From assembly GCA_017609205.1 (NCBI GenBank), contig JAFCEL010000001.1, positions 86,183 to 150,182 on the forward strand: 64,000 bases of DNA, given 5' to 3'. The stretch is from Candidatus Pacearchaeota archaeon (GTDB lineage Archaea; Nanobdellota; Nanobdellia; Pacearchaeales; GW2011-AR1). Positions 1 through 64,000 of this stretch are shown in pieces (the first letter of the stretch is position 1; the number at the start of each line of letters is the position of its first letter). The notes under the pieces were generated by a model. It searched no databases. It was not told where the DNA came from and saw nothing but the letters and a program-made list of their open reading frames with translations. Position numbers and translations under genes: made by a program.

Positions 1-122
1 TTAATTTTTTTATAATGTTTGGTAAAATATTCAATTCCATCTTTTTTTAAGATGTCTTCAATAGGTTTTACAAATTCATAATAATGCAATTTTTCTTTGC
101 AGATGTTTATTATTAGTATCAT
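1..122 (-). CDS. N-terminal fragment of a gene running off the left edge (class-I glutamine amidotransferase-like N-terminus)
   Basis: Minus-strand ATG at 120-122 overlaps the stop of 119..787 (ATGA). It reads MILIINICKEKLHYYEFVKPIEDILKKDGIEYFTKHYKK... The family guess rests on the N-terminal pattern only. Confidence 0.35.
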   Translation of the reverse strand, partial: MILIINICKEKLHYYEFVKPIEDILKKDGIEYFTKHYKKI

Positions 123-787
123 TTTATTTCAACTTCCATACTCCAAGAATTTCCTTTTCCTATTATCTTTTTATTTTTAATTTCTAATTTTTTATTGAAT
201 AAGGGACAATCAAGAACAAAAGTTTCAAATTCTCCTCCTTCTCCTGCTGGATGTATCAGGAACTTTTTATTTAATTCTTTAATATCTTCTACAAATCGTT
301 TGTTGATTTTTCTTCCAAGCCATGATTCATCAAAAGGATAAGCAAAAACACCTGTGATTATTACCTTAAATTTATTTTTTATTAACTCATTAAGATATTC
401 TAATTCATCTTTTTGCCATAATGGATTAAAACACTCTAAACCAAGTTTATTGCAAATTTTTTGAATTCTCGTCGATTGATATACACTTTCTATGGCTCCA
501 CTAACCACACCTCTGATTCTGTATTTTTGCTTTGCTTTTTTTATTGCTTTTTCTAAATCTTTTAATTCTTCTTCTTTTTTTCCTTTTGTTTTTTGAATGA
601 TTAATGGAATCCCCATAGCATCTGCTTGTTTTTTTGTCTTTTTTATAGAAGGTGTATGAAACATATAACTCTCTTCATTTGCAGAGAATACAGAAATCAA
701 ACAAGATATTTCATAACGTTTTTGTTTTGCTAAATAAGTTGCATAACAGGAATCTTTTCCTCCTGAAAAGAGAACTGCGAGTTTCAT
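119..787 (-). CDS. PP-loop ATPase of the MJ0570/Dph6 (diphthine-ammonia ligase) family
   Basis: N-terminal SGGKDS PP-loop and C-terminal EGGEFETFVLDCPLF signature. Confidence 0.75.
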   Translation of the reverse strand: MKLAVLFSGGKDSCYATYLAKQKRYEISCLISVFSANEESYMFHTPSIKKTKKQADAMGIPLIIQKTKGKKEEELKDLEKAIKKAKQKYRIRGVVSGAIESVYQSTRIQKICNKLGLECFNPLWQKDELEYLNELIKNKFKVIITGVFAYPFDESWLGRKINKRFVEDIKELNKKFLIHPAGEGGEFETFVLDCPLFNKKLEIKNKKIIGKGNSWSMEVEIK

Positions 788-829
788 AGATAAAAAAACA
801 AAAGAGGTTTTTAAGATATTTGCTATTTT

Positions 830-1408
830 TTAAGCAACCCTCTCTAATTGGTTTCTGATTTGCTTAGACCATTCTATGAGTAATTTTTTCATAGAGGTTC
901 TGTAAAGATAATTATATTCTGGTTTGGACATTCGTCTTTCTTCTATTTTGATTTGTAATTGAGCGACATGGTCATGTATAATTCCAGCAATATCCCAAAA
1001 GGGATCTGAATAGTCTGGATCATGAAATCTTGCTGCTTTGCTAATCTTTCTATAAACTGAATCTAAACTTCTTGTTCCATCAACAGGACAAACTTCTGAA
1101 TTTCTCTCATTACTATTGTAAATTCGGAGCTCAGTATCAGACATAGAATTTAATCTCTCTAGATTATTGAAAATTATTTTTCCTAATCGTATATTTCTCT
1201 CTGATTTTTGAACTGATTCAATCTGCTTGTCGAGATAATCTCTAATTCTTCCCATAACTGATAATAAAAAGAGTATTATTAAAAATATTGGTAATTTAGT
1301 ATATAAGTAATCCAAAAATTTAATATAACATATTGCGACTGCTGTTATACGCTCCTGACAGGGACGAAGATTGCAAAGCAATCCAAAAAGTTGGCGAAGG
1401 GACGCCAT
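830..1408 (-). CDS. hypothetical protein, probable N-terminal membrane anchor; start uncertain
   Basis: Long ORF. Its first ~30 codons lie in a G/C-rich, non-coding-looking patch (1325-1410). Likelier starts are TTG at 1315 or ATG at 1255. Confidence 0.45.
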   Translation of the reverse strand: MASLRQLFGLLCNLRPCQERITAVAICYIKFLDYLYTKLPIFLIILFLLSVMGRIRDYLDKQIESVQKSERNIRLGKIIFNNLERLNSMSDTELRIYNSNERNSEVCPVDGTRSLDSVYRKISKAARFHDPDYSDPFWDIAGIIHDHVAQLQIKIEERRMSKPEYNYLYRTSMKKLLIEWSKQIRNQLERVA

Positions 1409-1410
1409 GC

Positions 1411-1791
1411 TTATTTTCTTTTACGTTTGGAATACCAGTTGATAAAAATTATCCAATACATGAACAGCAATGCGACAATACTAATCCAGTATGGTTTTTC
1501 AAAAACTGGTTTTGGTAGTGTATTGAGATATGCTATTACACTTATTGTTACTATTACTGAGAGCATAGCAACAACAATTTTTCGCAGTTTGTCTTTTTCC
1601 ATTTTTGTTACCTCATTTGTTTTACTTTGATATAATTTGTATGCAGCCAATACGGCAAGGAAAACAATAGCCAATCCTGCAGAAATTTTTGGGTCAAGCA
1701 TTGCTGAAAGCAACACGAAGAAAACTGCTAAGATGGCAATTATACCTTCTGTTTTATTACTCATACTCATTTTATATTTATAATCTTTCAT
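1411..1791 (-). CDS. small integral membrane protein
   Basis: Three long hydrophobic segments in the translation and a basic C-terminal tail (SKRKRK). Confidence 0.55.
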   Translation of the reverse strand: MKDYKYKMSMSNKTEGIIAILAVFFVLLSAMLDPKISAGLAIVFLAVLAAYKLYQSKTNEVTKMEKDKLRKIVVAMLSVIVTISVIAYLNTLPKPVFEKPYWISIVALLFMYWIIFINWYSKRKRK

Positions 1792-2365
1792 TTTTCACTG
1801 CATAAATTGTCAAATGTTGTTCTGGTAAAAAATTGAATTCCTTTTCCAACAAATAACCTGCCTCTCCCATTTCTTGAATGATAGTTTCCTTAGGAATATA
1901 GTGTCCAAATAATCCACGGAAAGTGAAAATTTTACCTTTTTTATACTCAATGATAGCAATTCTCCCATCAGGTTTTAAAAATCGTTTTAGTTTCTTAAAA
2001 TACTCTACTCGATTTGGTATGTGATGGGTGACATTACGCATGAATATCAAATCTAAGCTTTTTTCAGGTAAATCTAATTTATCTCGTGATACAAGCGTTG
2101 GTATAACATTATTCAATCCTTTTTCTTTGGCATTGTTTTTAAGATACTCTAAAAATTCTGGCTTTGTATCAATAGCATAAACTCTTCCTCCTTCCCCCAC
2201 CATTTCGGCAAATCGCAGTGAAAAATAACCCCCTCCTGAACCAATATCTGCAATACTTTGACTAGGTTTTAATGCAATAGCTTCTATAATCTGGTCTGGC
2301 TTGTTTTTAGGGTCAGAAGCTTTTTTATTGAATATCTTAGCTTGAAAGTTTGCCATTTTCCTCAT
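1778..2365 (-). CDS. class I SAM-dependent methyltransferase
   Basis: Motif I DIGSGGGYF followed by the acidic loop YAIDT. Confidence 0.8.
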   Translation of the reverse strand: MRKMANFQAKIFNKKASDPKNKPDQIIEAIALKPSQSIADIGSGGGYFSLRFAEMVGEGGRVYAIDTKPEFLEYLKNNAKEKGLNNVIPTLVSRDKLDLPEKSLDLIFMRNVTHHIPNRVEYFKKLKRFLKPDGRIAIIEYKKGKIFTFRGLFGHYIPKETIIQEMGEAGYLLEKEFNFLPEQHLTIYAVKNERL

Positions 2366-2809
2366 TTCATAAATTAATTATTGTTTCTTTTAATATTTTT
2401 TTGTTTCAGGCATCCCGAAGCCGATTGCATAACATCGGGCTTAAAAGACCTGAGCATTGCGAAGGCTCGAAGTGATAAATTTTTTCCTCGAATTTGACCT
2501 TTGGAATGTAGCAAAGCGAAATGACGAGCGGAAAATTCAGAGCTGAAAAAATTTTGAACATTCGAGAGTTTTTCCGTAGGGAAAATTTGGGAAAACTCTG
2601 ACTTTTCCAAAAGATAACAAAGGAGTTTTCTTGTTAAAAGCTGTTCGCCGACCGACAAAGTCGGCACGAACTGACGCTACAGCGTCCTCGTGAATCACCG
2701 ATGAGTGGATGGTGGGTTGTTTGTCTAAAACCCAATGTATTTGAGAAATCGCCTTTTTTGCTTCTTTTTTTAAAAAGAAGATGGGGTTCCACTTTTTTGA
2801 TTTTTCAAA
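2366..2809. repeat. G/C-enriched non-coding island A (member of a 4-copy family)
   Basis: No credible ORF. Contains AATTTGGGAAAA (2584-2595) with a downstream TTTTCC partner, CCTCGTGAAT (2686-2695) and GGATGG (2707-2712). Has a terminal hairpin CTTCTTTTT/AAAAAGAAG followed by GGGGTTCCAC (2783-2792). Confidence 0.6.
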
Positions 2810-3057
2810 TTAATCCTTTCTTAGATATTCTAAACCTTTTTCAGTTATTTTTATCTGGAAATATGGTTTGCCACTTTTAGGATGTTTTTCTTTACTTTCT
2901 ATTTTAAGAAAACCATAAGATTCTAATTCTTTACAATTAGACCTTATAGTATTAAAACCAGTATTAACTTTTCTCTCAAGTTGAGCCAATGTCATAGGCG
3001 AAGATTTTATTAAACCTAAAATCTTCTTTTTATATCAAATGAGCTACGCTTGGACAT
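2810..3057 (-). pseudogene. winged-helix DNA-binding protein split by a 1-nt frameshift in a homopolymer run
   Basis: ATG at 3055-3057 reads MSKRSSFDIK and then stops. Adding one base to the T5 run at 3027-3031 fuses it to KKILGLIKSSPMTLAQLERKV... of ORF 2810..2995, giving an 82-aa wHTH-like protein. Confidence 0.5.
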
Positions 3058-3115
3058 ACTACAATAAAAGAGTAAGTCTTAAATATCCCAACTCATAATA
3101 TTATAGTAAGCTAAA

Positions 3116-4252
3116 ATGTCTCAAAAAGAAAATAAAAAATCAAGAAAGAAATTATGGTTGTGGATACTATCAATTATATTTATTGTTGGAGGAATGAGCA
3201 CTTTATCAGATTCTTTTTTTGCAGGAGTCTTTGCATTTGTGGCGGGTGCAATAATTTGTCCTCCAATTATTAATATTATTAAAGAAAAATCAGAGGGTAA
3301 AGCAAAAACTTGGATATTTGTAACTGCTTTTATTGTCTTAGTGTCTTTTAGTGGAATGGCTCTTCCAAATTCAGAGAATTTTCAAAAGGATATATCCTTG
3401 CCCTCAACAATAAACATTATCTCGGATGTTAACCTAACAATACCTGAAAATACAAAAGAAGCAATCTCTAAAACAGAAGTTTATAGATACTGGAGTAATA
3501 ATATAAATGATGGACAAAAAAAATTAACTCTTCTTCATTATAATAAAGAAAGATATGGAAAATTTCTGGAATATTTAGACTCACAAAATCTTAAAGAAGA
3601 TTTTAAAAGATTGTGTGGTAACGAATTAGTGCCTAAAGACATGCTTGTTTCTAATGAAAGGGGTCTCTTTCTCCATATTGGATTAGATGATGGATTTGCT
3701 GTATGTGACTTTGTTTCTGAAGAAATAACTTCTGAATTTGAAAATCAAGAAAATACAACTCAAAAACAAGCCCAACAAAAATGTATCCCTAATTGGAAAT
3801 GCGGAAAATGGACAATCTGTTCTAACGAAGTTCAAACAAGAATATGCACAGATAAGAATGATTGTGGAACCATTGAAGAAAAACCTATTGAAACCCAAAA
3901 TTGTAAAGATTATGATTTAGAGATGAGTATAGACGAACTATTAAATGAGTTTAGCGGATTAACAAAACTTCAGCAAGAAGAAAAAATTAAAGAATTAAAA
4001 GGTAAAAGAATAAAAACATCAACAACGGCTTATAAAATAGACAAAGCCTCACTTTCTACACAATATGTAGTTATGGATGATGATTATCTCTATCCATCTG
4101 TAAAAGCTTTCTTTCCTGCTGAAGAAAAAGATAAACTTCTAAAAGTAAATATTGGGGATAAGATAACATTCATCGGCGAGTTTGTTACATATAAACAAGG
4201 AACATATGTGCCTAGTTATGTTGAATTTACAAAGTCAAAATTGGTAGGTTAG
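3116..4252 (+). CDS. membrane-anchored protein with an extracellular Cys-rich module
   Basis: N-terminal hydrophobic helices. Contains the motif CIPNWKCGKWTICSNEVQTRICTDKNDCG. Confidence 0.6.
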   Translation: MSQKENKKSRKKLWLWILSIIFIVGGMSTLSDSFFAGVFAFVAGAIICPPIINIIKEKSEGKAKTWIFVTAFIVLVSFSGMALPNSENFQKDISLPSTINIISDVNLTIPENTKEAISKTEVYRYWSNNINDGQKKLTLLHYNKERYGKFLEYLDSQNLKEDFKRLCGNELVPKDMLVSNERGLFLHIGLDDGFAVCDFVSEEITSEFENQENTTQKQAQQKCIPNWKCGKWTICSNEVQTRICTDKNDCGTIEEKPIETQNCKDYDLEMSIDELLNEFSGLTKLQQEEKIKELKGKRIKTSTTAYKIDKASLSTQYVVMDDDYLYPSVKAFFPAEEKDKLLKVNIGDKITFIGEFVTYKQGTYVPSYVEFTKSKLVG

Positions 4253-4259
4253 ATATTAA

Positions 4260-4613
4260 ATGAAATTTGGTATTTCTGAAGAAGATGAGTTAAATATCCT
4301 AAAGGATTGGAGAGATAATTATTCTTATTCAAAAGTCCCTAAAAATCTTCAGAAAAAAGTTAAAGACCAACAGGCAGTAAATTTGTTAATGGAATTTACC
4401 AAAGATTCAGAGATTGATTATCAAAGAATTAGTAATAGGATAAAAGAACTTGAAGATAAAATTCAAAAAGAAAATCAAAAAGAAAAAGAGCAGAGTTTTT
4501 GGTATATTCTCAAAAAAGAATTTAAAGAAAAAGCTGCAAAGGCGATTGTTTGGGTTGTTATGAGTATTATTGGATTTATTCTAGGATTTTTAGTTAGTTA
4601 TTTCTTGAAATAA
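4260..4613 (+). CDS. hypothetical tail-anchored protein
   Basis: Charged coiled-coil-like body and a single C-terminal hydrophobic helix. It lies 7 nt after the upstream gene. Confidence 0.5.
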   Translation: MKFGISEEDELNILKDWRDNYSYSKVPKNLQKKVKDQQAVNLLMEFTKDSEIDYQRISNRIKELEDKIQKENQKEKEQSFWYILKKEFKEKAAKAIVWVVMSIIGFILGFLVSYFLK

Positions 4614-4980
4614 TGGAACCCCCAAAAAGTAATATCCGAAAAATTTGCGTGAGCTTTGTGAACCTCTTAACCTTTATTATACGAAATTTTAATTTCGTGA
4701 GTTTCTCCTAGGTCGGTTAAGAGAAGTAAATCCGAAGGATTTATTTCCCGAACTTTTCCTCGTGAGTGAAGAATGAACGAACAGGGCTGAAAAGTGAGGG
4801 CGTAGCGAACTGCAAGTGAGCAGAGTTTTAATCGCTGTTAGTAGAGTTTTTTCGCAGAAAAAACCGAGCCAGAATGCAATGTCCCGAAGGGCTGGCGAAG
4901 AGTAAAAATCAATTTTCAGGGAGGAATTTATTATCTTGCGTTCGCGATAAATTAATAAGTAAGATTTTCATATTAAAATT
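4614..4980. repeat. G/C-enriched non-coding island B
   Basis: Starts TGGAACCCC, the reverse complement of the island A terminus GGGGTTCCA. Contains CCTCGTGAGT (4758-4767). Hairpins include CGAAATT-tta-AATTTCG, AAATCC-gaa-GGATTT and CTCTTAACC...GGTTAAGAG. Confidence 0.6.
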
Positions 4981-5433
4981 ATGCAATTAAGAAAAGCAAC
5001 AGAACAGGACAAAAAAGAGGCAATAAAAATTGCACAAGATTTGAAAGAATGGTTTAATAAAGAAGGAATTAGAAATATGAAAACCGACTTCAAATTTAAC
5101 AATTTGGTCGTGATGAGAAATAAAGGCAAAGTTTCTGGATTTTTATGCTACACAACTAATTGCGGAAAAATGCAACTTATATGGATGGGTGTTGAAAAAG
5201 ATATGCAACAAAAAGGAATTGGAAAAAAACTTCTGAGATGGCTAGAAAAAGAAGCTAAAAAATATAAGTTGCATTCAATTGAAGTTGAAACTTTGCCTGA
5301 TGAAGATGATTACGAACCATACAAAAAAACTCGAGCTTTTTATTATAAAAATGGTTTCAAAAGAATATTATATAAAAAAGCGAGAGTTAAAGGGTGGGAT
5401 GACCAAATTGTTCTGGAGAAAAGAATAAAGTAA
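4981..5433 (+). CDS. GNAT-family N-acetyltransferase
   Basis: Acetyl-CoA-binding motif QQKGIGKKLLRWLEKEA and a size typical of GNAT proteins. Confidence 0.85.
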   Translation: MQLRKATEQDKKEAIKIAQDLKEWFNKEGIRNMKTDFKFNNLVVMRNKGKVSGFLCYTTNCGKMQLIWMGVEKDMQQKGIGKKLLRWLEKEAKKYKLHSIEVETLPDEDDYEPYKKTRAFYYKNGFKRILYKKARVKGWDDQIVLEKRIK

Positions 5434-5798
5434 GCGAGCTTTATCTTGGGTGGGCAAGAAAATTGATTTTTATTTCTACTAACATATGCGATTAAGCGAC
5501 CCGTAGGGCTCGAGCGGAACGGAGTGACCTCGAGAGTTCAAAATCTTTGATTTTGAATTTGGGAAAATTATGGCTTTTAAGAAAAAAGTGAGCGAATGCT
5601 AAAATAATTTTCCGCTTAATCTGCTGTTGCTTGACCGAACGAAGTGAGGCACGAGCTGGGCTAAAAAAAGCCCCTCGTGAGTTTTAATTTTTCTTTTCAG
5701 GTTGGGGGAGGAGGATGGTTTCTCCGACGACAAAAAAATTAGAGAGATTGCCCGCTCGTTTTTTGCTTCTTCTTTTCTAAAAAAGAAATTTGGGCACT
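5434..5798. repeat. G/C-enriched non-coding island C
   Basis: Contains GCGATTAAG (5488-5496), the CTCGAG-loop-CTCGAG hairpin, AATTTGGGAAAA (5556-5567), CCTCGTGAGT (5673-5682) and GGATGG (5713-5718). Has a terminal hairpin plus TTTGGGCAC. Confidence 0.6.
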
Positions 5799-5810
5799 TT
5801 ATCTTTGTTT
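5783..5810. repeat. left arm of an imperfect inverted repeat flanking the RiPP-like operon
   Basis: AAGAAATTTGGGCACTTTATCTTTGTTT. Its reverse complement matches 8298-8327 (14-nt exact core AAAGATAAAGTGCC, one mismatch, one 4-nt indel, then AAATTTCTT). Confidence 0.55.
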
Positions 5811-6464
5811 TAGATACTCAATACATTTTTTTAAAAGTTTTTCAAAATCTCTTTCTTTTTTCCATTTTTTTGAAATATAATTTCTCAGATTTCTCGTTTG
5901 TAAATATCCGACATCCTTAGCAAACCATAAATCTCTAAACTCCAAATTAAGCAAAACTGTTAAAGATTCATTAAGAAAGTTAAATTTGTCATCACCAAGG
6001 AGCCCCCTTAATCTATTCCCATAAGAATTATCAACATGAATATGAAACAACTCATGCCCACAAGTTCTTACTGCCTGTAGCAAAGGACGTTTCAATGAAA
6101 CTGTAAAAGAATTATCTTCATAATAAGCACATCTCCCAACAGTAGTAATGTAAGCGTCAAAATTTTCTAAAGAAATTTGCTTATTTGTAATCTTTTCTAA
6201 CCTATTAAAATACTCATCATTAATACTTTTCCAAGATTTATCCAAAGACTCTCTAAAAAATTCTATGTATGGGGATACATGCAATCTTTCTAAATTTTCC
6301 AATATTTCTCTTTTTGAATCCAAAAAAGATTTTCCTTTAAATGCCCGTATATAATTTGAGTTTAAATCTGTCTTCTCATCTTTCCAAGAACATTCATAAT
6401 TACATAATTGCCAAAAATTTAATGCATCTCTTTCCTTATCAAATTTAAAATTAAGCTTGCTCAT
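5799..6464 (-). CDS. HExxH-motif protein, putative zinc metallopeptidase
   Basis: CGHELFHIH motif. Last gene of the four-gene overlapping operon. Confidence 0.55.
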   Translation of the reverse strand: MSKLNFKFDKERDALNFWQLCNYECSWKDEKTDLNSNYIRAFKGKSFLDSKREILENLERLHVSPYIEFFRESLDKSWKSINDEYFNRLEKITNKQISLENFDAYITTVGRCAYYEDNSFTVSLKRPLLQAVRTCGHELFHIHVDNSYGNRLRGLLGDDKFNFLNESLTVLLNLEFRDLWFAKDVGYLQTRNLRNYISKKWKKERDFEKLLKKCIEYLKQR

Positions 6465-6984
6465 TTTTTAAAATTAAGAATATTAAATTATGTTTATGTG
6501 GAAGAAGATTTGAATGTTCTTCTATTTCTGTTTCACCTTGTAATTCTTTTTCTAATTTCCACCCTTCGTAAAAAGATAATATTTCTTCTTTTGTGGGAAA
6601 AAATTTCCCCTTACTTTTCATGCTATCTAAATTAGACATACAAATAATAAGGTTATATCCTCCATGTGAAGTTGAAGTTTTCATCTTTTCAAATAATTTG
6701 TGAATTTTATCTTTGTTGAAAAAATGCAAGATTAAAGAGGCAATTATTAAATCATTATCTTTTCCAAAATCTTCTGTTGTTATATCCCCCGATATAAATT
6801 CAAAATTTTTAAAGGCACCATCTTCAAAAGCATTCCTTTTATCAATTCCTTTCGCACTTATTCCTTTTCTGCTAAAAAATAAAGACATTAAACCTTTTCC
6901 GCATCCTAGATCCAAGACCTTTTTCAATTCTTTATTTTGAAAAAAATTCAAAAATTCACTTTTACTTTGTTTTATGTTTATCAT
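6451..6984 (-). CDS. class I SAM-dependent methyltransferase
   Basis: Motif I VLDLGCGKGLMS. Overlaps both neighbours. Confidence 0.75.
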   Translation of the reverse strand: MINIKQSKSEFLNFFQNKELKKVLDLGCGKGLMSLFFSRKGISAKGIDKRNAFEDGAFKNFEFISGDITTEDFGKDNDLIIASLILHFFNKDKIHKLFEKMKTSTSHGGYNLIICMSNLDSMKSKGKFFPTKEEILSFYEGWKLEKELQGETEIEEHSNLLPHKHNLIFLILKNEQA

Positions 6985-8065
6985 TTTCTAGATATTCCTT
7001 AAAGCACATTGGGTCTTTTGTCATATAATCCCTTGTTATTGCATAAGCTACTGCTCTGCATCCTCTGCAATGAACAACTTTGTCACATAAAGATTTTTCC
7101 CTTATTTTATTTAAATCTCTTAAATCTTGCATAACTTCACTTTCTAAAACTAAATTTCTAAAGCCTTCTTTAATGTTTCCTATAGGAATTGGGAGTCTTC
7201 TGCAAGGATACACTGTTCCATCAGAAAGAACGGAAAGCATTCTAAATCCTGCAGAACATCCACATAAATAAGTATTATTCTCTTTTGATTTTTTGATTAA
7301 ATCATTTTCTCCGTTTTGAAAAATTTGCCATAAAACATCGGATTGCAAAACAGTTATTTTTCCTTTATATTTTTCTACTAAACTATTTGTCTTTTTTAAC
7401 ATTTCATAAACCTCAAAGGAATTGACAAATTTAGGATCTTTCGCTCCCAATTTAGAATCTGGGACATAAGTTTTGAATCCGACTTTTTTAGCACCTGCAA
7501 GATAAGAGTTTTCAATTACTTCTTCAAATTCATCCATGTTTTGCTTCATTAAAGTCATTGCAGAAACAACAGAAATTCCTTCTCTTGAGGCATTACTTAT
7601 TCCTTCCATTGCTTTATCATAAGCGAATTTTCTTCCTCTTATTTTATTGTGAGTTTCTTTTGTTCCATCAATAGAAATTTGAATAGTATCAATTCCTCTC
7701 TCTTTAATTTCTTTTGCTTTTATAGGAGTAATTAATGTTCCATTTGTTAATAAATTAGTAATAACTTCTTGTTTTTGAGTATAATCAAAAATTTTTAGAT
7801 GATCCTTTCTCATTAAAGGTTCTCCCCCTGAGATTGCTATCCTTGGAATCATATCCCATCTTTCTGCAGTTTCTTTTAAATCATCTATCATTGAGAAAAC
7901 ATCTTCTAAACCCATAGGCTCTTTAAACTGTTTGTGGAATGAATTTCCTTCAGAACTATGATAACAATGAGAACACCTTAAATTACACCAATCTGTTGAG
8001 TCCCACTGCAAATAAAGATGTCTTTTTGCCATTTGTTGAAGAGGCAAATTTAATCTAAAAAACAA
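6962..8065 (-). CDS. radical SAM enzyme with C-terminal SPASM-type Cys cluster
   Basis: CNLRCSHCY (CX3CX2C) near the N-terminus. C-terminal CGCSAGF...DGTVYPC...GNI...CDKVVHCRGC...DPMC. The start may be the internal MAKRH at 8029. Confidence 0.9.
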   Translation of the reverse strand: MFFRLNLPLQQMAKRHLYLQWDSTDWCNLRCSHCYHSSEGNSFHKQFKEPMGLEDVFSMIDDLKETAERWDMIPRIAISGGEPLMRKDHLKIFDYTQKQEVITNLLTNGTLITPIKAKEIKERGIDTIQISIDGTKETHNKIRGRKFAYDKAMEGISNASREGISVVSAMTLMKQNMDEFEEVIENSYLAGAKKVGFKTYVPDSKLGAKDPKFVNSFEVYEMLKKTNSLVEKYKGKITVLQSDVLWQIFQNGENDLIKKSKENNTYLCGCSAGFRMLSVLSDGTVYPCRRLPIPIGNIKEGFRNLVLESEVMQDLRDLNKIREKSLCDKVVHCRGCRAVAYAITRDYMTKDPMCFKEYLENDKHKTK

Positions 8066-8256
8066 CCATCATCTGATGCACAAGCATCAGGACCACAAGC
8101 ATCACAAGGATCACAGTGATACTTATCTTTAGAAAGGTTGTATTTTTTCACCTCATCTCTTGGACCGTACTCTCTTACCTGATAAGGTAGGGGAGTCATA
8201 CCACTCAAAAAATCTACTTCTTTTGCTGTTAGCTCAAGTTTGTTTGATTTTTCCAT
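8050..8256 (-). CDS. candidate RiPP precursor peptide (68 aa)
   Basis: C-terminal HCDPCDACGPDACASDDGCFLD (5 Cys, 6 Asp) after a charged leader-like region. Its stop overlaps the radical SAM ORF. Confidence 0.6.
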   Translation of the reverse strand: MEKSNKLELTAKEVDFLSGMTPLPYQVREYGPRDEVKKYNLSKDKYHCDPCDACGPDACASDDGCFLD

Positions 8257-8673
8257 AAATCTTAAGAGTATTAAATCTTTTTAAGTTTTGTTATTGTAAA
8301 AAGATAAAGTGCCTAAATAAATTTCTTGCGTAGCAAGCTTATTTGTTTTTCTGAAAAAAACTAAGCGCACACCTCCTATCTGGGGCGGGTGGTCGGGGGA
8401 TGGCAAAAGACAATTTTATCATTCTTGAAAAATTATATTTAGCAAAGAACAAAGAAAGATTGGTGATTTATCCAAGCGAAAGCGAAGATAGATTTCAATT
8501 TGGACGCAGTCTGGGAACATCGCGATTAAGAGAAGTTTGCGGAACGAAGTGGAGCAAATTTGGGAAAATGCCGAGCTGAGTGTTTTTCCGTTTAAGCCCT
8601 GTTAAACTCCCCGAGCGTTAGCGAGAACGCAGCGTGGTCGAGGAGCGAAGCGACGCAGAATTTTCATATTTCA
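8257..8673. repeat. G/C-enriched non-coding island D
   Basis: Contains GGATGG (8398-8403), GCGATTAAG (8522-8530), the hairpin TTTGC-GGAACGAAGTGGA-GCAAA, AATTTGGGAAAA (8557-8568) and a GCGAAG-rich tail. Confidence 0.6.
8298..8327. repeat. right arm of the inverted repeat flanking the RiPP-like operon
   Basis: AAAAAGATAAAGTGCCTAAATAAATTTCTT. See 5783-5810. Confidence 0.55.
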
Positions 8674-9126
8674 TCATGGGTAATCCTTTAATCCCAAATA
8701 TTTAAATGATGAAAAATTATTTTCTTTGTCTATATTTAATTGTGATATTAATTCCTTAGGATAAAAAGTGACTTTGTCTAAATTTTCTAAATCTAATAGT
8801 TCGATGTCCTCAAGAAGAGCTTCTTTTTCTTCAGGATCAAAACCCTTTTTTAACTCCCCCCTATATTCCTCAACATAGAAATAAAATTCTATTCCCCTTC
8901 CTAGATCTTTATTTTTTAATTCTTTAATATAAACTAACTTTAATTTTAAAATGTCTAAATTTGTCTCTTCTTTTACTTCTCTTTTTATTGCTTCATAAAT
9001 GCCTTCTTCCATTTCTACTCCTCCACCAGGTAAAACATAATATGTAGATTCTTTTTTTGTCATTTTAGTAGTTAACAGCTTGCCATTATGTAGAATTATT
9101 GCAGCGACTCTTAAATTTGTTCTCAT
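8674..9126 (-). CDS. Nudix hydrolase
   Basis: Nudix box GGGVEMEEGIYEAIKREVKEETNL. Confidence 0.85.
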   Translation of the reverse strand: MRTNLRVAAIILHNGKLLTTKMTKKESTYYVLPGGGVEMEEGIYEAIKREVKEETNLDILKLKLVYIKELKNKDLGRGIEFYFYVEEYRGELKKGFDPEEKEALLEDIELLDLENLDKVTFYPKELISQLNIDKENNFSSFKYLGLKDYP

Positions 9127-9266
9127 TTTTCAAAATTTCTTATTTCATATTCGCAATTTAATTTTTTAAATTTCCAATCAGTATCCTATCTTTCATATTG
9201 CTAAGTAATCAAAATAATTTATAAACATTACAATTTGAAAATTAAGAAGTTATCTTCGAAAACAAG

Positions 9267-10085
9267 TCATTCCTCTAAGATCTCTGATTCTTCTTTTAAA
9301 TCCCTATAAGGATCTCCATTATGCTTCAAGAATGTTTCTTTTAACCAGATATGAATTTCACCAAAATGTTGATCCTGTTCAAGCCAGATTTTTTTTGAAT
9401 TTTCAAGATGAAGAAGCGGAGAAAAGGAAGCTATTTTCTCGTTTTTATCTCCTTTAACAAATTCTGTAAAGGAAACTTTAACATGATTCTTGTTCTTTCC
9501 AAAATAGAGAATAAGTGTTTTATGAATTGATTTGATTTTGTCCCTTATGCTGAATTTTTTCTTTGGAAGGGAAAATCCTGTTTCTCTAAGAGCATTTCTG
9601 TTTATGATTCTTTTTTTGATTCTGCGATTTTCTGTATTAATCGCCTTATTTAATGCTGCCATTAATTCCTTTAAGGTCACTCTTTTATAACGAGGGATTG
9701 GGCTTCTTAAGAGCAGTTCTGGAATTTCTTCTTCTAACTCAATTCTTTCCATTGAATATTTCTTTTCTTCTTTTTTCCCAAACAAAATTTCATCTATACT
9801 CTTAATATACTTATTAAGTAGAATTTCTGATTTTATCCTCAGAAGGAGAGACGCTGCCAGAAGAACTTTACTTGATATAAAAAAATCTGCTTCTTCATAT
9901 TCCTTTAGTTTTTCAAGATATTTATCAGACAGAACTATTATATTAACATCCCATGGGTTAAGTTGCTCTGTATTTATTAAGTCATAAATTATATCCTTCC
10001 ACCCAATCTCTCTGCTAAACAAAATCTTTTGTATTTGCTCTTGAGATACAGATTTTTTAATATCCTCTTTTGAAATATTCCTCAT
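9267..10085 (-). CDS. scpA: segregation and condensation protein A (kleisin)
   Basis: N-terminal NPWDVNIIVLSDKYLEKL...LLAASLLLRIKSEILL pattern. An ScpB gene is also present in the window. Confidence 0.7.
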   Translation of the reverse strand: MRNISKEDIKKSVSQEQIQKILFSREIGWKDIIYDLINTEQLNPWDVNIIVLSDKYLEKLKEYEEADFFISSKVLLAASLLLRIKSEILLNKYIKSIDEILFGKKEEKKYSMERIELEEEIPELLLRSPIPRYKRVTLKELMAALNKAINTENRRIKKRIINRNALRETGFSLPKKKFSIRDKIKSIHKTLILYFGKNKNHVKVSFTEFVKGDKNEKIASFSPLLHLENSKKIWLEQDQHFGEIHIWLKETFLKHNGDPYRDLKEESEILEE

Positions 10086-10307
10086 TTTATCTTAATAGAA
10101 AGAGATTTTATAAATGTGATAGTCAAAGAGATATGCTTTAATAGTAACAAACAAGATTACTACTTTATACTAGAAACTTTGCGTCATTTCATAAGAGTAA
10201 CAATACCAAAAGATTTAAATAGTAGGAAGTGTTCTAATTTATATCACCTCTTTTTCCCCAGGAGAAGGCTTCGAGTCTACTGTTTTGTTGGCTTGAAGAA
10301 TTCTCCC

Positions 10308-10326
10308 AGGGTTTTGTAAAAACCCT
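10308..10326 (-). terminator. hairpin downstream of the ribosomal-protein/RNAP operon
   Basis: AGGGTTTT-gta-AAAACCCT lies 19 nt past the S27ae stop. There is no clear oligo-T tract, so the function is uncertain. Confidence 0.25.
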
Positions 10327-10344
10327 TTAGAATTTAATCATTAA

Positions 10345-10566
10345 TTATATTTTATCTTCCTTACCAACAAATTCACTATAATGGCACTTGCCACAATAGG
10401 TTCTGTCTTTTGCTTGCATTAAGAATATACCAGGCCCACAACGAGGGCATGTTTTTTCTCTTATTATCTTTTCACCCTGAATCTTATATTTTGTATATTT
10501 TTTGCTAGTTGGCTTGTTTTTATGAGGTCTCTTTCCTTTCTTCTTGGATTTCTTCTTTTTTCCCAC
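10345..10566 (-). CDS. rps27ae: ribosomal protein S27ae (eS31)
   Basis: Zinc ribbon CPRCGPGIFLMQAKDRTYCGKCHY after a Lys-rich N-terminus. Confidence 0.85.
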   Translation of the reverse strand: MGKKKKSKKKGKRPHKNKPTSKKYTKYKIQGEKIIREKTCPRCGPGIFLMQAKDRTYCGKCHYSEFVGKEDKI

Positions 10567-10571
10567 TTTAA

Positions 10572-10949
10572 TTACTCTCCTTGTGATTTAATATTTTCAG
10601 CATTTTCAGAAGGATTTTCAGACTCTTTAGAAGCTGTCTGCCCTTGTTCTTGATTTTCCTCTTTCTTATCCTTCTTCTCTAATTCCAAATCTTTCTTTTT
10701 CTTCAATTCTATTTTGTCCCTGTCTTCTTTTGACTTGTAAATATTTACAACAATCAAGAAAACTTTTTGACCAAATTTGCCTTTGATGGTTTTTATTTTA
10801 ATAACCTCTGGTTGAACAGAGAATTTTTCTGAGATTATTTTTACAACTTCCTGCCTGCTCGGAGTTGAATCTGCATAAATTTCTCCTTCAATTTCCCTTC
10901 TATTAAAAACGGGATTCTCTATCTCACTTATTATTTTAAGATCTATCAT
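10572..10949 (-). CDS. rps24e: ribosomal protein S24e (eS24) with an acidic/Lys-rich C-terminal extension
   Basis: N-terminal IENPVFNRREIEGEIYADSTPSRQEV pattern. Sits in the conserved archaeal rpoE-spt4-S24e-S27ae order. Confidence 0.85.
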   Translation of the reverse strand: MIDLKIISEIENPVFNRREIEGEIYADSTPSRQEVVKIISEKFSVQPEVIKIKTIKGKFGQKVFLIVVNIYKSKEDRDKIELKKKKDLELEKKDKKEENQEQGQTASKESENPSENAENIKSQGE

Positions 10950-11170
10950 CTTGTCTTAATTGCAAAATTCCCTTTATCTTTTATTTTTAATTTCTGAGCA
11001 ATCTCTGATTTTTCAGGATTTAAAACAACTATCCTTCCCTTAAAAGAGTCAGTGGATTCTTTTGAATCGCATTTTGGGCATTTTTCCTTTCCTTCATAAA
11101 TTGTTTTGCATAATTTACATGCTTTATCTTTTGGCATCTTTTTCACTCCTATAATTATAAAAACAATCAC
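10946..11170 (-). CDS. spt4: transcription elongation factor Spt4 / RNAP subunit E''
   Basis: Zinc ribbon CKLCKT...CPKCDS. The likely true start is MPKDKAC at 11137. Confidence 0.8.
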   Translation of the reverse strand: MIVFIIIGVKKMPKDKACKLCKTIYEGKEKCPKCDSKESTDSFKGRIVVLNPEKSEIAQKLKIKDKGNFAIKTR

Positions 11171-11298
11171 TACAATTTTCTAACCGCTCTGCCCGGTTTG
11201 TAACAGAACATATAATAAAATCTCCTAGAAGATGTGCTTTTTCACATAAGAGTTCTTCAAGATTATATTGAAATTTTTCAAAAAATGATTCTTCCATT

Positions 11299-11922
11299 TT
11301 ATTTTTTCTTACTCTTTGATTTACTTTTTGCTAATTTTGCCTCTTCTTTAAGAGCTTTTTTAGCAGCTTTTTCTTTTTTTGCCTTGTCCTCTCTTATCCA
11401 ATCAAGTTTGCCAAGACCTGGCTGCCTCATTGTCAAGCCTATCTTTGGTTCATCTCCTTTATGGCTTATTGAAACAATTCTTGCAATACACAAATCATTT
11501 GCTTTTAGACCCCTCTTAGATGATTTGCCAAGAAGAGAATTTGCTTTACTGAAACTTACAAAATCATCCATTGTCTGGGAGATATGAATCATCCCCCTCA
11601 TTGCGCCTAGATTGATGAAAGCTCCAAAGTTAGTTATTTCTGCAATAGAGCCATAAACAAGTTCCTGCAATTCGGGTTTCCAAGTTAATAATTTAAATCT
11701 TGAAATATAATATGCAGCTCCATCTCCTGGAATTATGACACCTTCTCCTACATCTAAAATCTCAAGAACAGCAACTACTTTTCCAATTTCCTTATCATAA
11801 TAATCTTTGTAAGTCTCCTTTAACTGCTGTTCAACTGATTCTGCAGTAGGCAAACCAAATAATTTTGGCTCAACTCTTACATAATCCTCAATCTCTGTAA
11901 TATAAAACATTTTACTTGTCAA
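11299..11922 (-). CDS. rpoE: RNA polymerase subunit Rpo7 (E') with a Lys-rich C-terminal tail
   Basis: N-terminal MFYITEIEDYVRVEPKLFG, followed by an S1-like domain. Confidence 0.85.
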   Translation of the reverse strand: MTSKMFYITEIEDYVRVEPKLFGLPTAESVEQQLKETYKDYYDKEIGKVVAVLEILDVGEGVIIPGDGAAYYISRFKLLTWKPELQELVYGSIAEITNFGAFINLGAMRGMIHISQTMDDFVSFSKANSLLGKSSKRGLKANDLCIARIVSISHKGDEPKIGLTMRQPGLGKLDWIREDKAKKEKAAKKALKEEAKLAKSKSKSKKK

Positions 11923-11955
11923 AAATAGTAAAAATTGGTTTTTAAAGTTAATGTC

Positions 11956-12345
11956 TTATATAATTTCTAACTTTTTCTTTCCCTGAATTATTAATTTATT
12001 AGTCTTAATCCTTCTTTTAATCTCCCTATCCAAGGTTGCTATAATTGTCTCTGGATTCTCCTTTGAAAACCGGATAATTAATTTATCAACATGTCCTTTG
12101 CCAAGATTAATCTTCTTAAATTTATTTTTCCCAAGCAATCTTAATGCTAGAACAGAAGCTTCTTTATTATGAGCCTTTTGTTTTGATTCTGCAATCTTCT
12201 TTAATTCATTGATAACTTGTTCAGGAATAATAACCTGCATTCCCATTAAGAGAATCTCCTCGAAAAAATCTATCTTCTGCTTCACACATGTCAGAATGAA
12301 ATTTGTATCAAGTAAAACAGACTTCATGGTAAATCTAAGAAACAA
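11956..12345 (-). CDS. PIN-domain nuclease (Fcf1/Utp24-like neighbour of rpoE)
   Basis: VLLDTNFIL N-terminal acidic motif and ATLD near the C-terminus. Conserved position upstream of rpoE' in archaea. Confidence 0.7.
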   Translation of the reverse strand: MFLRFTMKSVLLDTNFILTCVKQKIDFFEEILLMGMQVIIPEQVINELKKIAESKQKAHNKEASVLALRLLGKNKFKKINLGKGHVDKLIIRFSKENPETIIATLDREIKRRIKTNKLIIQGKKKLEII

Positions 12346-12433
12346 GAGATTTTAAAATTAACCTTAAGCATAAAACCTATTCACTATTCCAACCAAACAT
12401 CATCTTTAAATAATCTTTTTTCTTGTAATTGAT

Positions 12434-12994
12434 ATGAAAGAGGTTGAGAATATTCTTAAGATTTTTGAGGGGGCAAAACAAGCAATAAGAGATTATGATT
12501 CATCAAAACTCCGGCAGTTAAGTGATCGGACAAATAATACAGCCTCGAGAACCCATGATCCAGACAATATTGCTGTAGCAGTAATTATTTATTCATTAAG
12601 CAAGATAATTGAAAGAGATGAATATAGAAACTATCCTGGTTGGAAAAAATTCTACAAAAACACATCTCTTTATATTGATAAAATTATAAACCTATTAAAA
12701 AATAAAAAAGAGAAAGAGGTTGGAGAAACACTAAAATTAATGAGAGGGGAAATTGAGAATATATCTGGGAAACTTAAAAAATATGTCCGTGATGTTTTCA
12801 GAAAAGCCCAGATAAATAAAGCTTCAAAAATTTATGAGCACGGAATATCACTCGAGAAAACTGCAAAATTGTTAGGAATCACTATGTTTGAACTTGCTGG
12901 ATATTCAGGGCAGAAACCAGAAATAGAATCATCAGGAGAAAAAGCGCAAAGCGTCAGGAAGAGAATTAAAATTGCAGAGGATATCTTTAAATGA
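12434..12994 (+). CDS. hypothetical protein with C-terminal helix-turn-helix
   Basis: C-terminal GISLEKTAKLLGITMFELAGY. Has a 4-nt overlap with the next gene. Confidence 0.5.
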   Translation: MKEVENILKIFEGAKQAIRDYDSSKLRQLSDRTNNTASRTHDPDNIAVAVIIYSLSKIIERDEYRNYPGWKKFYKNTSLYIDKIINLLKNKKEKEVGETLKLMRGEIENISGKLKKYVRDVFRKAQINKASKIYEHGISLEKTAKLLGITMFELAGYSGQKPEIESSGEKAQSVRKRIKIAEDIFK

Positions 12995-13665
12995 AAGCGA
13001 TAATCTTTGACGCAAGTACATTAATAAGTCTCGCAATGGCATGTTTATACGATGAATTGCGAAAATTGAAATTAAATTTCAAAGGAAAATTTCTTATTAC
13101 ACCTTATGTAAGGGAGGAGGTGATTAATAAGCCCTTGACAATTAAAAGATTTCAATTAGAAGGAATTAGAATTCAGCAACTTGTTGAAGAAGGTGTTTTG
13201 GAAATGTCGTCTTCAATAGTTAGTGATGATGAGGTCTCAAAAGCAACACAAGAAATTATGAATCTTGCGAATAGTTCTTATTCTGGAAAAGATGGTAAAA
13301 TTAAATTAATTGATTTGGGCGAAGCCTCATGTGTTGCGCTAAGCAATATCTTAACAAAGAAAAAAATTCAAAACATCGTCGCTGTTGATGAGAGAACACT
13401 CCGTTCCTTATGTGAAAATCCTAGTGGATTGAAAAAACACTTAGAAAGAAAAATGCATACAAAAATTTCGATTAAAAAAGAAAATCTTAACCGCTTCAAA
13501 GGAATTAAAATCATCCGCTCTATTGAGCTTATTTATATTGCATACAAAAAAGGTCTTACAGGAAAGAGAAATAAAAGACTTCTCGAATCCTTAATATATG
13601 CACTAAGATTCAAAGGGTGCTCTATCTCAAATGAAGAATTAAATGAGATTAAAAGAATTGGTTAA
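12991..13665 (+). CDS. PIN-like domain protein
   Basis: IIFDASTLISLA near the N-terminus, then IDLGEASCVAL and VAVDERT acidic positions. Confidence 0.5.
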   Translation: MKAIIFDASTLISLAMACLYDELRKLKLNFKGKFLITPYVREEVINKPLTIKRFQLEGIRIQQLVEEGVLEMSSSIVSDDEVSKATQEIMNLANSSYSGKDGKIKLIDLGEASCVALSNILTKKKIQNIVAVDERTLRSLCENPSGLKKHLERKMHTKISIKKENLNRFKGIKIIRSIELIYIAYKKGLTGKRNKRLLESLIYALRFKGCSISNEELNEIKRIG

Positions 13666-13700
13666 TCAAAATAATTTAATAGAAGAAATCTTCTGTCGTC

Positions 13701-15678
<1,978 letters not shown>

Positions 15679-15679
15679 C

Positions 15680-15973
15680 TTAATTATCAAAATATTTATG
15701 ATTTAATTTTCTTCCAAAACCAGAATTTAATTTTATTCTTCCGACAGTTAAAAAATCAAAACCTCCGTGATAAATCAAATTTCTTCCTGATAACTCACAA
15801 AGTTCTTCTTTTAAGAATAAACCATAAAGATTCTCTTCTTCCACATCCTTGCCGATAAAATGCAGAAAATCTCCGCAATCCTTTCCAAGATAGACTGCTT
15901 TATTTACTGGAAAATCTTCTTGCATAAAATGTATCTTTGTTCCTTCAACAAGTGATGGTATTTTACACTCCAT
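15680..15973 (-). CDS. hypothetical 97-aa protein inserted in the groESL operon
   Basis: The ATG directly abuts the groES stop (TAAATG). No motif recognised. Confidence 0.5.
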   Translation of the reverse strand: MECKIPSLVEGTKIHFMQEDFPVNKAVYLGKDCGDFLHFIGKDVEEENLYGLFLKEELCELSGRNLIYHGGFDFLTVGRIKLNSGFGRKLNHKYFDN

Positions 15974-16249
15974 TTAATCCTCCATTATTGCTAAAATATC
16001 TTTAAAATCGATTATAAGGTGTTTCTCTCCATTAATTTCTAACTCATCTGAGGAATATCCGCCGTATAAAACTTTATCTCCTTTTTTTAATGGCAAATCT
16101 TTTCCATCTTTTGTCTTTCCAACTTCCTCAACAATAGCTTGTTTTTTTTCCTCTTTAGCTTCATCTGGGATATAAATTCCTCCAGCAGTTTTCTCTTCTG
16201 CCTTTACTGGTTTTATTAATACTCTCTCTCCAAGAGGCTTAATTCTCAT
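15974..16249 (-). CDS. groS: co-chaperonin GroES (Cpn10)
   Basis: IKPLGERVLIKPVKAEEKTAGGIYIPD mobile-loop region, 91 aa. Confidence 0.9.
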   Translation of the reverse strand: MRIKPLGERVLIKPVKAEEKTAGGIYIPDEAKEEKKQAIVEEVGKTKDGKDLPLKKGDKVLYGGYSSDELEINGEKHLIIDFKDILAIMED

Positions 16250-16384
16250 TTTACCTTGATGATTTATTTATCTGTCTATTGCATAAATATACAATTTAAA
16301 TATCTTATTTCCTATTTAAGAGTAAAAAAGATACTTTTAGTAAGAATTAGTAAAATTTATATATCAAATAGTATCCAACAAAAA

Positions 16385-16894
16385 ATGGTAAATCTAACTC
16401 AACGAGAAAAACAAGTATTAGTAGAGTTAATTAAGAATTGCAAAACAAGCGATCAAGAAATAGCCAGAAAGCTAAAAACTTCAAGACCGACTGTATTAAA
16501 AATCAGAAATAGGCTTGAAAAAAAGGGATTTATTAGGGGGTATACTTCTCTAATCGACTTTGAGAAATTGGGATTAAATATTCAAGCAGTTATTCTATAC
16601 AGATGGAAGGATTATTCAAAGGCAAAAGAGTTAAAATCGACGATAAAATTCATAAGATCATTGCCAGAAGTTATTTTGTTTGTTAAAGGTGAAGGTGCTG
16701 GGAGTAAAACTGATTTAATTATTTCTGTGCATAATGATCTAAAAGATTATGAAGAGTTTATTAGAAAGTTGAAGTATCAATGGAAAAATAATGTTGAAAA
16801 TGTGGAGGTTTTTTTATCTTCTTTTGACGGGATTTTCAAAAATTATGAACTTTCATCTTTAGCAATTTCAAAACTTGATGAAAAGAAGAGATAG
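16385..16894 (+). CDS. Lrp/AsnC-type transcriptional regulator
   Basis: wHTH LTQREKQVLVELIKNCKTSDQEIARKLKTSRPTVLKIRNRLEKKGFI from the ATG at 16385. The ORF-track 5' extension from 16256 looks non-coding. Divergent from groES. Confidence 0.7.
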   Translation: MVNLTQREKQVLVELIKNCKTSDQEIARKLKTSRPTVLKIRNRLEKKGFIRGYTSLIDFEKLGLNIQAVILYRWKDYSKAKELKSTIKFIRSLPEVILFVKGEGAGSKTDLIISVHNDLKDYEEFIRKLKYQWKNNVENVEVFLSSFDGIFKNYELSSLAISKLDEKKR

Positions 16895-16944
16895 AAAATA
16901 AAAAATAACAATAATCTTAAATATTCTCTGTCTTTCTTTAAATA

Positions 16945-17439
16945 ATGCCAGAAAAAAGAGAAAAAGAGGATGAAGATTCAGAACTTGAAGAACTCCTTGA
17001 AGAGGAAGAAACAAAAAAAGTTCCCCAAGAAAATAACAAACCTGAACTCGAAAAATCGACTTTCTTAGAATTTATGTCTAGGACAGATTCTGTTTCTCCT
17101 ACTCTTGAAGAATCTGTAAAAGAAGTTACAGAAGTTAATTTAGAAAATTTTGCAAGAGAATCCCCTAAAGAACAAGAAGATGAAATAGAAAAAGACATAG
17201 AAAAAAATTACACCTCTACAGGCGATTATACAACAACAAAAGATTATGAGGTTCTGAATATTCAAAAGGATTCCTCAATAGGAATCCCTCAATTTGAAAG
17301 AGTTAAAGACAGCGTTCATTCAGAATTAGGGCTTCAGGATATAAGAAATAAAAATGATTACTCTGCTCCAAAAGATTTAGAATTTCCAGATTCAGCACCC
17401 CCTCATCAGCAGAATTATAAACTAAGAAAATTTAAATAA
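16945..17439 (+). CDS. acidic, low-complexity hypothetical protein
   Basis: Glu/Asp-rich ORF 19 nt upstream of the TIM-barrel gene. Confidence 0.45.
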   Translation: MPEKREKEDEDSELEELLEEEETKKVPQENNKPELEKSTFLEFMSRTDSVSPTLEESVKEVTEVNLENFARESPKEQEDEIEKDIEKNYTSTGDYTTTKDYEVLNIQKDSSIGIPQFERVKDSVHSELGLQDIRNKNDYSAPKDLEFPDSAPPHQQNYKLRKFK

Positions 17440-17458
17440 GAAAGAAGACTTGTATTAA

Positions 17459-19213
17459 ATGGTAAAAGTAGGTGATTATAAAATTGAGAATCTCTATCAA
17501 GGAGGATATTCATCACTAGACCCATCACAGAATCTTTCTCCAATTCCGAATCCTATTAGTGCAAAAGATCTGGGAATGTCGACAGATGCCCGAACAGCAA
17601 ACATAATTAAACAAGCATCACAGAATCTTTCAGCAGGTGCTACTACAATTGAGATTAACCAAGTATTCCCTGAAGTCTTTGATGCTGTACCAAAAGAGCA
17701 ATTAGAAGAAACAAGACGATTGGCAAATCTGCTTGGAGTTGATATAACTTTTCATGCCCCTGTTGTGGAACCATCAGGCATGACACAACAAGGGTTTACT
17801 GAAGCAAATCGTGAAGCAGTCGAAAGACAAATGATGCAAGCAATTCAAAAAGCAGCGCTCTTAAAACCCGACGGAAATATCCCTGTGACATTCCATTCTT
17901 CTGCTACTGTTCCAGGAACAATAATTCCAAAAGCAGATGGAAAAGAAAAAAAACCTGAAGAGACTTATGTAATTAATTCTTATTCAGGAGAAATTCACAA
18001 AATCCCAATTAAACAAAGGACCTGGCCTGGTGAAAAAGAAGCAACACCACAAAAAGAAATTCAACAGATAAATGAAGATGTATGGAGTAGCAAACTTACG
18101 AATCTCGGTTATCACCTGCAATGGGGTTCAAGATATCTCGAAGAAGCAAAACAAATAGGTGATGAAGATGCTTCTATAACAAAAAAAATAGGGAAAAATT
18201 ACCTGGTAGATTCTTATCGTCAGTTAAAAGAGCTTTATAATATGGCATATATCTCAGCAGAGAAAAATGGAAATAAAAGAGATATTGAAGTTCTAAATAA
18301 TCTTTATAAGAACATAAAAAAAGATGCAGAGTCTATTAAAAAAGACCCTCATGACGATAGAAACCTTCAGAGAATGCAGAAGATTCTTCAGGAAGGTTTG
18401 ACTACATTTGAAAAATTATCCGCACCTCCAAAAGTTTTCAAGCCAATTGACGAATTTGCTGAAGAAAAAACCGTCGAGACTTTTTCTAATCTTGCTGTAA
18501 ATACCTATAATGATTTTATCAAGAAAGGAAAAAAGGCACCAATAATCTCTATTGAAAATCCCCCCATAGGAGGAGCATTTAGCACAGGAGACGACTTGAA
18601 AAGGATTGTTGAAAAAACAAGAGAAGAATTTATCAATAAAATCATAAAGCAGGGAGTTCCAAAAGAAGAGGCAAAAAAACAGGCAGAGCAGTTAATAGGG
18701 GTTACTTGGGACGTTGGCCATATCAATATGCTCAGAAAGCACGGTTATTCTGAAAGAGACATAATCGAACAAACTGATAAGATTGCTCCTCTCGTAAAGC
18801 ACGTTCATCTTTCTGATAATTTTGGAATGGAACATACTGAACTTCCAATGGGCATGGGAAATGTTCCTATAAAAGAGATGATGAAGAAATTAGGAGAAAA
18901 AGGATTTGAGGGAAAAAAAATTATTGAAGCAATGCATTGGTGGCAGCATTTCTCAGAAGGGGGGAAAATTCCCCCTCTACAACCAACTCTCGAAGCATTT
19001 GGTTCTCCAGTTTATAGTGAAGGAGTCGGCCCATATTGGAATCAAATAGTTGGGTTTCAGCAAGGTTATTTTAGCGGATATGGAATGATGCTTCCCCAAG
19101 TTAATTATAATACATGGGGGGCGGGATTTTCAATGGCAAGCCTCCCAATAGAACTCGGAGGACAAATGCCTGGACAAGACGGCAGTAGGATGTCAGGGCG
19201 ACCTATGGAATAA
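17459..19213 (+). CDS. xylose-isomerase-like TIM-barrel (AP endonuclease 2 family) protein with a large insertion and a Gly/aromatic tail
   Basis: ITFHAP...VTFHSS and WDVGHINM...VKHVHLSDN metal-site-like motifs, separated by about 200 aa. Confidence 0.55.
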   Translation: MVKVGDYKIENLYQGGYSSLDPSQNLSPIPNPISAKDLGMSTDARTANIIKQASQNLSAGATTIEINQVFPEVFDAVPKEQLEETRRLANLLGVDITFHAPVVEPSGMTQQGFTEANREAVERQMMQAIQKAALLKPDGNIPVTFHSSATVPGTIIPKADGKEKKPEETYVINSYSGEIHKIPIKQRTWPGEKEATPQKEIQQINEDVWSSKLTNLGYHLQWGSRYLEEAKQIGDEDASITKKIGKNYLVDSYRQLKELYNMAYISAEKNGNKRDIEVLNNLYKNIKKDAESIKKDPHDDRNLQRMQKILQEGLTTFEKLSAPPKVFKPIDEFAEEKTVETFSNLAVNTYNDFIKKGKKAPIISIENPPIGGAFSTGDDLKRIVEKTREEFINKIIKQGVPKEEAKKQAEQLIGVTWDVGHINMLRKHGYSERDIIEQTDKIAPLVKHVHLSDNFGMEHTELPMGMGNVPIKEMMKKLGEKGFEGKKIIEAMHWWQHFSEGGKIPPLQPTLEAFGSPVYSEGVGPYWNQIVGFQQGYFSGYGMMLPQVNYNTWGAGFSMASLPIELGGQMPGQDGSRMSGRPME

Positions 19214-19249
19214 TTTATAAATTAAAATATATTTTAGATTATATAAAAG

Positions 19250-20311
19250 ATGGTTACAAAAAAGAGGTCTTTTAGCTCGCTTCCGACGGGAAAAAAGAAA
19301 AATTCTGAAGAAAGTTTGGCAGAGATGATTAAAAGAGAGCTCTCTAAAAAAGAAAGTCCGAAAAAGAAAAAACAAACAAGAAAAAAAGCCAAAAAAAAAG
19401 ATTCTAAAGAAAAAAAACAAAAATTAAAAGTTGTCGGGAAAATAAAAATTCCTCAGATTGATTCTAAACCCAAAAAGATAAAAATCTCGCCTAAAGAATT
19501 TCCCTCAATGAATCTTAAGTCAGAATATGACATTGCAATGGATTTTGCAACAAAGTCCTACAAGGTTTTTGATAAAATAATTAAATCAATTGTTCTTTTT
19601 GGCTCATCTGTAAAAAAAAGTTCTGTCGTTGGTTCTGATATAGACATAATTATAATTCTTGATGATGCAACAATTCTATGGGATGACAAGATGATTGCTT
19701 GGTACAGAGATGAATTAAACAAAGTTCTTAAGGCAAACCCTTATCGAAAAAACCTTCACATAAACACAATTAAATTGACAACATGGTGGGAGGATTTGTT
19801 AAGAGGAGATCCTATTGTTCTTAATATCTTAAGATATAGTGAACCGCTTATTGACCTTGCTGGTTTTTTTGAGCCATTAAAATTCCTGCTTGCCACAGGA
19901 AGGATAAGACCTTCGCCAGAATCAATCTATAATTGTCTTCAAAGAGCCCCAATCCATATTCAGCGAAGCAAAGCAGCAGAATTAAACTCTATCGAAGGGC
20001 TATATTGGGCAATGGTCGACTCTGCTCATGCAGCACTTATTGCAGCAGGAAGTACACCTCCATCACCAGAGCATATTTCAGAATTTCTCTATGAAATCTT
20101 TGTCAAAGAGGGAAAACTAAATAAGAAATATGTTGAAGATTATAAGAGCCTATTAACACTGCACAAAGATATTTCTCATGGAAAAATCCATGATTTAAAA
20201 GGTGTTGAAATTGATAAATGGCAGGAAAAAACAGAGAGATTTTTAGAGACAATGGCTAAATTAGTAAAGGATTATGTTGATTTTTCTCCTCAATTAACAA
20301 AGAAAAGTTAA
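19250..20311 (+). CDS. nucleotidyltransferase-domain protein with a Lys-rich N-terminal extension
   Basis: Minimal NTase motif LFGSSVKKSSVVGSDIDIIIILDD. Confidence 0.65.
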   Translation: MVTKKRSFSSLPTGKKKNSEESLAEMIKRELSKKESPKKKKQTRKKAKKKDSKEKKQKLKVVGKIKIPQIDSKPKKIKISPKEFPSMNLKSEYDIAMDFATKSYKVFDKIIKSIVLFGSSVKKSSVVGSDIDIIIILDDATILWDDKMIAWYRDELNKVLKANPYRKNLHINTIKLTTWWEDLLRGDPIVLNILRYSEPLIDLAGFFEPLKFLLATGRIRPSPESIYNCLQRAPIHIQRSKAAELNSIEGLYWAMVDSAHAALIAAGSTPPSPEHISEFLYEIFVKEGKLNKKYVEDYKSLLTLHKDISHGKIHDLKGVEIDKWQEKTERFLETMAKLVKDYVDFSPQLTKKS

Positions 20312-20355
20312 TTGATATACCAAATATTATAAATATCCAAAACTCCTAGATATTT

Positions 20356-20589
20356 ATGATTGAATTGTCTAAAATTATAATAGGAATATTGGTTCTTATA
20401 CTTGGAATCCCTCTTGGCAATCTTTTAGCAAAACTTACAAAAGAAGAATTAAAAGCAGGGCAGAGGTTGTTCAGATTAATAATCTTCTTCAGCCTAATTG
20501 GAGGAGTTATTGGTTTATTAATCGGCGACGATATCTTGATGTTTAGTTTATTTTTCATTGCTATTGTAACAAGTAGAAGTTTAAGATAA
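20356..20589 (+). CDS. small membrane protein
   Basis: Three hydrophobic segments in 77 aa. Confidence 0.45.
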   Translation: MIELSKIIIGILVLILGIPLGNLLAKLTKEELKAGQRLFRLIIFFSLIGGVIGLLIGDDILMFSLFFIAIVTSRSLR

Positions 20590-20634
20590 AAGAAATTATG
20601 AGAAAATTAATAAACTAACTTATTTATTCTATAA

Positions 20635-21348
20635 ATGCTATATTTAATAGGGCTCGGATTGAATTCAAAAGGAATCTCACAAGAAGGACTAGAATCTGTG
20701 AAGAAATGTAAAAAAATTTATCTTGAGAATTATACTGTAGATTTCTTTTATACAAAAGAGATATTAGAAGAAATTACTGGAAAGAAGATCTTTACTGTTG
20801 GCAGGGAAGAAGTAGAGAGCTTAGAAATCGTGGATGAAGCAAGAAAAAAAGATGTTGCTCTGCTTGTCTATGGAAGCCCTTTAACTGCAACTACACATAT
20901 TACATTAATTGATGAAGCAAAAAAGTGCGGAATTAAATTTAAAGTAGTGTATTCTGCTTCAATTCTCGACGCTGTTGCTGAAACAGGATTACAGATTTAT
21001 AAATTTGGAAAAATTGCCTCAATGCCAATGTGGAGAAAAAATTTTGAGCCAAAAAGTTTTATAGAAGTTATCAAAGAGAATTCCTCAATAAATGCGCATA
21101 GTTTAATTCTTGTGGATATAGGGTTAGAATTTCCAGATGCATTAAAGCAACTTAAGAAATCTGCTGAAGAGCATAAGATTGAATTAAAAAAAATCATTGT
21201 ATGCCAAATGCTTGGAACGAATAAATCTAAGATTTTATACAAAACCCTAAAAGAATTTGAAGATTACACAGGTATTAGAAAGCCTTATTGTCTAATTGTT
21301 CCATCAAAATTGCACTTTGTTGAAAAAGAGTTTCTAGAAAAAATTTAA
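20635..21348 (+). CDS. dph5: diphthine synthase
   Basis: MLYLIGLGL...YLENYT N-terminus typical of Dph5 (tetrapyrrole methylase fold). Confidence 0.85.
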   Translation: MLYLIGLGLNSKGISQEGLESVKKCKKIYLENYTVDFFYTKEILEEITGKKIFTVGREEVESLEIVDEARKKDVALLVYGSPLTATTHITLIDEAKKCGIKFKVVYSASILDAVAETGLQIYKFGKIASMPMWRKNFEPKSFIEVIKENSSINAHSLILVDIGLEFPDALKQLKKSAEEHKIELKKIIVCQMLGTNKSKILYKTLKEFEDYTGIRKPYCLIVPSKLHFVEKEFLEKI

Positions 21349-21475
21349 AAACTGTTTGTATTTATTCATTCCATGAAGATAGCACAAGATAATTCAATTA
21401 GGAGAATTATCTCAGCTATAAATATAATTTCTATAATTATTATTTAATGACGTTATTTTAAACGTCAGGAGGATT

Positions 21476-21751
21476 ATGGTTTCTAAATTAGATTCTAAAA
21501 CAAGGGGAATGGATTTATGGACTTCGAGGAAGATAATAACCTTATTTGAAAAACTAGCGAACTTAGACGGATCTTGTAGAAAATGGGGCAAACAGAAATT
21601 CGAAGAATACGCAAAAAGAGAATATGTAAGAGATGCCATTGAAAGATGGGAAAGTTTTCATTATGATCAGGCAGTTATTCTTTATGGAAAAGATTTTTCA
21701 GAATTATTAAAACCCTATAATTTAAAAAATAGAAAATCCTTGGAAAGATAA
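21476..21751 (+). CDS. hypothetical protein
   Basis: GGAGG lies 5 nt upstream of the ATG. The stop lies 1 nt before the IleRS start. Confidence 0.45.
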   Translation: MVSKLDSKTRGMDLWTSRKIITLFEKLANLDGSCRKWGKQKFEEYAKREYVRDAIERWESFHYDQAVILYGKDFSELLKPYNLKNRKSLER

Positions 21752-21752
21752 A

Positions 21753-24629
21753 ATGCACAATTTTAAAGAAACAGAAAAGGAAATTTTTGATTTTTGGAAG
21801 AAGAACAAGATTTATGAAAAACTAATGAAAAGAAAAGGTAAGAATTATTTTCTTCTTGATGGTCCGCCATATGCTAATTTCATCCCCCATGTTGGACATA
21901 TTAAAAATACTATCGTTAAAGATTTACTAATAAGAATCAATTTTATGAAGGGTTTCAATGTTCTTTTCCAACCAGGATTTGATACACACGGTTTACCTGT
22001 AGAAAACATGGTAGAGAAAAAATTAAGTCTTCATAACAAAAAAGAGATTGAAGAATTCGGAATCGCGAAATTCATGAGAGAATGCAAAAAAAACGCAGCA
22101 TTAAACAAAGATATCTGGATGAAGGTCTATAGAGATTTAGGAAGTTTATATTATCTTAAAGAACCATATATTACTTATGAAAATTATTATATTGAATCTG
22201 CATGGTGGGCATTTGCACAAATGTACAAGAAGAAAATGGTTTATGAAGGGGAAAAACCTGTTATGTGGTGCCCTCATTGTGAAACAAGCTTAGCAGGCTA
22301 TGAAACAACAGACAGCTATAAGGATGTCCAAGACCCTGGAGTTTATATCCTATTTAAGTTAAAAGATTCTGATGAGTACCTTCTTGTTTATACAACAACA
22401 CCCTGGACTCTTCCTGCAAATGTAGCAATAGCAGTAGCACAAGATAAAGATTATGTTAAAGTGGAAGTGGGTGGGAAGAAAATTATCTTGGCAGAAGAAA
22501 GATTGCAAAAATTATCTGATATGGAATTCGGATATAAAATTCTTGAAAAATTCAAAGGTAAGAATCTTGTTGGAAAAAAATATGAACCCTTGCTTGATGT
22601 TCCCCTACAAAGAGAACTAGCAGAAGGAAAGCACGGAAAAGCTCATGAAGTGATTGCTTCAATACCTTTACTAAAAGAAAGAGTCGCATCAAAGATTAAA
22701 ACAAAAAAGAAAGTTGAGGGAGAGGATTTATTTGAAGAGTTTGTTACAACAGATACTGGAACAGGGCTTGTTCATACTGCCCCAGGACATGGTAAAACAG
22801 ATTATATTGTCGGACAGCACTACAATCTTGCATGTGTCTCTCCAGTCAATGAAAAAGGGGAATTAATAAAAGAACTCGCAGGGTTTTCGGGTTTTGTGAA
22901 AAAAGCAGACAAAGAGATTATCGAAAAACTGAAAGAAGATGGAAAACTCCTGTTTCAAGAAATAATTAACCATAGTTATCCTCTTTGTTGGAGATGCAAA
23001 TCGCCTTTAATATGCATTCTAAGCAAACAATTATTCTTCAAAATTGGTAAAGTTAAAAAAACAATGATAAAAGAAAATAAAAAAGTACACTGGTATCCGG
23101 AGTTTGCACGTGAAAGATTTGACAACTGGATTGAAGATGCTGAAGATTGGAATATCTCCCGTCAAAGATACTGGGGAACACCTATTCCAATATGGAAATG
23201 TGAATGTGGTGAAGAAAAAATAATAGAAAGCAAAAAAGAATTAGAAGAATTATGCGGAGAAAAAATTGAGGATTTGCATTCTGTTGGGGAATTAAAAATA
23301 AAATGCAAGAAATGTGATAAAGAGATGAAGAAAGTTAAAGGAATTGTTGATGTATGGTTTGATTCAGGGGTTGCTCCTTGGGCAAGTTTAGGTTATCCTT
23401 CTAAAAATAAAGAATTATTTGAAAAGAATTTCCCTGTTACAAGAATTAATGAGGCACAGGACCAAATTAGAGGGTGGTTTTATTCCCTAATGTTCTGCTC
23501 TGCAGCAGTTTTTGGAAAAGCCCCTTACAAAGAGGTCAGTATGATTGGGTGGGTTGTTGACAAAAAAGGGAATAAAATGTCCAAAAGCGTCGGCAATATG
23601 ATTACAGGAGAAGAAGCAATTAAAGAACTAGGAGCAGACATCCTAAGATACTATTTTTGCTGGGATATTGCACCTTATGAGCTTCAGAAATTCAATTTCG
23701 ATATTGCAAAAAAAGAAATTGGAAGAATCTTAAATGTATTATGGAACTTACCTAATCTTGCTGAACCTGGAAAATTGAAAACTGAGGAGATAGAAGACAA
23801 ATGGATTCTTTCTAAATTGAACAGTATAACAAAAGAATATCAGGAAGGTTTAGAAAACTTCGAATTGCATTCTGCCTTAAGAAAAATTTCTGATTTTATA
23901 CTAAATGACTTATCAAGAGATTATGTAAAGATGTCAAGGGACAGAGACAATGGCTTCTTGATTTCGCATTGCCTTGAAATAATCCTTAAACTGCTTGCTC
24001 CTGTAATACCTTTTATAACAGAGAAAATCTGGCAAAGATTGAGAGATAAAAAAATTGTAAAAGAAGAAAGCGTTCATCTTTCAAAGTGGCCAAAAGTTAA
24101 TGAGAACAGAATTGATAAGCCCCTTGAAGAAAAGTTTTGTATTCTTTTGCAAATTATTGAAAGAGGTTTAGCAGAAAGAGATAAACTCAAGATTGGCTTA
24201 AAATGGCCCCTTGCAAAAGCAACAGTTTATTGCCCTGAAAAACTGGTTAAGGAATTTGAAAGGATAATTCAGAATCAGCTTAATGTTAAAAGCATTAATT
24301 GGAAGGTTAATAAAGAGATGAAAATTAAATTTGACACAAACTTTACTCCTGAGTTAGAAGCAGAAGGGTATGCACGAGAGATGTCAAGACAAATTCAAGC
24401 ATTTAGAAAAAAATTAGGACTTAATAAAAAAGATTTGGTTGAAACAATTATAATTACCGACGAGGAATTCAGAAAAATTTTAGAAAAACAAAAAAAGTCA
24501 ATTAAAGACAAAACAAATTCTAAAATATTGAGAATTGTTACAACTAGCAAGGAAAGATTTAAAAATAAGATTGGCTTTAAAATAAAAGATAAAAGAGGGG
24601 AAATCGGAATAATAACCACCAATAAGTAA
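21753..24629 (+). CDS. ileS: isoleucyl-tRNA synthetase
   Basis: GPPYAN..PHVGH (HIGH region), DTHGLPVE, DWNISRQRYWGTPIPIW and KMSKS. Confidence 0.85.
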   Translation: MHNFKETEKEIFDFWKKNKIYEKLMKRKGKNYFLLDGPPYANFIPHVGHIKNTIVKDLLIRINFMKGFNVLFQPGFDTHGLPVENMVEKKLSLHNKKEIEEFGIAKFMRECKKNAALNKDIWMKVYRDLGSLYYLKEPYITYENYYIESAWWAFAQMYKKKMVYEGEKPVMWCPHCETSLAGYETTDSYKDVQDPGVYILFKLKDSDEYLLVYTTTPWTLPANVAIAVAQDKDYVKVEVGGKKIILAEERLQKLSDMEFGYKILEKFKGKNLVGKKYEPLLDVPLQRELAEGKHGKAHEVIASIPLLKERVASKIKTKKKVEGEDLFEEFVTTDTGTGLVHTAPGHGKTDYIVGQHYNLACVSPVNEKGELIKELAGFSGFVKKADKEIIEKLKEDGKLLFQEIINHSYPLCWRCKSPLICILSKQLFFKIGKVKKTMIKENKKVHWYPEFARERFDNWIEDAEDWNISRQRYWGTPIPIWKCECGEEKIIESKKELEELCGEKIEDLHSVGELKIKCKKCDKEMKKVKGIVDVWFDSGVAPWASLGYPSKNKELFEKNFPVTRINEAQDQIRGWFYSLMFCSAAVFGKAPYKEVSMIGWVVDKKGNKMSKSVGNMITGEEAIKELGADILRYYFCWDIAPYELQKFNFDIAKKEIGRILNVLWNLPNLAEPGKLKTEEIEDKWILSKLNSITKEYQEGLENFELHSALRKISDFILNDLSRDYVKMSRDRDNGFLISHCLEIILKLLAPVIPFITEKIWQRLRDKKIVKEESVHLSKWPKVNENRIDKPLEEKFCILLQIIERGLAERDKLKIGLKWPLAKATVYCPEKLVKEFERIIQNQLNVKSINWKVNKEMKIKFDTNFTPELEAEGYAREMSRQIQAFRKKLGLNKKDLVETIIITDEEFRKILEKQKKSIKDKTNSKILRIVTTSKERFKNKIGFKIKDKRGEIGIITTNK

Positions 24630-24690
24630 TCCAAAAAATTTGCTCTTTTATCATAACAATATTTAAAAATAAGAGAGGACAAAGATAAAA

Positions 24691-25497
24691 ATGATTGTTA
24701 AGGAAGAATTTTTAAGCAGACTAAGAAAAATTTTTGATCTAAATCTTTATGAAGTTAAAGTTTGGACTGCATTGCTATCAAGAGGGACCTCAACTGCAGG
24801 AGAATTAAGCAATATTTCTGATGTGCCTCGATCAAGAACCTATGATATTCTTGAAAGTCTAGAAAAGAAGGGTTTCATAATAATGAAACTTGGAAAACCA
24901 ATCAAATTTGTTGCTCTTAAACCAGAAGAAGTTGTTGAAAGAGTTAAGAAGAATTTAATAAGGAATGCAAAAGAAAAAGCAGAAAGACTTGAGGAATTAA
25001 AAGGAGATGAAGTCCTTGAGGAATTAAGCACATTATTTACAAAAGGAATTAAATTTGTCGAGCCATCGGATTTGTCTGGAAGTTTGAGAGGAAGACAAAA
25101 TCTTTACAATCACCTCGACATGATGGTGAACAGTGCAGAAAAAACAGTAACAATTGTGACAACTGCTGAAGGTCTAAACAGAAAAATAGAGATTCTCGTG
25201 CCTTCATTAGAAAAATGTAAAAAAAGAGGAGTGAAAATAAGAATTGCTGCTCCAATAAATAGTAATAATATCAAAATTGCAAGAGAATTTAAGAAAGTGG
25301 CAGAAGTTAGAAATGCAGAAAAAATAAAAGCAAGATTCGCAATTATTGATTCTAATCAGATTATGTTCATGCTTCTTGACGACGAGAAATTCCATTCAAA
25401 TTATGATACAGGCGTTTGGATTAATACAGAGTTTTTTGCTTCTGCTCTAGAGCAAATGTTTGAACTTGCTTGGAAAGAAATGAAGCCAGTGAAATAA
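24691..25497 (+). CDS. TrmB-family transcriptional regulator
   Basis: LYEVKVWTALLSRGTSTAGELSNISDVPRSRTYDILESLEKKGFI. Confidence 0.8.
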   Translation: MIVKEEFLSRLRKIFDLNLYEVKVWTALLSRGTSTAGELSNISDVPRSRTYDILESLEKKGFIIMKLGKPIKFVALKPEEVVERVKKNLIRNAKEKAERLEELKGDEVLEELSTLFTKGIKFVEPSDLSGSLRGRQNLYNHLDMMVNSAEKTVTIVTTAEGLNRKIEILVPSLEKCKKRGVKIRIAAPINSNNIKIAREFKKVAEVRNAEKIKARFAIIDSNQIMFMLLDDEKFHSNYDTGVWINTEFFASALEQMFELAWKEMKPVK

Positions 25498-25564
25498 ATC
25501 CAACATTTGCTAAGTTATATAATTACCACGAAAAGCGATGAAAAAACAAAAAAATTGAAAGGAG

Positions 25565-25948
25565 GTGAAAAACGTGACACCAATTGAAATTTTGGCATTA
25601 GTTTTTTCAATAGCAGTAATAGCTAAATTATTGATAATATTTGTCAATAAAGATTCTTGGAAAAAGTTTGTCAGTAAGATCTACAGCAGACCAGGTACAT
25701 TAATTGCAATTGAGTTAATCTTCGCAGCAATTGTTCTCTACTACTTGTTGCAAGAATTGACTATTGTACAGATCGCTGCTTGCATTCTTCTAAGTGCTTT
25801 GCTTACTGGAATGACTTTTGCAACATACAGCAAAGAGATTATTCCGTCAATGCTTAAGACCTTAAAAAAAGGTACATTGAAGAAAGCATGGTTGCCTATC
25901 GTAGTCTGGCTTGCTCTGGCAATTTGGACATTATTTGTTATTCTCTAA
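25565..25948 (+). CDS. integral membrane protein
   Basis: Four hydrophobic helices. The strong AGGAGGTGA at 25560-25568 favours the second GTG (25574) as the start. Confidence 0.55.
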   Translation: MKNVTPIEILALVFSIAVIAKLLIIFVNKDSWKKFVSKIYSRPGTLIAIELIFAAIVLYYLLQELTIVQIAACILLSALLTGMTFATYSKEIIPSMLKTLKKGTLKKAWLPIVVWLALAIWTLFVIL

Positions 25949-26008
25949 ATTTTAGTAACAAAAGAAATTTTAAAACACCTTTAGATAGACGTGTCTTACA
26001 AGGTATAA

Positions 26009-27307
26009 TTAAACAATCTCGCCAATCAAATAATGTGTAGTTACCCTCTTAACCAAGACATTTAATTTCTTTCCCAGGATTTTATCTCTTGAAGGGATAG
26101 CAAATAATTTGTAATTTTCATCCCTTGCCAGATAAGTTCCAGGCCAGCCAATCTTATCAACAAAAACTTTGTGTCTTGTATTAATAAATTTTCTCTGGCT
26201 TCTATTACAAAGATCATTATGAAGTCTAAGAATTTTTATAGCTCTTGACTTTTTTGTTTCTGTGTTAATTTGATTTTTCATTTTTTCAGCAGAGGTTCTT
26301 GGGCGAGGCCAAAATTTTGAAACATTTATTGTCTCTGGCTTTATCTCTTTTATTAATTCATAAGTTTCTTCAAAATCCTCTTGTGTCTCTTCTGGAAAAC
26401 CTACAATCACATCTGTAGAGATATGAATATGGGGGAACTCCCTTCTAAATTCCCGAACTATTCTCATAAAGTCCTCTTTAGTATATTTTCTTTTCATTAA
26501 TTTCAAGATATTGTTTGAACCTGATTGAAGAGGAATATGAAGGAATTTGAAAATTTTTTTATTTTTATAAATATCTATTAAATCAGGAAGAATCTTCAGA
26601 ACATTATTCGGATTACTCATTCCAATCCTAATAAAGAAATTCTTATTTATCTTAACTATTTCATTCAACAATTCAGGAAGTAAATACCTTCCATAGTCGT
26701 TTCCATAAGATGCACAGTCTTGTGAAGTCAACCAGATCTCTTTTGCTCCAGATTCTAAATCCCTCTTAACTGATTTAACAATATCTTCCTTAGGATAAGA
26801 GAATAATCTTCCTTTTGCAAGACGTGTGATGCAATAAGAGCAATTTCCTAAACATCCCTCAGAAATCTGAGTTATTCCAATTAATTTATCTTTAGGAATC
26901 TTTGAAAGATTCAGTTTTATCTCATTCCTGGACCTAAGATACTTCTCAGAATAATTATTACTATAAATATCATCGATTAAATTGACTATATTCCTAATCT
27001 GAGAAGTATCAAGTAAAAATAAATTCCTTTTTTGAAGTTTATCTTTATTTAATCTCGGCATACAACCAGTAAGAATTACTTTTTTACCTTGTTTTAATAA
27101 ATCACTAACTCTCCTACGAATCTTCTCTTCTGTTGGCTCTTTAACAATACAGGAATTAATTATGACTAAATCTGCATAATCAATATTAGAAGTTAAATCA
27201 AAACCTGCCTGCTTAACTAATCCCTTCATTATCTCAGTTGAATTGTAGTTTGCAGTGCAACCATAAGATTCAAAATAGAGCTCCATAAAAAAAGAAAATA
27301 AGACCAA
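26009..27307 (-). CDS. radical SAM methylthiotransferase (MiaB/MtaB family)
   Basis: N-terminal FESYGCTANYNSTE (UPF0004 domain), EGCLGNCSYC radical SAM cluster and a C-terminal TRAM-like region. Confidence 0.85.
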   Translation of the reverse strand: MVLFSFFMELYFESYGCTANYNSTEIMKGLVKQAGFDLTSNIDYADLVIINSCIVKEPTEEKIRRRVSDLLKQGKKVILTGCMPRLNKDKLQKRNLFLLDTSQIRNIVNLIDDIYSNNYSEKYLRSRNEIKLNLSKIPKDKLIGITQISEGCLGNCSYCITRLAKGRLFSYPKEDIVKSVKRDLESGAKEIWLTSQDCASYGNDYGRYLLPELLNEIVKINKNFFIRIGMSNPNNVLKILPDLIDIYKNKKIFKFLHIPLQSGSNNILKLMKRKYTKEDFMRIVREFRREFPHIHISTDVIVGFPEETQEDFEETYELIKEIKPETINVSKFWPRPRTSAEKMKNQINTETKKSRAIKILRLHNDLCNRSQRKFINTRHKVFVDKIGWPGTYLARDENYKLFAIPSRDKILGKKLNVLVKRVTTHYLIGEIV

Positions 27308-27380
27308 TTTAAAAAATGAACGAATCAGTTTTCTTCTTAAAAATTAAATAAAATAGATAAATAAAAAAAATAAAAAGAGT

Positions 27381-27602
27381 TTATCTATTGAATATGGCTA
27401 AGATTGCTCCTAGTGCTGTTGTTATTACAACGATGTATCCTGCAATAAGATTTGCTACACCGATGTAAGGAACTAATAGAGTTCCACTAATTAAAGCAAA
27501 ACCTACAGCAAAAGAAACTATCACGCCAGTAAGCCAAGCCACAAAACTCAAAAGTTTTGAAACGCCACTGGAATTTCTTTTATTTTTTGCTGGCATTTTC
27601 AC
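27381..27602 (-). CDS. small membrane protein
   Basis: Two hydrophobic helices. AGGAGGTGA lies 2 nt upstream of the ATG. Confidence 0.55.
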   Translation of the reverse strand: MKMPAKNKRNSSGVSKLLSFVAWLTGVIVSFAVGFALISGTLLVPYIGVANLIAGYIVVITTALGAILAIFNR

Positions 27603-27757
27603 CTCCTTTAATTTAATTATCGTTATTTACCTAAAGAAAAAAGACTTTAAATAGGTTTTGATTTAAGTTGTTTGAGGAGTCTATAATGTTTTTTAGAGAC
27701 AAAAGTTCTCAATACTCCTTAAGTGATCGTTACTAGGATTAGTTTTGATATAAGAAC

Positions 27758-29437
27758 TTACATCTCCTCTAAAGTTTTAATTCCTAAAAGATTTAAAGAA
27801 TTCCTCAAGACAATCTTAAAAGAATTCACAAGTTTTAATCTGAATTCTTTATTTTCTGAATGTATCACCGGACAAGCATGATAAAATTCATTAAAAATTT
27901 TTGCAAGCTCAAAGGAATAATTTGCAATCAGCGACGGATTAAAATTCTTATAGGCATTCAATACAATCTCTGAAAACTGCGAAAGTTTTTTTACAAGCTC
28001 TATCTCTATTGGCTCTAATTCAGGAACAAAAAAAGTTCTCTTTTTGAAATTAGATTTCTTAATTATAGAGTTCGCACGGGCATATGAATAAAGAAGATAA
28101 GGTCCGGTATCACCCTCGAAGTTTAAAGCATCTTTTTTTATAAAAATTATATTCTTGCGGGGGTTTTGTCTCAGCATAGAATATTTTATTGCGGCAATTG
28201 AAACAGCTAATGCTCTTTTTTCTAACTCACGTTTAGGTATTTTCAAAGATCTCTCTTGAAGCCTCTTTGCCGCAAACTCAGAAACATCTTTAATAAAATC
28301 AGAATAAAGAATATTATCTCCTGTTCTAGATGACATTTTCCCCTCAGGGAACCTAACCATCCCGAAGGGAATATGTGAGAAAATCTTTGAATTTTTCAAT
28401 TTCATTAACTCCATTGTTTTAAACAATTGTTTAAAATATGTATCCTGCTCATTTCCTATCACTATCAAAGATTTGTCTAATTTATATTCTCTTAATTTTC
28501 TTTCAGCAAGTGCTAAATCTTTTGCAGAATACAAAACAGTTCCATCGCTTCTCAAAAGAACAAGAACACCTAATGAATATTTTTCCAAGTCAACAATAAC
28601 AGCGCCGTCGCTTTTTTTTGCAATTTTCTTCTTTAATAATTCATTAGTAATTTCTTTTCCTCTTTTCTCAACTTCACTCTCAAAATAATGAATATCAAAT
28701 TTTGTGCCTAGTTCCCTATAAATTCTTGTCCAGGATTTTATTGAGAGTTTTCGTGTCTTTTTCCACAATCGATTTATTTCTCTGTCAGACTTGTTCTCAA
28801 TTTTTCTATTTATTTCATCCACTTCGTTCTGGAATTCCTGATTCTCAGAGAGTCGCTTGACAGCGTCGACATAAATTGATGATATCCATGCCTCATCATC
28901 TTTTAATTCCTCTTTTGAGTGATATTTCCTGTAGCACCAGATCCATTTTGCTATATGCATACCTGTATCACCACTATAATTTGCACGAATTACTTTTTCC
29001 CCAAGAAATTCTGAAATCCTCGCTAAAGATTCGCCTAAAGAAGTTCCACGAATATGTCCTACGTGAAATGCCTTATGAGTATTTGGCTGAGAGAATTCTA
29101 TCATAACTCTTTTCTTTCCTAAATAAGAGCTTCCAAATTTATCTTTTTCTTTCAAAATCTTTTTAATCAAGTTTTCTGCAAATTTCTTCCGGTTCAAGAA
29201 GAAGTTTAAATAAGGCCCTGATGCCTCAATATAACTGAATCCTTTTGGAAGTTTTATTTTTGATTTTAAATCGAGAGCTATTTGTTGAGGGGATTTTCTC
29301 AATTGCTTTGAAAGAGAAAAACAAGGAAAAGCAAAATCACCCATTGCTGATGATGGGGGGATTTCAATCATATTCTCAATTTCTGATTCAGTTAATCCCA
29401 CTTCTTTTTTTATTGATTCTGCAATAAGTTTTTTCAT
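27758..29437 (-). CDS. argS: arginyl-tRNA synthetase
   Basis: FSQPNTHKAFHVGHIRGT (HIGH) and a C-terminal anticodon-binding domain ending in Met. Confidence 0.9.
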   Translation of the reverse strand: MKKLIAESIKKEVGLTESEIENMIEIPPSSAMGDFAFPCFSLSKQLRKSPQQIALDLKSKIKLPKGFSYIEASGPYLNFFLNRKKFAENLIKKILKEKDKFGSSYLGKKRVMIEFSQPNTHKAFHVGHIRGTSLGESLARISEFLGEKVIRANYSGDTGMHIAKWIWCYRKYHSKEELKDDEAWISSIYVDAVKRLSENQEFQNEVDEINRKIENKSDREINRLWKKTRKLSIKSWTRIYRELGTKFDIHYFESEVEKRGKEITNELLKKKIAKKSDGAVIVDLEKYSLGVLVLLRSDGTVLYSAKDLALAERKLREYKLDKSLIVIGNEQDTYFKQLFKTMELMKLKNSKIFSHIPFGMVRFPEGKMSSRTGDNILYSDFIKDVSEFAAKRLQERSLKIPKRELEKRALAVSIAAIKYSMLRQNPRKNIIFIKKDALNFEGDTGPYLLYSYARANSIIKKSNFKKRTFFVPELEPIEIELVKKLSQFSEIVLNAYKNFNPSLIANYSFELAKIFNEFYHACPVIHSENKEFRLKLVNSFKIVLRNSLNLLGIKTLEEM

Positions 29438-29455
29438 AAAATATAAAAAGAGTTT

Positions 29456-30376
29456 ATGGTTTTAAAACTTATGAAAACCTATGATTTGATTATAATTGGT
29501 ACAGGACCTGGAGGATTGACTGCTGCAATCTATGCTGCAAGGTATAAAATAAATGTTTTAGTCATTGGAAATACTCCTGGAGGAACAGCAGCAACAGCTC
29601 ATAAGATTTGTAATTATCCTGGATTCTATGAGATAAGCGGCCCTGAACTGATGATGAAGATGATAGATCAGGTAAAAAAATTAGGGGTAGAGATTAAACA
29701 AGAAGAAGTTATTGAAATAAACAAAAAAGAGCTATTTGAAATTAAAACAAACAAAGAGAATTATCAAGGGAAAAAATTAATTATCGCTACTGGCTCTCAA
29801 AGAGCAAAATTAGGAATTGAAAGAGAAGAGGAATTAGAAGGCAAGGGAATTAGTTATTGTGCTACTTGTGATGCAAGCTTCTATAAAAACAAAATTGTAG
29901 GTGTTATAGGTGGAGGCAATTCTGCATTGACTGCAGCTCTCTTGCTTGCAAAATTCTCCAGTAAAGTTTATATTTTTTATAGAAGAGATTCTTTTTTCAG
30001 AGCAGAAAAAATGTGGATAGAAGAAGTAGAGAAAAATAACAAGATTGAACCCTTATTTGAAACAATTGTAACAAAATTAAAAGGTGAGAAAAAACTTGAA
30101 GAGATAGAGATTGAAGTAAAAGGAGAGAGAAAAGAATTGAAAATTGACGGGTTATTTATAGAAATAGGGGGAATTTCAAATTTAAAATTAGCAAAAACTC
30201 TTGGAGTTGAACTCGACGGTAATTTTATCAAAGTTGATAAAGAGCAAAGAACAAACATCGAGGGAGTTTTTGCAGTTGGAGATGTTACAAATAATCCATT
30301 GAAGCAAATTATAACTGCATGTGGTGAAGGGGCTATTGCATCCTTTGAGGCTTACAAAGACCTAATCAAAAAATAG
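29456..30376 (+). CDS. trxB: thioredoxin-disulfide reductase
   Basis: YDLIIIGTGPGGLTAA FAD motif, CATCD redox centre and GGGNSA NADPH motif. Confidence 0.9.
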   Translation: MVLKLMKTYDLIIIGTGPGGLTAAIYAARYKINVLVIGNTPGGTAATAHKICNYPGFYEISGPELMMKMIDQVKKLGVEIKQEEVIEINKKELFEIKTNKENYQGKKLIIATGSQRAKLGIEREEELEGKGISYCATCDASFYKNKIVGVIGGGNSALTAALLLAKFSSKVYIFYRRDSFFRAEKMWIEEVEKNNKIEPLFETIVTKLKGEKKLEEIEIEVKGERKELKIDGLFIEIGGISNLKLAKTLGVELDGNFIKVDKEQRTNIEGVFAVGDVTNNPLKQIITACGEGAIASFEAYKDLIKK

Positions 30377-30829
30377 TGGGGATTAAAAATTAAAGAATAT
30401 TTCTTAGAACAATAATTTTTTTAAAGAAATTAGAAATAACATCATATGCTTTATTCCCTAGCTCGAGGATTGTATAAAAGAATAGCAGGCAATAATGAAG
30501 AGAATAATTTCTTAGATATACATATTAGTTATTTTCCTTATATCATGTCCACTCACAATTTCAGGATCCCAAAAGAATATTTTCTGCAAAAATCTCAAGG
30601 AAGATTCTATCCTTTCTATGGAGCAGATAATCTAAGAAGACACACTAAAAAATCTAATAACAAATATCTTAAAAGAAAGAGTTAATTCTACTATCTAAGA
30701 GGAAGACAGTATCATAAAATCTAACAATAATTTTATAAGTAAATTTCTATTACCTGATTTAGTGATTTGAATAGTTAAAATTACATATCAAATCATAAAG
30801 ATTCATGAATTCAAAAGTACTCTATTTAT

Positions 30830-30913
30830 GCGGGAGTGCCGGAGTGGTCAAACGGGCAGGACTTAAGATCCTGTGGCTTAGTGCCTACGCAGGTTCGAAT
30901 CCTGTCTCCCGCA
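30830..30913 (+). tRNA. tRNA-Leu (anticodon UAA)
   Basis: Acceptor GCGGGAG/CTCCCGC, anticodon stem CAGGA/TCCTG with loop CTTAAGA, long variable arm, T-loop GGTTCGAATCC, discriminator A. No encoded CCA. Confidence 0.9.
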
Positions 30914-31021
30914 TAATGATTTAATTAAGTTAAGTGCAGATAAATCAACCCTATTTATTCATTTTGTTATTATTAGAGAATACTCAGTTATCTTTTTATA
31001 CTATAAAATCCTGAAGAAAAT

Positions 31022-31074
31022 GTAGGAGGGTTGACTTCGGTCAATTACGAATACTTCGGTATTCTTCCTCCTAC
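31022..31074 (+). ncRNA. candidate small structured RNA: three-way junction with two UUCG-capped hairpins
   Basis: Outer stem GTAGGAGG/CCTCCTAC encloses TTGAC-ttcg-GTCAA and GAATAC-ttcg-GTATTC. Strand and function are unknown. Confidence 0.3.
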
Positions 31075-31177
31075 GCTTTCTAAAAAATATTAAAATACCA
31101 TTAAATTCGTATACGAAAATCATGATGTATTCTTAAAGACAATAAAGTTTTTAAAGTGTTGTAACTGCAGGATTACT

Positions 31178-32299
31178 ATGAATAATAGGATTTTAATAAT
31201 TTTGATTGGAATGATTGTTTTGACAAGCCTTGTATCTGCAGATTCATGCAGAATAATTAAAAAAAGTGAATGTAACGGGATTGTTCTTTTTGCAGTATCT
31301 TCTCTTGGCGGTCATTCAGAACTTGCAGACCAAGGAAATTATGATTATGTTCTTTGCTGTAATTTCGGGCACAATGGTAAAACTTGCGATGGATCAAATA
31401 AGATTATTGGATTGGAAAGCGAGACAAATGCTCATGCTGAAATCCCATCTTATAATAGCTATGATAACTCTGTCTGTTACGAGGATTTAAGCTGCACAGA
31501 GAGAACAACCTGCAACTCAGATGAACTTCAACTTTTCTCATTATCAAATACAACAAATGCTCACGTAGGAAATTATGAATTGTTTGAAACAAAAATATGC
31601 TGTACATCTGATTTAATTGATTTGGATGGGGATGGTATCTTGAATATTCATGACCCAGATTATAATGGAGACGGAAGACCTGACAAGAGATACAAAAACA
31701 TTGATAAAAATGGGGATATTGACGGAGATGGTATTTTGAATATTCATGATGCAGACATGGATGGAGATGGTATCTTGAATGGACATGATCCTGACTTTGA
31801 CGGAGATAATAATATGGATGAGCCATACGAACATATATCTCCAAATGGGGATATTGACGGAGATGGTATTTTGAATATTCATGATGCAGACATGGATGGA
31901 GATGGTATCTTGAATGGTGATGATTTTGACGCTGATAACGATGGGGTTTTTGATTCCTCCTTTTGCGGTAATGGGGTTAAAGAAACTGACGAAGAATGTG
32001 ATGATGGAAATAATATAAATGGTGACGGCTGTTCTAATTTTTGTGTAAGGACTACAAGTAATGAAGATTCAGACGATGATGACAAAAAAGAAAAAGATAA
32101 AGACGATGGATTAGAAATTTATTATAAAAAAGATTCTACCAAACATCTTGACGAAGAATACCCTTCAACTTCGACAATTACTCTTGATTCAGAAAAAAGA
32201 ATTACAGAAATATCCCTTACAAAAACTCTTCCATTGCTATTCATTATGGGAATTGCCATACTCTTGATAATTATTTTAATTATTGCTTTAAGAAAATAA
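31178..32299 (+). CDS. secreted, C-terminally anchored Cys-rich protein with a TNAH-triplet N-domain and Ca-binding Asp-rich repeats
   Basis: Signal peptide. Three TNAH-type repeats. DGDGILNIHDxD thrombospondin-type-3-like repeats. CGNGVKETDEECDDGNNINGDGCSNFC module. C-terminal TM helix. Confidence 0.75.
   Translation: MNNRILIILIGMIVLTSLVSADSCRIIKKSECNGIVLFAVSSLGGHSELADQGNYDYVLCCNFGHNGKTCDGSNKIIGLESETNAHAEIPSYNSYDNSVCYEDLSCTERTTCNSDELQLFSLSNTTNAHVGNYELFETKICCTSDLIDLDGDGILNIHDPDYNGDGRPDKRYKNIDKNGDIDGDGILNIHDADMDGDGILNGHDPDFDGDNNMDEPYEHISPNGDIDGDGILNIHDADMDGDGILNGDDFDADNDGVFDSSFCGNGVKETDEECDDGNNINGDGCSNFCVRTTSNEDSDDDDKKEKDKDDGLEIYYKKDSTKHLDEEYPSTSTITLDSEKRITEISLTKTLPLLFIMGIAILLIIILIIALRK
31708..31917 (+). 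repeat. two perfect 75-bp direct copies (31708-31782 and 31843-31917) inside the CDS
   Basis: Both copies read AAATGGGGATATTGACGGAGATGGTATTTTGAATATTCATGATGCAGACATGGATGGAGATGGTATCTTGAATGG. Period is 135 bp. Confidence 0.9.
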
Positions 32300-32367
32300 A
32301 AAATTAGTTCAAGATATATTCTTACTTCTAGGATTATAACAAGACTAAAGGTTTAAATAGTTCTAAT

Positions 32368-32645
32368 GGGGGATTGTAATGTAGACCAGGTCGGCGGGTT
32401 AGCCCTCCGCCAATTGCAAATGGGCTTTAGGCAGACTGCAAGGAAGTCGGTGATAGGAGCGTTGGAGAAGTCTTTGTTCGGACGTTGACGTTTTGTCCTT
32501 CTCGACCTTGCAGATGCGAACTGGGTCAGGCCTTGACCGGAGCAGCCCTAAACATTTGTTAAGGTGCTTGAAGGGTAGCAGAACCGAGGAAGAACAGAGG
32601 TAGCTTTTTCAACTATCCTTGAGCTGGCTTTCGGGTCTACACTAA
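32368..32645 (+). ncRNA. signal recognition particle RNA (archaeal 7S)
   Basis: G/C-rich island. 5' TGTAAT Alu-domain motif. GGGTCAGGCC...CCGGAGCAGCC S-domain-like motif. 5' GTAGACC pairs with 3' GGTCTAC. TTTAAATA box upstream. Ends are approximate. Confidence 0.7.
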
Positions 32646-32681
32646 CGAATAATTAATAAATCCTCTTAGCTAAGTCATTTT

Positions 32682-33137
32682 ATGAAAAACAAAGGGGGAC
32701 AGATTTACCTTATTGCAACAGTAATTATCATATCAATAATTTCAGGGGTTACTTTTTTATCGGATTATTATAAAAAAGATAGCTCTACATTTGTTTATGA
32801 TACAAAAAAACAACTTGAAACAGAAAGTGAAAAAGTTTTTGATTATGGATTTGCGAATGAACAAGACGTTAGTGAGTTAATAGAGAATTTTACAAAAGAC
32901 TTTTCTGATTATGCAGAAGGAGTTAAGATTTATTTTGCTACGGGTCAAATAGGAAATATGGATGTGTATTATTATGAGAATGGAAAACAGAGCCTACCAC
33001 ATACTGAGACAGCTGAAAATATTAGTTTTTATGTTGATAATATGAAATATTCATTTGAATTAAATGAAGGGGAAAATTTTTATTTTGTGATTACTCAGAA
33101 TATTGGAGGTGAAAACTATGTTGCTACAAGCGAATAA
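32682..33137 (+). CDS. pilin-like protein (putative class III signal peptide)
   Basis: MKNKGGQIYLIATVIIISIISGV N-terminus. First gene of the pilus-like locus. Confidence 0.5.
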   Translation: MKNKGGQIYLIATVIIISIISGVTFLSDYYKKDSSTFVYDTKKQLETESEKVFDYGFANEQDVSELIENFTKDFSDYAEGVKIYFATGQIGNMDVYYYENGKQSLPHTETAENISFYVDNMKYSFELNEGENFYFVITQNIGGENYVATSE

Positions 33138-33651
33138 AAAAGGTGTGAGTATTGTGATAGGATATGTCCTTCTAGTAACTTTTGCAATTATTATAAGTGC
33201 CATGGTCTATGCATGGATGAAGACATATGTCCCAACAGGGAAACTTGAATGCCCAGACGGAACATCTTTAATGATAAAATCAGTAAACTGTTCTTATAAT
33301 GGAACCAATTATGTCCTTAGTCTTACACTTAAAAACAATGGAAGATTCAATTTAGCAGGATATTATATTCATGCCACAAATGATTCATCCCAAGAAACAG
33401 CGACTATTAATCTCGTTGATAATCTTGACAATGAAGGTGTGGGTGGAATCAAATTCGGATCTTCAATTTTGTTTTATACTGGAAACCAAAACCAATTAAA
33501 TATAAATCAGGAAAAAACTTCTTTATTTGTAATTGATGATCCAATCTATTCCATAAGCATAATCCCAACAAGATTTGAAGAAGTGGAGGGGAAAACAAAA
33601 TTCATTGGATGTGGAAGTGAAAGAGTAAGAGAAGATTTAGATTGCAGTTAA
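33103..33651 (+). CDS. archaeal type IV pilin-like protein
   Basis: KKGVSIVIGYVLLVTFAIIISAMVYAW matches the archaeal pilin/flagellin N-terminal pattern. Confidence 0.7.
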   Translation: MEVKTMLLQANKKGVSIVIGYVLLVTFAIIISAMVYAWMKTYVPTGKLECPDGTSLMIKSVNCSYNGTNYVLSLTLKNNGRFNLAGYYIHATNDSSQETATINLVDNLDNEGVGGIKFGSSILFYTGNQNQLNINQEKTSLFVIDDPIYSISIIPTRFEEVEGKTKFIGCGSERVREDLDCS

Positions 33652-33681
33652 ATTTAAAAGTAAAAAAAGTTTAATAGTTAA

Positions 33682-34185
33682 ATGAAAAAGAAAAGAGGAC
33701 AAGTAAATTTCTCTCTAGATATTTTTATGCGTAAAAAAAAAGGCATATCTCCTACAGTTGCAACAATTTTATTGGTTGCTTTGGTAATTACAATAGGGCT
33801 AATTATTTTTGCATGGTTCAAAAGCACTGCTAGAGAAGCAGTTACAAAATTTGGAGATAAAAATATTGAACTTGTATGCGACGATGTTGAATTTGATGCA
33901 AGTTATTCCAATAGGGTTCTATATGTTTCAAATCTAGGAAATGTCCCAATTTACAGCCTTAACTTAAAGGAATATCAGCAAGATGGTTATGTAACCGAAG
34001 ATATAAGAGATATTAGCGAAAGCTGGCCTGCAGCAGGTTTATCACAAGGAGGGACTTTCTCAGAGAAAATAGATTTTAGCAGAGCCACAAGAGTAATATT
34101 AATCCCTATCCTTGCTGGAAACTCTGAATCAGGACAAAAGACAGTTCCATGCGAAGAAAAAGACGGTATAGAAATTGCAATCTAA
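33682..34185 (+). CDS. archaeal type IV pilin-like protein
   Basis: RKKKGISPTVATILLVALVITIGLIIFAWF. The true start is probably the internal Met near 33757. Confidence 0.7.
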   Translation: MKKKRGQVNFSLDIFMRKKKGISPTVATILLVALVITIGLIIFAWFKSTAREAVTKFGDKNIELVCDDVEFDASYSNRVLYVSNLGNVPIYSLNLKEYQQDGYVTEDIRDISESWPAAGLSQGGTFSEKIDFSRATRVILIPILAGNSESGQKTVPCEEKDGIEIAI

Positions 34186-34681
34186 AATGAAATTTAAAAG
34201 AGGTATTTCTGGTGTAATTGCAATGGTTCTTATGATCGCGATTACATTAGTTGCAACAGGGATTGTCTGGGGAGTCGTAAATAATCTAATAAATAGTAAG
34301 ACAAAAAGCTCAGAATGTATTGATGTGTTTGAGAAGGTTCTCATAAACAACTATTACACTTGTTATAATTCAAGTTCAAAAGAGTTAAACGTCGCTGTTG
34401 AATTAAAAAATGTCAATATAGATAGTGTTCTCATAGGAATTTATGGAGAAAGTCAGTCCACAAATTTTGAATTGCCTTCTTCTGGATATTCCCATGTCAG
34501 ACCATATAATGGAAGTTATGGAGACAGTCTTACACTTCCTTCGCAAAATTCTGCAGTAACCTATATAGTAGACATAAACAGTTTAGGAATAGGAAACCCT
34601 TCAATTATAAAAATCTCACCAAAAATAAGAGATTACCAATGTGAAGTTTCTGATACAATTATGAATATTGAAGAATGTTAG
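34175..34681 (+). CDS. archaeal type IV pilin-like protein
   Basis: KFKRGISGVIAMVLMIAITLVATGIVWG. Confidence 0.7.
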   Translation: MQSKMKFKRGISGVIAMVLMIAITLVATGIVWGVVNNLINSKTKSSECIDVFEKVLINNYYTCYNSSSKELNVAVELKNVNIDSVLIGIYGESQSTNFELPSSGYSHVRPYNGSYGDSLTLPSQNSAVTYIVDINSLGIGNPSIIKISPKIRDYQCEVSDTIMNIEEC

Positions 34682-34718
34682 TCAAAACATTAATAAAGTT
34701 ATTTGAGATATTTCTAAT

Positions 34719-35267
34719 ATGAAAAGAGGTATCAATGAGAAATCCATTAAAAACAAACTAGGTCAAATATGGATTGAAACAGTTATTTACACACTGATAG
34801 CAATGGTTCTAATCGGATTAGTGCTGTCGTTTGCAAAGCCAAAAATAGAAGAGTTTCGCGATAGATCTTCTATTGAAAGAACAATCAACATTATCAAAGA
34901 GATTGATAATTCTATAGAAGAAATAAGAAAAGAAGGATTTGGAAATAAAAGGGTTATTGAGTTCTCATTAGTAGATGGAGAGATACAGATTAATGGAGTA
35001 AATGACTCAATTATTTTTGAGATTGATAGTCGCTACGAATATAGTGAACCAGGAAAAACCTTCAGCAAAAATGGGATGAATATTACTACTGAAAATTTCG
35101 GTAAATACAAAAAGGTAAAAATAATAAAACCCTATTCATATAATATTACATATAATGGAGGTGACTTATCAAAAATCTTTAGTAAAGCGTCAACACCCTA
35201 TAAGATATCCTTGACAAACAAAGGTTTTACAGAAGATAAATTAGTAATTGATATATCCTTAATTTAA
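34719..35267 (+). CDS. pilin-like protein with G/Q...E(+5) N-terminus
   Basis: NKLGQIWIETVIYTLIAMVLIGLVL. Confidence 0.5.
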   Translation: MKRGINEKSIKNKLGQIWIETVIYTLIAMVLIGLVLSFAKPKIEEFRDRSSIERTINIIKEIDNSIEEIRKEGFGNKRVIEFSLVDGEIQINGVNDSIIFEIDSRYEYSEPGKTFSKNGMNITTENFGKYKKVKIIKPYSYNITYNGGDLSKIFSKASTPYKISLTNKGFTEDKLVIDISLI

Positions 35268-35268
35268 A

Positions 35269-36831
35269 ATGTTCACAAAAAAGACAACAAACCAGATAAA
35301 GAATTATCAGAGAGTACCTATAAACTTCTATCCTAAGATTCCTGATCTAAAAAAAATAAGTGACAAAACAAAGATTAATATTCGTTATCCCTTAATAGAG
35401 CCATTTGCTTTTGCGCATATTTACTGGAACCCAAAAGTCTATGAATTAAATTATGAAATCGAAGAGCCTGTTATGACAATTGAAGAAAGTGAGATAAAAG
35501 ACAAAATAGTGGCTGTTATGAAAGAAATAATTGATTTTGAGGAAGTTATTGAAAAAAATGAAGAAAAATTAATGGAATATATTGATGAAAGATTCAAATT
35601 CCTTGCAACAGAAATGGGGATGGACATCCCTTATGACAGTTATAAAAAAATATATTATTATCTATGCAGGGATTTTATTGGATTTAATGAACTTGACCCT
35701 TTGTTAAGAGATTTTTTTGTGGAAGATGTTGAATGCAACGGTATCAATACTCCTGTTTATGTCGTGCATCGTATTTACAGAAATCTAAAAACAAACTTGG
35801 TTTATAAGAATACAGACATATTAGAAGCATTTGTAGAGAAACTAGCTCAGAGATGTGGAAAATACATTTCTTATTCAAAACCGATTTTAGACGGAACTTT
35901 GCCAGACGGAAGCCGTGTTAATGCTACTTATACAAAAGATATAACTTCGCGAGGACCTACATTTACTATAAGAAAATTCACAAAAGTTCCATGGACACCT
36001 CCTCACCTAATATTATTTGAAACTCTAAGTCCTGAAGCCCTTGCTTATTTATGGCTTCTTATCCAATATAAGATGAGTTTACTAATCGTAGGTGGGACAT
36101 CTTCAGGTAAAACGACTCTTCTGAATGCTCTTGCTTTTTTTATTCCCCCTGAAATGAGAGTTGTAAGCATTGAAGATACAAGAGAAGTAAATCTCCCAAG
36201 AGAAAATTGGTTGCCGAGTGTTACAAGAAGTGCAACAGGTTTAGACAAAAGCGGAGAAATTGATTTATTTGAATTGTTAAAAACTTCTTTTCGACAAAAC
36301 CCCGAGTATGTTATTGTTGGAGAAGTCAGAGGTAAAGAAGCTTATGTTCTATTTCAGGGTATGGCGTCTGGACACGCCTCAATCTCCACCATGCACGCTG
36401 ATTCTGTTGAGACTGTTATAAAGAGATTGCAGACACCTCCTATTGAACTTTCACCCACCTTGCTTGATGTTCTCGACTGTGTATGTGTAATGACTCATGC
36501 AACAGTTAATAAACAGGAAACAAGAAAGTTAAAAGAAATAGTTGAGATTGTAAATGTCGACGATGAGGGAATTGCAAATACAAATACTCCTTTTATGTGG
36601 AATCCTGCAGATAATCAATTTTATTTTAAAACAAATAGCAGAATAATAGATAAAATACGCCAAAGATATGGCCTTGGTCAAGGAGAACTTGAAAAAGAAT
36701 TCAGAAGAAGAATTCAATTGATTTACCAATTATATAAGAGAAAAATCCTCGATTTTAGAGAGGTTCAAAACATAATCAATGAATACTATAAAAAACCAGA
36801 TAATGTATTAAAAAGGTTCGGAATTAAATAA
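35269..36831 (+). CDS. type II/IV secretion-family ATPase (FlaI/PilB/GspE-like)
   Basis: Walker A GGTSSGKTTLLNAL, VIVGEVRGKEA and MASGHASISTMHADS. Confidence 0.9.
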   Translation: MFTKKTTNQIKNYQRVPINFYPKIPDLKKISDKTKINIRYPLIEPFAFAHIYWNPKVYELNYEIEEPVMTIEESEIKDKIVAVMKEIIDFEEVIEKNEEKLMEYIDERFKFLATEMGMDIPYDSYKKIYYYLCRDFIGFNELDPLLRDFFVEDVECNGINTPVYVVHRIYRNLKTNLVYKNTDILEAFVEKLAQRCGKYISYSKPILDGTLPDGSRVNATYTKDITSRGPTFTIRKFTKVPWTPPHLILFETLSPEALAYLWLLIQYKMSLLIVGGTSSGKTTLLNALAFFIPPEMRVVSIEDTREVNLPRENWLPSVTRSATGLDKSGEIDLFELLKTSFRQNPEYVIVGEVRGKEAYVLFQGMASGHASISTMHADSVETVIKRLQTPPIELSPTLLDVLDCVCVMTHATVNKQETRKLKEIVEIVNVDDEGIANTNTPFMWNPADNQFYFKTNSRIIDKIRQRYGLGQGELEKEFRRRIQLIYQLYKRKILDFREVQNIINEYYKKPDNVLKRFGIK

Positions 36832-36876
36832 AATTCCTTAGCAAAATATTTAATAAAGTGTTTTTCTTTTGATTAT

Positions 36877-37041
36877 ATGGAAAAAGAGCGTGGTTTGATT
36901 CTTAATCAATTAGCAAGGTCTCTTGAAGAAGCAGAAATAAAACTTGAAGAAGCATACAAAAAAGAGGATTATGATAGATTTAACAAATTAAAAAAAATGA
37001 TTACTGAAATACAGGCAAGAATTTTAGAAGAAATAAAATGA
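36877..37041 (+). CDS. 54-aa coiled-coil protein (not in the ORF track)
   Basis: MEKERGLILNQLARSLEEAEIKLEEAYKKEDYDRFNKLKKMITEIQARILEEIK. Its stop overlaps the next start as ATGA. Confidence 0.4.
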   Translation: MEKERGLILNQLARSLEEAEIKLEEAYKKEDYDRFNKLKKMITEIQARILEEIK

Positions 37042-38306
37042 TTTCTCCCAGTAAGGACATATTCATTGAACTTAAAAAAACAGGTTCAAAAGAGAGAAGA
37101 ATTCTGAAAGAGATAATAACTCTTCTCAAAGAATTTGAAAATTCAAAAGGAGAAGAAAAAAATATGATTTCTTCTGAATTAACCTCATTAAAAAAAAGGA
37201 TAGAGGAGTATATAAAAGAATACACAAGAAAATTAGAAAGTTTAAAGTTAATAAAAAAATTAGAGAAAAAAAGCAGTTTGGAATTGACAAAACAAGAAAA
37301 AAAACAGAAAGAAAGAAAGAGTCTTCCTTTAGAAAGAGAAATTATAAAAAGATTTGGAAAGAAAGAGAGAAAAGACGCATTTAGAAAGTCCAATAAACCA
37401 AGAGTCTATGTTGAATTTGCAAACAGATTATTTTTTAGATTCTCAGAGAGGCTTATTCAAAAATACCATCTTAAAAACCTCAAGAAGAATCTTGTCAAAG
37501 CAAATATGCAATTTATTCCTGAAAATTATGTTTCAGTTATAATTCTTACAACAATTATTACAATATTTGTAGGGTTCTTTATCTCTCTTTTCTTAATTTT
37601 ATTTGATGTTAGTCTTAGATTTCCTTTTATTTCTTTCACCAAAGAATCCCTCTTAATAAGAATTGCAAAGTATTCCTGGATATTTTTTGTTCTTCCTACA
37701 GCAACAGGTCTCTTACTTTATTTCTACCCATCACTAGAAAGAAAATCAATTGCAAGTAAAATTGATCAAGAACTGCCCTTTGCAACTATCCATATGGCTG
37801 CGATTTGCGAAGCAATATTAAATCCAAAAAGAATATTTCAGATTTTAATAAAGACAGGAGAATATGAGGAATTAAGAAAAGAGTTTACAAAATTATTAAA
37901 TGAAATAAATCTCCACGGAATGAATCTCGTGGCTGCTCTTAGAAATAGCGCTATTAAAAGCCCTAGTTCTAATCTTACAGATTTATTTAATGGGCTTGCA
38001 ACAACTATAACTTCTGGTGGGGAATTAAAAGAATTTTTTGAAAAGCGTTCACAAACCCTCTTATTCGAGCATAAGATAGAAAGAGAAAAAAGCACAAAAG
38101 TTGCTGAAACATTTATGGACATATATATAAGCATTGTTATTGCGGCTCCAATGATATTCATGCTTTTATTAATGATAATGAATATAAGTGGAATCGGATT
38201 AAACCTAACACCCAATGCAATAAGCCTAATAATAATCCTTGGCGTGATAGTAGTTAATATAATCTTCTTAATGTTTATGCAATTAAAACAACCTTCAGAA
38301 CAATAA
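37038..38306 (+). CDS. FlaJ/TadC-type pilus platform membrane protein (first half) with a Lys/Glu-rich cytoplasmic N-extension
   Basis: Multiple TM helices and a GspF-like cytoplasmic segment. Adjacent to the ATPase. Confidence 0.65.
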   Translation: MISPSKDIFIELKKTGSKERRILKEIITLLKEFENSKGEEKNMISSELTSLKKRIEEYIKEYTRKLESLKLIKKLEKKSSLELTKQEKKQKERKSLPLEREIIKRFGKKERKDAFRKSNKPRVYVEFANRLFFRFSERLIQKYHLKNLKKNLVKANMQFIPENYVSVIILTTIITIFVGFFISLFLILFDVSLRFPFISFTKESLLIRIAKYSWIFFVLPTATGLLLYFYPSLERKSIASKIDQELPFATIHMAAICEAILNPKRIFQILIKTGEYEELRKEFTKLLNEINLHGMNLVAALRNSAIKSPSSNLTDLFNGLATTITSGGELKEFFEKRSQTLLFEHKIEREKSTKVAETFMDIYISIVIAAPMIFMLLLMIMNISGIGLNLTPNAISLIIILGVIVVNIIFLMFMQLKQPSEQ

Positions 38307-39122
38307 ATGGAAATCAAAAAGATAAACATAATAGGAATAGTGACAGGAATAGTCCTCTTGGGATGTTCCTTTTTTCTTTTTGGAACCAAATGGTTCTTTC
38401 TTATAATTGGTATAGGAATAATTTCAGGAGTCAGTCCTTTTGTTTATTCTATCATAAAGAGGAATGTAATTGCTTCTGAAAAAGAAGAGATGTTTCTCGA
38501 GTTTATGAGGAATCTTGCAGAGAGTGTCAAAATAGGAACTCCTATCAGCAAGAGTATAGTCAATGTTAGAAAAAAACCATATGGTGTATTAAGCGAAAAC
38601 GTAAGAAAAATGGCAAATCAAATCTTAATTGGAATTCCTCTTAATAAAGCATTAGAAACTTTTGCAAAAGATGTCAAGAATAAAAATATTTCAAGAGCAT
38701 TAAAATTAATTGGGCAAGCAGAGAGAGCTGGAGGAGATATTGGACAAATATTAGAGTCAGTCACGAATGCTGTAACAATCTCTGACAAATTAAGAAAAGA
38801 AAGAAAAGCAGCAATATCTAATCTTGTTGTGCAAGGATATATTATTTTTCTTATTTTTATAGTAATTGTTCTTGTTATGCAATTTAAAATATTCCCGATG
38901 ATAGCGGGAATTACTGGTGCTGGAAACACAGGGGGAGCACAAATAAATGCACAGGAAATTGGAAATTCATTTATTTATCTTATGTTGGTTCAGGGTTTTT
39001 TCAGTGGATTAACAATAGGTAAACTTTCAGAAGGAGATTTTAAGAAAGGAATAAAACATTCATTTGCTCTGATGGTATTAGCATTTATGATATCTACAGC
39101 AGCAAATGTCGTCTTGGGATAA
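38307..39122 (+). CDS. FlaJ/TadC-type pilus platform membrane protein (second half)
   Basis: Starts at the base after the previous stop. GspF-like segment LKLIGQAERAGGDIGQILESV and TM helices. Confidence 0.65.
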   Translation: MEIKKINIIGIVTGIVLLGCSFFLFGTKWFFLIIGIGIISGVSPFVYSIIKRNVIASEKEEMFLEFMRNLAESVKIGTPISKSIVNVRKKPYGVLSENVRKMANQILIGIPLNKALETFAKDVKNKNISRALKLIGQAERAGGDIGQILESVTNAVTISDKLRKERKAAISNLVVQGYIIFLIFIVIVLVMQFKIFPMIAGITGAGNTGGAQINAQEIGNSFIYLMLVQGFFSGLTIGKLSEGDFKKGIKHSFALMVLAFMISTAANVVLG

Positions 39123-39124
39123 GA

Positions 39125-39808
39125 ATGTTAGATAAAAAAGGATCACATATCGGATTTATGCTGTCTTTTTCTATTTTTGTTGTATTTCTAATTTTTGCAT
39201 ATGGAGCAATTAATTATGGACTAAAAAGCCACGAGAATAAAAAGTATGTATTAGAAAACCTTAAGAAAAAATTTATAGATAAAATAGAATCTTCACTAAT
39301 AATCGTCACGCTTTTTGAGAATTCTTCAGGATATAACTGCATCAGTTTAGATGCAAGTAATTTTTCGCAATATAATTATATTGCAAGAAAAGGTGAAAGT
39401 GTAGTTCCATCTTATAAAAACGGAGACATATTAAGAATAGAATATGATGGAAATCCTGCCTTGTTCAAAGTCTATTTTTCAAAAGAAAGATTCAATAATT
39501 ATCCAACGGAAAACTCAGGTTGCACTATCTCTTCTATAAGAAAAATTAGCAAGAAAAAAGAGATTTTTGAAACAAAAATTATCTCCTTGAAAAATAATTA
39601 TAGTATTTTTTATGATAAGTTAAAAGAAGATATGGAATTCCCTTCTGAAAAAGATTTTGGGTTTTCATTTGAATATGAAAATGGAACCACAATAGAAACA
39701 CCAGAAAGAAAGATAACAGGAGAAATTTATATAGAAGAAATTCCAATAAACTATATTGATTTAAATGGTAATTTTTCCAGAGGGAAAATTAAATTAAAAG
39801 TATGGTGA
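39125..39808 (+). CDS. pilin-like/pilus-associated protein
   Basis: DKKGSHIGFMLSFSIFVVFLIFAYG N-terminus. Confidence 0.45.
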   Translation: MLDKKGSHIGFMLSFSIFVVFLIFAYGAINYGLKSHENKKYVLENLKKKFIDKIESSLIIVTLFENSSGYNCISLDASNFSQYNYIARKGESVVPSYKNGDILRIEYDGNPALFKVYFSKERFNNYPTENSGCTISSIRKISKKKEIFETKIISLKNNYSIFYDKLKEDMEFPSEKDFGFSFEYENGTTIETPERKITGEIYIEEIPINYIDLNGNFSRGKIKLKVW

Positions 39809-40281
39809 CGAAAGACAGAGAAAATAAAAGAAGGTTTCTTTTTAATACTCTTTCAGAAGATCGTAGAGCATGGATAAGAATGGTTGAAGCAGTTATTGCC
39901 ATCTCATTAATATCTACCATGCTGATAGTATTTGTCACAGAAGAGAATGTTAAAAAAGATTTTAACTCAAATATTTATAAACTTGAAGTAAATTTGCTAA
40001 GATCTATCGAAAATAATGACGAAATAAGGAATGATATAATCAATATAGAGAATCTTCCTTCTGAATGGAATGATGGAGACTTCCCAACAGGTATTAAAAA
40101 TATGATAAATAACAGCAAACCTAATTACCTAAATTGTAATGCAAAGATTTGTGATATTAGAGATAAATGTGATATTAATGAAGACCAAAAGAAAGATATT
40201 TATTCACGTTCTGTTGGTATTTTTACAAATGAAAGAGAATACAATCCAAGGCAATTGAGGTTATTTTGTTGGGAAGAATAA
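39802..40281 (+). CDS. pilin-like/pilus-associated protein
   Basis: RRAWIRMVEAVIAISLISTMLIVFV N-terminal hydrophobic helix. Overlaps the previous gene. Confidence 0.45.
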   Translation: MVTKDRENKRRFLFNTLSEDRRAWIRMVEAVIAISLISTMLIVFVTEENVKKDFNSNIYKLEVNLLRSIENNDEIRNDIINIENLPSEWNDGDFPTGIKNMINNSKPNYLNCNAKICDIRDKCDINEDQKKDIYSRSVGIFTNEREYNPRQLRLFCWEE

Positions 40282-40307
40282 AACAGAAGTTGGATATAGA
40301 TTTACTT

Positions 40308-42521
40308 TCAACATCCATTCTTCCATTCGGTAATTGCTATTATTAAATCTCTGATAGTGATACTTCCATTTTTCCATTTAGAGATATATCTCACAAGTTC
40401 CCCAATTTCTATAATACCATCCCCATTAATATCAGCGGATGAGCATGAACTTGTATTCCCACAATCAATAGAACAAGCTACAGAAGTTTCTCCACCTTCA
40501 CAAACCCCATCACCACAATTGCTTTCATCATTATCCACTGAATTTGAACAACCTAAATCAGCCAAATCAATCTGTCCATCCCCATCATTGTCAATTTCAT
40601 CGTTGCATTCATATTTCAGTGTTGGAATATTTTCATATGCTCCAATGTCCCAGCCAGAGCCTTGAGGACGGGTTACTCCATCATAATCCTCAAAAACCAA
40701 AGACAGATTCTCCCCTCTATCAATTGCAGGAGAACTCTGGTGAAGATGAAAATCATGCCCCCCAGGATTTACAAATTCAGGATCCACATTTATACTCCCC
40801 TTATCATTTCCAGCAATTATCCACTCACTTGCATTAGAATAGGTAGTCCCATTCTTACTAAAGCCACTCCCAGAATTCCCATAATAAAGATTATTCGAAA
40901 AGTATAGATTACTCGAATTAGCAACGTCTATAACATAATCCCTATTGCCAACAACAATATTATTCTGGAAATACACATCACTTATTCTCCCCTCTGTTAT
41001 ATGAAAAACCCCTCCACTATTATTATAAAAAACATTATTTACTATGTGAAGATTTTTAGTATATTGATCTTCCTCTGTAGCAGAGATACCCATAACAGGG
41101 GCTTGTTGATCATAATTTGCATTATCATAAACGAGATTATTTCTAAAAACAAGGTTATGTACGCTGTCAATTTGTGAGACATAATATAACATATCATAAA
41201 ATTTATTTTGTTCAATAATAACATTATTAAATTTCTCATACCAACCATATCCTCCTTCATCTATTCCAAATCCATAACCATTATGATGGATATTATTTCC
41301 TCTAAGAACAACATTGTCAAAATCCCCATGAATAGTAAATCCATCCCTCCTCATTTGAATATCTTGAATTCCACAATTATATAATTCACTATTTTCCATA
41401 AGGATATTTTTACCATAACCTGCTAAATAAACACAATGACTATAAGCATTTTTTACTGTAAGATTATTAATGTAAAAAAGATTCATTGCAGGGATTTTCA
41501 GAGATGAGATGTTTCCTTCAGCATAACTACCAAATCCTATATGGCGTATATGATTACGGGCATCTACATAAGTATTTTCAACAACACAACCAGAACTAGC
41601 CCAGAATAGAATTTTTCCCATACTATCAATACTGAGATTCCTAATAATAACCTGAACTCCAGGATATCTAAATCCAACAGGATCACCTGATGAATAATAA
41701 CGGGGACTAGCAAAGAGCATTCCTTTCTCAATGTCCAAATCCTCAATGATTATCCCTTTTCCTTCTGCTGTTCCTTCAGTTGTAAAAGAAATATTATTCT
41801 CTTTATTGAGAACTTTCATAAGAGGCTTTTTCCCGATACCATAAGCTCCAATCTTAATATAGTATGGCCCCTCCCTCATCAAACCGTTCAATCTCCATTC
41901 CTTATCATATTCAAATATATCCCCCCTCTTAAATAAAATTTGACTGCCTGACACAATATTAGAAGATTCGTTAATTACTTTTGAAATTGTTCTCCACGGG
42001 GTGTCCTCACTCAATCCATCATTACTATCGTTCCCACTATTTGAGATATAATAGGTTTCTGACATTGCGGGATAATTGAGAACTTCTATATTAATTGAAG
42101 CAAAACCAGTATTCCCTTTATCATCTCTTACAACTAATGTGACATTATATATCCCGGGATTATCAAACCGATGTCCTACCATTATTCCCTTATCTGTCTG
42201 GGGATATTGAGAATTAAAATCCCCAAAATCCCAATCATAACTTACAATTCTTCCAACACTAGATGAACTATTGATAGCATTAAAGAGAACTGTATATGGA
42301 GCTAATCCTTGATTACTGAAAACATCTATTTTAGCATTTATTTTCATTGTTGTTAAATTATACCTTATATCCCCCCCATCTTCTAATTTAGATAAATTTC
42401 CTAACTTATTCCAAACTAAATATCCTGCGAAAAAGCCATCTAGAGCTGCCTCATTTGCAAAAACAAAAATTGCTCCAACCAATAAAAAGATTAAAATCGC
42501 AAAGATAAAACCCTTCCTCAT
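40308..42521 (-). CDS. secreted PKD-domain / right-handed beta-helix protein with a dockerin-like C-terminus
   Basis: Signal peptide. PKD motif YDWDFGD...HRFDNPGIYNVTLVVRDDKGN. Repeated NN(I/L)xxN beta-helix turns. C-terminal DINGDGIIEIGELVRYISKWKNG. Confidence 0.75.
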   Translation of the reverse strand: MRKGFIFAILIFLLVGAIFVFANEAALDGFFAGYLVWNKLGNLSKLEDGGDIRYNLTTMKINAKIDVFSNQGLAPYTVLFNAINSSSSVGRIVSYDWDFGDFNSQYPQTDKGIMVGHRFDNPGIYNVTLVVRDDKGNTGFASINIEVLNYPAMSETYYISNSGNDSNDGLSEDTPWRTISKVINESSNIVSGSQILFKRGDIFEYDKEWRLNGLMREGPYYIKIGAYGIGKKPLMKVLNKENNISFTTEGTAEGKGIIIEDLDIEKGMLFASPRYYSSGDPVGFRYPGVQVIIRNLSIDSMGKILFWASSGCVVENTYVDARNHIRHIGFGSYAEGNISSLKIPAMNLFYINNLTVKNAYSHCVYLAGYGKNILMENSELYNCGIQDIQMRRDGFTIHGDFDNVVLRGNNIHHNGYGFGIDEGGYGWYEKFNNVIIEQNKFYDMLYYVSQIDSVHNLVFRNNLVYDNANYDQQAPVMGISATEEDQYTKNLHIVNNVFYNNSGGVFHITEGRISDVYFQNNIVVGNRDYVIDVANSSNLYFSNNLYYGNSGSGFSKNGTTYSNASEWIIAGNDKGSINVDPEFVNPGGHDFHLHQSSPAIDRGENLSLVFEDYDGVTRPQGSGWDIGAYENIPTLKYECNDEIDNDGDGQIDLADLGCSNSVDNDESNCGDGVCEGGETSVACSIDCGNTSSCSSADINGDGIIEIGELVRYISKWKNGSITIRDLIIAITEWKNGC

Positions 42522-42605
42522 AGGCCAAAAAGAAAGATACCTTTAAATAAATTTTTAAGTATTTCTGATACAGAAAGTTATTAAATTCTATTATCATAAA
42601 AGATT

Positions 42606-43010
42606 ATGAGATTTAAATTCCTAGAACATACAGCAGACATAAAATTCCAAGCATTTGGCAAGAATCTTGAAGAAGTTTTTAAGAATTCTGCTTTAGCTAT
42701 GTTTAATGCAATGTTCAGCGGAAAAGTTAAAGAGAAAATTAGAAAAAAAATAACAGCAGAAGGCAAGGATAACGAGAGTTTGCTTTATAATTTTCTAGAA
42801 GAATTATTGGTCTTATTTGATAGTGAGGGATTCTTCCTTTCGAAGGTTATTAAAGTAAAAATTAAAAAAAGAAAAATAGAAGCAGAAGTTATAGGGGACT
42901 ACGCAGAAAATTACAAAATTCACGTCGATGTAAAAGCGATAACCTACAATGATATGTTCGTTACAAAAATTGGAAATAAATTTGTTGCACAAGTTGTGCT
43001 GGATGTGTAA
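42606..43010 (+). CDS. archease
   Basis: MRFKFLEHTADIKFQAFG N-terminus. Adjacent to rtcB. Confidence 0.85.
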   Translation: MRFKFLEHTADIKFQAFGKNLEEVFKNSALAMFNAMFSGKVKEKIRKKITAEGKDNESLLYNFLEELLVLFDSEGFFLSKVIKVKIKKRKIEAEVIGDYAENYKIHVDVKAITYNDMFVTKIGNKFVAQVVLDV

Positions 43011-43126
43011 AATGAGAGCTTTATCAGTAAAACAGCCACTAGCAAAGTTGATTGTTTTAGTAAAGGTAAAAGATATAAAAATAAAAAAGAGCTTGCTCAA
43101 TTTTGGGAATTTAACTTTTAATTAAA

Positions 43127-44545
43127 ATGGTAGGACTAAAAAAAATCTCTAAGAACGAGTGGGAAATTCCTAAAGAAGGAAAAATGCTTGCTCCTGCACG
43201 AATTTTTGCGAGTGAAAAACTTCTTAAAAAAATCAAAGAAGACAAAACAATAGAGCAGATTAAAAATGTCGCACAACTTCCTGGGATTTTAAAAATATCA
43301 ATTGCGCTTCCTGACGCACACCAAGGTTATGGATTCCCAATAGGAGGGGTTGCTGCCTTTGATTTAGAAAAAGGAATAATTTCTCCAGGGGGGGTTGGCT
43401 ATGATATAAATTGCTCTGTAAGATTACTAAAAACAAACCTAACAAAAAGGGATATCGTTAATCAACAGAAGAAAATTGTCGAGGGACTCTTTAGAAAAAT
43501 TCCATCAGGAGTTGGAAGAGGAAGTAAATTTCAGATTACAAGAAAGGAACTGAATAAAGTTCTAGAACAAGGTGCAAAATACATAGTAGAAAAAGGTTAT
43601 GGAGTTAAAGAAGACTATTTGCATACTGAAGAAGAAGGTTGTATTAAAGGTGCAGATGCGACAAAAGTTTCTGAGAGAGCAATTAAAAGAGGAATCGGAC
43701 AATTAGGGACACTTGGAGCAGGCAATCATTTTTTAGAAGTTCAATTCGTCGATGAGATTTATGACGAAGAGATTGCCAAAGTTTTTGGATTAAAAAAAGG
43801 CGATATTACAATAATGATTCATTGTGGTTCAAGAGGATTGGGTCATCAAGTTGCTTCAGACTACATTAAGTTAATGGAAGATAAATATGGTTTTAAGAAT
43901 TTACCTGACAGAGAACTAGTTAATGCACCAATAAAAAGCGAATTAGGAAAAAACTATTTTGCGGCAATGGCATGTGCTGCGAATTTTGCTTTTGCGAACA
44001 AACAAATAATCACTCACTGGGTTAGAGAAGAAATGAAATATTTATTCCCAAATATAAAGATTGATGTTATTTACGACGTATGCCATAATATCGCGAAGTT
44101 TGAGAATTTTATTATCGACGGAAAAGAACAAAAAGTCTGCGTTCATAGAAAAGGTGCGACAAGAAGTTTTGGTCCTGGAAGAAAGGAGGTTCCGGAGAGA
44201 TATAGGGAAATAGGACAACCAGTAATTATTCCGGGTTCTATGGGAACAGCATCATACTTATTAGTTGGAACAAAAAAAGCAGAAGAATTAACTTTTGGTT
44301 CAACTGCACATGGTGCTGGACGCATCTCTTCTAGAAGCAAAGCAATGAGAGATTTACGAGGAGAAGAAGTGAAGAAGAACTTAAGTAAAAAAGGAATTGA
44401 AGTAAAGTCAGGAAGTTGGAAAGCCCTTGCTCAAGAAGCACCTGAGGTATACAAAGATATTGATGAAGTAATAAAAGTTGTTGATGAAATTGGAATCAGC
44501 AAGAAGATTGCAAAATTAAGGCCTTTAACAGTCATCAAGGGTTAA
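43127..44545 (+). CDS. rtcB: RNA-splicing ligase RtcB
   Basis: GVGYDINCSVRL, GAGNHFLEVQ, HCGSRGLGHQV and GSTAHGAGR. Confidence 0.92.
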   Translation: MVGLKKISKNEWEIPKEGKMLAPARIFASEKLLKKIKEDKTIEQIKNVAQLPGILKISIALPDAHQGYGFPIGGVAAFDLEKGIISPGGVGYDINCSVRLLKTNLTKRDIVNQQKKIVEGLFRKIPSGVGRGSKFQITRKELNKVLEQGAKYIVEKGYGVKEDYLHTEEEGCIKGADATKVSERAIKRGIGQLGTLGAGNHFLEVQFVDEIYDEEIAKVFGLKKGDITIMIHCGSRGLGHQVASDYIKLMEDKYGFKNLPDRELVNAPIKSELGKNYFAAMACAANFAFANKQIITHWVREEMKYLFPNIKIDVIYDVCHNIAKFENFIIDGKEQKVCVHRKGATRSFGPGRKEVPERYREIGQPVIIPGSMGTASYLLVGTKKAEELTFGSTAHGAGRISSRSKAMRDLRGEEVKKNLSKKGIEVKSGSWKALAQEAPEVYKDIDEVIKVVDEIGISKKIAKLRPLTVIKG

Positions 44546-44574
44546 ATTTAAGAATCTCAAATACTAGATAAACC

Positions 44575-45456
44575 ATGGAATCAAAGGAGTCAGGGGGATT
44601 GTTAACAAAACCTCTTATTCTTATAGGCATTATTTTTATTTCTGCAATTGCAGTCAGTGCTTATATAAGCAATCAAAAACATAATTCTGGGAATATTTTA
44701 ATGAATGTTAATGGCCATAAAATGACATTGAAGGAGGCAATTGAAAACAATTTTATTTCTAAAGAAGCAACTCCAGATAAAGATTATACTACCTCGGTTT
44801 TAGTGGGTCATAATGCAAATGAGATTTGGGTTTCTGTCGACGGTAATGAGTCTACATTAGAACAAGCCATCAATGGTGCAGGTCTGTGTGGAAGTTCTAT
44901 TATTACATCTTATTCAAATCCAAAACCAAACCCAGGACATTATGCAGATGAAGTCGAGATTACTATTAATGGGGACACAAAAACATTGCAACAGGCAATT
45001 GACGATGGGGATTTTTGTAATAATTTTGTAAAAGATTGCAAAGCAGATGGCGGCGAAATTGCAGATTGTGGAGGAACTCTGTGTTGTAAATTTAGTGGTA
45101 GTTCTTGTCCAACAGGTCTTGGATGGATTTCAAATGGTTGGAGTGAAAGTTCTGCTCAAACGGTATGTGGATTAGCTAACGTTTATCCAAGTTGCACAAA
45201 ATTCACAGGTAGTTGTCCTACAAGTTGTTGCACAACTAGTTATCATACATGGAGTCATACTATGGTTAGAGAATATTGTTATGCAAGTGGGATGGCAAAA
45301 GGAAATTTACCAAATTGTTGTGAATGCAGTGGTTGTTCGAGTTCTCCTTACAGCTGTGGGGGCGACTGTCATGATGGCACCGCAATTTATCAATGTTGTT
45401 CAGGAACCTTAAGATTAAGTAATAAGCTAGTAAATGTCGGTTGCATAAAATCTTAA
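44575..45456 (+). CDS. membrane-anchored surface protein: triple TLxxAI module plus variable Cys-rich C-domain (paralog of 55253..56098)
   Basis: N-terminal anchor. Contains MTLKEAIE, STLEQAING and KTLQQAIDDGDFC. The C-terminal half has many Cys. Confidence 0.7.
   Translation: MESKESGGLLTKPLILIGIIFISAIAVSAYISNQKHNSGNILMNVNGHKMTLKEAIENNFISKEATPDKDYTTSVLVGHNANEIWVSVDGNESTLEQAINGAGLCGSSIITSYSNPKPNPGHYADEVEITINGDTKTLQQAIDDGDFCNNFVKDCKADGGEIADCGGTLCCKFSGSSCPTGLGWISNGWSESSAQTVCGLANVYPSCTKFTGSCPTSCCTTSYHTWSHTMVREYCYASGMAKGNLPNCCECSGCSSSPYSCGGDCHDGTAIYQCCSGTLRLSNKLVNVGCIKS
44908..45017. repeat. 110-bp near-identical inverted repeat, copy 1
   Basis: 109/110 identical to the reverse complement of 55659-55768. 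Encodes SYSNPKPNPGHYADEVEITINGDTKTLQQAIDDGDF. Confidence 0.9.
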
Positions 45457-45720
45457 TCTGTATAAAAATAGTTTTACAATACACAACTTTACAGAACTAA
45501 TGGTTTATCTTGGAATTGTAGTAATTTTTATGCCTTTACCTAATCCATTTACATTTTTTCTTTTTCTTATTTAATTTCCCTTTATGATATATAGGCCCTA
45601 TTTGGCATTCAGGAATAATGCAAAAAATGACACAATATAAACAAGGGGCATGAACTTCAAATCAATGTACTGATTATGGAACGTATGAAACTTTAAAAAC
45701 CATTTTTTCTTTTTATACTT

Positions 45721-46653
45721 ATGAAACATAAACCAAAGATAACAATAATTCTTCTGGCAATGTTTGTTATTACGCAGTTTATCGGGCTTTATGTTGTGGA
45801 TCATTATTCTAAAACAAAAATTATCGACGGAAAAGTACAGAATGTGTCTGCTCCAGAATTGCCTTTTGGAATGGATACTCCTAGGATAGAGAAAGAAAGA
45901 GACTATTACTCTTTGTTCCCTTTTTTGATAATTGCGTTTGTTATTGCAATATCTTTGTTTATTATCTTTACTAAGTTTAATTTTGATTTTATAATCAAAC
46001 TATGGTTTTTTATTGTGGTGGCTATGGCACTAGGAATTTCATTTAATTCTTTTTTACCTGGAACTCATTATTCATCAATAATTGTCCTAGCAATGGCTAT
46101 TCCTCTTGCATTCATTAAAATATATCAGAAGAGCCTCTTGGTTCATAATCTAACTGAATTGTTTATTTATCCTGGGATTGCAGCGGTTTTTGTTCCAATT
46201 CTAAATATCTACACTGTCATTGTACTTCTTATCTTAATCTCACTTTATGACATGTGGGCTGTATGGAAGTCAGGGATAATGCAGAAGATGGTAAAATACC
46301 AAACAGAAAAATTAAACCTTATGGCTGGGTTTTTTATTCCCCATATTGACAAAAAAACAAAAGAAAAAATAAAAAAGATGAAAAAAACCTTGAGTAAGGA
46401 GAAATTAAAGAAGAAAAGAATAAAAATTAACGTGGCTCTTTTAGGCGGAGGAGATGTGATTTTTCCAATAATAACTGCTGGAGTCATGATGAAAACATTT
46501 GGGTTTTTATCGTCAATCTTTGTTGTAGCAGGAGCGACTCTTGGCTTGGGATATTTATTCTTTTTCTCTGAAAAAAAGAAATTCTATCCTGCAATGCCTT
46601 TTATAACAGCAGGGATCTTTTTAGGAATAATCCTAGGTTGGTTTGTAAGTTAA
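45721..46653 (+). CDS. presenilin/signal-peptide-peptidase-like intramembrane aspartyl protease
   Basis: LYDMWAV (YD), LLGGGDVIFP (GxGD) and YPAMPF (PAL-like), across about 9 hydrophobic helices. Confidence 0.8.
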   Translation: MKHKPKITIILLAMFVITQFIGLYVVDHYSKTKIIDGKVQNVSAPELPFGMDTPRIEKERDYYSLFPFLIIAFVIAISLFIIFTKFNFDFIIKLWFFIVVAMALGISFNSFLPGTHYSSIIVLAMAIPLAFIKIYQKSLLVHNLTELFIYPGIAAVFVPILNIYTVIVLLILISLYDMWAVWKSGIMQKMVKYQTEKLNLMAGFFIPHIDKKTKEKIKKMKKTLSKEKLKKKRIKINVALLGGGDVIFPIITAGVMMKTFGFLSSIFVVAGATLGLGYLFFFSEKKKFYPAMPFITAGIFLGIILGWFVS

Positions 46654-46732
46654 TATCTCAGACCCATAATGTTCTCACTTTATAAAAGTAACAAATAGAA
46701 AGATTTATAAAAGAGTATTTCTGTGAATTATT

Positions 46733-47002
46733 ATGAGATATGAATTAAGAGTTTCACATAAGAAAGGAATAACTTATGATACTACTAATTTAGTGAAGCA
46801 TATAGAAAAATCTGTACCTGGTGTTAAATCAGGAGATATTGAATTCAAGGTGATATATCCAATTATGGGATTTGAGGACGGACCAAGAAAGGCAACTAAA
46901 GCTAAATTATCTTTTTTTGGAAATTCTTTTAATCCAGCAGAAATTATGAGTGAAATCTGCGAAAGAGGGTATTACATAGAAGCTTCTAAATTAACCAAAT
47001 GA
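46733..47002 (+). CDS. hypothetical protein
   Basis: 89-aa ORF ending 1 nt before the TrmB paralog. Confidence 0.4.
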   Translation: MRYELRVSHKKGITYDTTNLVKHIEKSVPGVKSGDIEFKVIYPIMGFEDGPRKATKAKLSFFGNSFNPAEIMSEICERGYYIEASKLTK

Positions 47003-47003
47003 A

Positions 47004-47783
47004 ATGTTAATCCATAAAGAATTAATCAATAAGATTAAAGATTATTTTGATTTGAATTTATATGAGACGAAAGTCTGGTTAGCTCTGCTTGGAAAAGGCA
47101 TGGCATCTGCTGGTGAAATTGCAGAAATATCAGGAGTCCCTCGCTCAAGAACATATGATGTGCTTGAGAGTTTAGAGAAAAAAGGATTTGCAATCGTTAG
47201 ATTAGGAAAGCCTGTAAGATATATTGGTATAAAACCAAAGATAGTCTTAGAGAAATTAAAAAACAATATAAAAAAAGATGCAGAAAACAAAATTAAAGAC
47301 TTATCGAATATAAAAGAAAAAAATGAATTTATTGAACTTGAAAAATTATACAAGGGAGGGATTTCTCCTGTGAAAAGAGAAGATCTTTCTGCTTCATTAA
47401 AAGGAAAATCGAATATTACCTCTTATCTTAGAGATATTTTGCAAAATGCAAATAAAGAGGTTATAATATGCACAAATGCTGAAGAAATAAAATCAAAATT
47501 TAAGCTATTCGAACAAACATTTAATCTCCTCAGTAAATCAGGTATAAAAATAAGAATCGCTCTATATGGTGATGAAAAAGCAATAAAGGAATTATCAAAG
47601 AAATTTAAAATCAAGATAAAAAAAATAGATATTGATACAAAATTCTTCATAATTGACAGAAAAGAAATTCTGTTTTATCTCTCAAAAAGTTCAACTAACG
47701 ACGATACTGCAATCTGGCTTAATTCTGAGTTCTTTATTCAAGCATTTATATCTATGTTTGAAAGAGCGTTTAAGAATAAATAA
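47004..47783 (+). CDS. TrmB-family transcriptional regulator (second copy)
   Basis: LYETKVWLALLGKGMASAGEIAEISGVPRSRTYDVLESLEKKGFAI. Confidence 0.8.
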   Translation: MLIHKELINKIKDYFDLNLYETKVWLALLGKGMASAGEIAEISGVPRSRTYDVLESLEKKGFAIVRLGKPVRYIGIKPKIVLEKLKNNIKKDAENKIKDLSNIKEKNEFIELEKLYKGGISPVKREDLSASLKGKSNITSYLRDILQNANKEVIICTNAEEIKSKFKLFEQTFNLLSKSGIKIRIALYGDEKAIKELSKKFKIKIKKIDIDTKFFIIDRKEILFYLSKSSTNDDTAIWLNSEFFIQAFISMFERAFKNK

Positions 47784-47785
47784 AA

Positions 47786-49069
47786 TTATTTAATAATAAT
47801 CTTAGAAATACCCATGTCATTAATCTTCTTTTTATTATCCTGTTTCCAGAGATTAAGAAATTTTCTGATTGTAAAATTAATTTTTTCTCGTGCATGAATT
47901 CTTCCTCCTCTAATAAAAGTATTCCTATGTTTATGTCTGAATAAATTGAGGTTAATCTTATCTTCTATAAAAGGTCCGACATAAACAATTTCTTTCTTTG
48001 CTTTAATAACAAAAATATATCTCGCAGACTTCTTTTTAGAATACTCAAAATATTTTTCTTTTATTTCAAAATATTTTTCAATTTCTTTTGCTAAATGTCT
48101 ATAGAATTTAAATAATTTGCTTCCTGCAACATCTCCTTCTTGCAATTTTGTTTTAACCTCAAGAATTATTATCTCGTAGTTATTTTTTTTGTTCTCTGAG
48201 TAAATCTTCTCAAGATCGATTTTTTCTACTTCAAAGGACCTTATTGAAGGATTTTCTAAGAATTTTTTACACTGATCCTTGAACTTCTCAAATGTTTCTT
48301 GAGAAAGGGCAGCCAAAACATTCCTTTGTTTATAAGTTGGATCGATTAAGATTATAGGGGATTGGAGTTTAGAACTATTCAAATCAAGCAAGATATTCTT
48401 CTTATTCTTGTGTTGCTTTTCAATATCAATGATTATTTTCTCACCCTTCCTAGAAGTTGCAATTGCCTTAATGAATTTTAAAAAACTCTTATAGTAACAG
48501 ATTAATAATTCCAGCCCATAGCCAGAAAAACCCCTTATATAGGATTCTGCTCCATAGCAGTTTTTTGCGTAACAGAATGCTTTCGCAAGCATAACTTCGT
48601 TTAAAATTTTCTCATTTTTTATCTTTTTATTTATGTATTTAACATGAGAATATGACAAATCAGTTATATTTTCTGCTTGTTCTGATTTTGTTATTTTTTT
48701 TACAGGAACAATCTCAAAGAATAATAAAGGAGAAACATTAACTTGGAAATAATCCCTTGACCCATGGACTTTTATAAAATTCCCAACGCCTTTCAGAATC
48801 TCTTCAGTCATCCCAGAGATTTCTTTGTTATTGTATTTTTTATCAAATCTAAGAAAGATATCAATATCATATCTGTCTTTCTTTATCATAGTTTTCTTAG
48901 AATAACTTCCCCCAACAAATATCTCTGCTTTTATATCGAGTGATTTGATCCTTATCTTAACTTTTTTCAAGAACTCTTTCAAATTCTTATCAATGAATTC
49001 CAAATCTTCTTTTGGAGGCCTAACCTTCTTTAAGGCTTCTTTTAGAATAGATTCTCTTTTTTTATCCAT
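47786..49069 (-). CDS. cca: CCA-adding enzyme (archaeal class I tRNA nucleotidyltransferase)
   Basis: VGGSYSKKTMIKKDRYDIDIFLRF NTase motif after an N-terminal VRPPKEDLE helix. Consistent with the tRNA lacking an encoded CCA. Confidence 0.75.
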   Translation of the reverse strand: MDKKRESILKEALKKVRPPKEDLEFIDKNLKEFLKKVKIRIKSLDIKAEIFVGGSYSKKTMIKKDRYDIDIFLRFDKKYNNKEISGMTEEILKGVGNFIKVHGSRDYFQVNVSPLLFFEIVPVKKITKSEQAENITDLSYSHVKYINKKIKNEKILNEVMLAKAFCYAKNCYGAESYIRGFSGYGLELLICYYKSFLKFIKAIATSRKGEKIIIDIEKQHKNKKNILLDLNSSKLQSPIILIDPTYKQRNVLAALSQETFEKFKDQCKKFLENPSIRSFEVEKIDLEKIYSENKKNNYEIIILEVKTKLQEGDVAGSKLFKFYRHLAKEIEKYFEIKEKYFEYSKKKSARYIFVIKAKKEIVYVGPFIEDKINLNLFRHKHRNTFIRGGRIHAREKINFTIRKFLNLWKQDNKKKINDMGISKIIIK

Positions 49070-49131
49070 AAAATATATATCAAAAAGGCTTTTTATATTT
49101 TTAACAATAGTTGAGAAAATTTATTTGGGGT

Positions 49132-49548
49132 CTAGTCTTTTTTCTGAGGATCTCTAATTTCCTTTATATCATTAATATTTCTTTTCAGTGTCGACGCTAA
49201 ATCAATAATATACTTTCCTTCTTCCATCTTGTATATTAATGGCCTATCTTTTCTAAATAAATTTACCAAGTCAATCTCAAATTTTCCTGAACCAATCGCT
49301 CTGACTGACTCCAAATCAAGAATAACAGGTGCTTCCTGATCTGTAATCCCTGCAATCTCCCTTACATCTCTTTCAATTTTTATCTTTTCTTTTTCAGGAA
49401 TTTCAATAATCGGTTCTTCTTTTATTCTCTCTAATTGCTCATCCCTAATATAAAAAAAGAATTTTCCTCCGCATTCTCCACATCCTTCTAAAAGCTCCCT
49501 ACTTCCTAAAGGGATAATTTTTTTGCAATGAACACACTGGTGTGGCAT
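49132..49548 (-). CDS. Zn-ribbon protein (archaeal DUF2072-like)
   Basis: CVHCKK...CGECGG ribbon at the N-terminus. Recognised from memory of the conserved GTPase neighbourhood; unverified. Confidence 0.5.
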   Translation of the reverse strand: MPHQCVHCKKIIPLGSRELLEGCGECGGKFFFYIRDEQLERIKEEPIIEIPEKEKIKIERDVREIAGITDQEAPVILDLESVRAIGSGKFEIDLVNLFRKDRPLIYKMEEGKYIIDLASTLKRNINDIKEIRDPQKKD

Positions 49549-49577
49549 AGAAAGAGAATTTCCTAAAGTTAATAAAT

Positions 49578-49916
49578 TTATCTGTGTTTTTGACGATAAT
49601 AACTTTCCAAACTATTCCAAATATTTTCTTCTATCCTTTGATTATCTCTATCACAAAAAGGGTCATCACAGCACGCGAGCTCTTCTAAACAACTAATACA
49701 ATAATGATAATTTGATTGTTCTTCCTTAAATTTATAACCACAATTAGAACAAAAGTTTCCTTCCTCATATCTCAAAACTTTAGCATTAAATCCGAACAAA
49801 GGTCTTAATCTTTCTAAATTCATAGAGACAAAAGCTTCAAGAATTTCTTCATTAGGAATTAAAGAGATAATACCTTCTATCTGTTTTTGATTCTTAAATA
49901 TATTAAGTAATTCCAT
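49578..49916 (-). CDS. Cys-rich zinc-finger protein
   Basis: CSNCGYKF...YHYCISCLEELACCDDPFC. Confidence 0.45.
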   Translation of the reverse strand: MELLNIFKNQKQIEGIISLIPNEEILEAFVSMNLERLRPLFGFNAKVLRYEEGNFCSNCGYKFKEEQSNYHYCISCLEELACCDDPFCDRDNQRIEENIWNSLESYYRQKHR

Positions 49917-49939
49917 TTTAATAAATCAAGAAGGTCCTA

Positions 49940-50347
49940 CTATTTATTCAACATTAATTCTATTTTTTTAGGATTTCTCTTAATCTCTTTAACTACTGTT
50001 GCTGGCCCTATTATGGTTATCGCACTTAGATCCCCTCCAGAAAGAATATTTACAAATTTTCTTCTGAACTTTGAAAAGAGTTTATCATCTCCATTTCCAG
50101 CAATAACTGCGAGTTCGATTCCCTTAAAACCTTTTACATGCCCAATCATAGCCATTGTATCTCCTATTAGCCTAGTTTCTTCTTCGGGCAACAATCTTCC
50201 TTGTAACAATAAAATATTATTCCCTAAAACAATCCCCAAGATTTTCCTTATTCTTTCATCGCTGTTTAAAATCCTTATCTCAGAATAAGGCATAAATTGA
50301 ATTGAAAAACCTTTTATTCTTCCTAAACTCTTTCTCTTTTTCTTCAT
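49940..50347 (-). CDS. conserved archaeal protein (DUF2073-like)
   Basis: ILLLQGRLLPEEETRLIGDTMAMI...FKGIEL pattern. Family recalled from memory; unverified. Confidence 0.5.
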   Translation of the reverse strand: MKKKRKSLGRIKGFSIQFMPYSEIRILNSDERIRKILGIVLGNNILLLQGRLLPEEETRLIGDTMAMIGHVKGFKGIELAVIAGNGDDKLFSKFRRKFVNILSGGDLSAITIIGPATVVKEIKRNPKKIELMLNK

Positions 50348-50390
50348 TTTATATTCTATTATATATTTTGGAAAATATACTTTTAAAATC

Positions 50391-51035
50391 TTACTTTATT
50401 TTCTTTGAAAGTTTAAAAATGGACTCATAAAATTCTTCAAGGTTTTTACCATATTTTGCACTTATTCCAATGACCTCGTATTCAGGGAATGCAGATTCTA
50501 TTTTCTTAATATTCGCTTTTTTTAAGTCTATTTTATTTGCAACTATCAAAACAGGAATCTTTCTTGCAATAAGATTTCCAATTATAGTAATATTTACCTG
50601 ATTATAAGGATTCTCGCATGCATCTAACACAACCACAACAATATTCATATCATCAAGCCATTTTATGCTCTCAACAACGCCTTGTGTTGCTTCTTTTGCT
50701 CTTGCTTTTGCATCACGTTTTTTCATTTTAAATTTTAGAAACTCTTCATAGTCAATTTTAGTTGCTATCCCAGGAGTATCAATCATTTTGAACACTAGTT
50801 TTTTTCCTTTATATTCGATTTCAACTTTCTCTTTAAACTGAACATTTCTCGTCTCGTGAGGTATCTTACTCACACTTCCAATTTCTTCCCCTGTGAAATC
50901 CTTACAGATTCGATTAGCAAGACTTGTTTTTCCTGCGTTTGGAGGTCCATAAAAACCCAATTTTATCTCTTTCTTATTTCTGAAGATATTCAGAAAAATT
51001 CTTTTGAAAAAATTCTTTACAATTCTTATTGCCAT
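50391..51035 (-). CDS. small GTP-binding protein
   Basis: G1 GPPNAGKTS, G3 DTPG and G4 NKID. Confidence 0.8.
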   Translation of the reverse strand: MAIRIVKNFFKRIFLNIFRNKKEIKLGFYGPPNAGKTSLANRICKDFTGEEIGSVSKIPHETRNVQFKEKVEIEYKGKKLVFKMIDTPGIATKIDYEEFLKFKMKKRDAKARAKEATQGVVESIKWLDDMNIVVVVLDACENPYNQVNITIIGNLIARKIPVLIVANKIDLKKANIKKIESAFPEYEVIGISAKYGKNLEEFYESIFKLSKKIK

Positions 51036-51059
51036 AAATTATCTTAAAATCAATCTTTA

Positions 51060-53720
51060 TTAAATTTTTCGTGCTGGAGTTACTCTTTTTATAGAAGGGT
51101 TCTTCTGAGAAACCTTATTTACATCCTTCTTTGGAACCAAATTCTTTACTTTATCAACGAACTTCATTACAGGTATCTCAACCATCCCTGTCCTTTTTCC
51201 GAGATATTTTTTGATAACATAATCAATTTGTTCTGACCTCCATCCTTGTTCTTTTAACTTGGCTTTTATTTTCTCATCACTTTCTCCTCTCTCTTTTGCA
51301 TTTTTAATATAAACAATAAGATTATACAAATCGTTTCTTTCTCTGAAGAGATAGTTTTCATATTTTCTCTTATACCACTCTTGTAAGAAAATATATGTCC
51401 CAAATCCTAGTAATAAAATAATCATTATAATCGCTACCAACCACCCCCATTTCATATTTTCTAATACCCTTGAAGGAGGCCTGAGAAGTTCTAATCTTTC
51501 AATCCCAGGAGATATAAAAACAGGGAGTTCAAAAAAATCAACATCCTCTGTAGTAGAAAATTCAATTATTTTCTCAGGAGAATTCATATCAATAACAAAA
51601 TATCCAGAACTTTCAGTTTCAAGATAGTTTTCTTTAAACATTAAATTTTCCATTTTTTTTATTATAATATAAGGGTCAGCATCCATTCCTTCTTTTGCTT
51701 TTAGGCTCAATTTGAATAAATTTACAATATCCTCCTGCATCCCACCATCATAAACTCCAGAGAGTTTTTCAGAACTTAATCTAACCTCAACATTTTTTTG
51801 TTCCCACATAAGAACAGCTTTTAGATAATCATCTTTTTCTTCAATAGGATAATTCCCATTACTTAAATTTCCCAATACCTCAAGATTGATATTCTCCTCC
51901 AAAGGGTAGAAGAGAAGGTTTTCTGTTTTTTTACTTGTAATAATTCTAGAGGGTATCTTTAAATCCAAAATTCTTTCAACAATCTGATTATACTCTTCTT
52001 CTGTGCTTGCAGAGGCATAATCTCTCTGAATTTGTTTGAATTCTTCAGTAACTTTATCAAGATTAATAACAGACTTTATTGCTTGTTGGTAAAAAACGTC
52101 TTTTGAGTTGATTTGCTCTTCGAGATTGGACAGGTCTTGTTGCATTTGCTCAATCTTTTCCTTTAGAAGTTCCTTTGGTGAAACTACAACAACATCAAAT
52201 TCTCTTGAAGAAATTCTTCCCAAAGTATCTTCAATAGTCACTCTCAAAATAAAAGTTCCTGTATCAGAATAAGTATGAGAGACTTTATTCGTTTGTGTTG
52301 TTTCAGTACTGTTATCTCCGAAGTCCCATTTATAACTTCTTATTTCAACATCAGAATCAAGAAGGATTCTAAAAGAAGTGGGAAACGCCGAAGCTGTTTT
52401 TGTAGGAATTAAATATTTTGGCTGAGGAATATCTTCTACAAAAATGTTCTCAGATAAAACATTCTCCCCATTTAATTTAAGGTCGAAAGTGTAATTACCA
52501 TATTCTGAAGGAGTCTTAAATCCAGCATAATCAAGGCGTATTTTTTGACTATCTGCTGTAACTTTTGCAGGAGATTCCTCTAATTCATAAAACTTATCCT
52601 CAACTATGTTCCCAAGAGAGGTTTCGTATTTAAGTTTGAGAGACTTAAGAATTATTCTTTGCTGTTCTCCTGATAAAATCTTAAATGGAATAATGCAACC
52701 TCCAGAGCAATTAAGCCCCTCATACCTGCTTGTTAAATAATCATTCATTTCTCCAGAGAGAGTGTTTCCATAAGAAATTGAGTTTGTTATATTCAAAATA
52801 CCGACGCTGTCAAATTTTCTCCCTTCAGCAAATATTCTAAAAGAAGCATCTTCATCCTGGATTCCCTCACCATAAAAACCACAACCATTTGCATCAGAGT
52901 AACCTTTTATCTTGGATGTCCCCTCTTCCTCAGAATAGACACAAACATAATACTCTTCTTTTTCCAAAAGAGGATGCTCAATCTCACAAGAGTATTCTTT
53001 TGCTGTTGTTAGATTTGTTATTTCACACACGCCACCTTCAACTGGCTCTCCGTCGGGCTTATAGAGAGCAATTTTTATACTCCGTGAATCCCCTTCTGGG
53101 TTTATCCATGCTCCCAGATTAAATCCTGCTGATGCAGACAGATTAATTCTTTGACAATGTTTATTTGGAAGTCTTCCTATAATATACTCATTTGAAGTAA
53201 TATTCTCATCAAAACATCCATAATCTCTCATAGAATCGCATGCCTCTAGAGAAGACTTTGAATTACCTGTTTCAATTGTTCCATCTAATCCAAAATCTAT
53301 TCTTATTTGATTATAACAGGATTTTCCTGCGTCACTTTCAACCACAAAATCAATAGAGTTAATAGCAATTATGTCTCCCTCTAATAAAAAACCAAAGATT
53401 TTCTCAGAGTCAATACCTATATCAAAACTTTTTTCAGTTTCTCCATTTAAAGGAGAATAATCAGAACTGCAATTTTTTATATTGCACGAATACTGAAGAT
53501 TTTTATTAGATTCTAAAAGATTAATCAAAGTTACTTTATTTCCAAAAGAATCAGAAAACAAAGAATTCGCTGGCTCTTTTTGAAAACTTAGATTAACCCA
53601 GCCCTTTATATTTCCTGAAGGCTTATAGTATTTATCAATTGAATAATCTCCAATCTTATAATCTGCACAAACAAAATTTACTAAGACGATGAATAGTAAA
53701 AAAATAACCTCTCTTTTCAT
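51060..53720 (-). CDS. large secreted PKD-domain protein with a C-terminal TM helix and cytoplasmic tail
   Basis: Signal peptide. YKWDFGDNSTE...HTYSDTGTFILRVTIEDTLG. A TM helix near the C-terminus is followed by a basic tail. Confidence 0.75.
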   Translation of the reverse strand: MKREVIFLLFIVLVNFVCADYKIGDYSIDKYYKPSGNIKGWVNLSFQKEPANSLFSDSFGNKVTLINLLESNKNLQYSCNIKNCSSDYSPLNGETEKSFDIGIDSEKIFGFLLEGDIIAINSIDFVVESDAGKSCYNQIRIDFGLDGTIETGNSKSSLEACDSMRDYGCFDENITSNEYIIGRLPNKHCQRINLSASAGFNLGAWINPEGDSRSIKIALYKPDGEPVEGGVCEITNLTTAKEYSCEIEHPLLEKEEYYVCVYSEEEGTSKIKGYSDANGCGFYGEGIQDEDASFRIFAEGRKFDSVGILNITNSISYGNTLSGEMNDYLTSRYEGLNCSGGCIIPFKILSGEQQRIILKSLKLKYETSLGNIVEDKFYELEESPAKVTADSQKIRLDYAGFKTPSEYGNYTFDLKLNGENVLSENIFVEDIPQPKYLIPTKTASAFPTSFRILLDSDVEIRSYKWDFGDNSTETTQTNKVSHTYSDTGTFILRVTIEDTLGRISSREFDVVVVSPKELLKEKIEQMQQDLSNLEEQINSKDVFYQQAIKSVINLDKVTEEFKQIQRDYASASTEEEYNQIVERILDLKIPSRIITSKKTENLLFYPLEENINLEVLGNLSNGNYPIEEKDDYLKAVLMWEQKNVEVRLSSEKLSGVYDGGMQEDIVNLFKLSLKAKEGMDADPYIIIKKMENLMFKENYLETESSGYFVIDMNSPEKIIEFSTTEDVDFFELPVFISPGIERLELLRPPSRVLENMKWGWLVAIIMIILLLGFGTYIFLQEWYKRKYENYLFRERNDLYNLIVYIKNAKERGESDEKIKAKLKEQGWRSEQIDYVIKKYLGKRTGMVEIPVMKFVDKVKNLVPKKDVNKVSQKNPSIKRVTPARKI

Positions 53721-53755
53721 CTCTAAAAATAGTAATTCTCTTTTATAAAATTATC

Positions 53756-55171
53756 TCATCTTTTTGTTTTAGATTTCTTTTTCTTAGACAAAAGATAATA
53801 AATAATTACAATAATCCCCAAGGCTATTAAAATACTAATAATAGAAAACAAAGGAAGTAATGCTGCAACAGGACAAGGAATCCTATTAGTCCCTTCTTGC
53901 TCACATGCTCCGAAATTATCATTAGGATCATAATGCCAATTCCCAGAACCATTAGGCTCTTCAATCCATCCTGGCTCTCCTTGTTTTTCACTTCCGAAAA
54001 TATTTCCAGAATCCCATGTGTAAATGCCCAACCAGGAATACTCTAAAAACCCATCTTCACAATCATCAGTAGTATTCTCCTTATAAAAACAACTTCCAAT
54101 TACAACAGGATTTTCATCACTACAATTTAAATTATCTGTTTTAGATGGTCCACAATAACCATCAACCCACTCACACGAGCAAGTATACCATATCTGGCAA
54201 TTTCCATCAGTAAAAACTTCTCCGCAAGAATCTCCTCCATCATTGTTTTCAATACTTATGCTCGCAACACTGCAGATATCTGCTTCACAATCTTCTTCTG
54301 AAGTGTAATCTCTACATATTCCAATTGAACTACAAAAACTATCTCGATTTATTAAATTGAACTGAATATTATTGCTTGAAAAATCCAAAACATTAAAATA
54401 AAAATTATCAAGTTCTCCTTCTAAAGGGCTCTCTAATGCTTTATCTATATCCTCTTGAGTTACAGTCCATAAGGCTTTTGCATTTCCTTCTGAATCAACA
54501 GTTGCATTAATAGTCCTCAGATATCCATAACCCATAAGATCTTCTTCATAGATATCAAAACCAACTATTGTCCCTTCAGACAATCCAGAATTCTTTAAAA
54601 CCATCATTAATTGAGTAGAACCAACAACAACATCATAAGTTCCATCTATCATACCCTCATCACTATCTGCCCAATAAGCAATTGCTTCATCTACACATTG
54701 TCCGTCTATAAATTCTTGTGCTGTACCGCATACCCCTTCACAACATATTTTCACAGGATAATCTCCTGCTTCTCCAATATGGGCATCTGTTAGATTTGTC
54801 AAAGACAAGACTTCTAATTCTGTAGGATTACAAGAATCTCTGTTTGTACAAACCAGATTCTCATAACAAATAGGATTATCATAGTTATTATAATCAGGGA
54901 TTTCAGCGTGAGAATTTGTTCTATTCTCAAGTTTTATTATCACATTCCCTAATGAACAGTCAGTACTTCCTGTTCCAAAATTACAGCACAAAACATAATC
55001 ATAATTCCCTTCACTAAGAAGCTCTCCATGTGCATTTGTCGGCGCAGATAATCCCATAATTTCATTATAAGCACAAGAGACTTTTGGAACAATTGTACAA
55101 TTTTCAGCAGAAATATTCGCAAGTAGCAAGATTGTTAAATAAATAAAAAACATCACCCCTATCTTCTTCAT
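53756..55171 (-). CDS. secreted Cys-rich protein with TNAH-triplet N-domain (paralog of 31178..32299), C-terminally anchored
   Basis: SAPTNAHGEL...YDYVLCCNFG, ENRTNSHAEIP...NPICY and LTNLTDAHIGE...KICC. C-terminal TM helix plus KKKKSKTKR. Confidence 0.75.
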   Translation of the reverse strand: MKKIGVMFFIYLTILLLANISAENCTIVPKVSCAYNEIMGLSAPTNAHGELLSEGNYDYVLCCNFGTGSTDCSLGNVIIKLENRTNSHAEIPDYNNYDNPICYENLVCTNRDSCNPTELEVLSLTNLTDAHIGEAGDYPVKICCEGVCGTAQEFIDGQCVDEAIAYWADSDEGMIDGTYDVVVGSTQLMMVLKNSGLSEGTIVGFDIYEEDLMGYGYLRTINATVDSEGNAKALWTVTQEDIDKALESPLEGELDNFYFNVLDFSSNNIQFNLINRDSFCSSIGICRDYTSEEDCEADICSVASISIENNDGGDSCGEVFTDGNCQIWYTCSCEWVDGYCGPSKTDNLNCSDENPVVIGSCFYKENTTDDCEDGFLEYSWLGIYTWDSGNIFGSEKQGEPGWIEEPNGSGNWHYDPNDNFGACEQEGTNRIPCPVAALLPLFSIISILIALGIIVIIYYLLSKKKKSKTKR

Positions 55172-55252
55172 GTTTGTTTTAAGAAAATATGTTTTATAAA
55201 TTTAATTGTATCTTTGAAGAGAATATATAATTAATCAATAGAGATTAATAAA

Positions 55253-56098
55253 TTATAATTTGCAAAGTACAACACCAGGTCCTCCAGTTATAGGGTCTCT
55301 TAAACAAGCACCACTACTACTTGTGCAAACATAAGAGGAGGGGGTTTCCCAATAACAGCCAACACATAATTGGGCATCTGTTCCAAAATTATCTTGGCAA
55401 CATTGTTGCCCTGTAATTCCAATACAATCCTCCATATATACACATTGGTAATTATATGTACAATCTTGTGTTTTTGAACAAACTCCTCCACAAAAACTAC
55501 AATCAACATTCTCTACAAATGTTCCATCCAAATACTTTCCACAAGTTCTAGTAATTGTTTGAGTTCTTCCAGATTCCAAGTTCTGACAATAACCACACTG
55601 GCTTCTTGTATTATAATTCCAATCAGAATATTGATAAGTGTAAGTATAAACAGGCTGGCAAAAATCCCCATCGTCAATTGCCTGTTGCAATGTTTTTGTG
55701 TCTCCATTAATAGTAATCTCGACTTCATCTGCATAATGTCCTGGGTTTGGTTTTGGATTTGAATAAGAAGTTGTGGGTGTGCTTCCGCATAGATTATTTG
55801 ATGCAATTGCATCTGCTAAAGTCATTTCATTTCCATCAACAGAAACCCAAATCTCATCAGGATTATGTCCAAAACTAACAGAAGTTGTTCCAGAGCTTGT
55901 CGGTGCACTTGCATTTACCCTTAAATAATCTCCTTCAATTGCTTCCTTTAAAGTCATTGTTTTTCCATCGATGTTAACAAGAATATCGCTTGAAGAATGT
56001 TTTTTTCCATAAATCCCTGCGTAAATAATCATTAATGTAAAAACTATGCTAAGAAGAAATGCAGCAACTATTCTCAGTTTTTCTGTCTCTAACTTCAT
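55253..56098 (-). CDS. membrane-anchored surface protein: triple TLxxAI module plus variable Cys-rich C-domain (paralog of 44575..45456)
   Basis: Contains MTLKEAIE, MTLADAIA and KTLQQAIDDGDFC. The C-terminal domain is unrelated to that of its paralog. Confidence 0.7.
   Translation of the reverse strand: MKLETEKLRIVAAFLLSIVFTLMIIYAGIYGKKHSSSDILVNIDGKTMTLKEAIEGDYLRVNASAPTSSGTTSVSFGHNPDEIWVSVDGNEMTLADAIASNNLCGSTPTTSYSNPKPNPGHYADEVEITINGDTKTLQQAIDDGDFCQPVYTYTYQYSDWNYNTRSQCGYCQNLESGRTQTITRTCGKYLDGTFVENVDCSFCGGVCSKTQDCTYNYQCVYMEDCIGITGQQCCQDNFGTDAQLCVGCYWETPSSYVCTSSSGACLRDPITGGPGVVLCKL
55659..55768. repeat. 110-bp near-identical inverted repeat, copy 2
   Basis: Reverse complement of 44908-45017 with one synonymous difference (GGA vs GGG Gly). 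Confidence 0.9.
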
Positions 56099-56128
56099 AG
56101 TTATAACACTTATTTGGGGTTTTTAAAT

Positions 56129-56287
56129 TTAATGCAAAAATATTGCTAAGAATATTCTGAATAAAATAATAAAGATAACAAACAAAATTACATGCATTGG
56201 TTTTAAATTGAATTTGCTCGGATATTCTTCTCCAAACCTCATCAATCCCCCAAATCCTCCGGGAAGATTTACTCCTGTATTTGCCAT
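56129..56287 (-). CDS. preprotein translocase subunit Sec61-beta (52 aa, not in the ORF track)
   Basis: MANTGVNLPGGFGGLMRFGEEYPSKFNLKPMHVILFVIFIILFRIFLAIFLH. Has the GL(M/I)R(F/Y)..E motif followed by a single TM helix. Confidence 0.65.
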   Translation of the reverse strand: MANTGVNLPGGFGGLMRFGEEYPSKFNLKPMHVILFVIFIILFRIFLAIFLH

Positions 56288-56337
56288 ATTCTCAAAAAGA
56301 GCAATAGTTTTTAAAAGTTTCTTGATTGGATTAATCT

Positions 56338-58719
56338 ATGAGTAAAAATATGACTGATTTTAAGCCAATTGAAAGAAAATGGAAAGAATTTTGGGAAAAA
56401 GAGAATATCTATAAATTTGAGCCCAATTCAAATAAGAAAATTTTTTCAGTTGATATTCCCCCACCAACAATTTCAGGACGATTGCACATGGGGCATGCAT
56501 TTGGAGATGCACAACAGGATTTTTTTGTAAGATTCAAACGAATGAGAGGATTTAATGTTCTTGTTCCTTTTGGCACAGATGATAATGGACTTCCAACTCT
56601 GAGATTAATTGAAAAAGAGAAGAAAATCGACTCAAGAAAAATGAAAAGAAGTGATTTTATTAACATCTGTTTAAAAACGATTAAGGAAGAATTTATTCCA
56701 CAATTTCTAGAAGATGAAAAAAAACTGGGAATTTCAAATGATTGGGATATATTTTATTCAACAATAGACGAGAGATCAAGAAAAATTTCGCAATGGAGTT
56801 TTATTGATTTATATAAAAAAGGGCGTGCTTATAGATTAAATTCTCCTGCTCTTTGGTGTACAGAATGTCAAACAACAATTGCACAAGTAGAGTTAGAAGA
56901 TAAAGAAGAAGAAAGCACATTTAATGATATAATCTTTAAAGCAGAAGATGGAAGTGATTTAATAATTGCTACGACAAGACCTGAATTCTTGCCTGCCACT
57001 GTAGCATTGTTTTTTAATCCAAAAGATAAGAGATATAAGCATTTAATTGGAAAAAAAGCCAAAGTCCCCTTGTTTAATTATGAAGTTCCAATCTTAACTG
57101 ATAAAAGTTGCGACCCTGAAAAAGGAACAGGGCTTATGATGGTCTGTACTTTTGGAGATCAAGAAGACGTTGAGAAATATTTAACTCATAAACTACCCTT
57201 GAAAGAACTTATCACAAAAGATGGAAAACTTTCATCAATTGCTGGAAAATATAAAGGTATGAATATAAAAGACGCAAGAAAAGCTATTATTGCAGACTTG
57301 AAAAAAGAAAAACTATTAGTAAATCAAAAGAAAATTACTCATGTTGTAAATACTCATGAAAGATGCGGGAGAGAAATTGAATTCCTTCCCCACAACCAGT
57401 GGTTTATTAAATACCTCGATTTAAAAGATGGTCTGATAAAATGGGGTAAGGAAATAAAATGGCATCCTTCTTATATGATTCATAGATATATTAACTGGGT
57501 TAGAGGGCTAAAATGGGATTGGTGCATCTCAAGACAGATTCCCTTTGGAATTCCTTTTCCTGTCTGGTATTGCAAAAAGTGTGGGGATGTTATCCTTGCA
57601 GATGAAAAAGACCTTCCGGTTAATCCTCTCGAAGACAAACCTCCTGTTAAAACCTGTCCAAAATGTAATTCAAAAGAATTCGTTCCTGAAACAGACATTA
57701 TGAACACATGGGCAACTTCTGCTTTAACTCCTACAATTATTAAAGATCTTCTTAAGGGAACAAAAGCTTATGAGAAAATCAAGAATAAACCAATGACAAT
57801 TAGAAGAAACGGGCACGACATTATAACTTTTTGGGATTTTAATACAATTGTAAAATCAAGATTACATTATGGTTACAATCCCTGGGAAGAACTTTTTATT
57901 AATGGATGGATTCTTGACGGAAAAGGAAAAAAGATGTCAAAATCAAAAGGAAATGATATTCCTCCTCAAAAAATATTAGAGCAGTGGGGAGCAGATGTCT
58001 TGAGATACTTATCCGCAGCAGCAAAACTTGGAGAAGACCTGAGTTTCCCAGAAAAAGAATTAACTGCAGGAAAGAAATTCATCACTAAACTAACTAATGC
58101 TACAAAATTTGTTCTAGCAAATCTTAAAGATTACGACGGAAAAAAACCTAAAAAACTAGAGAGGCTTGATGAATTATTTCTAAATCAACTCAATAAATCC
58201 ATAAAAACCTGCACACAAAACTTTGAATCTTATGAATACTCAAAAGCAAAATTTGAAGCAGAAAATTTCTTTTGGAAAAATTTTTGCGATAATTATCTCG
58301 AAATTATAAAGAAGAGAATTTATAATGAAAAAGGCGATAAGAAAAAATCAGCACAATACACCCTCTACCATTCCCTGCTAACAATAATTAAACTAATGGC
58401 TCCTATTACTCCATTTATTACAGAGGAGATTTATCAAAATTACTTTAGGAAATTTGAAAAAGATAAAAGCATCCATATATCTCCTTGGCCAGAAGAAATA
58501 AAAATTAGGGAAGTGGATGAAGAAGAATTTAACTTAATGATAGACATAATCTCAAGAGTTCGTCAGGAAAAAACAAAAGCAAAAAAGCCTATGAATGCTG
58601 AGATTGTTTTGGTGCTAAATAAAAAAGACCAAGAAAAATTAAAAGATATTCTAGAAGATTTAAAAAATGTCGTTAATGCTAAAGAAATAAAACAGGGAAG
58701 TTTTAAAGTAGAATTCTGA
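56338..58719 (+). CDS. valS: valyl-tRNA synthetase (archaeal type)
   Basis: PPPTISGRLHMGHAF (HIGH), GTDDNGLPT and KMSKSKGN. Confidence 0.8.
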   Translation: MSKNMTDFKPIERKWKEFWEKENIYKFEPNSNKKIFSVDIPPPTISGRLHMGHAFGDAQQDFFVRFKRMRGFNVLVPFGTDDNGLPTLRLIEKEKKIDSRKMKRSDFINICLKTIKEEFIPQFLEDEKKLGISNDWDIFYSTIDERSRKISQWSFIDLYKKGRAYRLNSPALWCTECQTTIAQVELEDKEEESTFNDIIFKAEDGSDLIIATTRPEFLPATVALFFNPKDKRYKHLIGKKAKVPLFNYEVPILTDKSCDPEKGTGLMMVCTFGDQEDVEKYLTHKLPLKELITKDGKLSSIAGKYKGMNIKDARKAIIADLKKEKLLVNQKKITHVVNTHERCGREIEFLPHNQWFIKYLDLKDGLIKWGKEIKWHPSYMIHRYINWVRGLKWDWCISRQIPFGIPFPVWYCKKCGDVILADEKDLPVNPLEDKPPVKTCPKCNSKEFVPETDIMNTWATSALTPTIIKDLLKGTKAYEKIKNKPMTIRRNGHDIITFWDFNTIVKSRLHYGYNPWEELFINGWILDGKGKKMSKSKGNDIPPQKILEQWGADVLRYLSAAAKLGEDLSFPEKELTAGKKFITKLTNATKFVLANLKDYDGKKPKKLERLDELFLNQLNKSIKTCTQNFESYEYSKAKFEAENFFWKNFCDNYLEIIKKRIYNEKGDKKKSAQYTLYHSLLTIIKLMAPITPFITEEIYQNYFRKFEKDKSIHISPWPEEIKIREVDEEEFNLMIDIISRVRQEKTKAKKPMNAEIVLVLNKKDQEKLKDILEDLKNVVNAKEIKQGSFKVEF

Positions 58720-58783
58720 TTTTGTTAAAATTGGGAGGTTATTTATTCACCAATTTTATAAACCCTTTTTCTTTGTCTAAATT

Positions 58784-59869
58784 ATGCCATTAACAAAATC
58801 AGAACTTAAAGAAATTATTGAAGAGTTGAGAGAACATAAAGGAAGACATACAGAATTAATCAGCGTCTATATTTCAGAAGGATATGATGTAAATTCTGTC
58901 CAGAAACAACTTGAAGCAGAGAAATCAACAGCGAAAAATATTAAGTCTACAGCCACGAGGAAAAATGTTATTGATGCTTTAGAAAAAATTGTTAGATATC
59001 TTAAAACTTTAAAAAAAACACCTGAAAATGGGCTGGCTCTATTTGCGGGGAATGTTTCAAAAGTTGAGGGACAAAATGATTTGCAATTATGGGCAATTGA
59101 ACCTCCAAAACCCATTAAAGTTCGTCTTTATAGATGCGACAAAGAATTTGTATTAGAGCCTTTGGAAAGCCAGTTAGAAGTTGATGAAGTTTTTGGACTT
59201 CTTGTTATGGACAGAAAAGAAGCAACTATTGGGCTACTTGAAGGAAAAAGAATCGAAGTTTTGCATAAAATGACCTCTGGAATTCCGTCGCAGATTAGAG
59301 CAGGAGGTCAATCCTCTCAGAGATTTCATAGAATCACAGAAGGTTTAACAAAAGAATTCTACAAAAGAATTGCAGAAGAAATGAAAAAATGCTTTTTTAA
59401 CATGCCCAGATTAAAAGGAATCCTCATTGGAGGACCAATTCCAACAAAAGATGAGTTTATCGAGGGAGAGTACATGGTTACAAAACTAAGAGAGAAAATT
59501 ATTGGAAGACTTGACATTGGCGGCTCTGATGAATCTGGATTAAAAGAACTCGTAGAAAAATCCCAAGACATTCTCGCTCAACAAGAGATTATTCATGAAA
59601 AAAGAATTCTAGAAAAATTCTTCAATACCCTTGGAAAAACTCCTGATCTCTCAACCCTAAAAGAATCAGCGACGAGGAAAGCTCTTGAATTAGGTGCAGT
59701 TGATACTCTGCTTTTATCTGAAAATACAAACAAGAAAACAATAAAAGAACTCAAGAAATTGGCAGAGAATATCGGTTCTACAGTTGAGATTATCTCTAAT
59801 GAGACTGAAGAAGGCCAGCAATTCTCAAATCTTGGAGGTATAGGTGCTATTCTCAGATTTTCTGTTTAA
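58784..59869 (+). CDS. prf1: peptide chain release factor aRF1
   Basis: NIKS motif (AKNIKSTATRKNV) and GGQ motif (RAGGQSSQRF). Confidence 0.88.
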   Translation: MPLTKSELKEIIEELREHKGRHTELISVYISEGYDVNSVQKQLEAEKSTAKNIKSTATRKNVIDALEKIVRYLKTLKKTPENGLALFAGNVSKVEGQNDLQLWAIEPPKPIKVRLYRCDKEFVLEPLESQLEVDEVFGLLVMDRKEATIGLLEGKRIEVLHKMTSGIPSQIRAGGQSSQRFHRITEGLTKEFYKRIAEEMKKCFFNMPRLKGILIGGPIPTKDEFIEGEYMVTKLREKIIGRLDIGGSDESGLKELVEKSQDILAQQEIIHEKRILEKFFNTLGKTPDLSTLKESATRKALELGAVDTLLLSENTNKKTIKELKKLAENIGSTVEIISNETEEGQQFSNLGGIGAILRFSV

Positions 59870-59910
59870 GGTTTAATAACTCTTTTAAACATTAATTCTT
59901 TTTCTAAATA

Positions 59911-60435
59911 ATGGTTATATCTTCAAAGACTGCATCAGAAATAGATGAATCAAAAGAGACTGAAAATTTAAAACTCCTTGAAGCAATTCTTTTTGTCTCA
60001 GGAAGATTTTTGCCAATGAGTGAAATCATCTCACTTTCTGATTTGAATCCAATTCTCATTGAGAATCTAATGGGAAAATTAAGGGATAAGTACGAAAAAG
60101 AAAATTCTGCTTTAGAAATTGTTGAAAAAAATGGCTCTTGGAAAATGGATGTGAAAAAAGAGTATTCTTATATTATAAATAAGCTTGCTACAGGCTCTGC
60201 TGAATTTTCAAAAGCAGAACAAGAAACCCTTGCTATAATAGCCTTCAAACAACCGATAAAACAATCAGTAATAATAAAAATAAGAGGTAATAAAGCCTAT
60301 GACCATATTAAGAAATTCTCAGAATTGAATCTAATCAAAAAGAAAAAAATCGGACACACGTATGAACTCTCACTCAGCGACGAATTTTACGATTATTTTA
60401 ATGTAAACGACTCTCAAGACCCCTTAAAAGAATAA
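59911..60435 (+). CDS. scpB: segregation and condensation protein B
   Basis: LLEAILFVSGRFLPMSEI and a second wHTH with LAIIAFKQPIKQSVI. Confidence 0.75.
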   Translation: MVISSKTASEIDESKETENLKLLEAILFVSGRFLPMSEIISLSDLNPILIENLMGKLRDKYEKENSALEIVEKNGSWKMDVKKEYSYIINKLATGSAEFSKAEQETLAIIAFKQPIKQSVIIKIRGNKAYDHIKKFSELNLIKKKKIGHTYELSLSDEFYDYFNVNDSQDPLKE

Positions 60436-60436
60436 A

Positions 60437-61675
60437 ATGGATTTATTAACAATAACTTACTTATTATTCACCTTTTTAGGATTTTACTATTTATCAATAT
60501 TCATTCTTATTTATCTTCAGAACAAAAGATATATGTTTGAATCTTTTGAATCAGACAAAGAATATTCATTAAGTATAGTTATTCCCTGCTTTAACGGAGA
60601 AGACGTAATTGAAGAAACAATTGAAAATCTTGTAAAATCAGACTATAAGGGATTAAAAAAGATAATTGTTGTTGACCATGCAAGTACAGACAATTCTTAT
60701 GAAGTGATTAAAAAATGCGCTGAAAAATATTCAAATGTCGTCGCAATAAGAAAGCCAAAGAATCTTACAGGATTATCTGCAGAAGCTAAAAATTATGGAG
60801 CACGGTTTGTAAAAACAGAACTTATAGGATTTACAGACGATGACTCCTATCCCTCAAAAGACTCTATTTCAAAAATGATCGGAGCTTTTGATGATGAGAA
60901 AGTTGGGGCAATAACCTCAAGAGTTTTAGTAAGAAATAGAGAAAAATTCTTAGCAAAAGTCCAGTCAATAGAATATAAAATCATTGCTTTTACAAGAAAA
61001 CTCTTTGGATTTGTAGATTCAATTTATGTTACTAATGGACCTCTAAGTATTTACAGAAAAAAGGCATTTGATGAAGTAGGGGGATTTGATGAAAAAAACC
61101 TAACAGAAGATATTGAACTAACATGGCATCTGATTCATAATAACTGGAAGGTTCATATGTCTCTTAACTCCATCGTCTATACAAAAGTTCCTGAAAAATT
61201 CAAAGATTGGCTAAAACAAAGATTGAGATGGAATGTTGGAGGAATTCAAACACTCGTTAAATATAAGAAAACAATTTTTAAAAGAGGTATGCTTGGAATG
61301 TTTATAATCCCCTATTTTGCTTTTGCATGGACGCTCGCTATTTTTGGTTTGTGTCTTCTAACATACAGGGTTTCAAAGTATCTTTTTGTTAAATACCTTG
61401 CAGCTTCGTATTCCATTGAGATTCAAACAGCAATCCTTAGATTCAATGAAATAAACCTCTCTCCTTCAGTCTTGTTCTTATTTGGATTAACTCTCCTTGG
61501 ACTAGGAATTTTTTATAATCTAACAGCACTTTCCCATTCTGGAAAAAATGAAAAAGGATTTAAAAAAGAAGGAATATTCAATATTATGATTTATATGTTT
61601 GTATATCTGCTACTATACCCTGTAGTACTGATAACATCAATATATAAATTTTTAAGAAAAGATTTCAAATGGTAA
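60437..61675 (+). CDS. membrane-integrated family-2 glycosyltransferase (processive-synthase-like)
   Basis: SIVIPCFNGED, TDDDS and QRLRWNVGG (QxxRW), flanked by TM helices. Confidence 0.8.
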   Translation: MDLLTITYLLFTFLGFYYLSIFILIYLQNKRYMFESFESDKEYSLSIVIPCFNGEDVIEETIENLVKSDYKGLKKIIVVDHASTDNSYEVIKKCAEKYSNVVAIRKPKNLTGLSAEAKNYGARFVKTELIGFTDDDSYPSKDSISKMIGAFDDEKVGAITSRVLVRNREKFLAKVQSIEYKIIAFTRKLFGFVDSIYVTNGPLSIYRKKAFDEVGGFDEKNLTEDIELTWHLIHNNWKVHMSLNSIVYTKVPEKFKDWLKQRLRWNVGGIQTLVKYKKTIFKRGMLGMFIIPYFAFAWTLAIFGLCLLTYRVSKYLFVKYLAASYSIEIQTAILRFNEINLSPSVLFLFGLTLLGLGIFYNLTALSHSGKNEKGFKKEGIFNIMIYMFVYLLLYPVVLITSIYKFLRKDFKW

Positions 61676-62328
61676 GGTGGTTAAAAAGTCAAAAGCATGT
61701 TTTTTGGGAAGCTTTTTTTGTAGCAGTTGTAATCTTTCTCCTGGGCCTTTTACTTGGGATAAATATTGAAAAAAGTAGAATAGATCTTGTTGAGAATTAT
61801 TATGCACAATCTGAAGTTTCTTTTTTAGATATGATTGCTTTGGACAAATTATCTGGAATTAAAAACTCTGACTGCAATACTTTAACAGAAGCCAATATTG
61901 CTTTTGCAGACAGAATCTATAATGAAGCACTTATTCTTGAAAGATATGACTCTTCAAATACCATAACAGAAGACCTCAAGATTTCGCACAAAAAGTACGA
62001 TTTGTTGAGAGCATTTGTCTGGATGAATTCCTTAGAAATTCTTGATAAATGCGGAAAATCGTTCACGCCTGTAGTATATCTCTATGAATATGAAACAGAA
62101 GACCTAGAAAAAAAAGCAAAACAAACTGTATGGTCAAACATACTAAAAGACTTAAAAGAAGAACAAGGAAATAACATCATCCTTATCCCTATTGCAGTTG
62201 ACAGCAATCTTTCTTCGATAAATGGATTAGTATCTCGATTTAATATAGACTCTTTCCCTGTGGTAATTATAAATAATAAACCAATTTATGAATTAAAAAG
62301 TGTTGAAGAACTAAAAAACTACCTATAA
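61669..62328 (+). CDS. hypothetical membrane-anchored protein
   Basis: N-terminal TM helix. Overlaps the GT2 gene by 7 nt. Confidence 0.5.
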   Translation: MVRWLKSQKHVFWEAFFVAVVIFLLGLLLGINIEKSRIDLVENYYAQSEVSFLDMIALDKLSGIKNSDCNTLTEANIAFADRIYNEALILERYDSSNTITEDLKISHKKYDLLRAFVWMNSLEILDKCGKSFTPVVYLYEYETEDLEKKAKQTVWSNILKDLKEEQGNNIILIPIAVDSNLSSINGLVSRFNIDSFPVVIINNKPIYELKSVEELKNYL

Positions 62329-62374
62329 ACTCTATCACAGCAATATTAAAAAACAAAAGAGAAGATTCTCCTTT

Positions 62375-63103
62375 ATGGAATGTGCAAATTGTGAAAAAAA
62401 CATTGACAGACAAGTTTCTTTTAATGTTATTTCAAAGAAAGGCATAATAAGGGTGTGTAAAGAATGTTTTGAAAAAGAAGATTTTCCATTATTAAAAGAA
62501 AAAAACATAGACCCTGAGTCATTATATTCCAGAAAGTTTATTTTTCAAAGAAAACCCCTCAAGAAAAAAGAAAACCCCGAATTAAAGGAACAGGAGCAAG
62601 AATTAAAAAAAGTAGCGAGCAAGATTTATCTTTCTCAGATCTCTAAGTCCCAACCAGAAGACCTCATAGATAATTTTCACTGGATTATAATGCGTACTAG
62701 AAGAATGAAAAAATTAACCCAAAAACAATTTGCTGAAAAGATAAAAGAGCCAGAGATTGCAATAAAGACTCTTGAAGAAGGGAAGACTCCTGCAAGATAT
62801 AAAGAAATAATAAAGAAAATTGAAACATATCTGGGAATTAATCTTATTAAGAAAAAACAAGAAGACAGCTCTAACAAAGAAGAAAAAAGATTAAAATTCG
62901 ATGACATAACTACAAGAGAACTTACAATCGACGATCTCAGGCAAATGAAAAAGAATAAGGAAGAAAAGATATTTGAAAGGAACATCATGCCACGAGAGAA
63001 ACCAAAAGAAGATGAATCAGAATTTATTCCTACTAAGGAGAAAAAGAAAGAAGGAAGAGGATTAACTCAAGAAGAGATTAATAAAATCATCTTTGGAAAG
63101 TAG
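62375..63103 (+). CDS. Zn-ribbon plus HTH protein (MBF1-like)
   Basis: N-terminal CANCEK...CKEC. Central HTH MKKLTQKQFAEKIKEPEIAIKTLEEGKTP. Lys/Glu-rich tail. Confidence 0.55.
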   Translation: MECANCEKNIDRQVSFNVISKKGIIRVCKECFEKEDFPLLKEKNIDPESLYSRKFIFQRKPLKKKENPELKEQEQELKKVASKIYLSQISKSQPEDLIDNFHWIIMRTRRMKKLTQKQFAEKIKEPEIAIKTLEEGKTPARYKEIIKKIETYLGINLIKKKQEDSSNKEEKRLKFDDITTRELTIDDLRQMKKNKEEKIFERNIMPREKPKEDESEFIPTKEKKKEGRGLTQEEINKIIFGK

Positions 63104-63149
63104 ACCTTACCAACAGAAACTTTTTAAACCAAAATTGTTCTAATTTATA

Positions 63150-63413
63150 ATGGATATTAAAATTCTAAAGAATTCCAAAGATGAAATAGAAGTCGAGGTA
63201 GGGGATTTAACAATTGCAGAAATCCTGAGGGTTTACCTCAATAAAGACCCTTCTGTAATTTTTGCTGCATGGAAAAAAGAGCATCCTACAAAAAACCCTG
63301 TATTGAGGATTAAAACAAAAGGAAAGACTGTGAAGAAATCTATCAACGATGCTATTAACTCTATAACAAAAGAATTAGGCAGAATAGACAATGATTTTAA
63401 AAAATTAAAATAA
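63150..63413 (+). CDS. rpoL: RNA polymerase subunit Rpo11 (L)
   Basis: EIEVEVGDLTIAEILRVYLNKDPSVIFAAWKKEHPTKNPVLRIKT. Confidence 0.8.
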   Translation: MDIKILKNSKDEIEVEVGDLTIAEILRVYLNKDPSVIFAAWKKEHPTKNPVLRIKTKGKTVKKSINDAINSITKELGRIDNDFKKLK

Positions 63414-63449
63414 TACAAATTCTTATTAATTCTCTATTCTTAACCCAAT

Positions 63450-64000
63450 ATGCCTGAAAAAATCTCAACTGGAAGCTATGACCTGAATAGGTGGCTTAGA
63501 GGAGGTTATGAAAAGGACGTAATAACAATGATCGCTGGTCCTCCTGGAAGCGGCAAAACTAATTTTGTAATTTTGACTGCATGCAGTCAGATAAAAAAAG
63601 GGAAGAAAGTTTTATTTATTGATACAGAGGGTGGTTTTTCAATTGAAAGAATTAAGCAAATCATAGGGGAAGGATATGAAAAAATAATAGAGAACATCCT
63701 TTTATTAGAACCTACGAACTTTGAAGAACAAAAAAAATGTTTCTCAAATCTTGTGAAAAAAATGAAAAAAGAGCATATTGGACTACTTATTATCGACGGT
63801 ATGGCTATGCTTTATCGGCTTGAATTGGGTGATGCAATAAAATCCAGAGATGATGAAAAAATTAAACAAGTAAATAGAGAGGTTGCTAAACAAATGAGGG
63901 ATTTGGCTGAAATTGCAAGGAAAAAAAAGATTCCTGTAATAATAACAAATCAAGTTTATTCAGAATTTATAAAAGAAGATGAATGGGGAAACAAAACCGA
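63450..64000 (+). CDS. radB: RadB-type recombinase paralog (3' end beyond the window)
   Basis: ISTGSYDLNRWLRGGYEKDVITMIAGPPGSGKTNF Walker A and FIDTEGGFSIERIKQI. Confidence 0.7.
   Translation, partial: MPEKISTGSYDLNRWLRGGYEKDVITMIAGPPGSGKTNFVILTACSQIKKGKKVLFIDTEGGFSIERIKQIIGEGYEKIIENILLLEPTNFEEQKKCFSNLVKKMKKEHIGLLIIDGMAMLYRLELGDAIKSRDDEKIKQVNREVAKQMRDLAEIARKKKIPVIITNQVYSEFIKEDEWGNKT

Follow-up and report, generated by a model that had tools for sequence, protein, structure and literature searches.

Inverted surface-protein paralogs sharing a gene-conversion tract at the ends of a rearranged block in a DPANN archaeon

Two oppositely oriented genes, lying 10.6 kb apart in the 64-kb stretch of archaeal DNA analysed here (the window), carry an almost identical 110-bp segment. 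This raises the question whether the inverted repeat serves as a surface-variation switch, as the first-pass annotation had proposed, or is the trace of occasional recombination between paralogs. DPANN archaea probably rely on host-cell contact, and hardly any of their surface proteins have been characterised; the locus offers a specific case in which ideas on the evolution of such proteins can be tested.

Gene A (44575..45456, + strand) starts 29 nt past the RtcB stop and encodes a protein of 293 aa, while gene B (55253..56098, − strand; 281 aa) lies 31 nt downstream of a small Sec61beta-like ORF. Both products show the architecture of a family with a signal anchor, three repeats of ~40 aa and a Cys-rich C-terminal domain. 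The N-module of gene A covers residues 1–148 (HMM match, E=8e-74) and shares 60% aa identity with that of gene B over 146 aa; across 134 members of the family, the end of the module lies near residue 142. Genes A and B were the only carriers found by a module search of the window ORFs. No Pfam match was obtained for gene A, and a literature search on the family (DPANN plus thrombospondin) returned nothing relevant. In the AlphaFold2 model of gene B, residues 1–150 have pLDDT above 90 and form a helix at 3–30 followed by three beta-hairpin-plus-short-helix units, for which a comparison with the PDB gave no fold match at E below 1. Genes A and B are old paralogs in a family of secreted or surface proteins of DPANN archaea that has not been characterised or annotated. 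The family comprises about 580 sequence clusters without a Pfam model, and the structure of its N-module, predicted with high confidence, has no counterpart among solved folds. The C-termini had been described as hypervariable, which proved overstated. The degenerate TSP1-related, Cys-rich C-terminal domain of gene B falls into the family's common TSP1-related group, in which BLAST links 96 of 130 members, whereas the Cys-rich C-terminus of gene A is indeed an orphan and remained a singleton in the clustering.

The shared patch lies at the end of the N-module. Copy A (44908..45017, + strand) encodes SYSNPKPNPGHYADEVEITINGDTKTLQQAIDDGDFC in the third repeat, and its 3′ end coincides with the junction of the N- and C-terminal domains; copy B (55659..55768, − strand) matches copy A in reverse complement, the one exception being an A in place of G at window position 55703. 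The two copies are therefore identical at 109 of 110 positions, and both are read in codon phase 0. The sole mismatch, at offset 65, is synonymous (GGG in gene A, GGA in gene B) and separates perfect runs of 65 and 44 nt. Upstream, already the codon adjoining the patch differs between the copies (ACA/ACT), and when the repeat is extended to 135 nt, 11 of its 12 mismatches fall in the 25 nt upstream of the patch. Downstream, similarity drops to background level directly after the Cys codon (TGT/TGC). The near-identical inverted in-frame repeat, its sharp boundaries and its exact coordinates were thus confirmed as first annotated, and its position at the junction of a conserved N-terminal module with the C-terminal domain was borne out by the family alignment. 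In that seed alignment KTLQQAID..FC is invariant, and the repeat encodes the most conserved motif of the family. No RNA structure signal was detected in the patch (fold z=+0.65), and a search of metagenome contigs with the exact 32-nt patch core gave no match.

Conservation of the protein does not account for this degree of identity. Among degenerate codons for identical residues, 28 of 50 differ synonymously outside the patch and 1 of 36 inside it (binomial P=6.8e-12, Fisher P=9e-8), so the identity goes far beyond protein constraint; at the nucleotide level genes A and B are 56% identical outside the patch and 99% inside. Paralog identity bounded by the same junction was also observed elsewhere. 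The tandem paralogs of the related locus L044 share 467 nt at 97.9%, including a perfect run of 396 nt, and their identity ends three codons past the same Cys, while the paralogs of L050 have 419 nt in common at 82%. Comparable identity was not seen in L009, L012, L031, L039 and L041, which are most of the other loci with at least two paralogs. The synonymous-site contrast together with the junction-bounded identity in other genomes showed that the 110-bp patch in the last repeat is a recent ectopic gene-conversion tract, in agreement with the original proposal. Its 3′ limit is the end of the homology between genes A and B, at the N/C junction; its 5′ limit is merely the end of the tract.

The segment that a crossover in the patch would invert (45018..55658) contains the C-terminal parts of both genes and the genes between them. 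The latter were identified by Pfam matches on the L002 locus, which has identical gene order. They are SPP (45721-46653, +), orf89, TrmB (47004-47783, +), the CCA-adding enzyme (47786-49069, −), OapC (49132-49548, −), orf112, OapB (49940-50347, −), a GTPase (50391-51035, −), a PKD protein (51060-53720, −) and a Cys-rich protein, cys471 (53756-55171, −). The fixed left flank consists of archease and RtcB (42606..44545, +), and the fixed right flank (56129..58719) of the Sec61beta-like ORF of 52 aa (56129-56287, −) and valyl-tRNA synthetase (56338-58719, +). The locus of genes A and B adjoins a type IV pilus-like locus and further surface proteins.

In the window the genes follow the order RtcB-geneA-SPP-TrmB-<CCA..<PKD-<cys471-<geneB. 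In four related genomes (L047, L045/L046, L051 and L030) the order is archease-RtcB-(..)-cys471-PKD-GTPase-OapB-OapC-CCA-<TrmB-<SPP, that is, the block is opposite to that of the window relative to RtcB and the pilus locus, and RtcB is followed by cys471 and PKD instead of a family gene and SPP. The gap between RtcB and cys471 measures 35 nt in L047, 46 nt in L030 and 188 nt in L051. As judged from gene order, these comparisons showed that the 10.6-kb block is inverted relative to the closest available relatives, with breakpoints at or in genes A and B. The window orientation is probably the derived state, because the identities of its RtcB (84% to L047, 82% to L045, 76% to L051 and 60% to L030) group it with the genomes in which cys471 comes first. 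The more distant L005 has a window-like orientation relative to the pilus locus, which hints at more than one inversion event. A family gene stands next to cys471 in L014 and L050 and next to SPP in L044, L025 and L050; since both adjacencies exist in relatives, the predicted pre-inversion substrate is plausible. The N-modules of genes A and B are 60% identical to each other and about 45–55% identical to those of relatives, and the position-specific copies in L050, L014 and L044 are uninformative on orthology.

Taken together, we favour the reading in which a conversion tract between paralogs is combined with an inversion mediated by the same paralogs, and we consider it probable, as a substrate of evolutionary rearrangement and not as a demonstrated programmed switch. 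The most economical interpretation attributes the conversion tract to homologous (RadA-type) recombination of the inverted paralogs with each other, and the same recombination would at some time also have flipped the 10.6-kb block, as happens with tufA/tufB. Perfect runs as long as those of the patch should be enough for RadA recombination, and a RecA/Rad51-family ORF was recognised in the window at 62375-63103 (Pfam match on the collinear L002). Such a flip would leave genes A and B intact and probably expressed, exchanging just their 60%-identical N-modules. An inversion between genes A and B is plausible as an evolutionary event, and the earlier expectation that recombination across the patch inverts 45018-55658 is supported in principle as well as by the opposite orientation in the four genomes.

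The reading that survives best beside this one, although we regard it as unlikely, retains only the conversion: the patch would have arisen incidentally, through sporadic ectopic conversion within the most conserved motif, and the inversion from unrelated, illegitimate breaks in the intergenic DNA at the flanks, genes A and B having moved along as a whole or having been inserted afterwards. The locus is in fact a general hot spot of rearrangement with at least four configurations (those of the window, the L047 type, L050 and L052), and the arrangements of L050 and L052 are not explained by a simple flip between two paralogs. Moreover, L047 and L051, the closest of the genomes with cys471 first, have no family gene at either junction, so gains of family genes must also be assumed. 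The window orientation is common to a 99.5%-identical strain, and the near identity of the patch does not require an age as great as that of the inversion; therefore conversion and inversion may be separate, unrelated events. Against this stands the position of the inverted paralogs exactly at both ends of the block, which is what a repeat-mediated inversion predicts and which would be a coincidence under random breaks.

The switch itself, which we consider highly improbable, would require that selection keeps the patch identical and that RadA flips the block at a useful frequency, so that expression contexts are exchanged, without a dedicated recombinase, for the C-terminal domains as well as for the surface-protein genes downstream. 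The inverted repeat does lie in frame at a domain junction, the block is known in both orientations among related genomes, homogenisation bounded by the junction recurs in family members of other genomes, and the neighbours include the pilus-like locus and other surface proteins. However, all three assemblies of the window's species have a single orientation, and the two orientations were met in different genomes, whose shared proteins are about 50–88% identical, not within a population. The chimeras that a flip predicts (N_A-C_B and N_B-C_A) were both missing in an exact look-up among ~15 billion proteins, so the alternative combinations of N- and C-terminal domains that had been suggested as a check were not encountered; this is weak negative evidence. 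The expression contexts are near equivalent, because genes A and B, each with its own ATG and signal anchor, have near-identical TATA-like boxes (TAAATTTAA(G/A)AA, 27–30 nt upstream). Nor is the proposed operon proven: each of the downstream genes carries a separate TATA-like box some 25 nt 5′ of the ATG. The silent copies that had also been suggested were absent from the 64-kb window, where the patch 14-mers occur in the two copies only and the module search revealed neither a silent cassette nor a third copy. Finally, a check around family members in 39 related loci revealed no other inverted pair that shares such identity. The proposal of a switch is thus unsupported by these data.

The chance that the identity is an assembly error, in which two diverged paralogs were collapsed or joined into a chimera, is very slim. 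In the 99.5%-identical strain a deletion of 20 nt (55754..55773, − strand; 22 nt in the second version of that strain's contig) overlaps the 5′ boundary of patch copy B and breaks gene B up into two ORFs, and its location precisely at the patch edge in a related MAG suggests that assemblers have difficulty there. Two independent assemblies from other samples, however, run across each copy and on into the unique sequence at its sides, with the copy-specific base reproduced (G in gene A in L001, A in gene B in L002); a reproducible single-base difference would not survive collapse, and the two loci are therefore real.

Diversity-generating retroelements are known from DPANN archaea. The participation of a dedicated enzyme system, either such a retroelement with its template and variable repeats or a site-specific invertase acting on the repeat, can practically be dismissed: the ~110-nt repeat is within the length range of template repeats and its mismatch is A versus G, but only one difference occurs among 41–42 adenines, the patch is where the family is most conserved and not where it varies most, both copies are coding sequence in the middle of a gene, and the Pfam matches of the genes between the arms and of the other scanned window ORFs (at least 150 aa) include no reverse transcriptase, integrase, invertase or resolvase. 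A diversity-generating retroelement was accordingly rejected, as its adenine pattern is absent, the repeat is conserved and no reverse transcriptase stands among these matches, and a Hin/Fim/shufflon-type switch likewise, as they show no recombinase beside or within the segment.

On present evidence the locus is a clear instance, though not an unusual one, of ectopic conversion and of inversion associated with a repeat. Its interest is that paralogs of a surface-protein family were homogenised up to a fixed domain junction and are placed at the breakpoints of a flipped block; the inversion of this block against four related genomes, ending at or in genes A and B, is new. If both orientations were to coexist in one population, the locus would become a candidate case of archaeal surface variation that needs no dedicated recombinase. 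A wider proposal, which we put forward as quite doubtful, is that the family with the triple-repeat N-module forms a diversification system driven by recombination, in which paralogs are kept identical up to the DDGDFC junction and general recombination reshuffles the adhesin-like C-terminal domains, together with the block in inverted pairs. If true, the family would correspond in archaea to the sap and polymorphic-toxin systems, and would stand beside a pilus locus possibly used for host attachment.

In polymorphic toxins, CdiA and Rhs proteins, C-terminal domains are swapped at a conserved motif that precedes the junction (VENN, PxxxxDPxGL). Genes A and B similarly have a conserved peptide, KTLQQAIDDGDFC, at the boundary where a conserved N-terminal region gives way to C-terminal domains that are unrelated, and nucleotide homology at this junction motif could act as a recombination handle. 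Unlike those systems, the window contains no orphan C-terminal cassettes, immunity genes or toxin domains, and the C-termini of the family are mostly TSP1-related Cys-rich modules. S-layer variation in Campylobacter fetus, attributed to work of Dworkin and Blaser in 1996–1997, reportedly proceeds by RecA-dependent inversion of the sap locus without a dedicated recombinase; a single promoter on the invertible segment is said to serve several silent cassettes that share about 600 bp at the 5′ end, so that inversion changes the protein made. The likeness consists in surface-protein genes that form a family, in which the 5′ (N-terminal) part is conserved, the 3′ parts diverge and copies are oppositely oriented. 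The stretch shared by genes A and B, in contrast, is 110 bp long and lies mid-gene, and each gene is equipped with a start codon, a signal anchor and a promoter-like box of its own, with no silent copies found in 64 kb; promoter inversion of the sap type, with one promoter serving silent cassettes, was therefore rejected.

By analogy, the closest counterpart is the conversion and inversion of tufA/tufB in Salmonella enterica, where the two genes undergo concerted evolution and inversion (Abdulkarim & Hughes 1996; Hughes 2000; PMC5485169; PMC6735719), the copies, 761 kb distant from each other, being about 99% identical along some 1.2 kb (PMC5485169; PMC6735719). In both cases inverted paralogs exchange sequence by homologous recombination, the tracts stop where the homology ends, and the same recombination, with no dedicated recombinase, can flip the intervening segment and create hybrid genes or operons. 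Unlike the tuf genes, genes A and B are separated by 10.6 kb and share only 110 bp of near identity, being otherwise about 56% identical at the nucleotide level, and they are a candidate case known from sequence alone, in an archaeal host where RadA would take the place of RecA. A further difference from tufA/tufB is that their products are secreted and their C-terminal domains unrelated, so that a crossover between them would shuffle domains.

Direct comparison of the two patch copies showed that 109 of the 110 positions match between 44908–45017 (+) and the reverse complement of 55659–55768, and the single mismatch, GGG versus GGA, is synonymous, so that the in-frame inverted repeat described in the first-pass annotation was borne out. 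The patch is in codon phase 0 in both copies, is split by the mismatch into stretches of 65 and 44 identical nt, and belongs to inverted arms of 135 nt detected by the repeat finder (44883–45017 and 55659–55793, 91% identity); none of its 14-mers occurs elsewhere in the 64-kb window. The copies are held by gene A (44575–45456, + strand, 293 aa) and gene B (55253–56098, − strand, 281 aa), the only two ORFs of the window that matched the N-module profile. Their proteins are 60% identical across the first 146 residues and unrelated beyond, and the nucleotide identity of the genes is 99% in the patch versus 56% outside, the codon just upstream of the patch being already different (ACA/ACT). Among degenerate codons aligned at identical residues, synonymous differences affect 28 of 50 outside the patch, thus synonymous sites there look saturated, versus 1 of 36 inside (binomial P = 6.8e-12). 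Since the patch gave no RNA-structure signal either (fold z = +0.65), this contrast confirmed the earlier proposal that the identity reflects recent DNA copying between gene A and gene B, that is, gene conversion.

Identity bounded by the junction of the N-module and the C-terminal domain was also seen in related genomes. In scaffold L044, a 467-nt stretch is 97.9% identical between two tandem paralogs, P0161 and a neighbour of 280 aa (9963–10428 vs. 10833–11299), including a 396-nt perfect run; it begins 38 nt before the ATG and takes in the first three codons beyond the junction Cys, after which the C-termini are unrelated. In L050, the two paralogs on either side of a homologue of cys471 are 82% identical over 419 nt (about 97% in the first 90 nt) and part ways after DFCCTDT, while the tandem pair of L042 shares 216 nt at 89%. 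Comparable paralog identity was absent from the multi-paralog loci L009, L012, L031, L039, and L041. Conversion tracts in the Salmonella tuf genes stop where homology stops (PMC5485169), thus the sharp 3′ edge of the patch needs no special explanation. A 520-nt direct repeat (84%; 1916–2434 vs. 15755–16273) was noted around another family member, P0065 (L043, GCA_043810775.1).

No Pfam domain was found in the protein of gene A or gene B. The N-module has no Pfam model, yet it is carried by about 580 sequence clusters: in a search of 1.84 billion proteins, its profile matched 582 representative clusters (401 at E ≤ 1e-10), with the module nearly always at the start of the protein (117–663 aa). 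The named sources are DPANN archaea throughout (Pacearchaeota, Woesearchaeota, Iainarchaeum), and the few proteins with a name on record are called “hypothetical protein” or “thrombospondin type-1 domain-containing protein.” Members consist of a signal anchor, one to three repeats of ~40 aa (PNPGH..E..V...G..KTLQQAIDDGDFC), and a Cys-rich C-terminal region; the patch corresponds exactly to the final repeat, where conservation across the family is highest, and ends at the junction. AlphaFold2 modeled residues 1–150 of gene B (55649–56098) with pLDDT above 90 as an anchor helix (3–30) followed by three beta-hairpin-plus-short-helix units, for which Foldseek returned no match in the PDB. By BLAST linkage of 130 members, the C-termini of 96, including gene B, form one TSP1-related group, and that of gene A is an orphan.

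An inversion between the paralogs was supported as an evolutionary event by the gene order in relatives, where all orthologies were checked by tblastn. The window reads T2SSF T2SSF o227 o159 <beta-helix archease> RtcB> geneA> SPP> orf89> TrmB> and continues <CCA <OapC <orf112 <OapB <GTPase <PKD886 <cys471 <geneB <Sec61beta ValRS>. The order in L047 (GCA_043817815.1) is T2SSF T2SSF .. archease> RtcB> cys479> PKD> GTPase> OapB> OapC> CCA> <TrmB <SPP; L051 agrees with it from the start to OapC, L045/L046 and L044 (a single 183-kb scaffold) follow it too, with additional genes downstream of RtcB and a pair of family genes past SPP, and L030 has archease> RtcB> cys568> PKD>. Relative to these four genomes, the block from cys471 to SPP is inverted in the window, with gene A and gene B at its two junctions; recombination across the patch would flip this very segment. 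Judged by its RtcB identities (L047, 84%; L045, 82%; L051, about 76%; L030, about 60%), the window falls among the cys471-first genomes, thus its orientation is probably the derived one. In L005, which is more distant, the block is oriented as in the window with respect to the pilus locus; on pairwise identities only, this suggests more than one inversion event. The predicted pre-inversion substrate would have been RtcB> fam> cys471> ... <SPP <fam (fam, family gene), which is plausible since family genes adjoin cys471 in L014 and L050 and SPP in L044, L025, and L050. No family gene lies at either junction in L047 and L051; further configurations are fam> cys478> fam> SPP> in L050 and <fam cys473> in L052. 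Inversion between gene A and gene B is plausible, with breakpoints that may lie in the genes or beside them.

That the same recombination serves as a surface-variation switch remained unsupported and is speculation. All three assemblies of the species show one orientation only, the predicted chimeras (N_A-C_B and N_B-C_A) are absent among about 15 billion proteins, and the 32-nt patch core had no match in the metagenome collection. Gene A and gene B each have their own ATG and signal anchor, and the boxes 27–30 nt upstream (TAAATTTAA(G/A)AA) are almost identical, therefore a flip would only swap N-modules of 60% identity between two domains, both probably expressed either way; cys471 and the PKD gene have TATA-like boxes of their own.

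An assembly artefact as the source of the identity was ruled out by two independent contigs, which jointly reproduce the whole arrangement and both patch copies. L001, a JGI contig from another sample, spans 42855–45744 (RtcB, gene A, and the start of SPP) and is identical to the window apart from a 26-nt deletion in rtcB; L002, a contig of GCA_017608185.1, is collinear with 45631–64000 (99.5% identity, 66 substitutions). At the variable patch site, L001 matches copy A (G) and L002 copy B (A). The rtcB deletion (L001 about 462, window about 43311–43336) takes out some of the conserved PDAHQGYG stretch, so that the gene is called in two pieces, a surprising change in a housekeeping gene and perhaps an error of assembly at low coverage. 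In the MAG GCA_017608185.1, gene B lacks 20 nt (window 55754–55773; L002 10034) across the patch's 5′ edge, with CCA microhomology on the flanks, and is broken into ORFs of 117 and 177 aa; another version of this contig (42,995 nt) points to a loss of 22 nt there, with ORFs of 187 and 92 aa (proteins P0004, P0014, P0253, P0007). Either gene B is a genuine pseudogene in this MAG, or the assembly went wrong at the edge of the repeat. Among family genes in species-representative MAGs, 6 of 11 are no more than about 1.5 kb away from the end of a contig (L004, L006, L008, L010, L012, L013, by matches in genome contigs), which hints that repeats or strain variation in these genes often break short-read assemblies. 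An invertase system and a diversity-generating retroelement were rejected, as the Pfam matches of the scanned ORFs included no recombinase, integrase, or reverse transcriptase, and only 1 of 41–42 adenines differs between the patch copies.

A type IV pilus/archaellum-like assembly locus (32682–40281), syntenic in all relatives, precedes gene A by 4 kb. Its genes comprise a T2SSE ATPase (35269–36831), which in L051 carries an intein with a LAGLIDADG domain, two T2SSF genes (37038–39122), and several ORFs of 150–180 aa that may encode pilins. Between this locus and archease, a 737-aa secreted protein (40308–42521, − strand) with a PKD domain, a right-handed beta-helix, and C-terminal EF-hand/dockerin-like motifs is encoded by an insertion absent from the equivalent position in L045, L047, and L051. 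An unlisted 52-aa ORF between ValRS and gene B (56129–56287, − strand; MANTGVNLPGGFGGLMRFGEEY.. and a C-terminal TM helix), ending 31 nt before gene B, looks by eye like archaeal Sec61beta.

The switch first envisaged resembles the sap system of C. fetus, which requires a single promoter and silent cassettes; both are absent from the gene A/gene B locus. CDI/Rhs polymorphic toxins likewise have a conserved pre-junction motif, but their type of orphan cassettes is lacking here. The closest match is tufA/tufB of Salmonella, inverted paralogs in concerted evolution by homologous recombination, where the intervening chromosome is inverted in up to 50% of recombination events (PMC6735719; PMC5485169). 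Gene A and gene B represent this known kind of phenomenon in a previously undescribed DPANN protein family.
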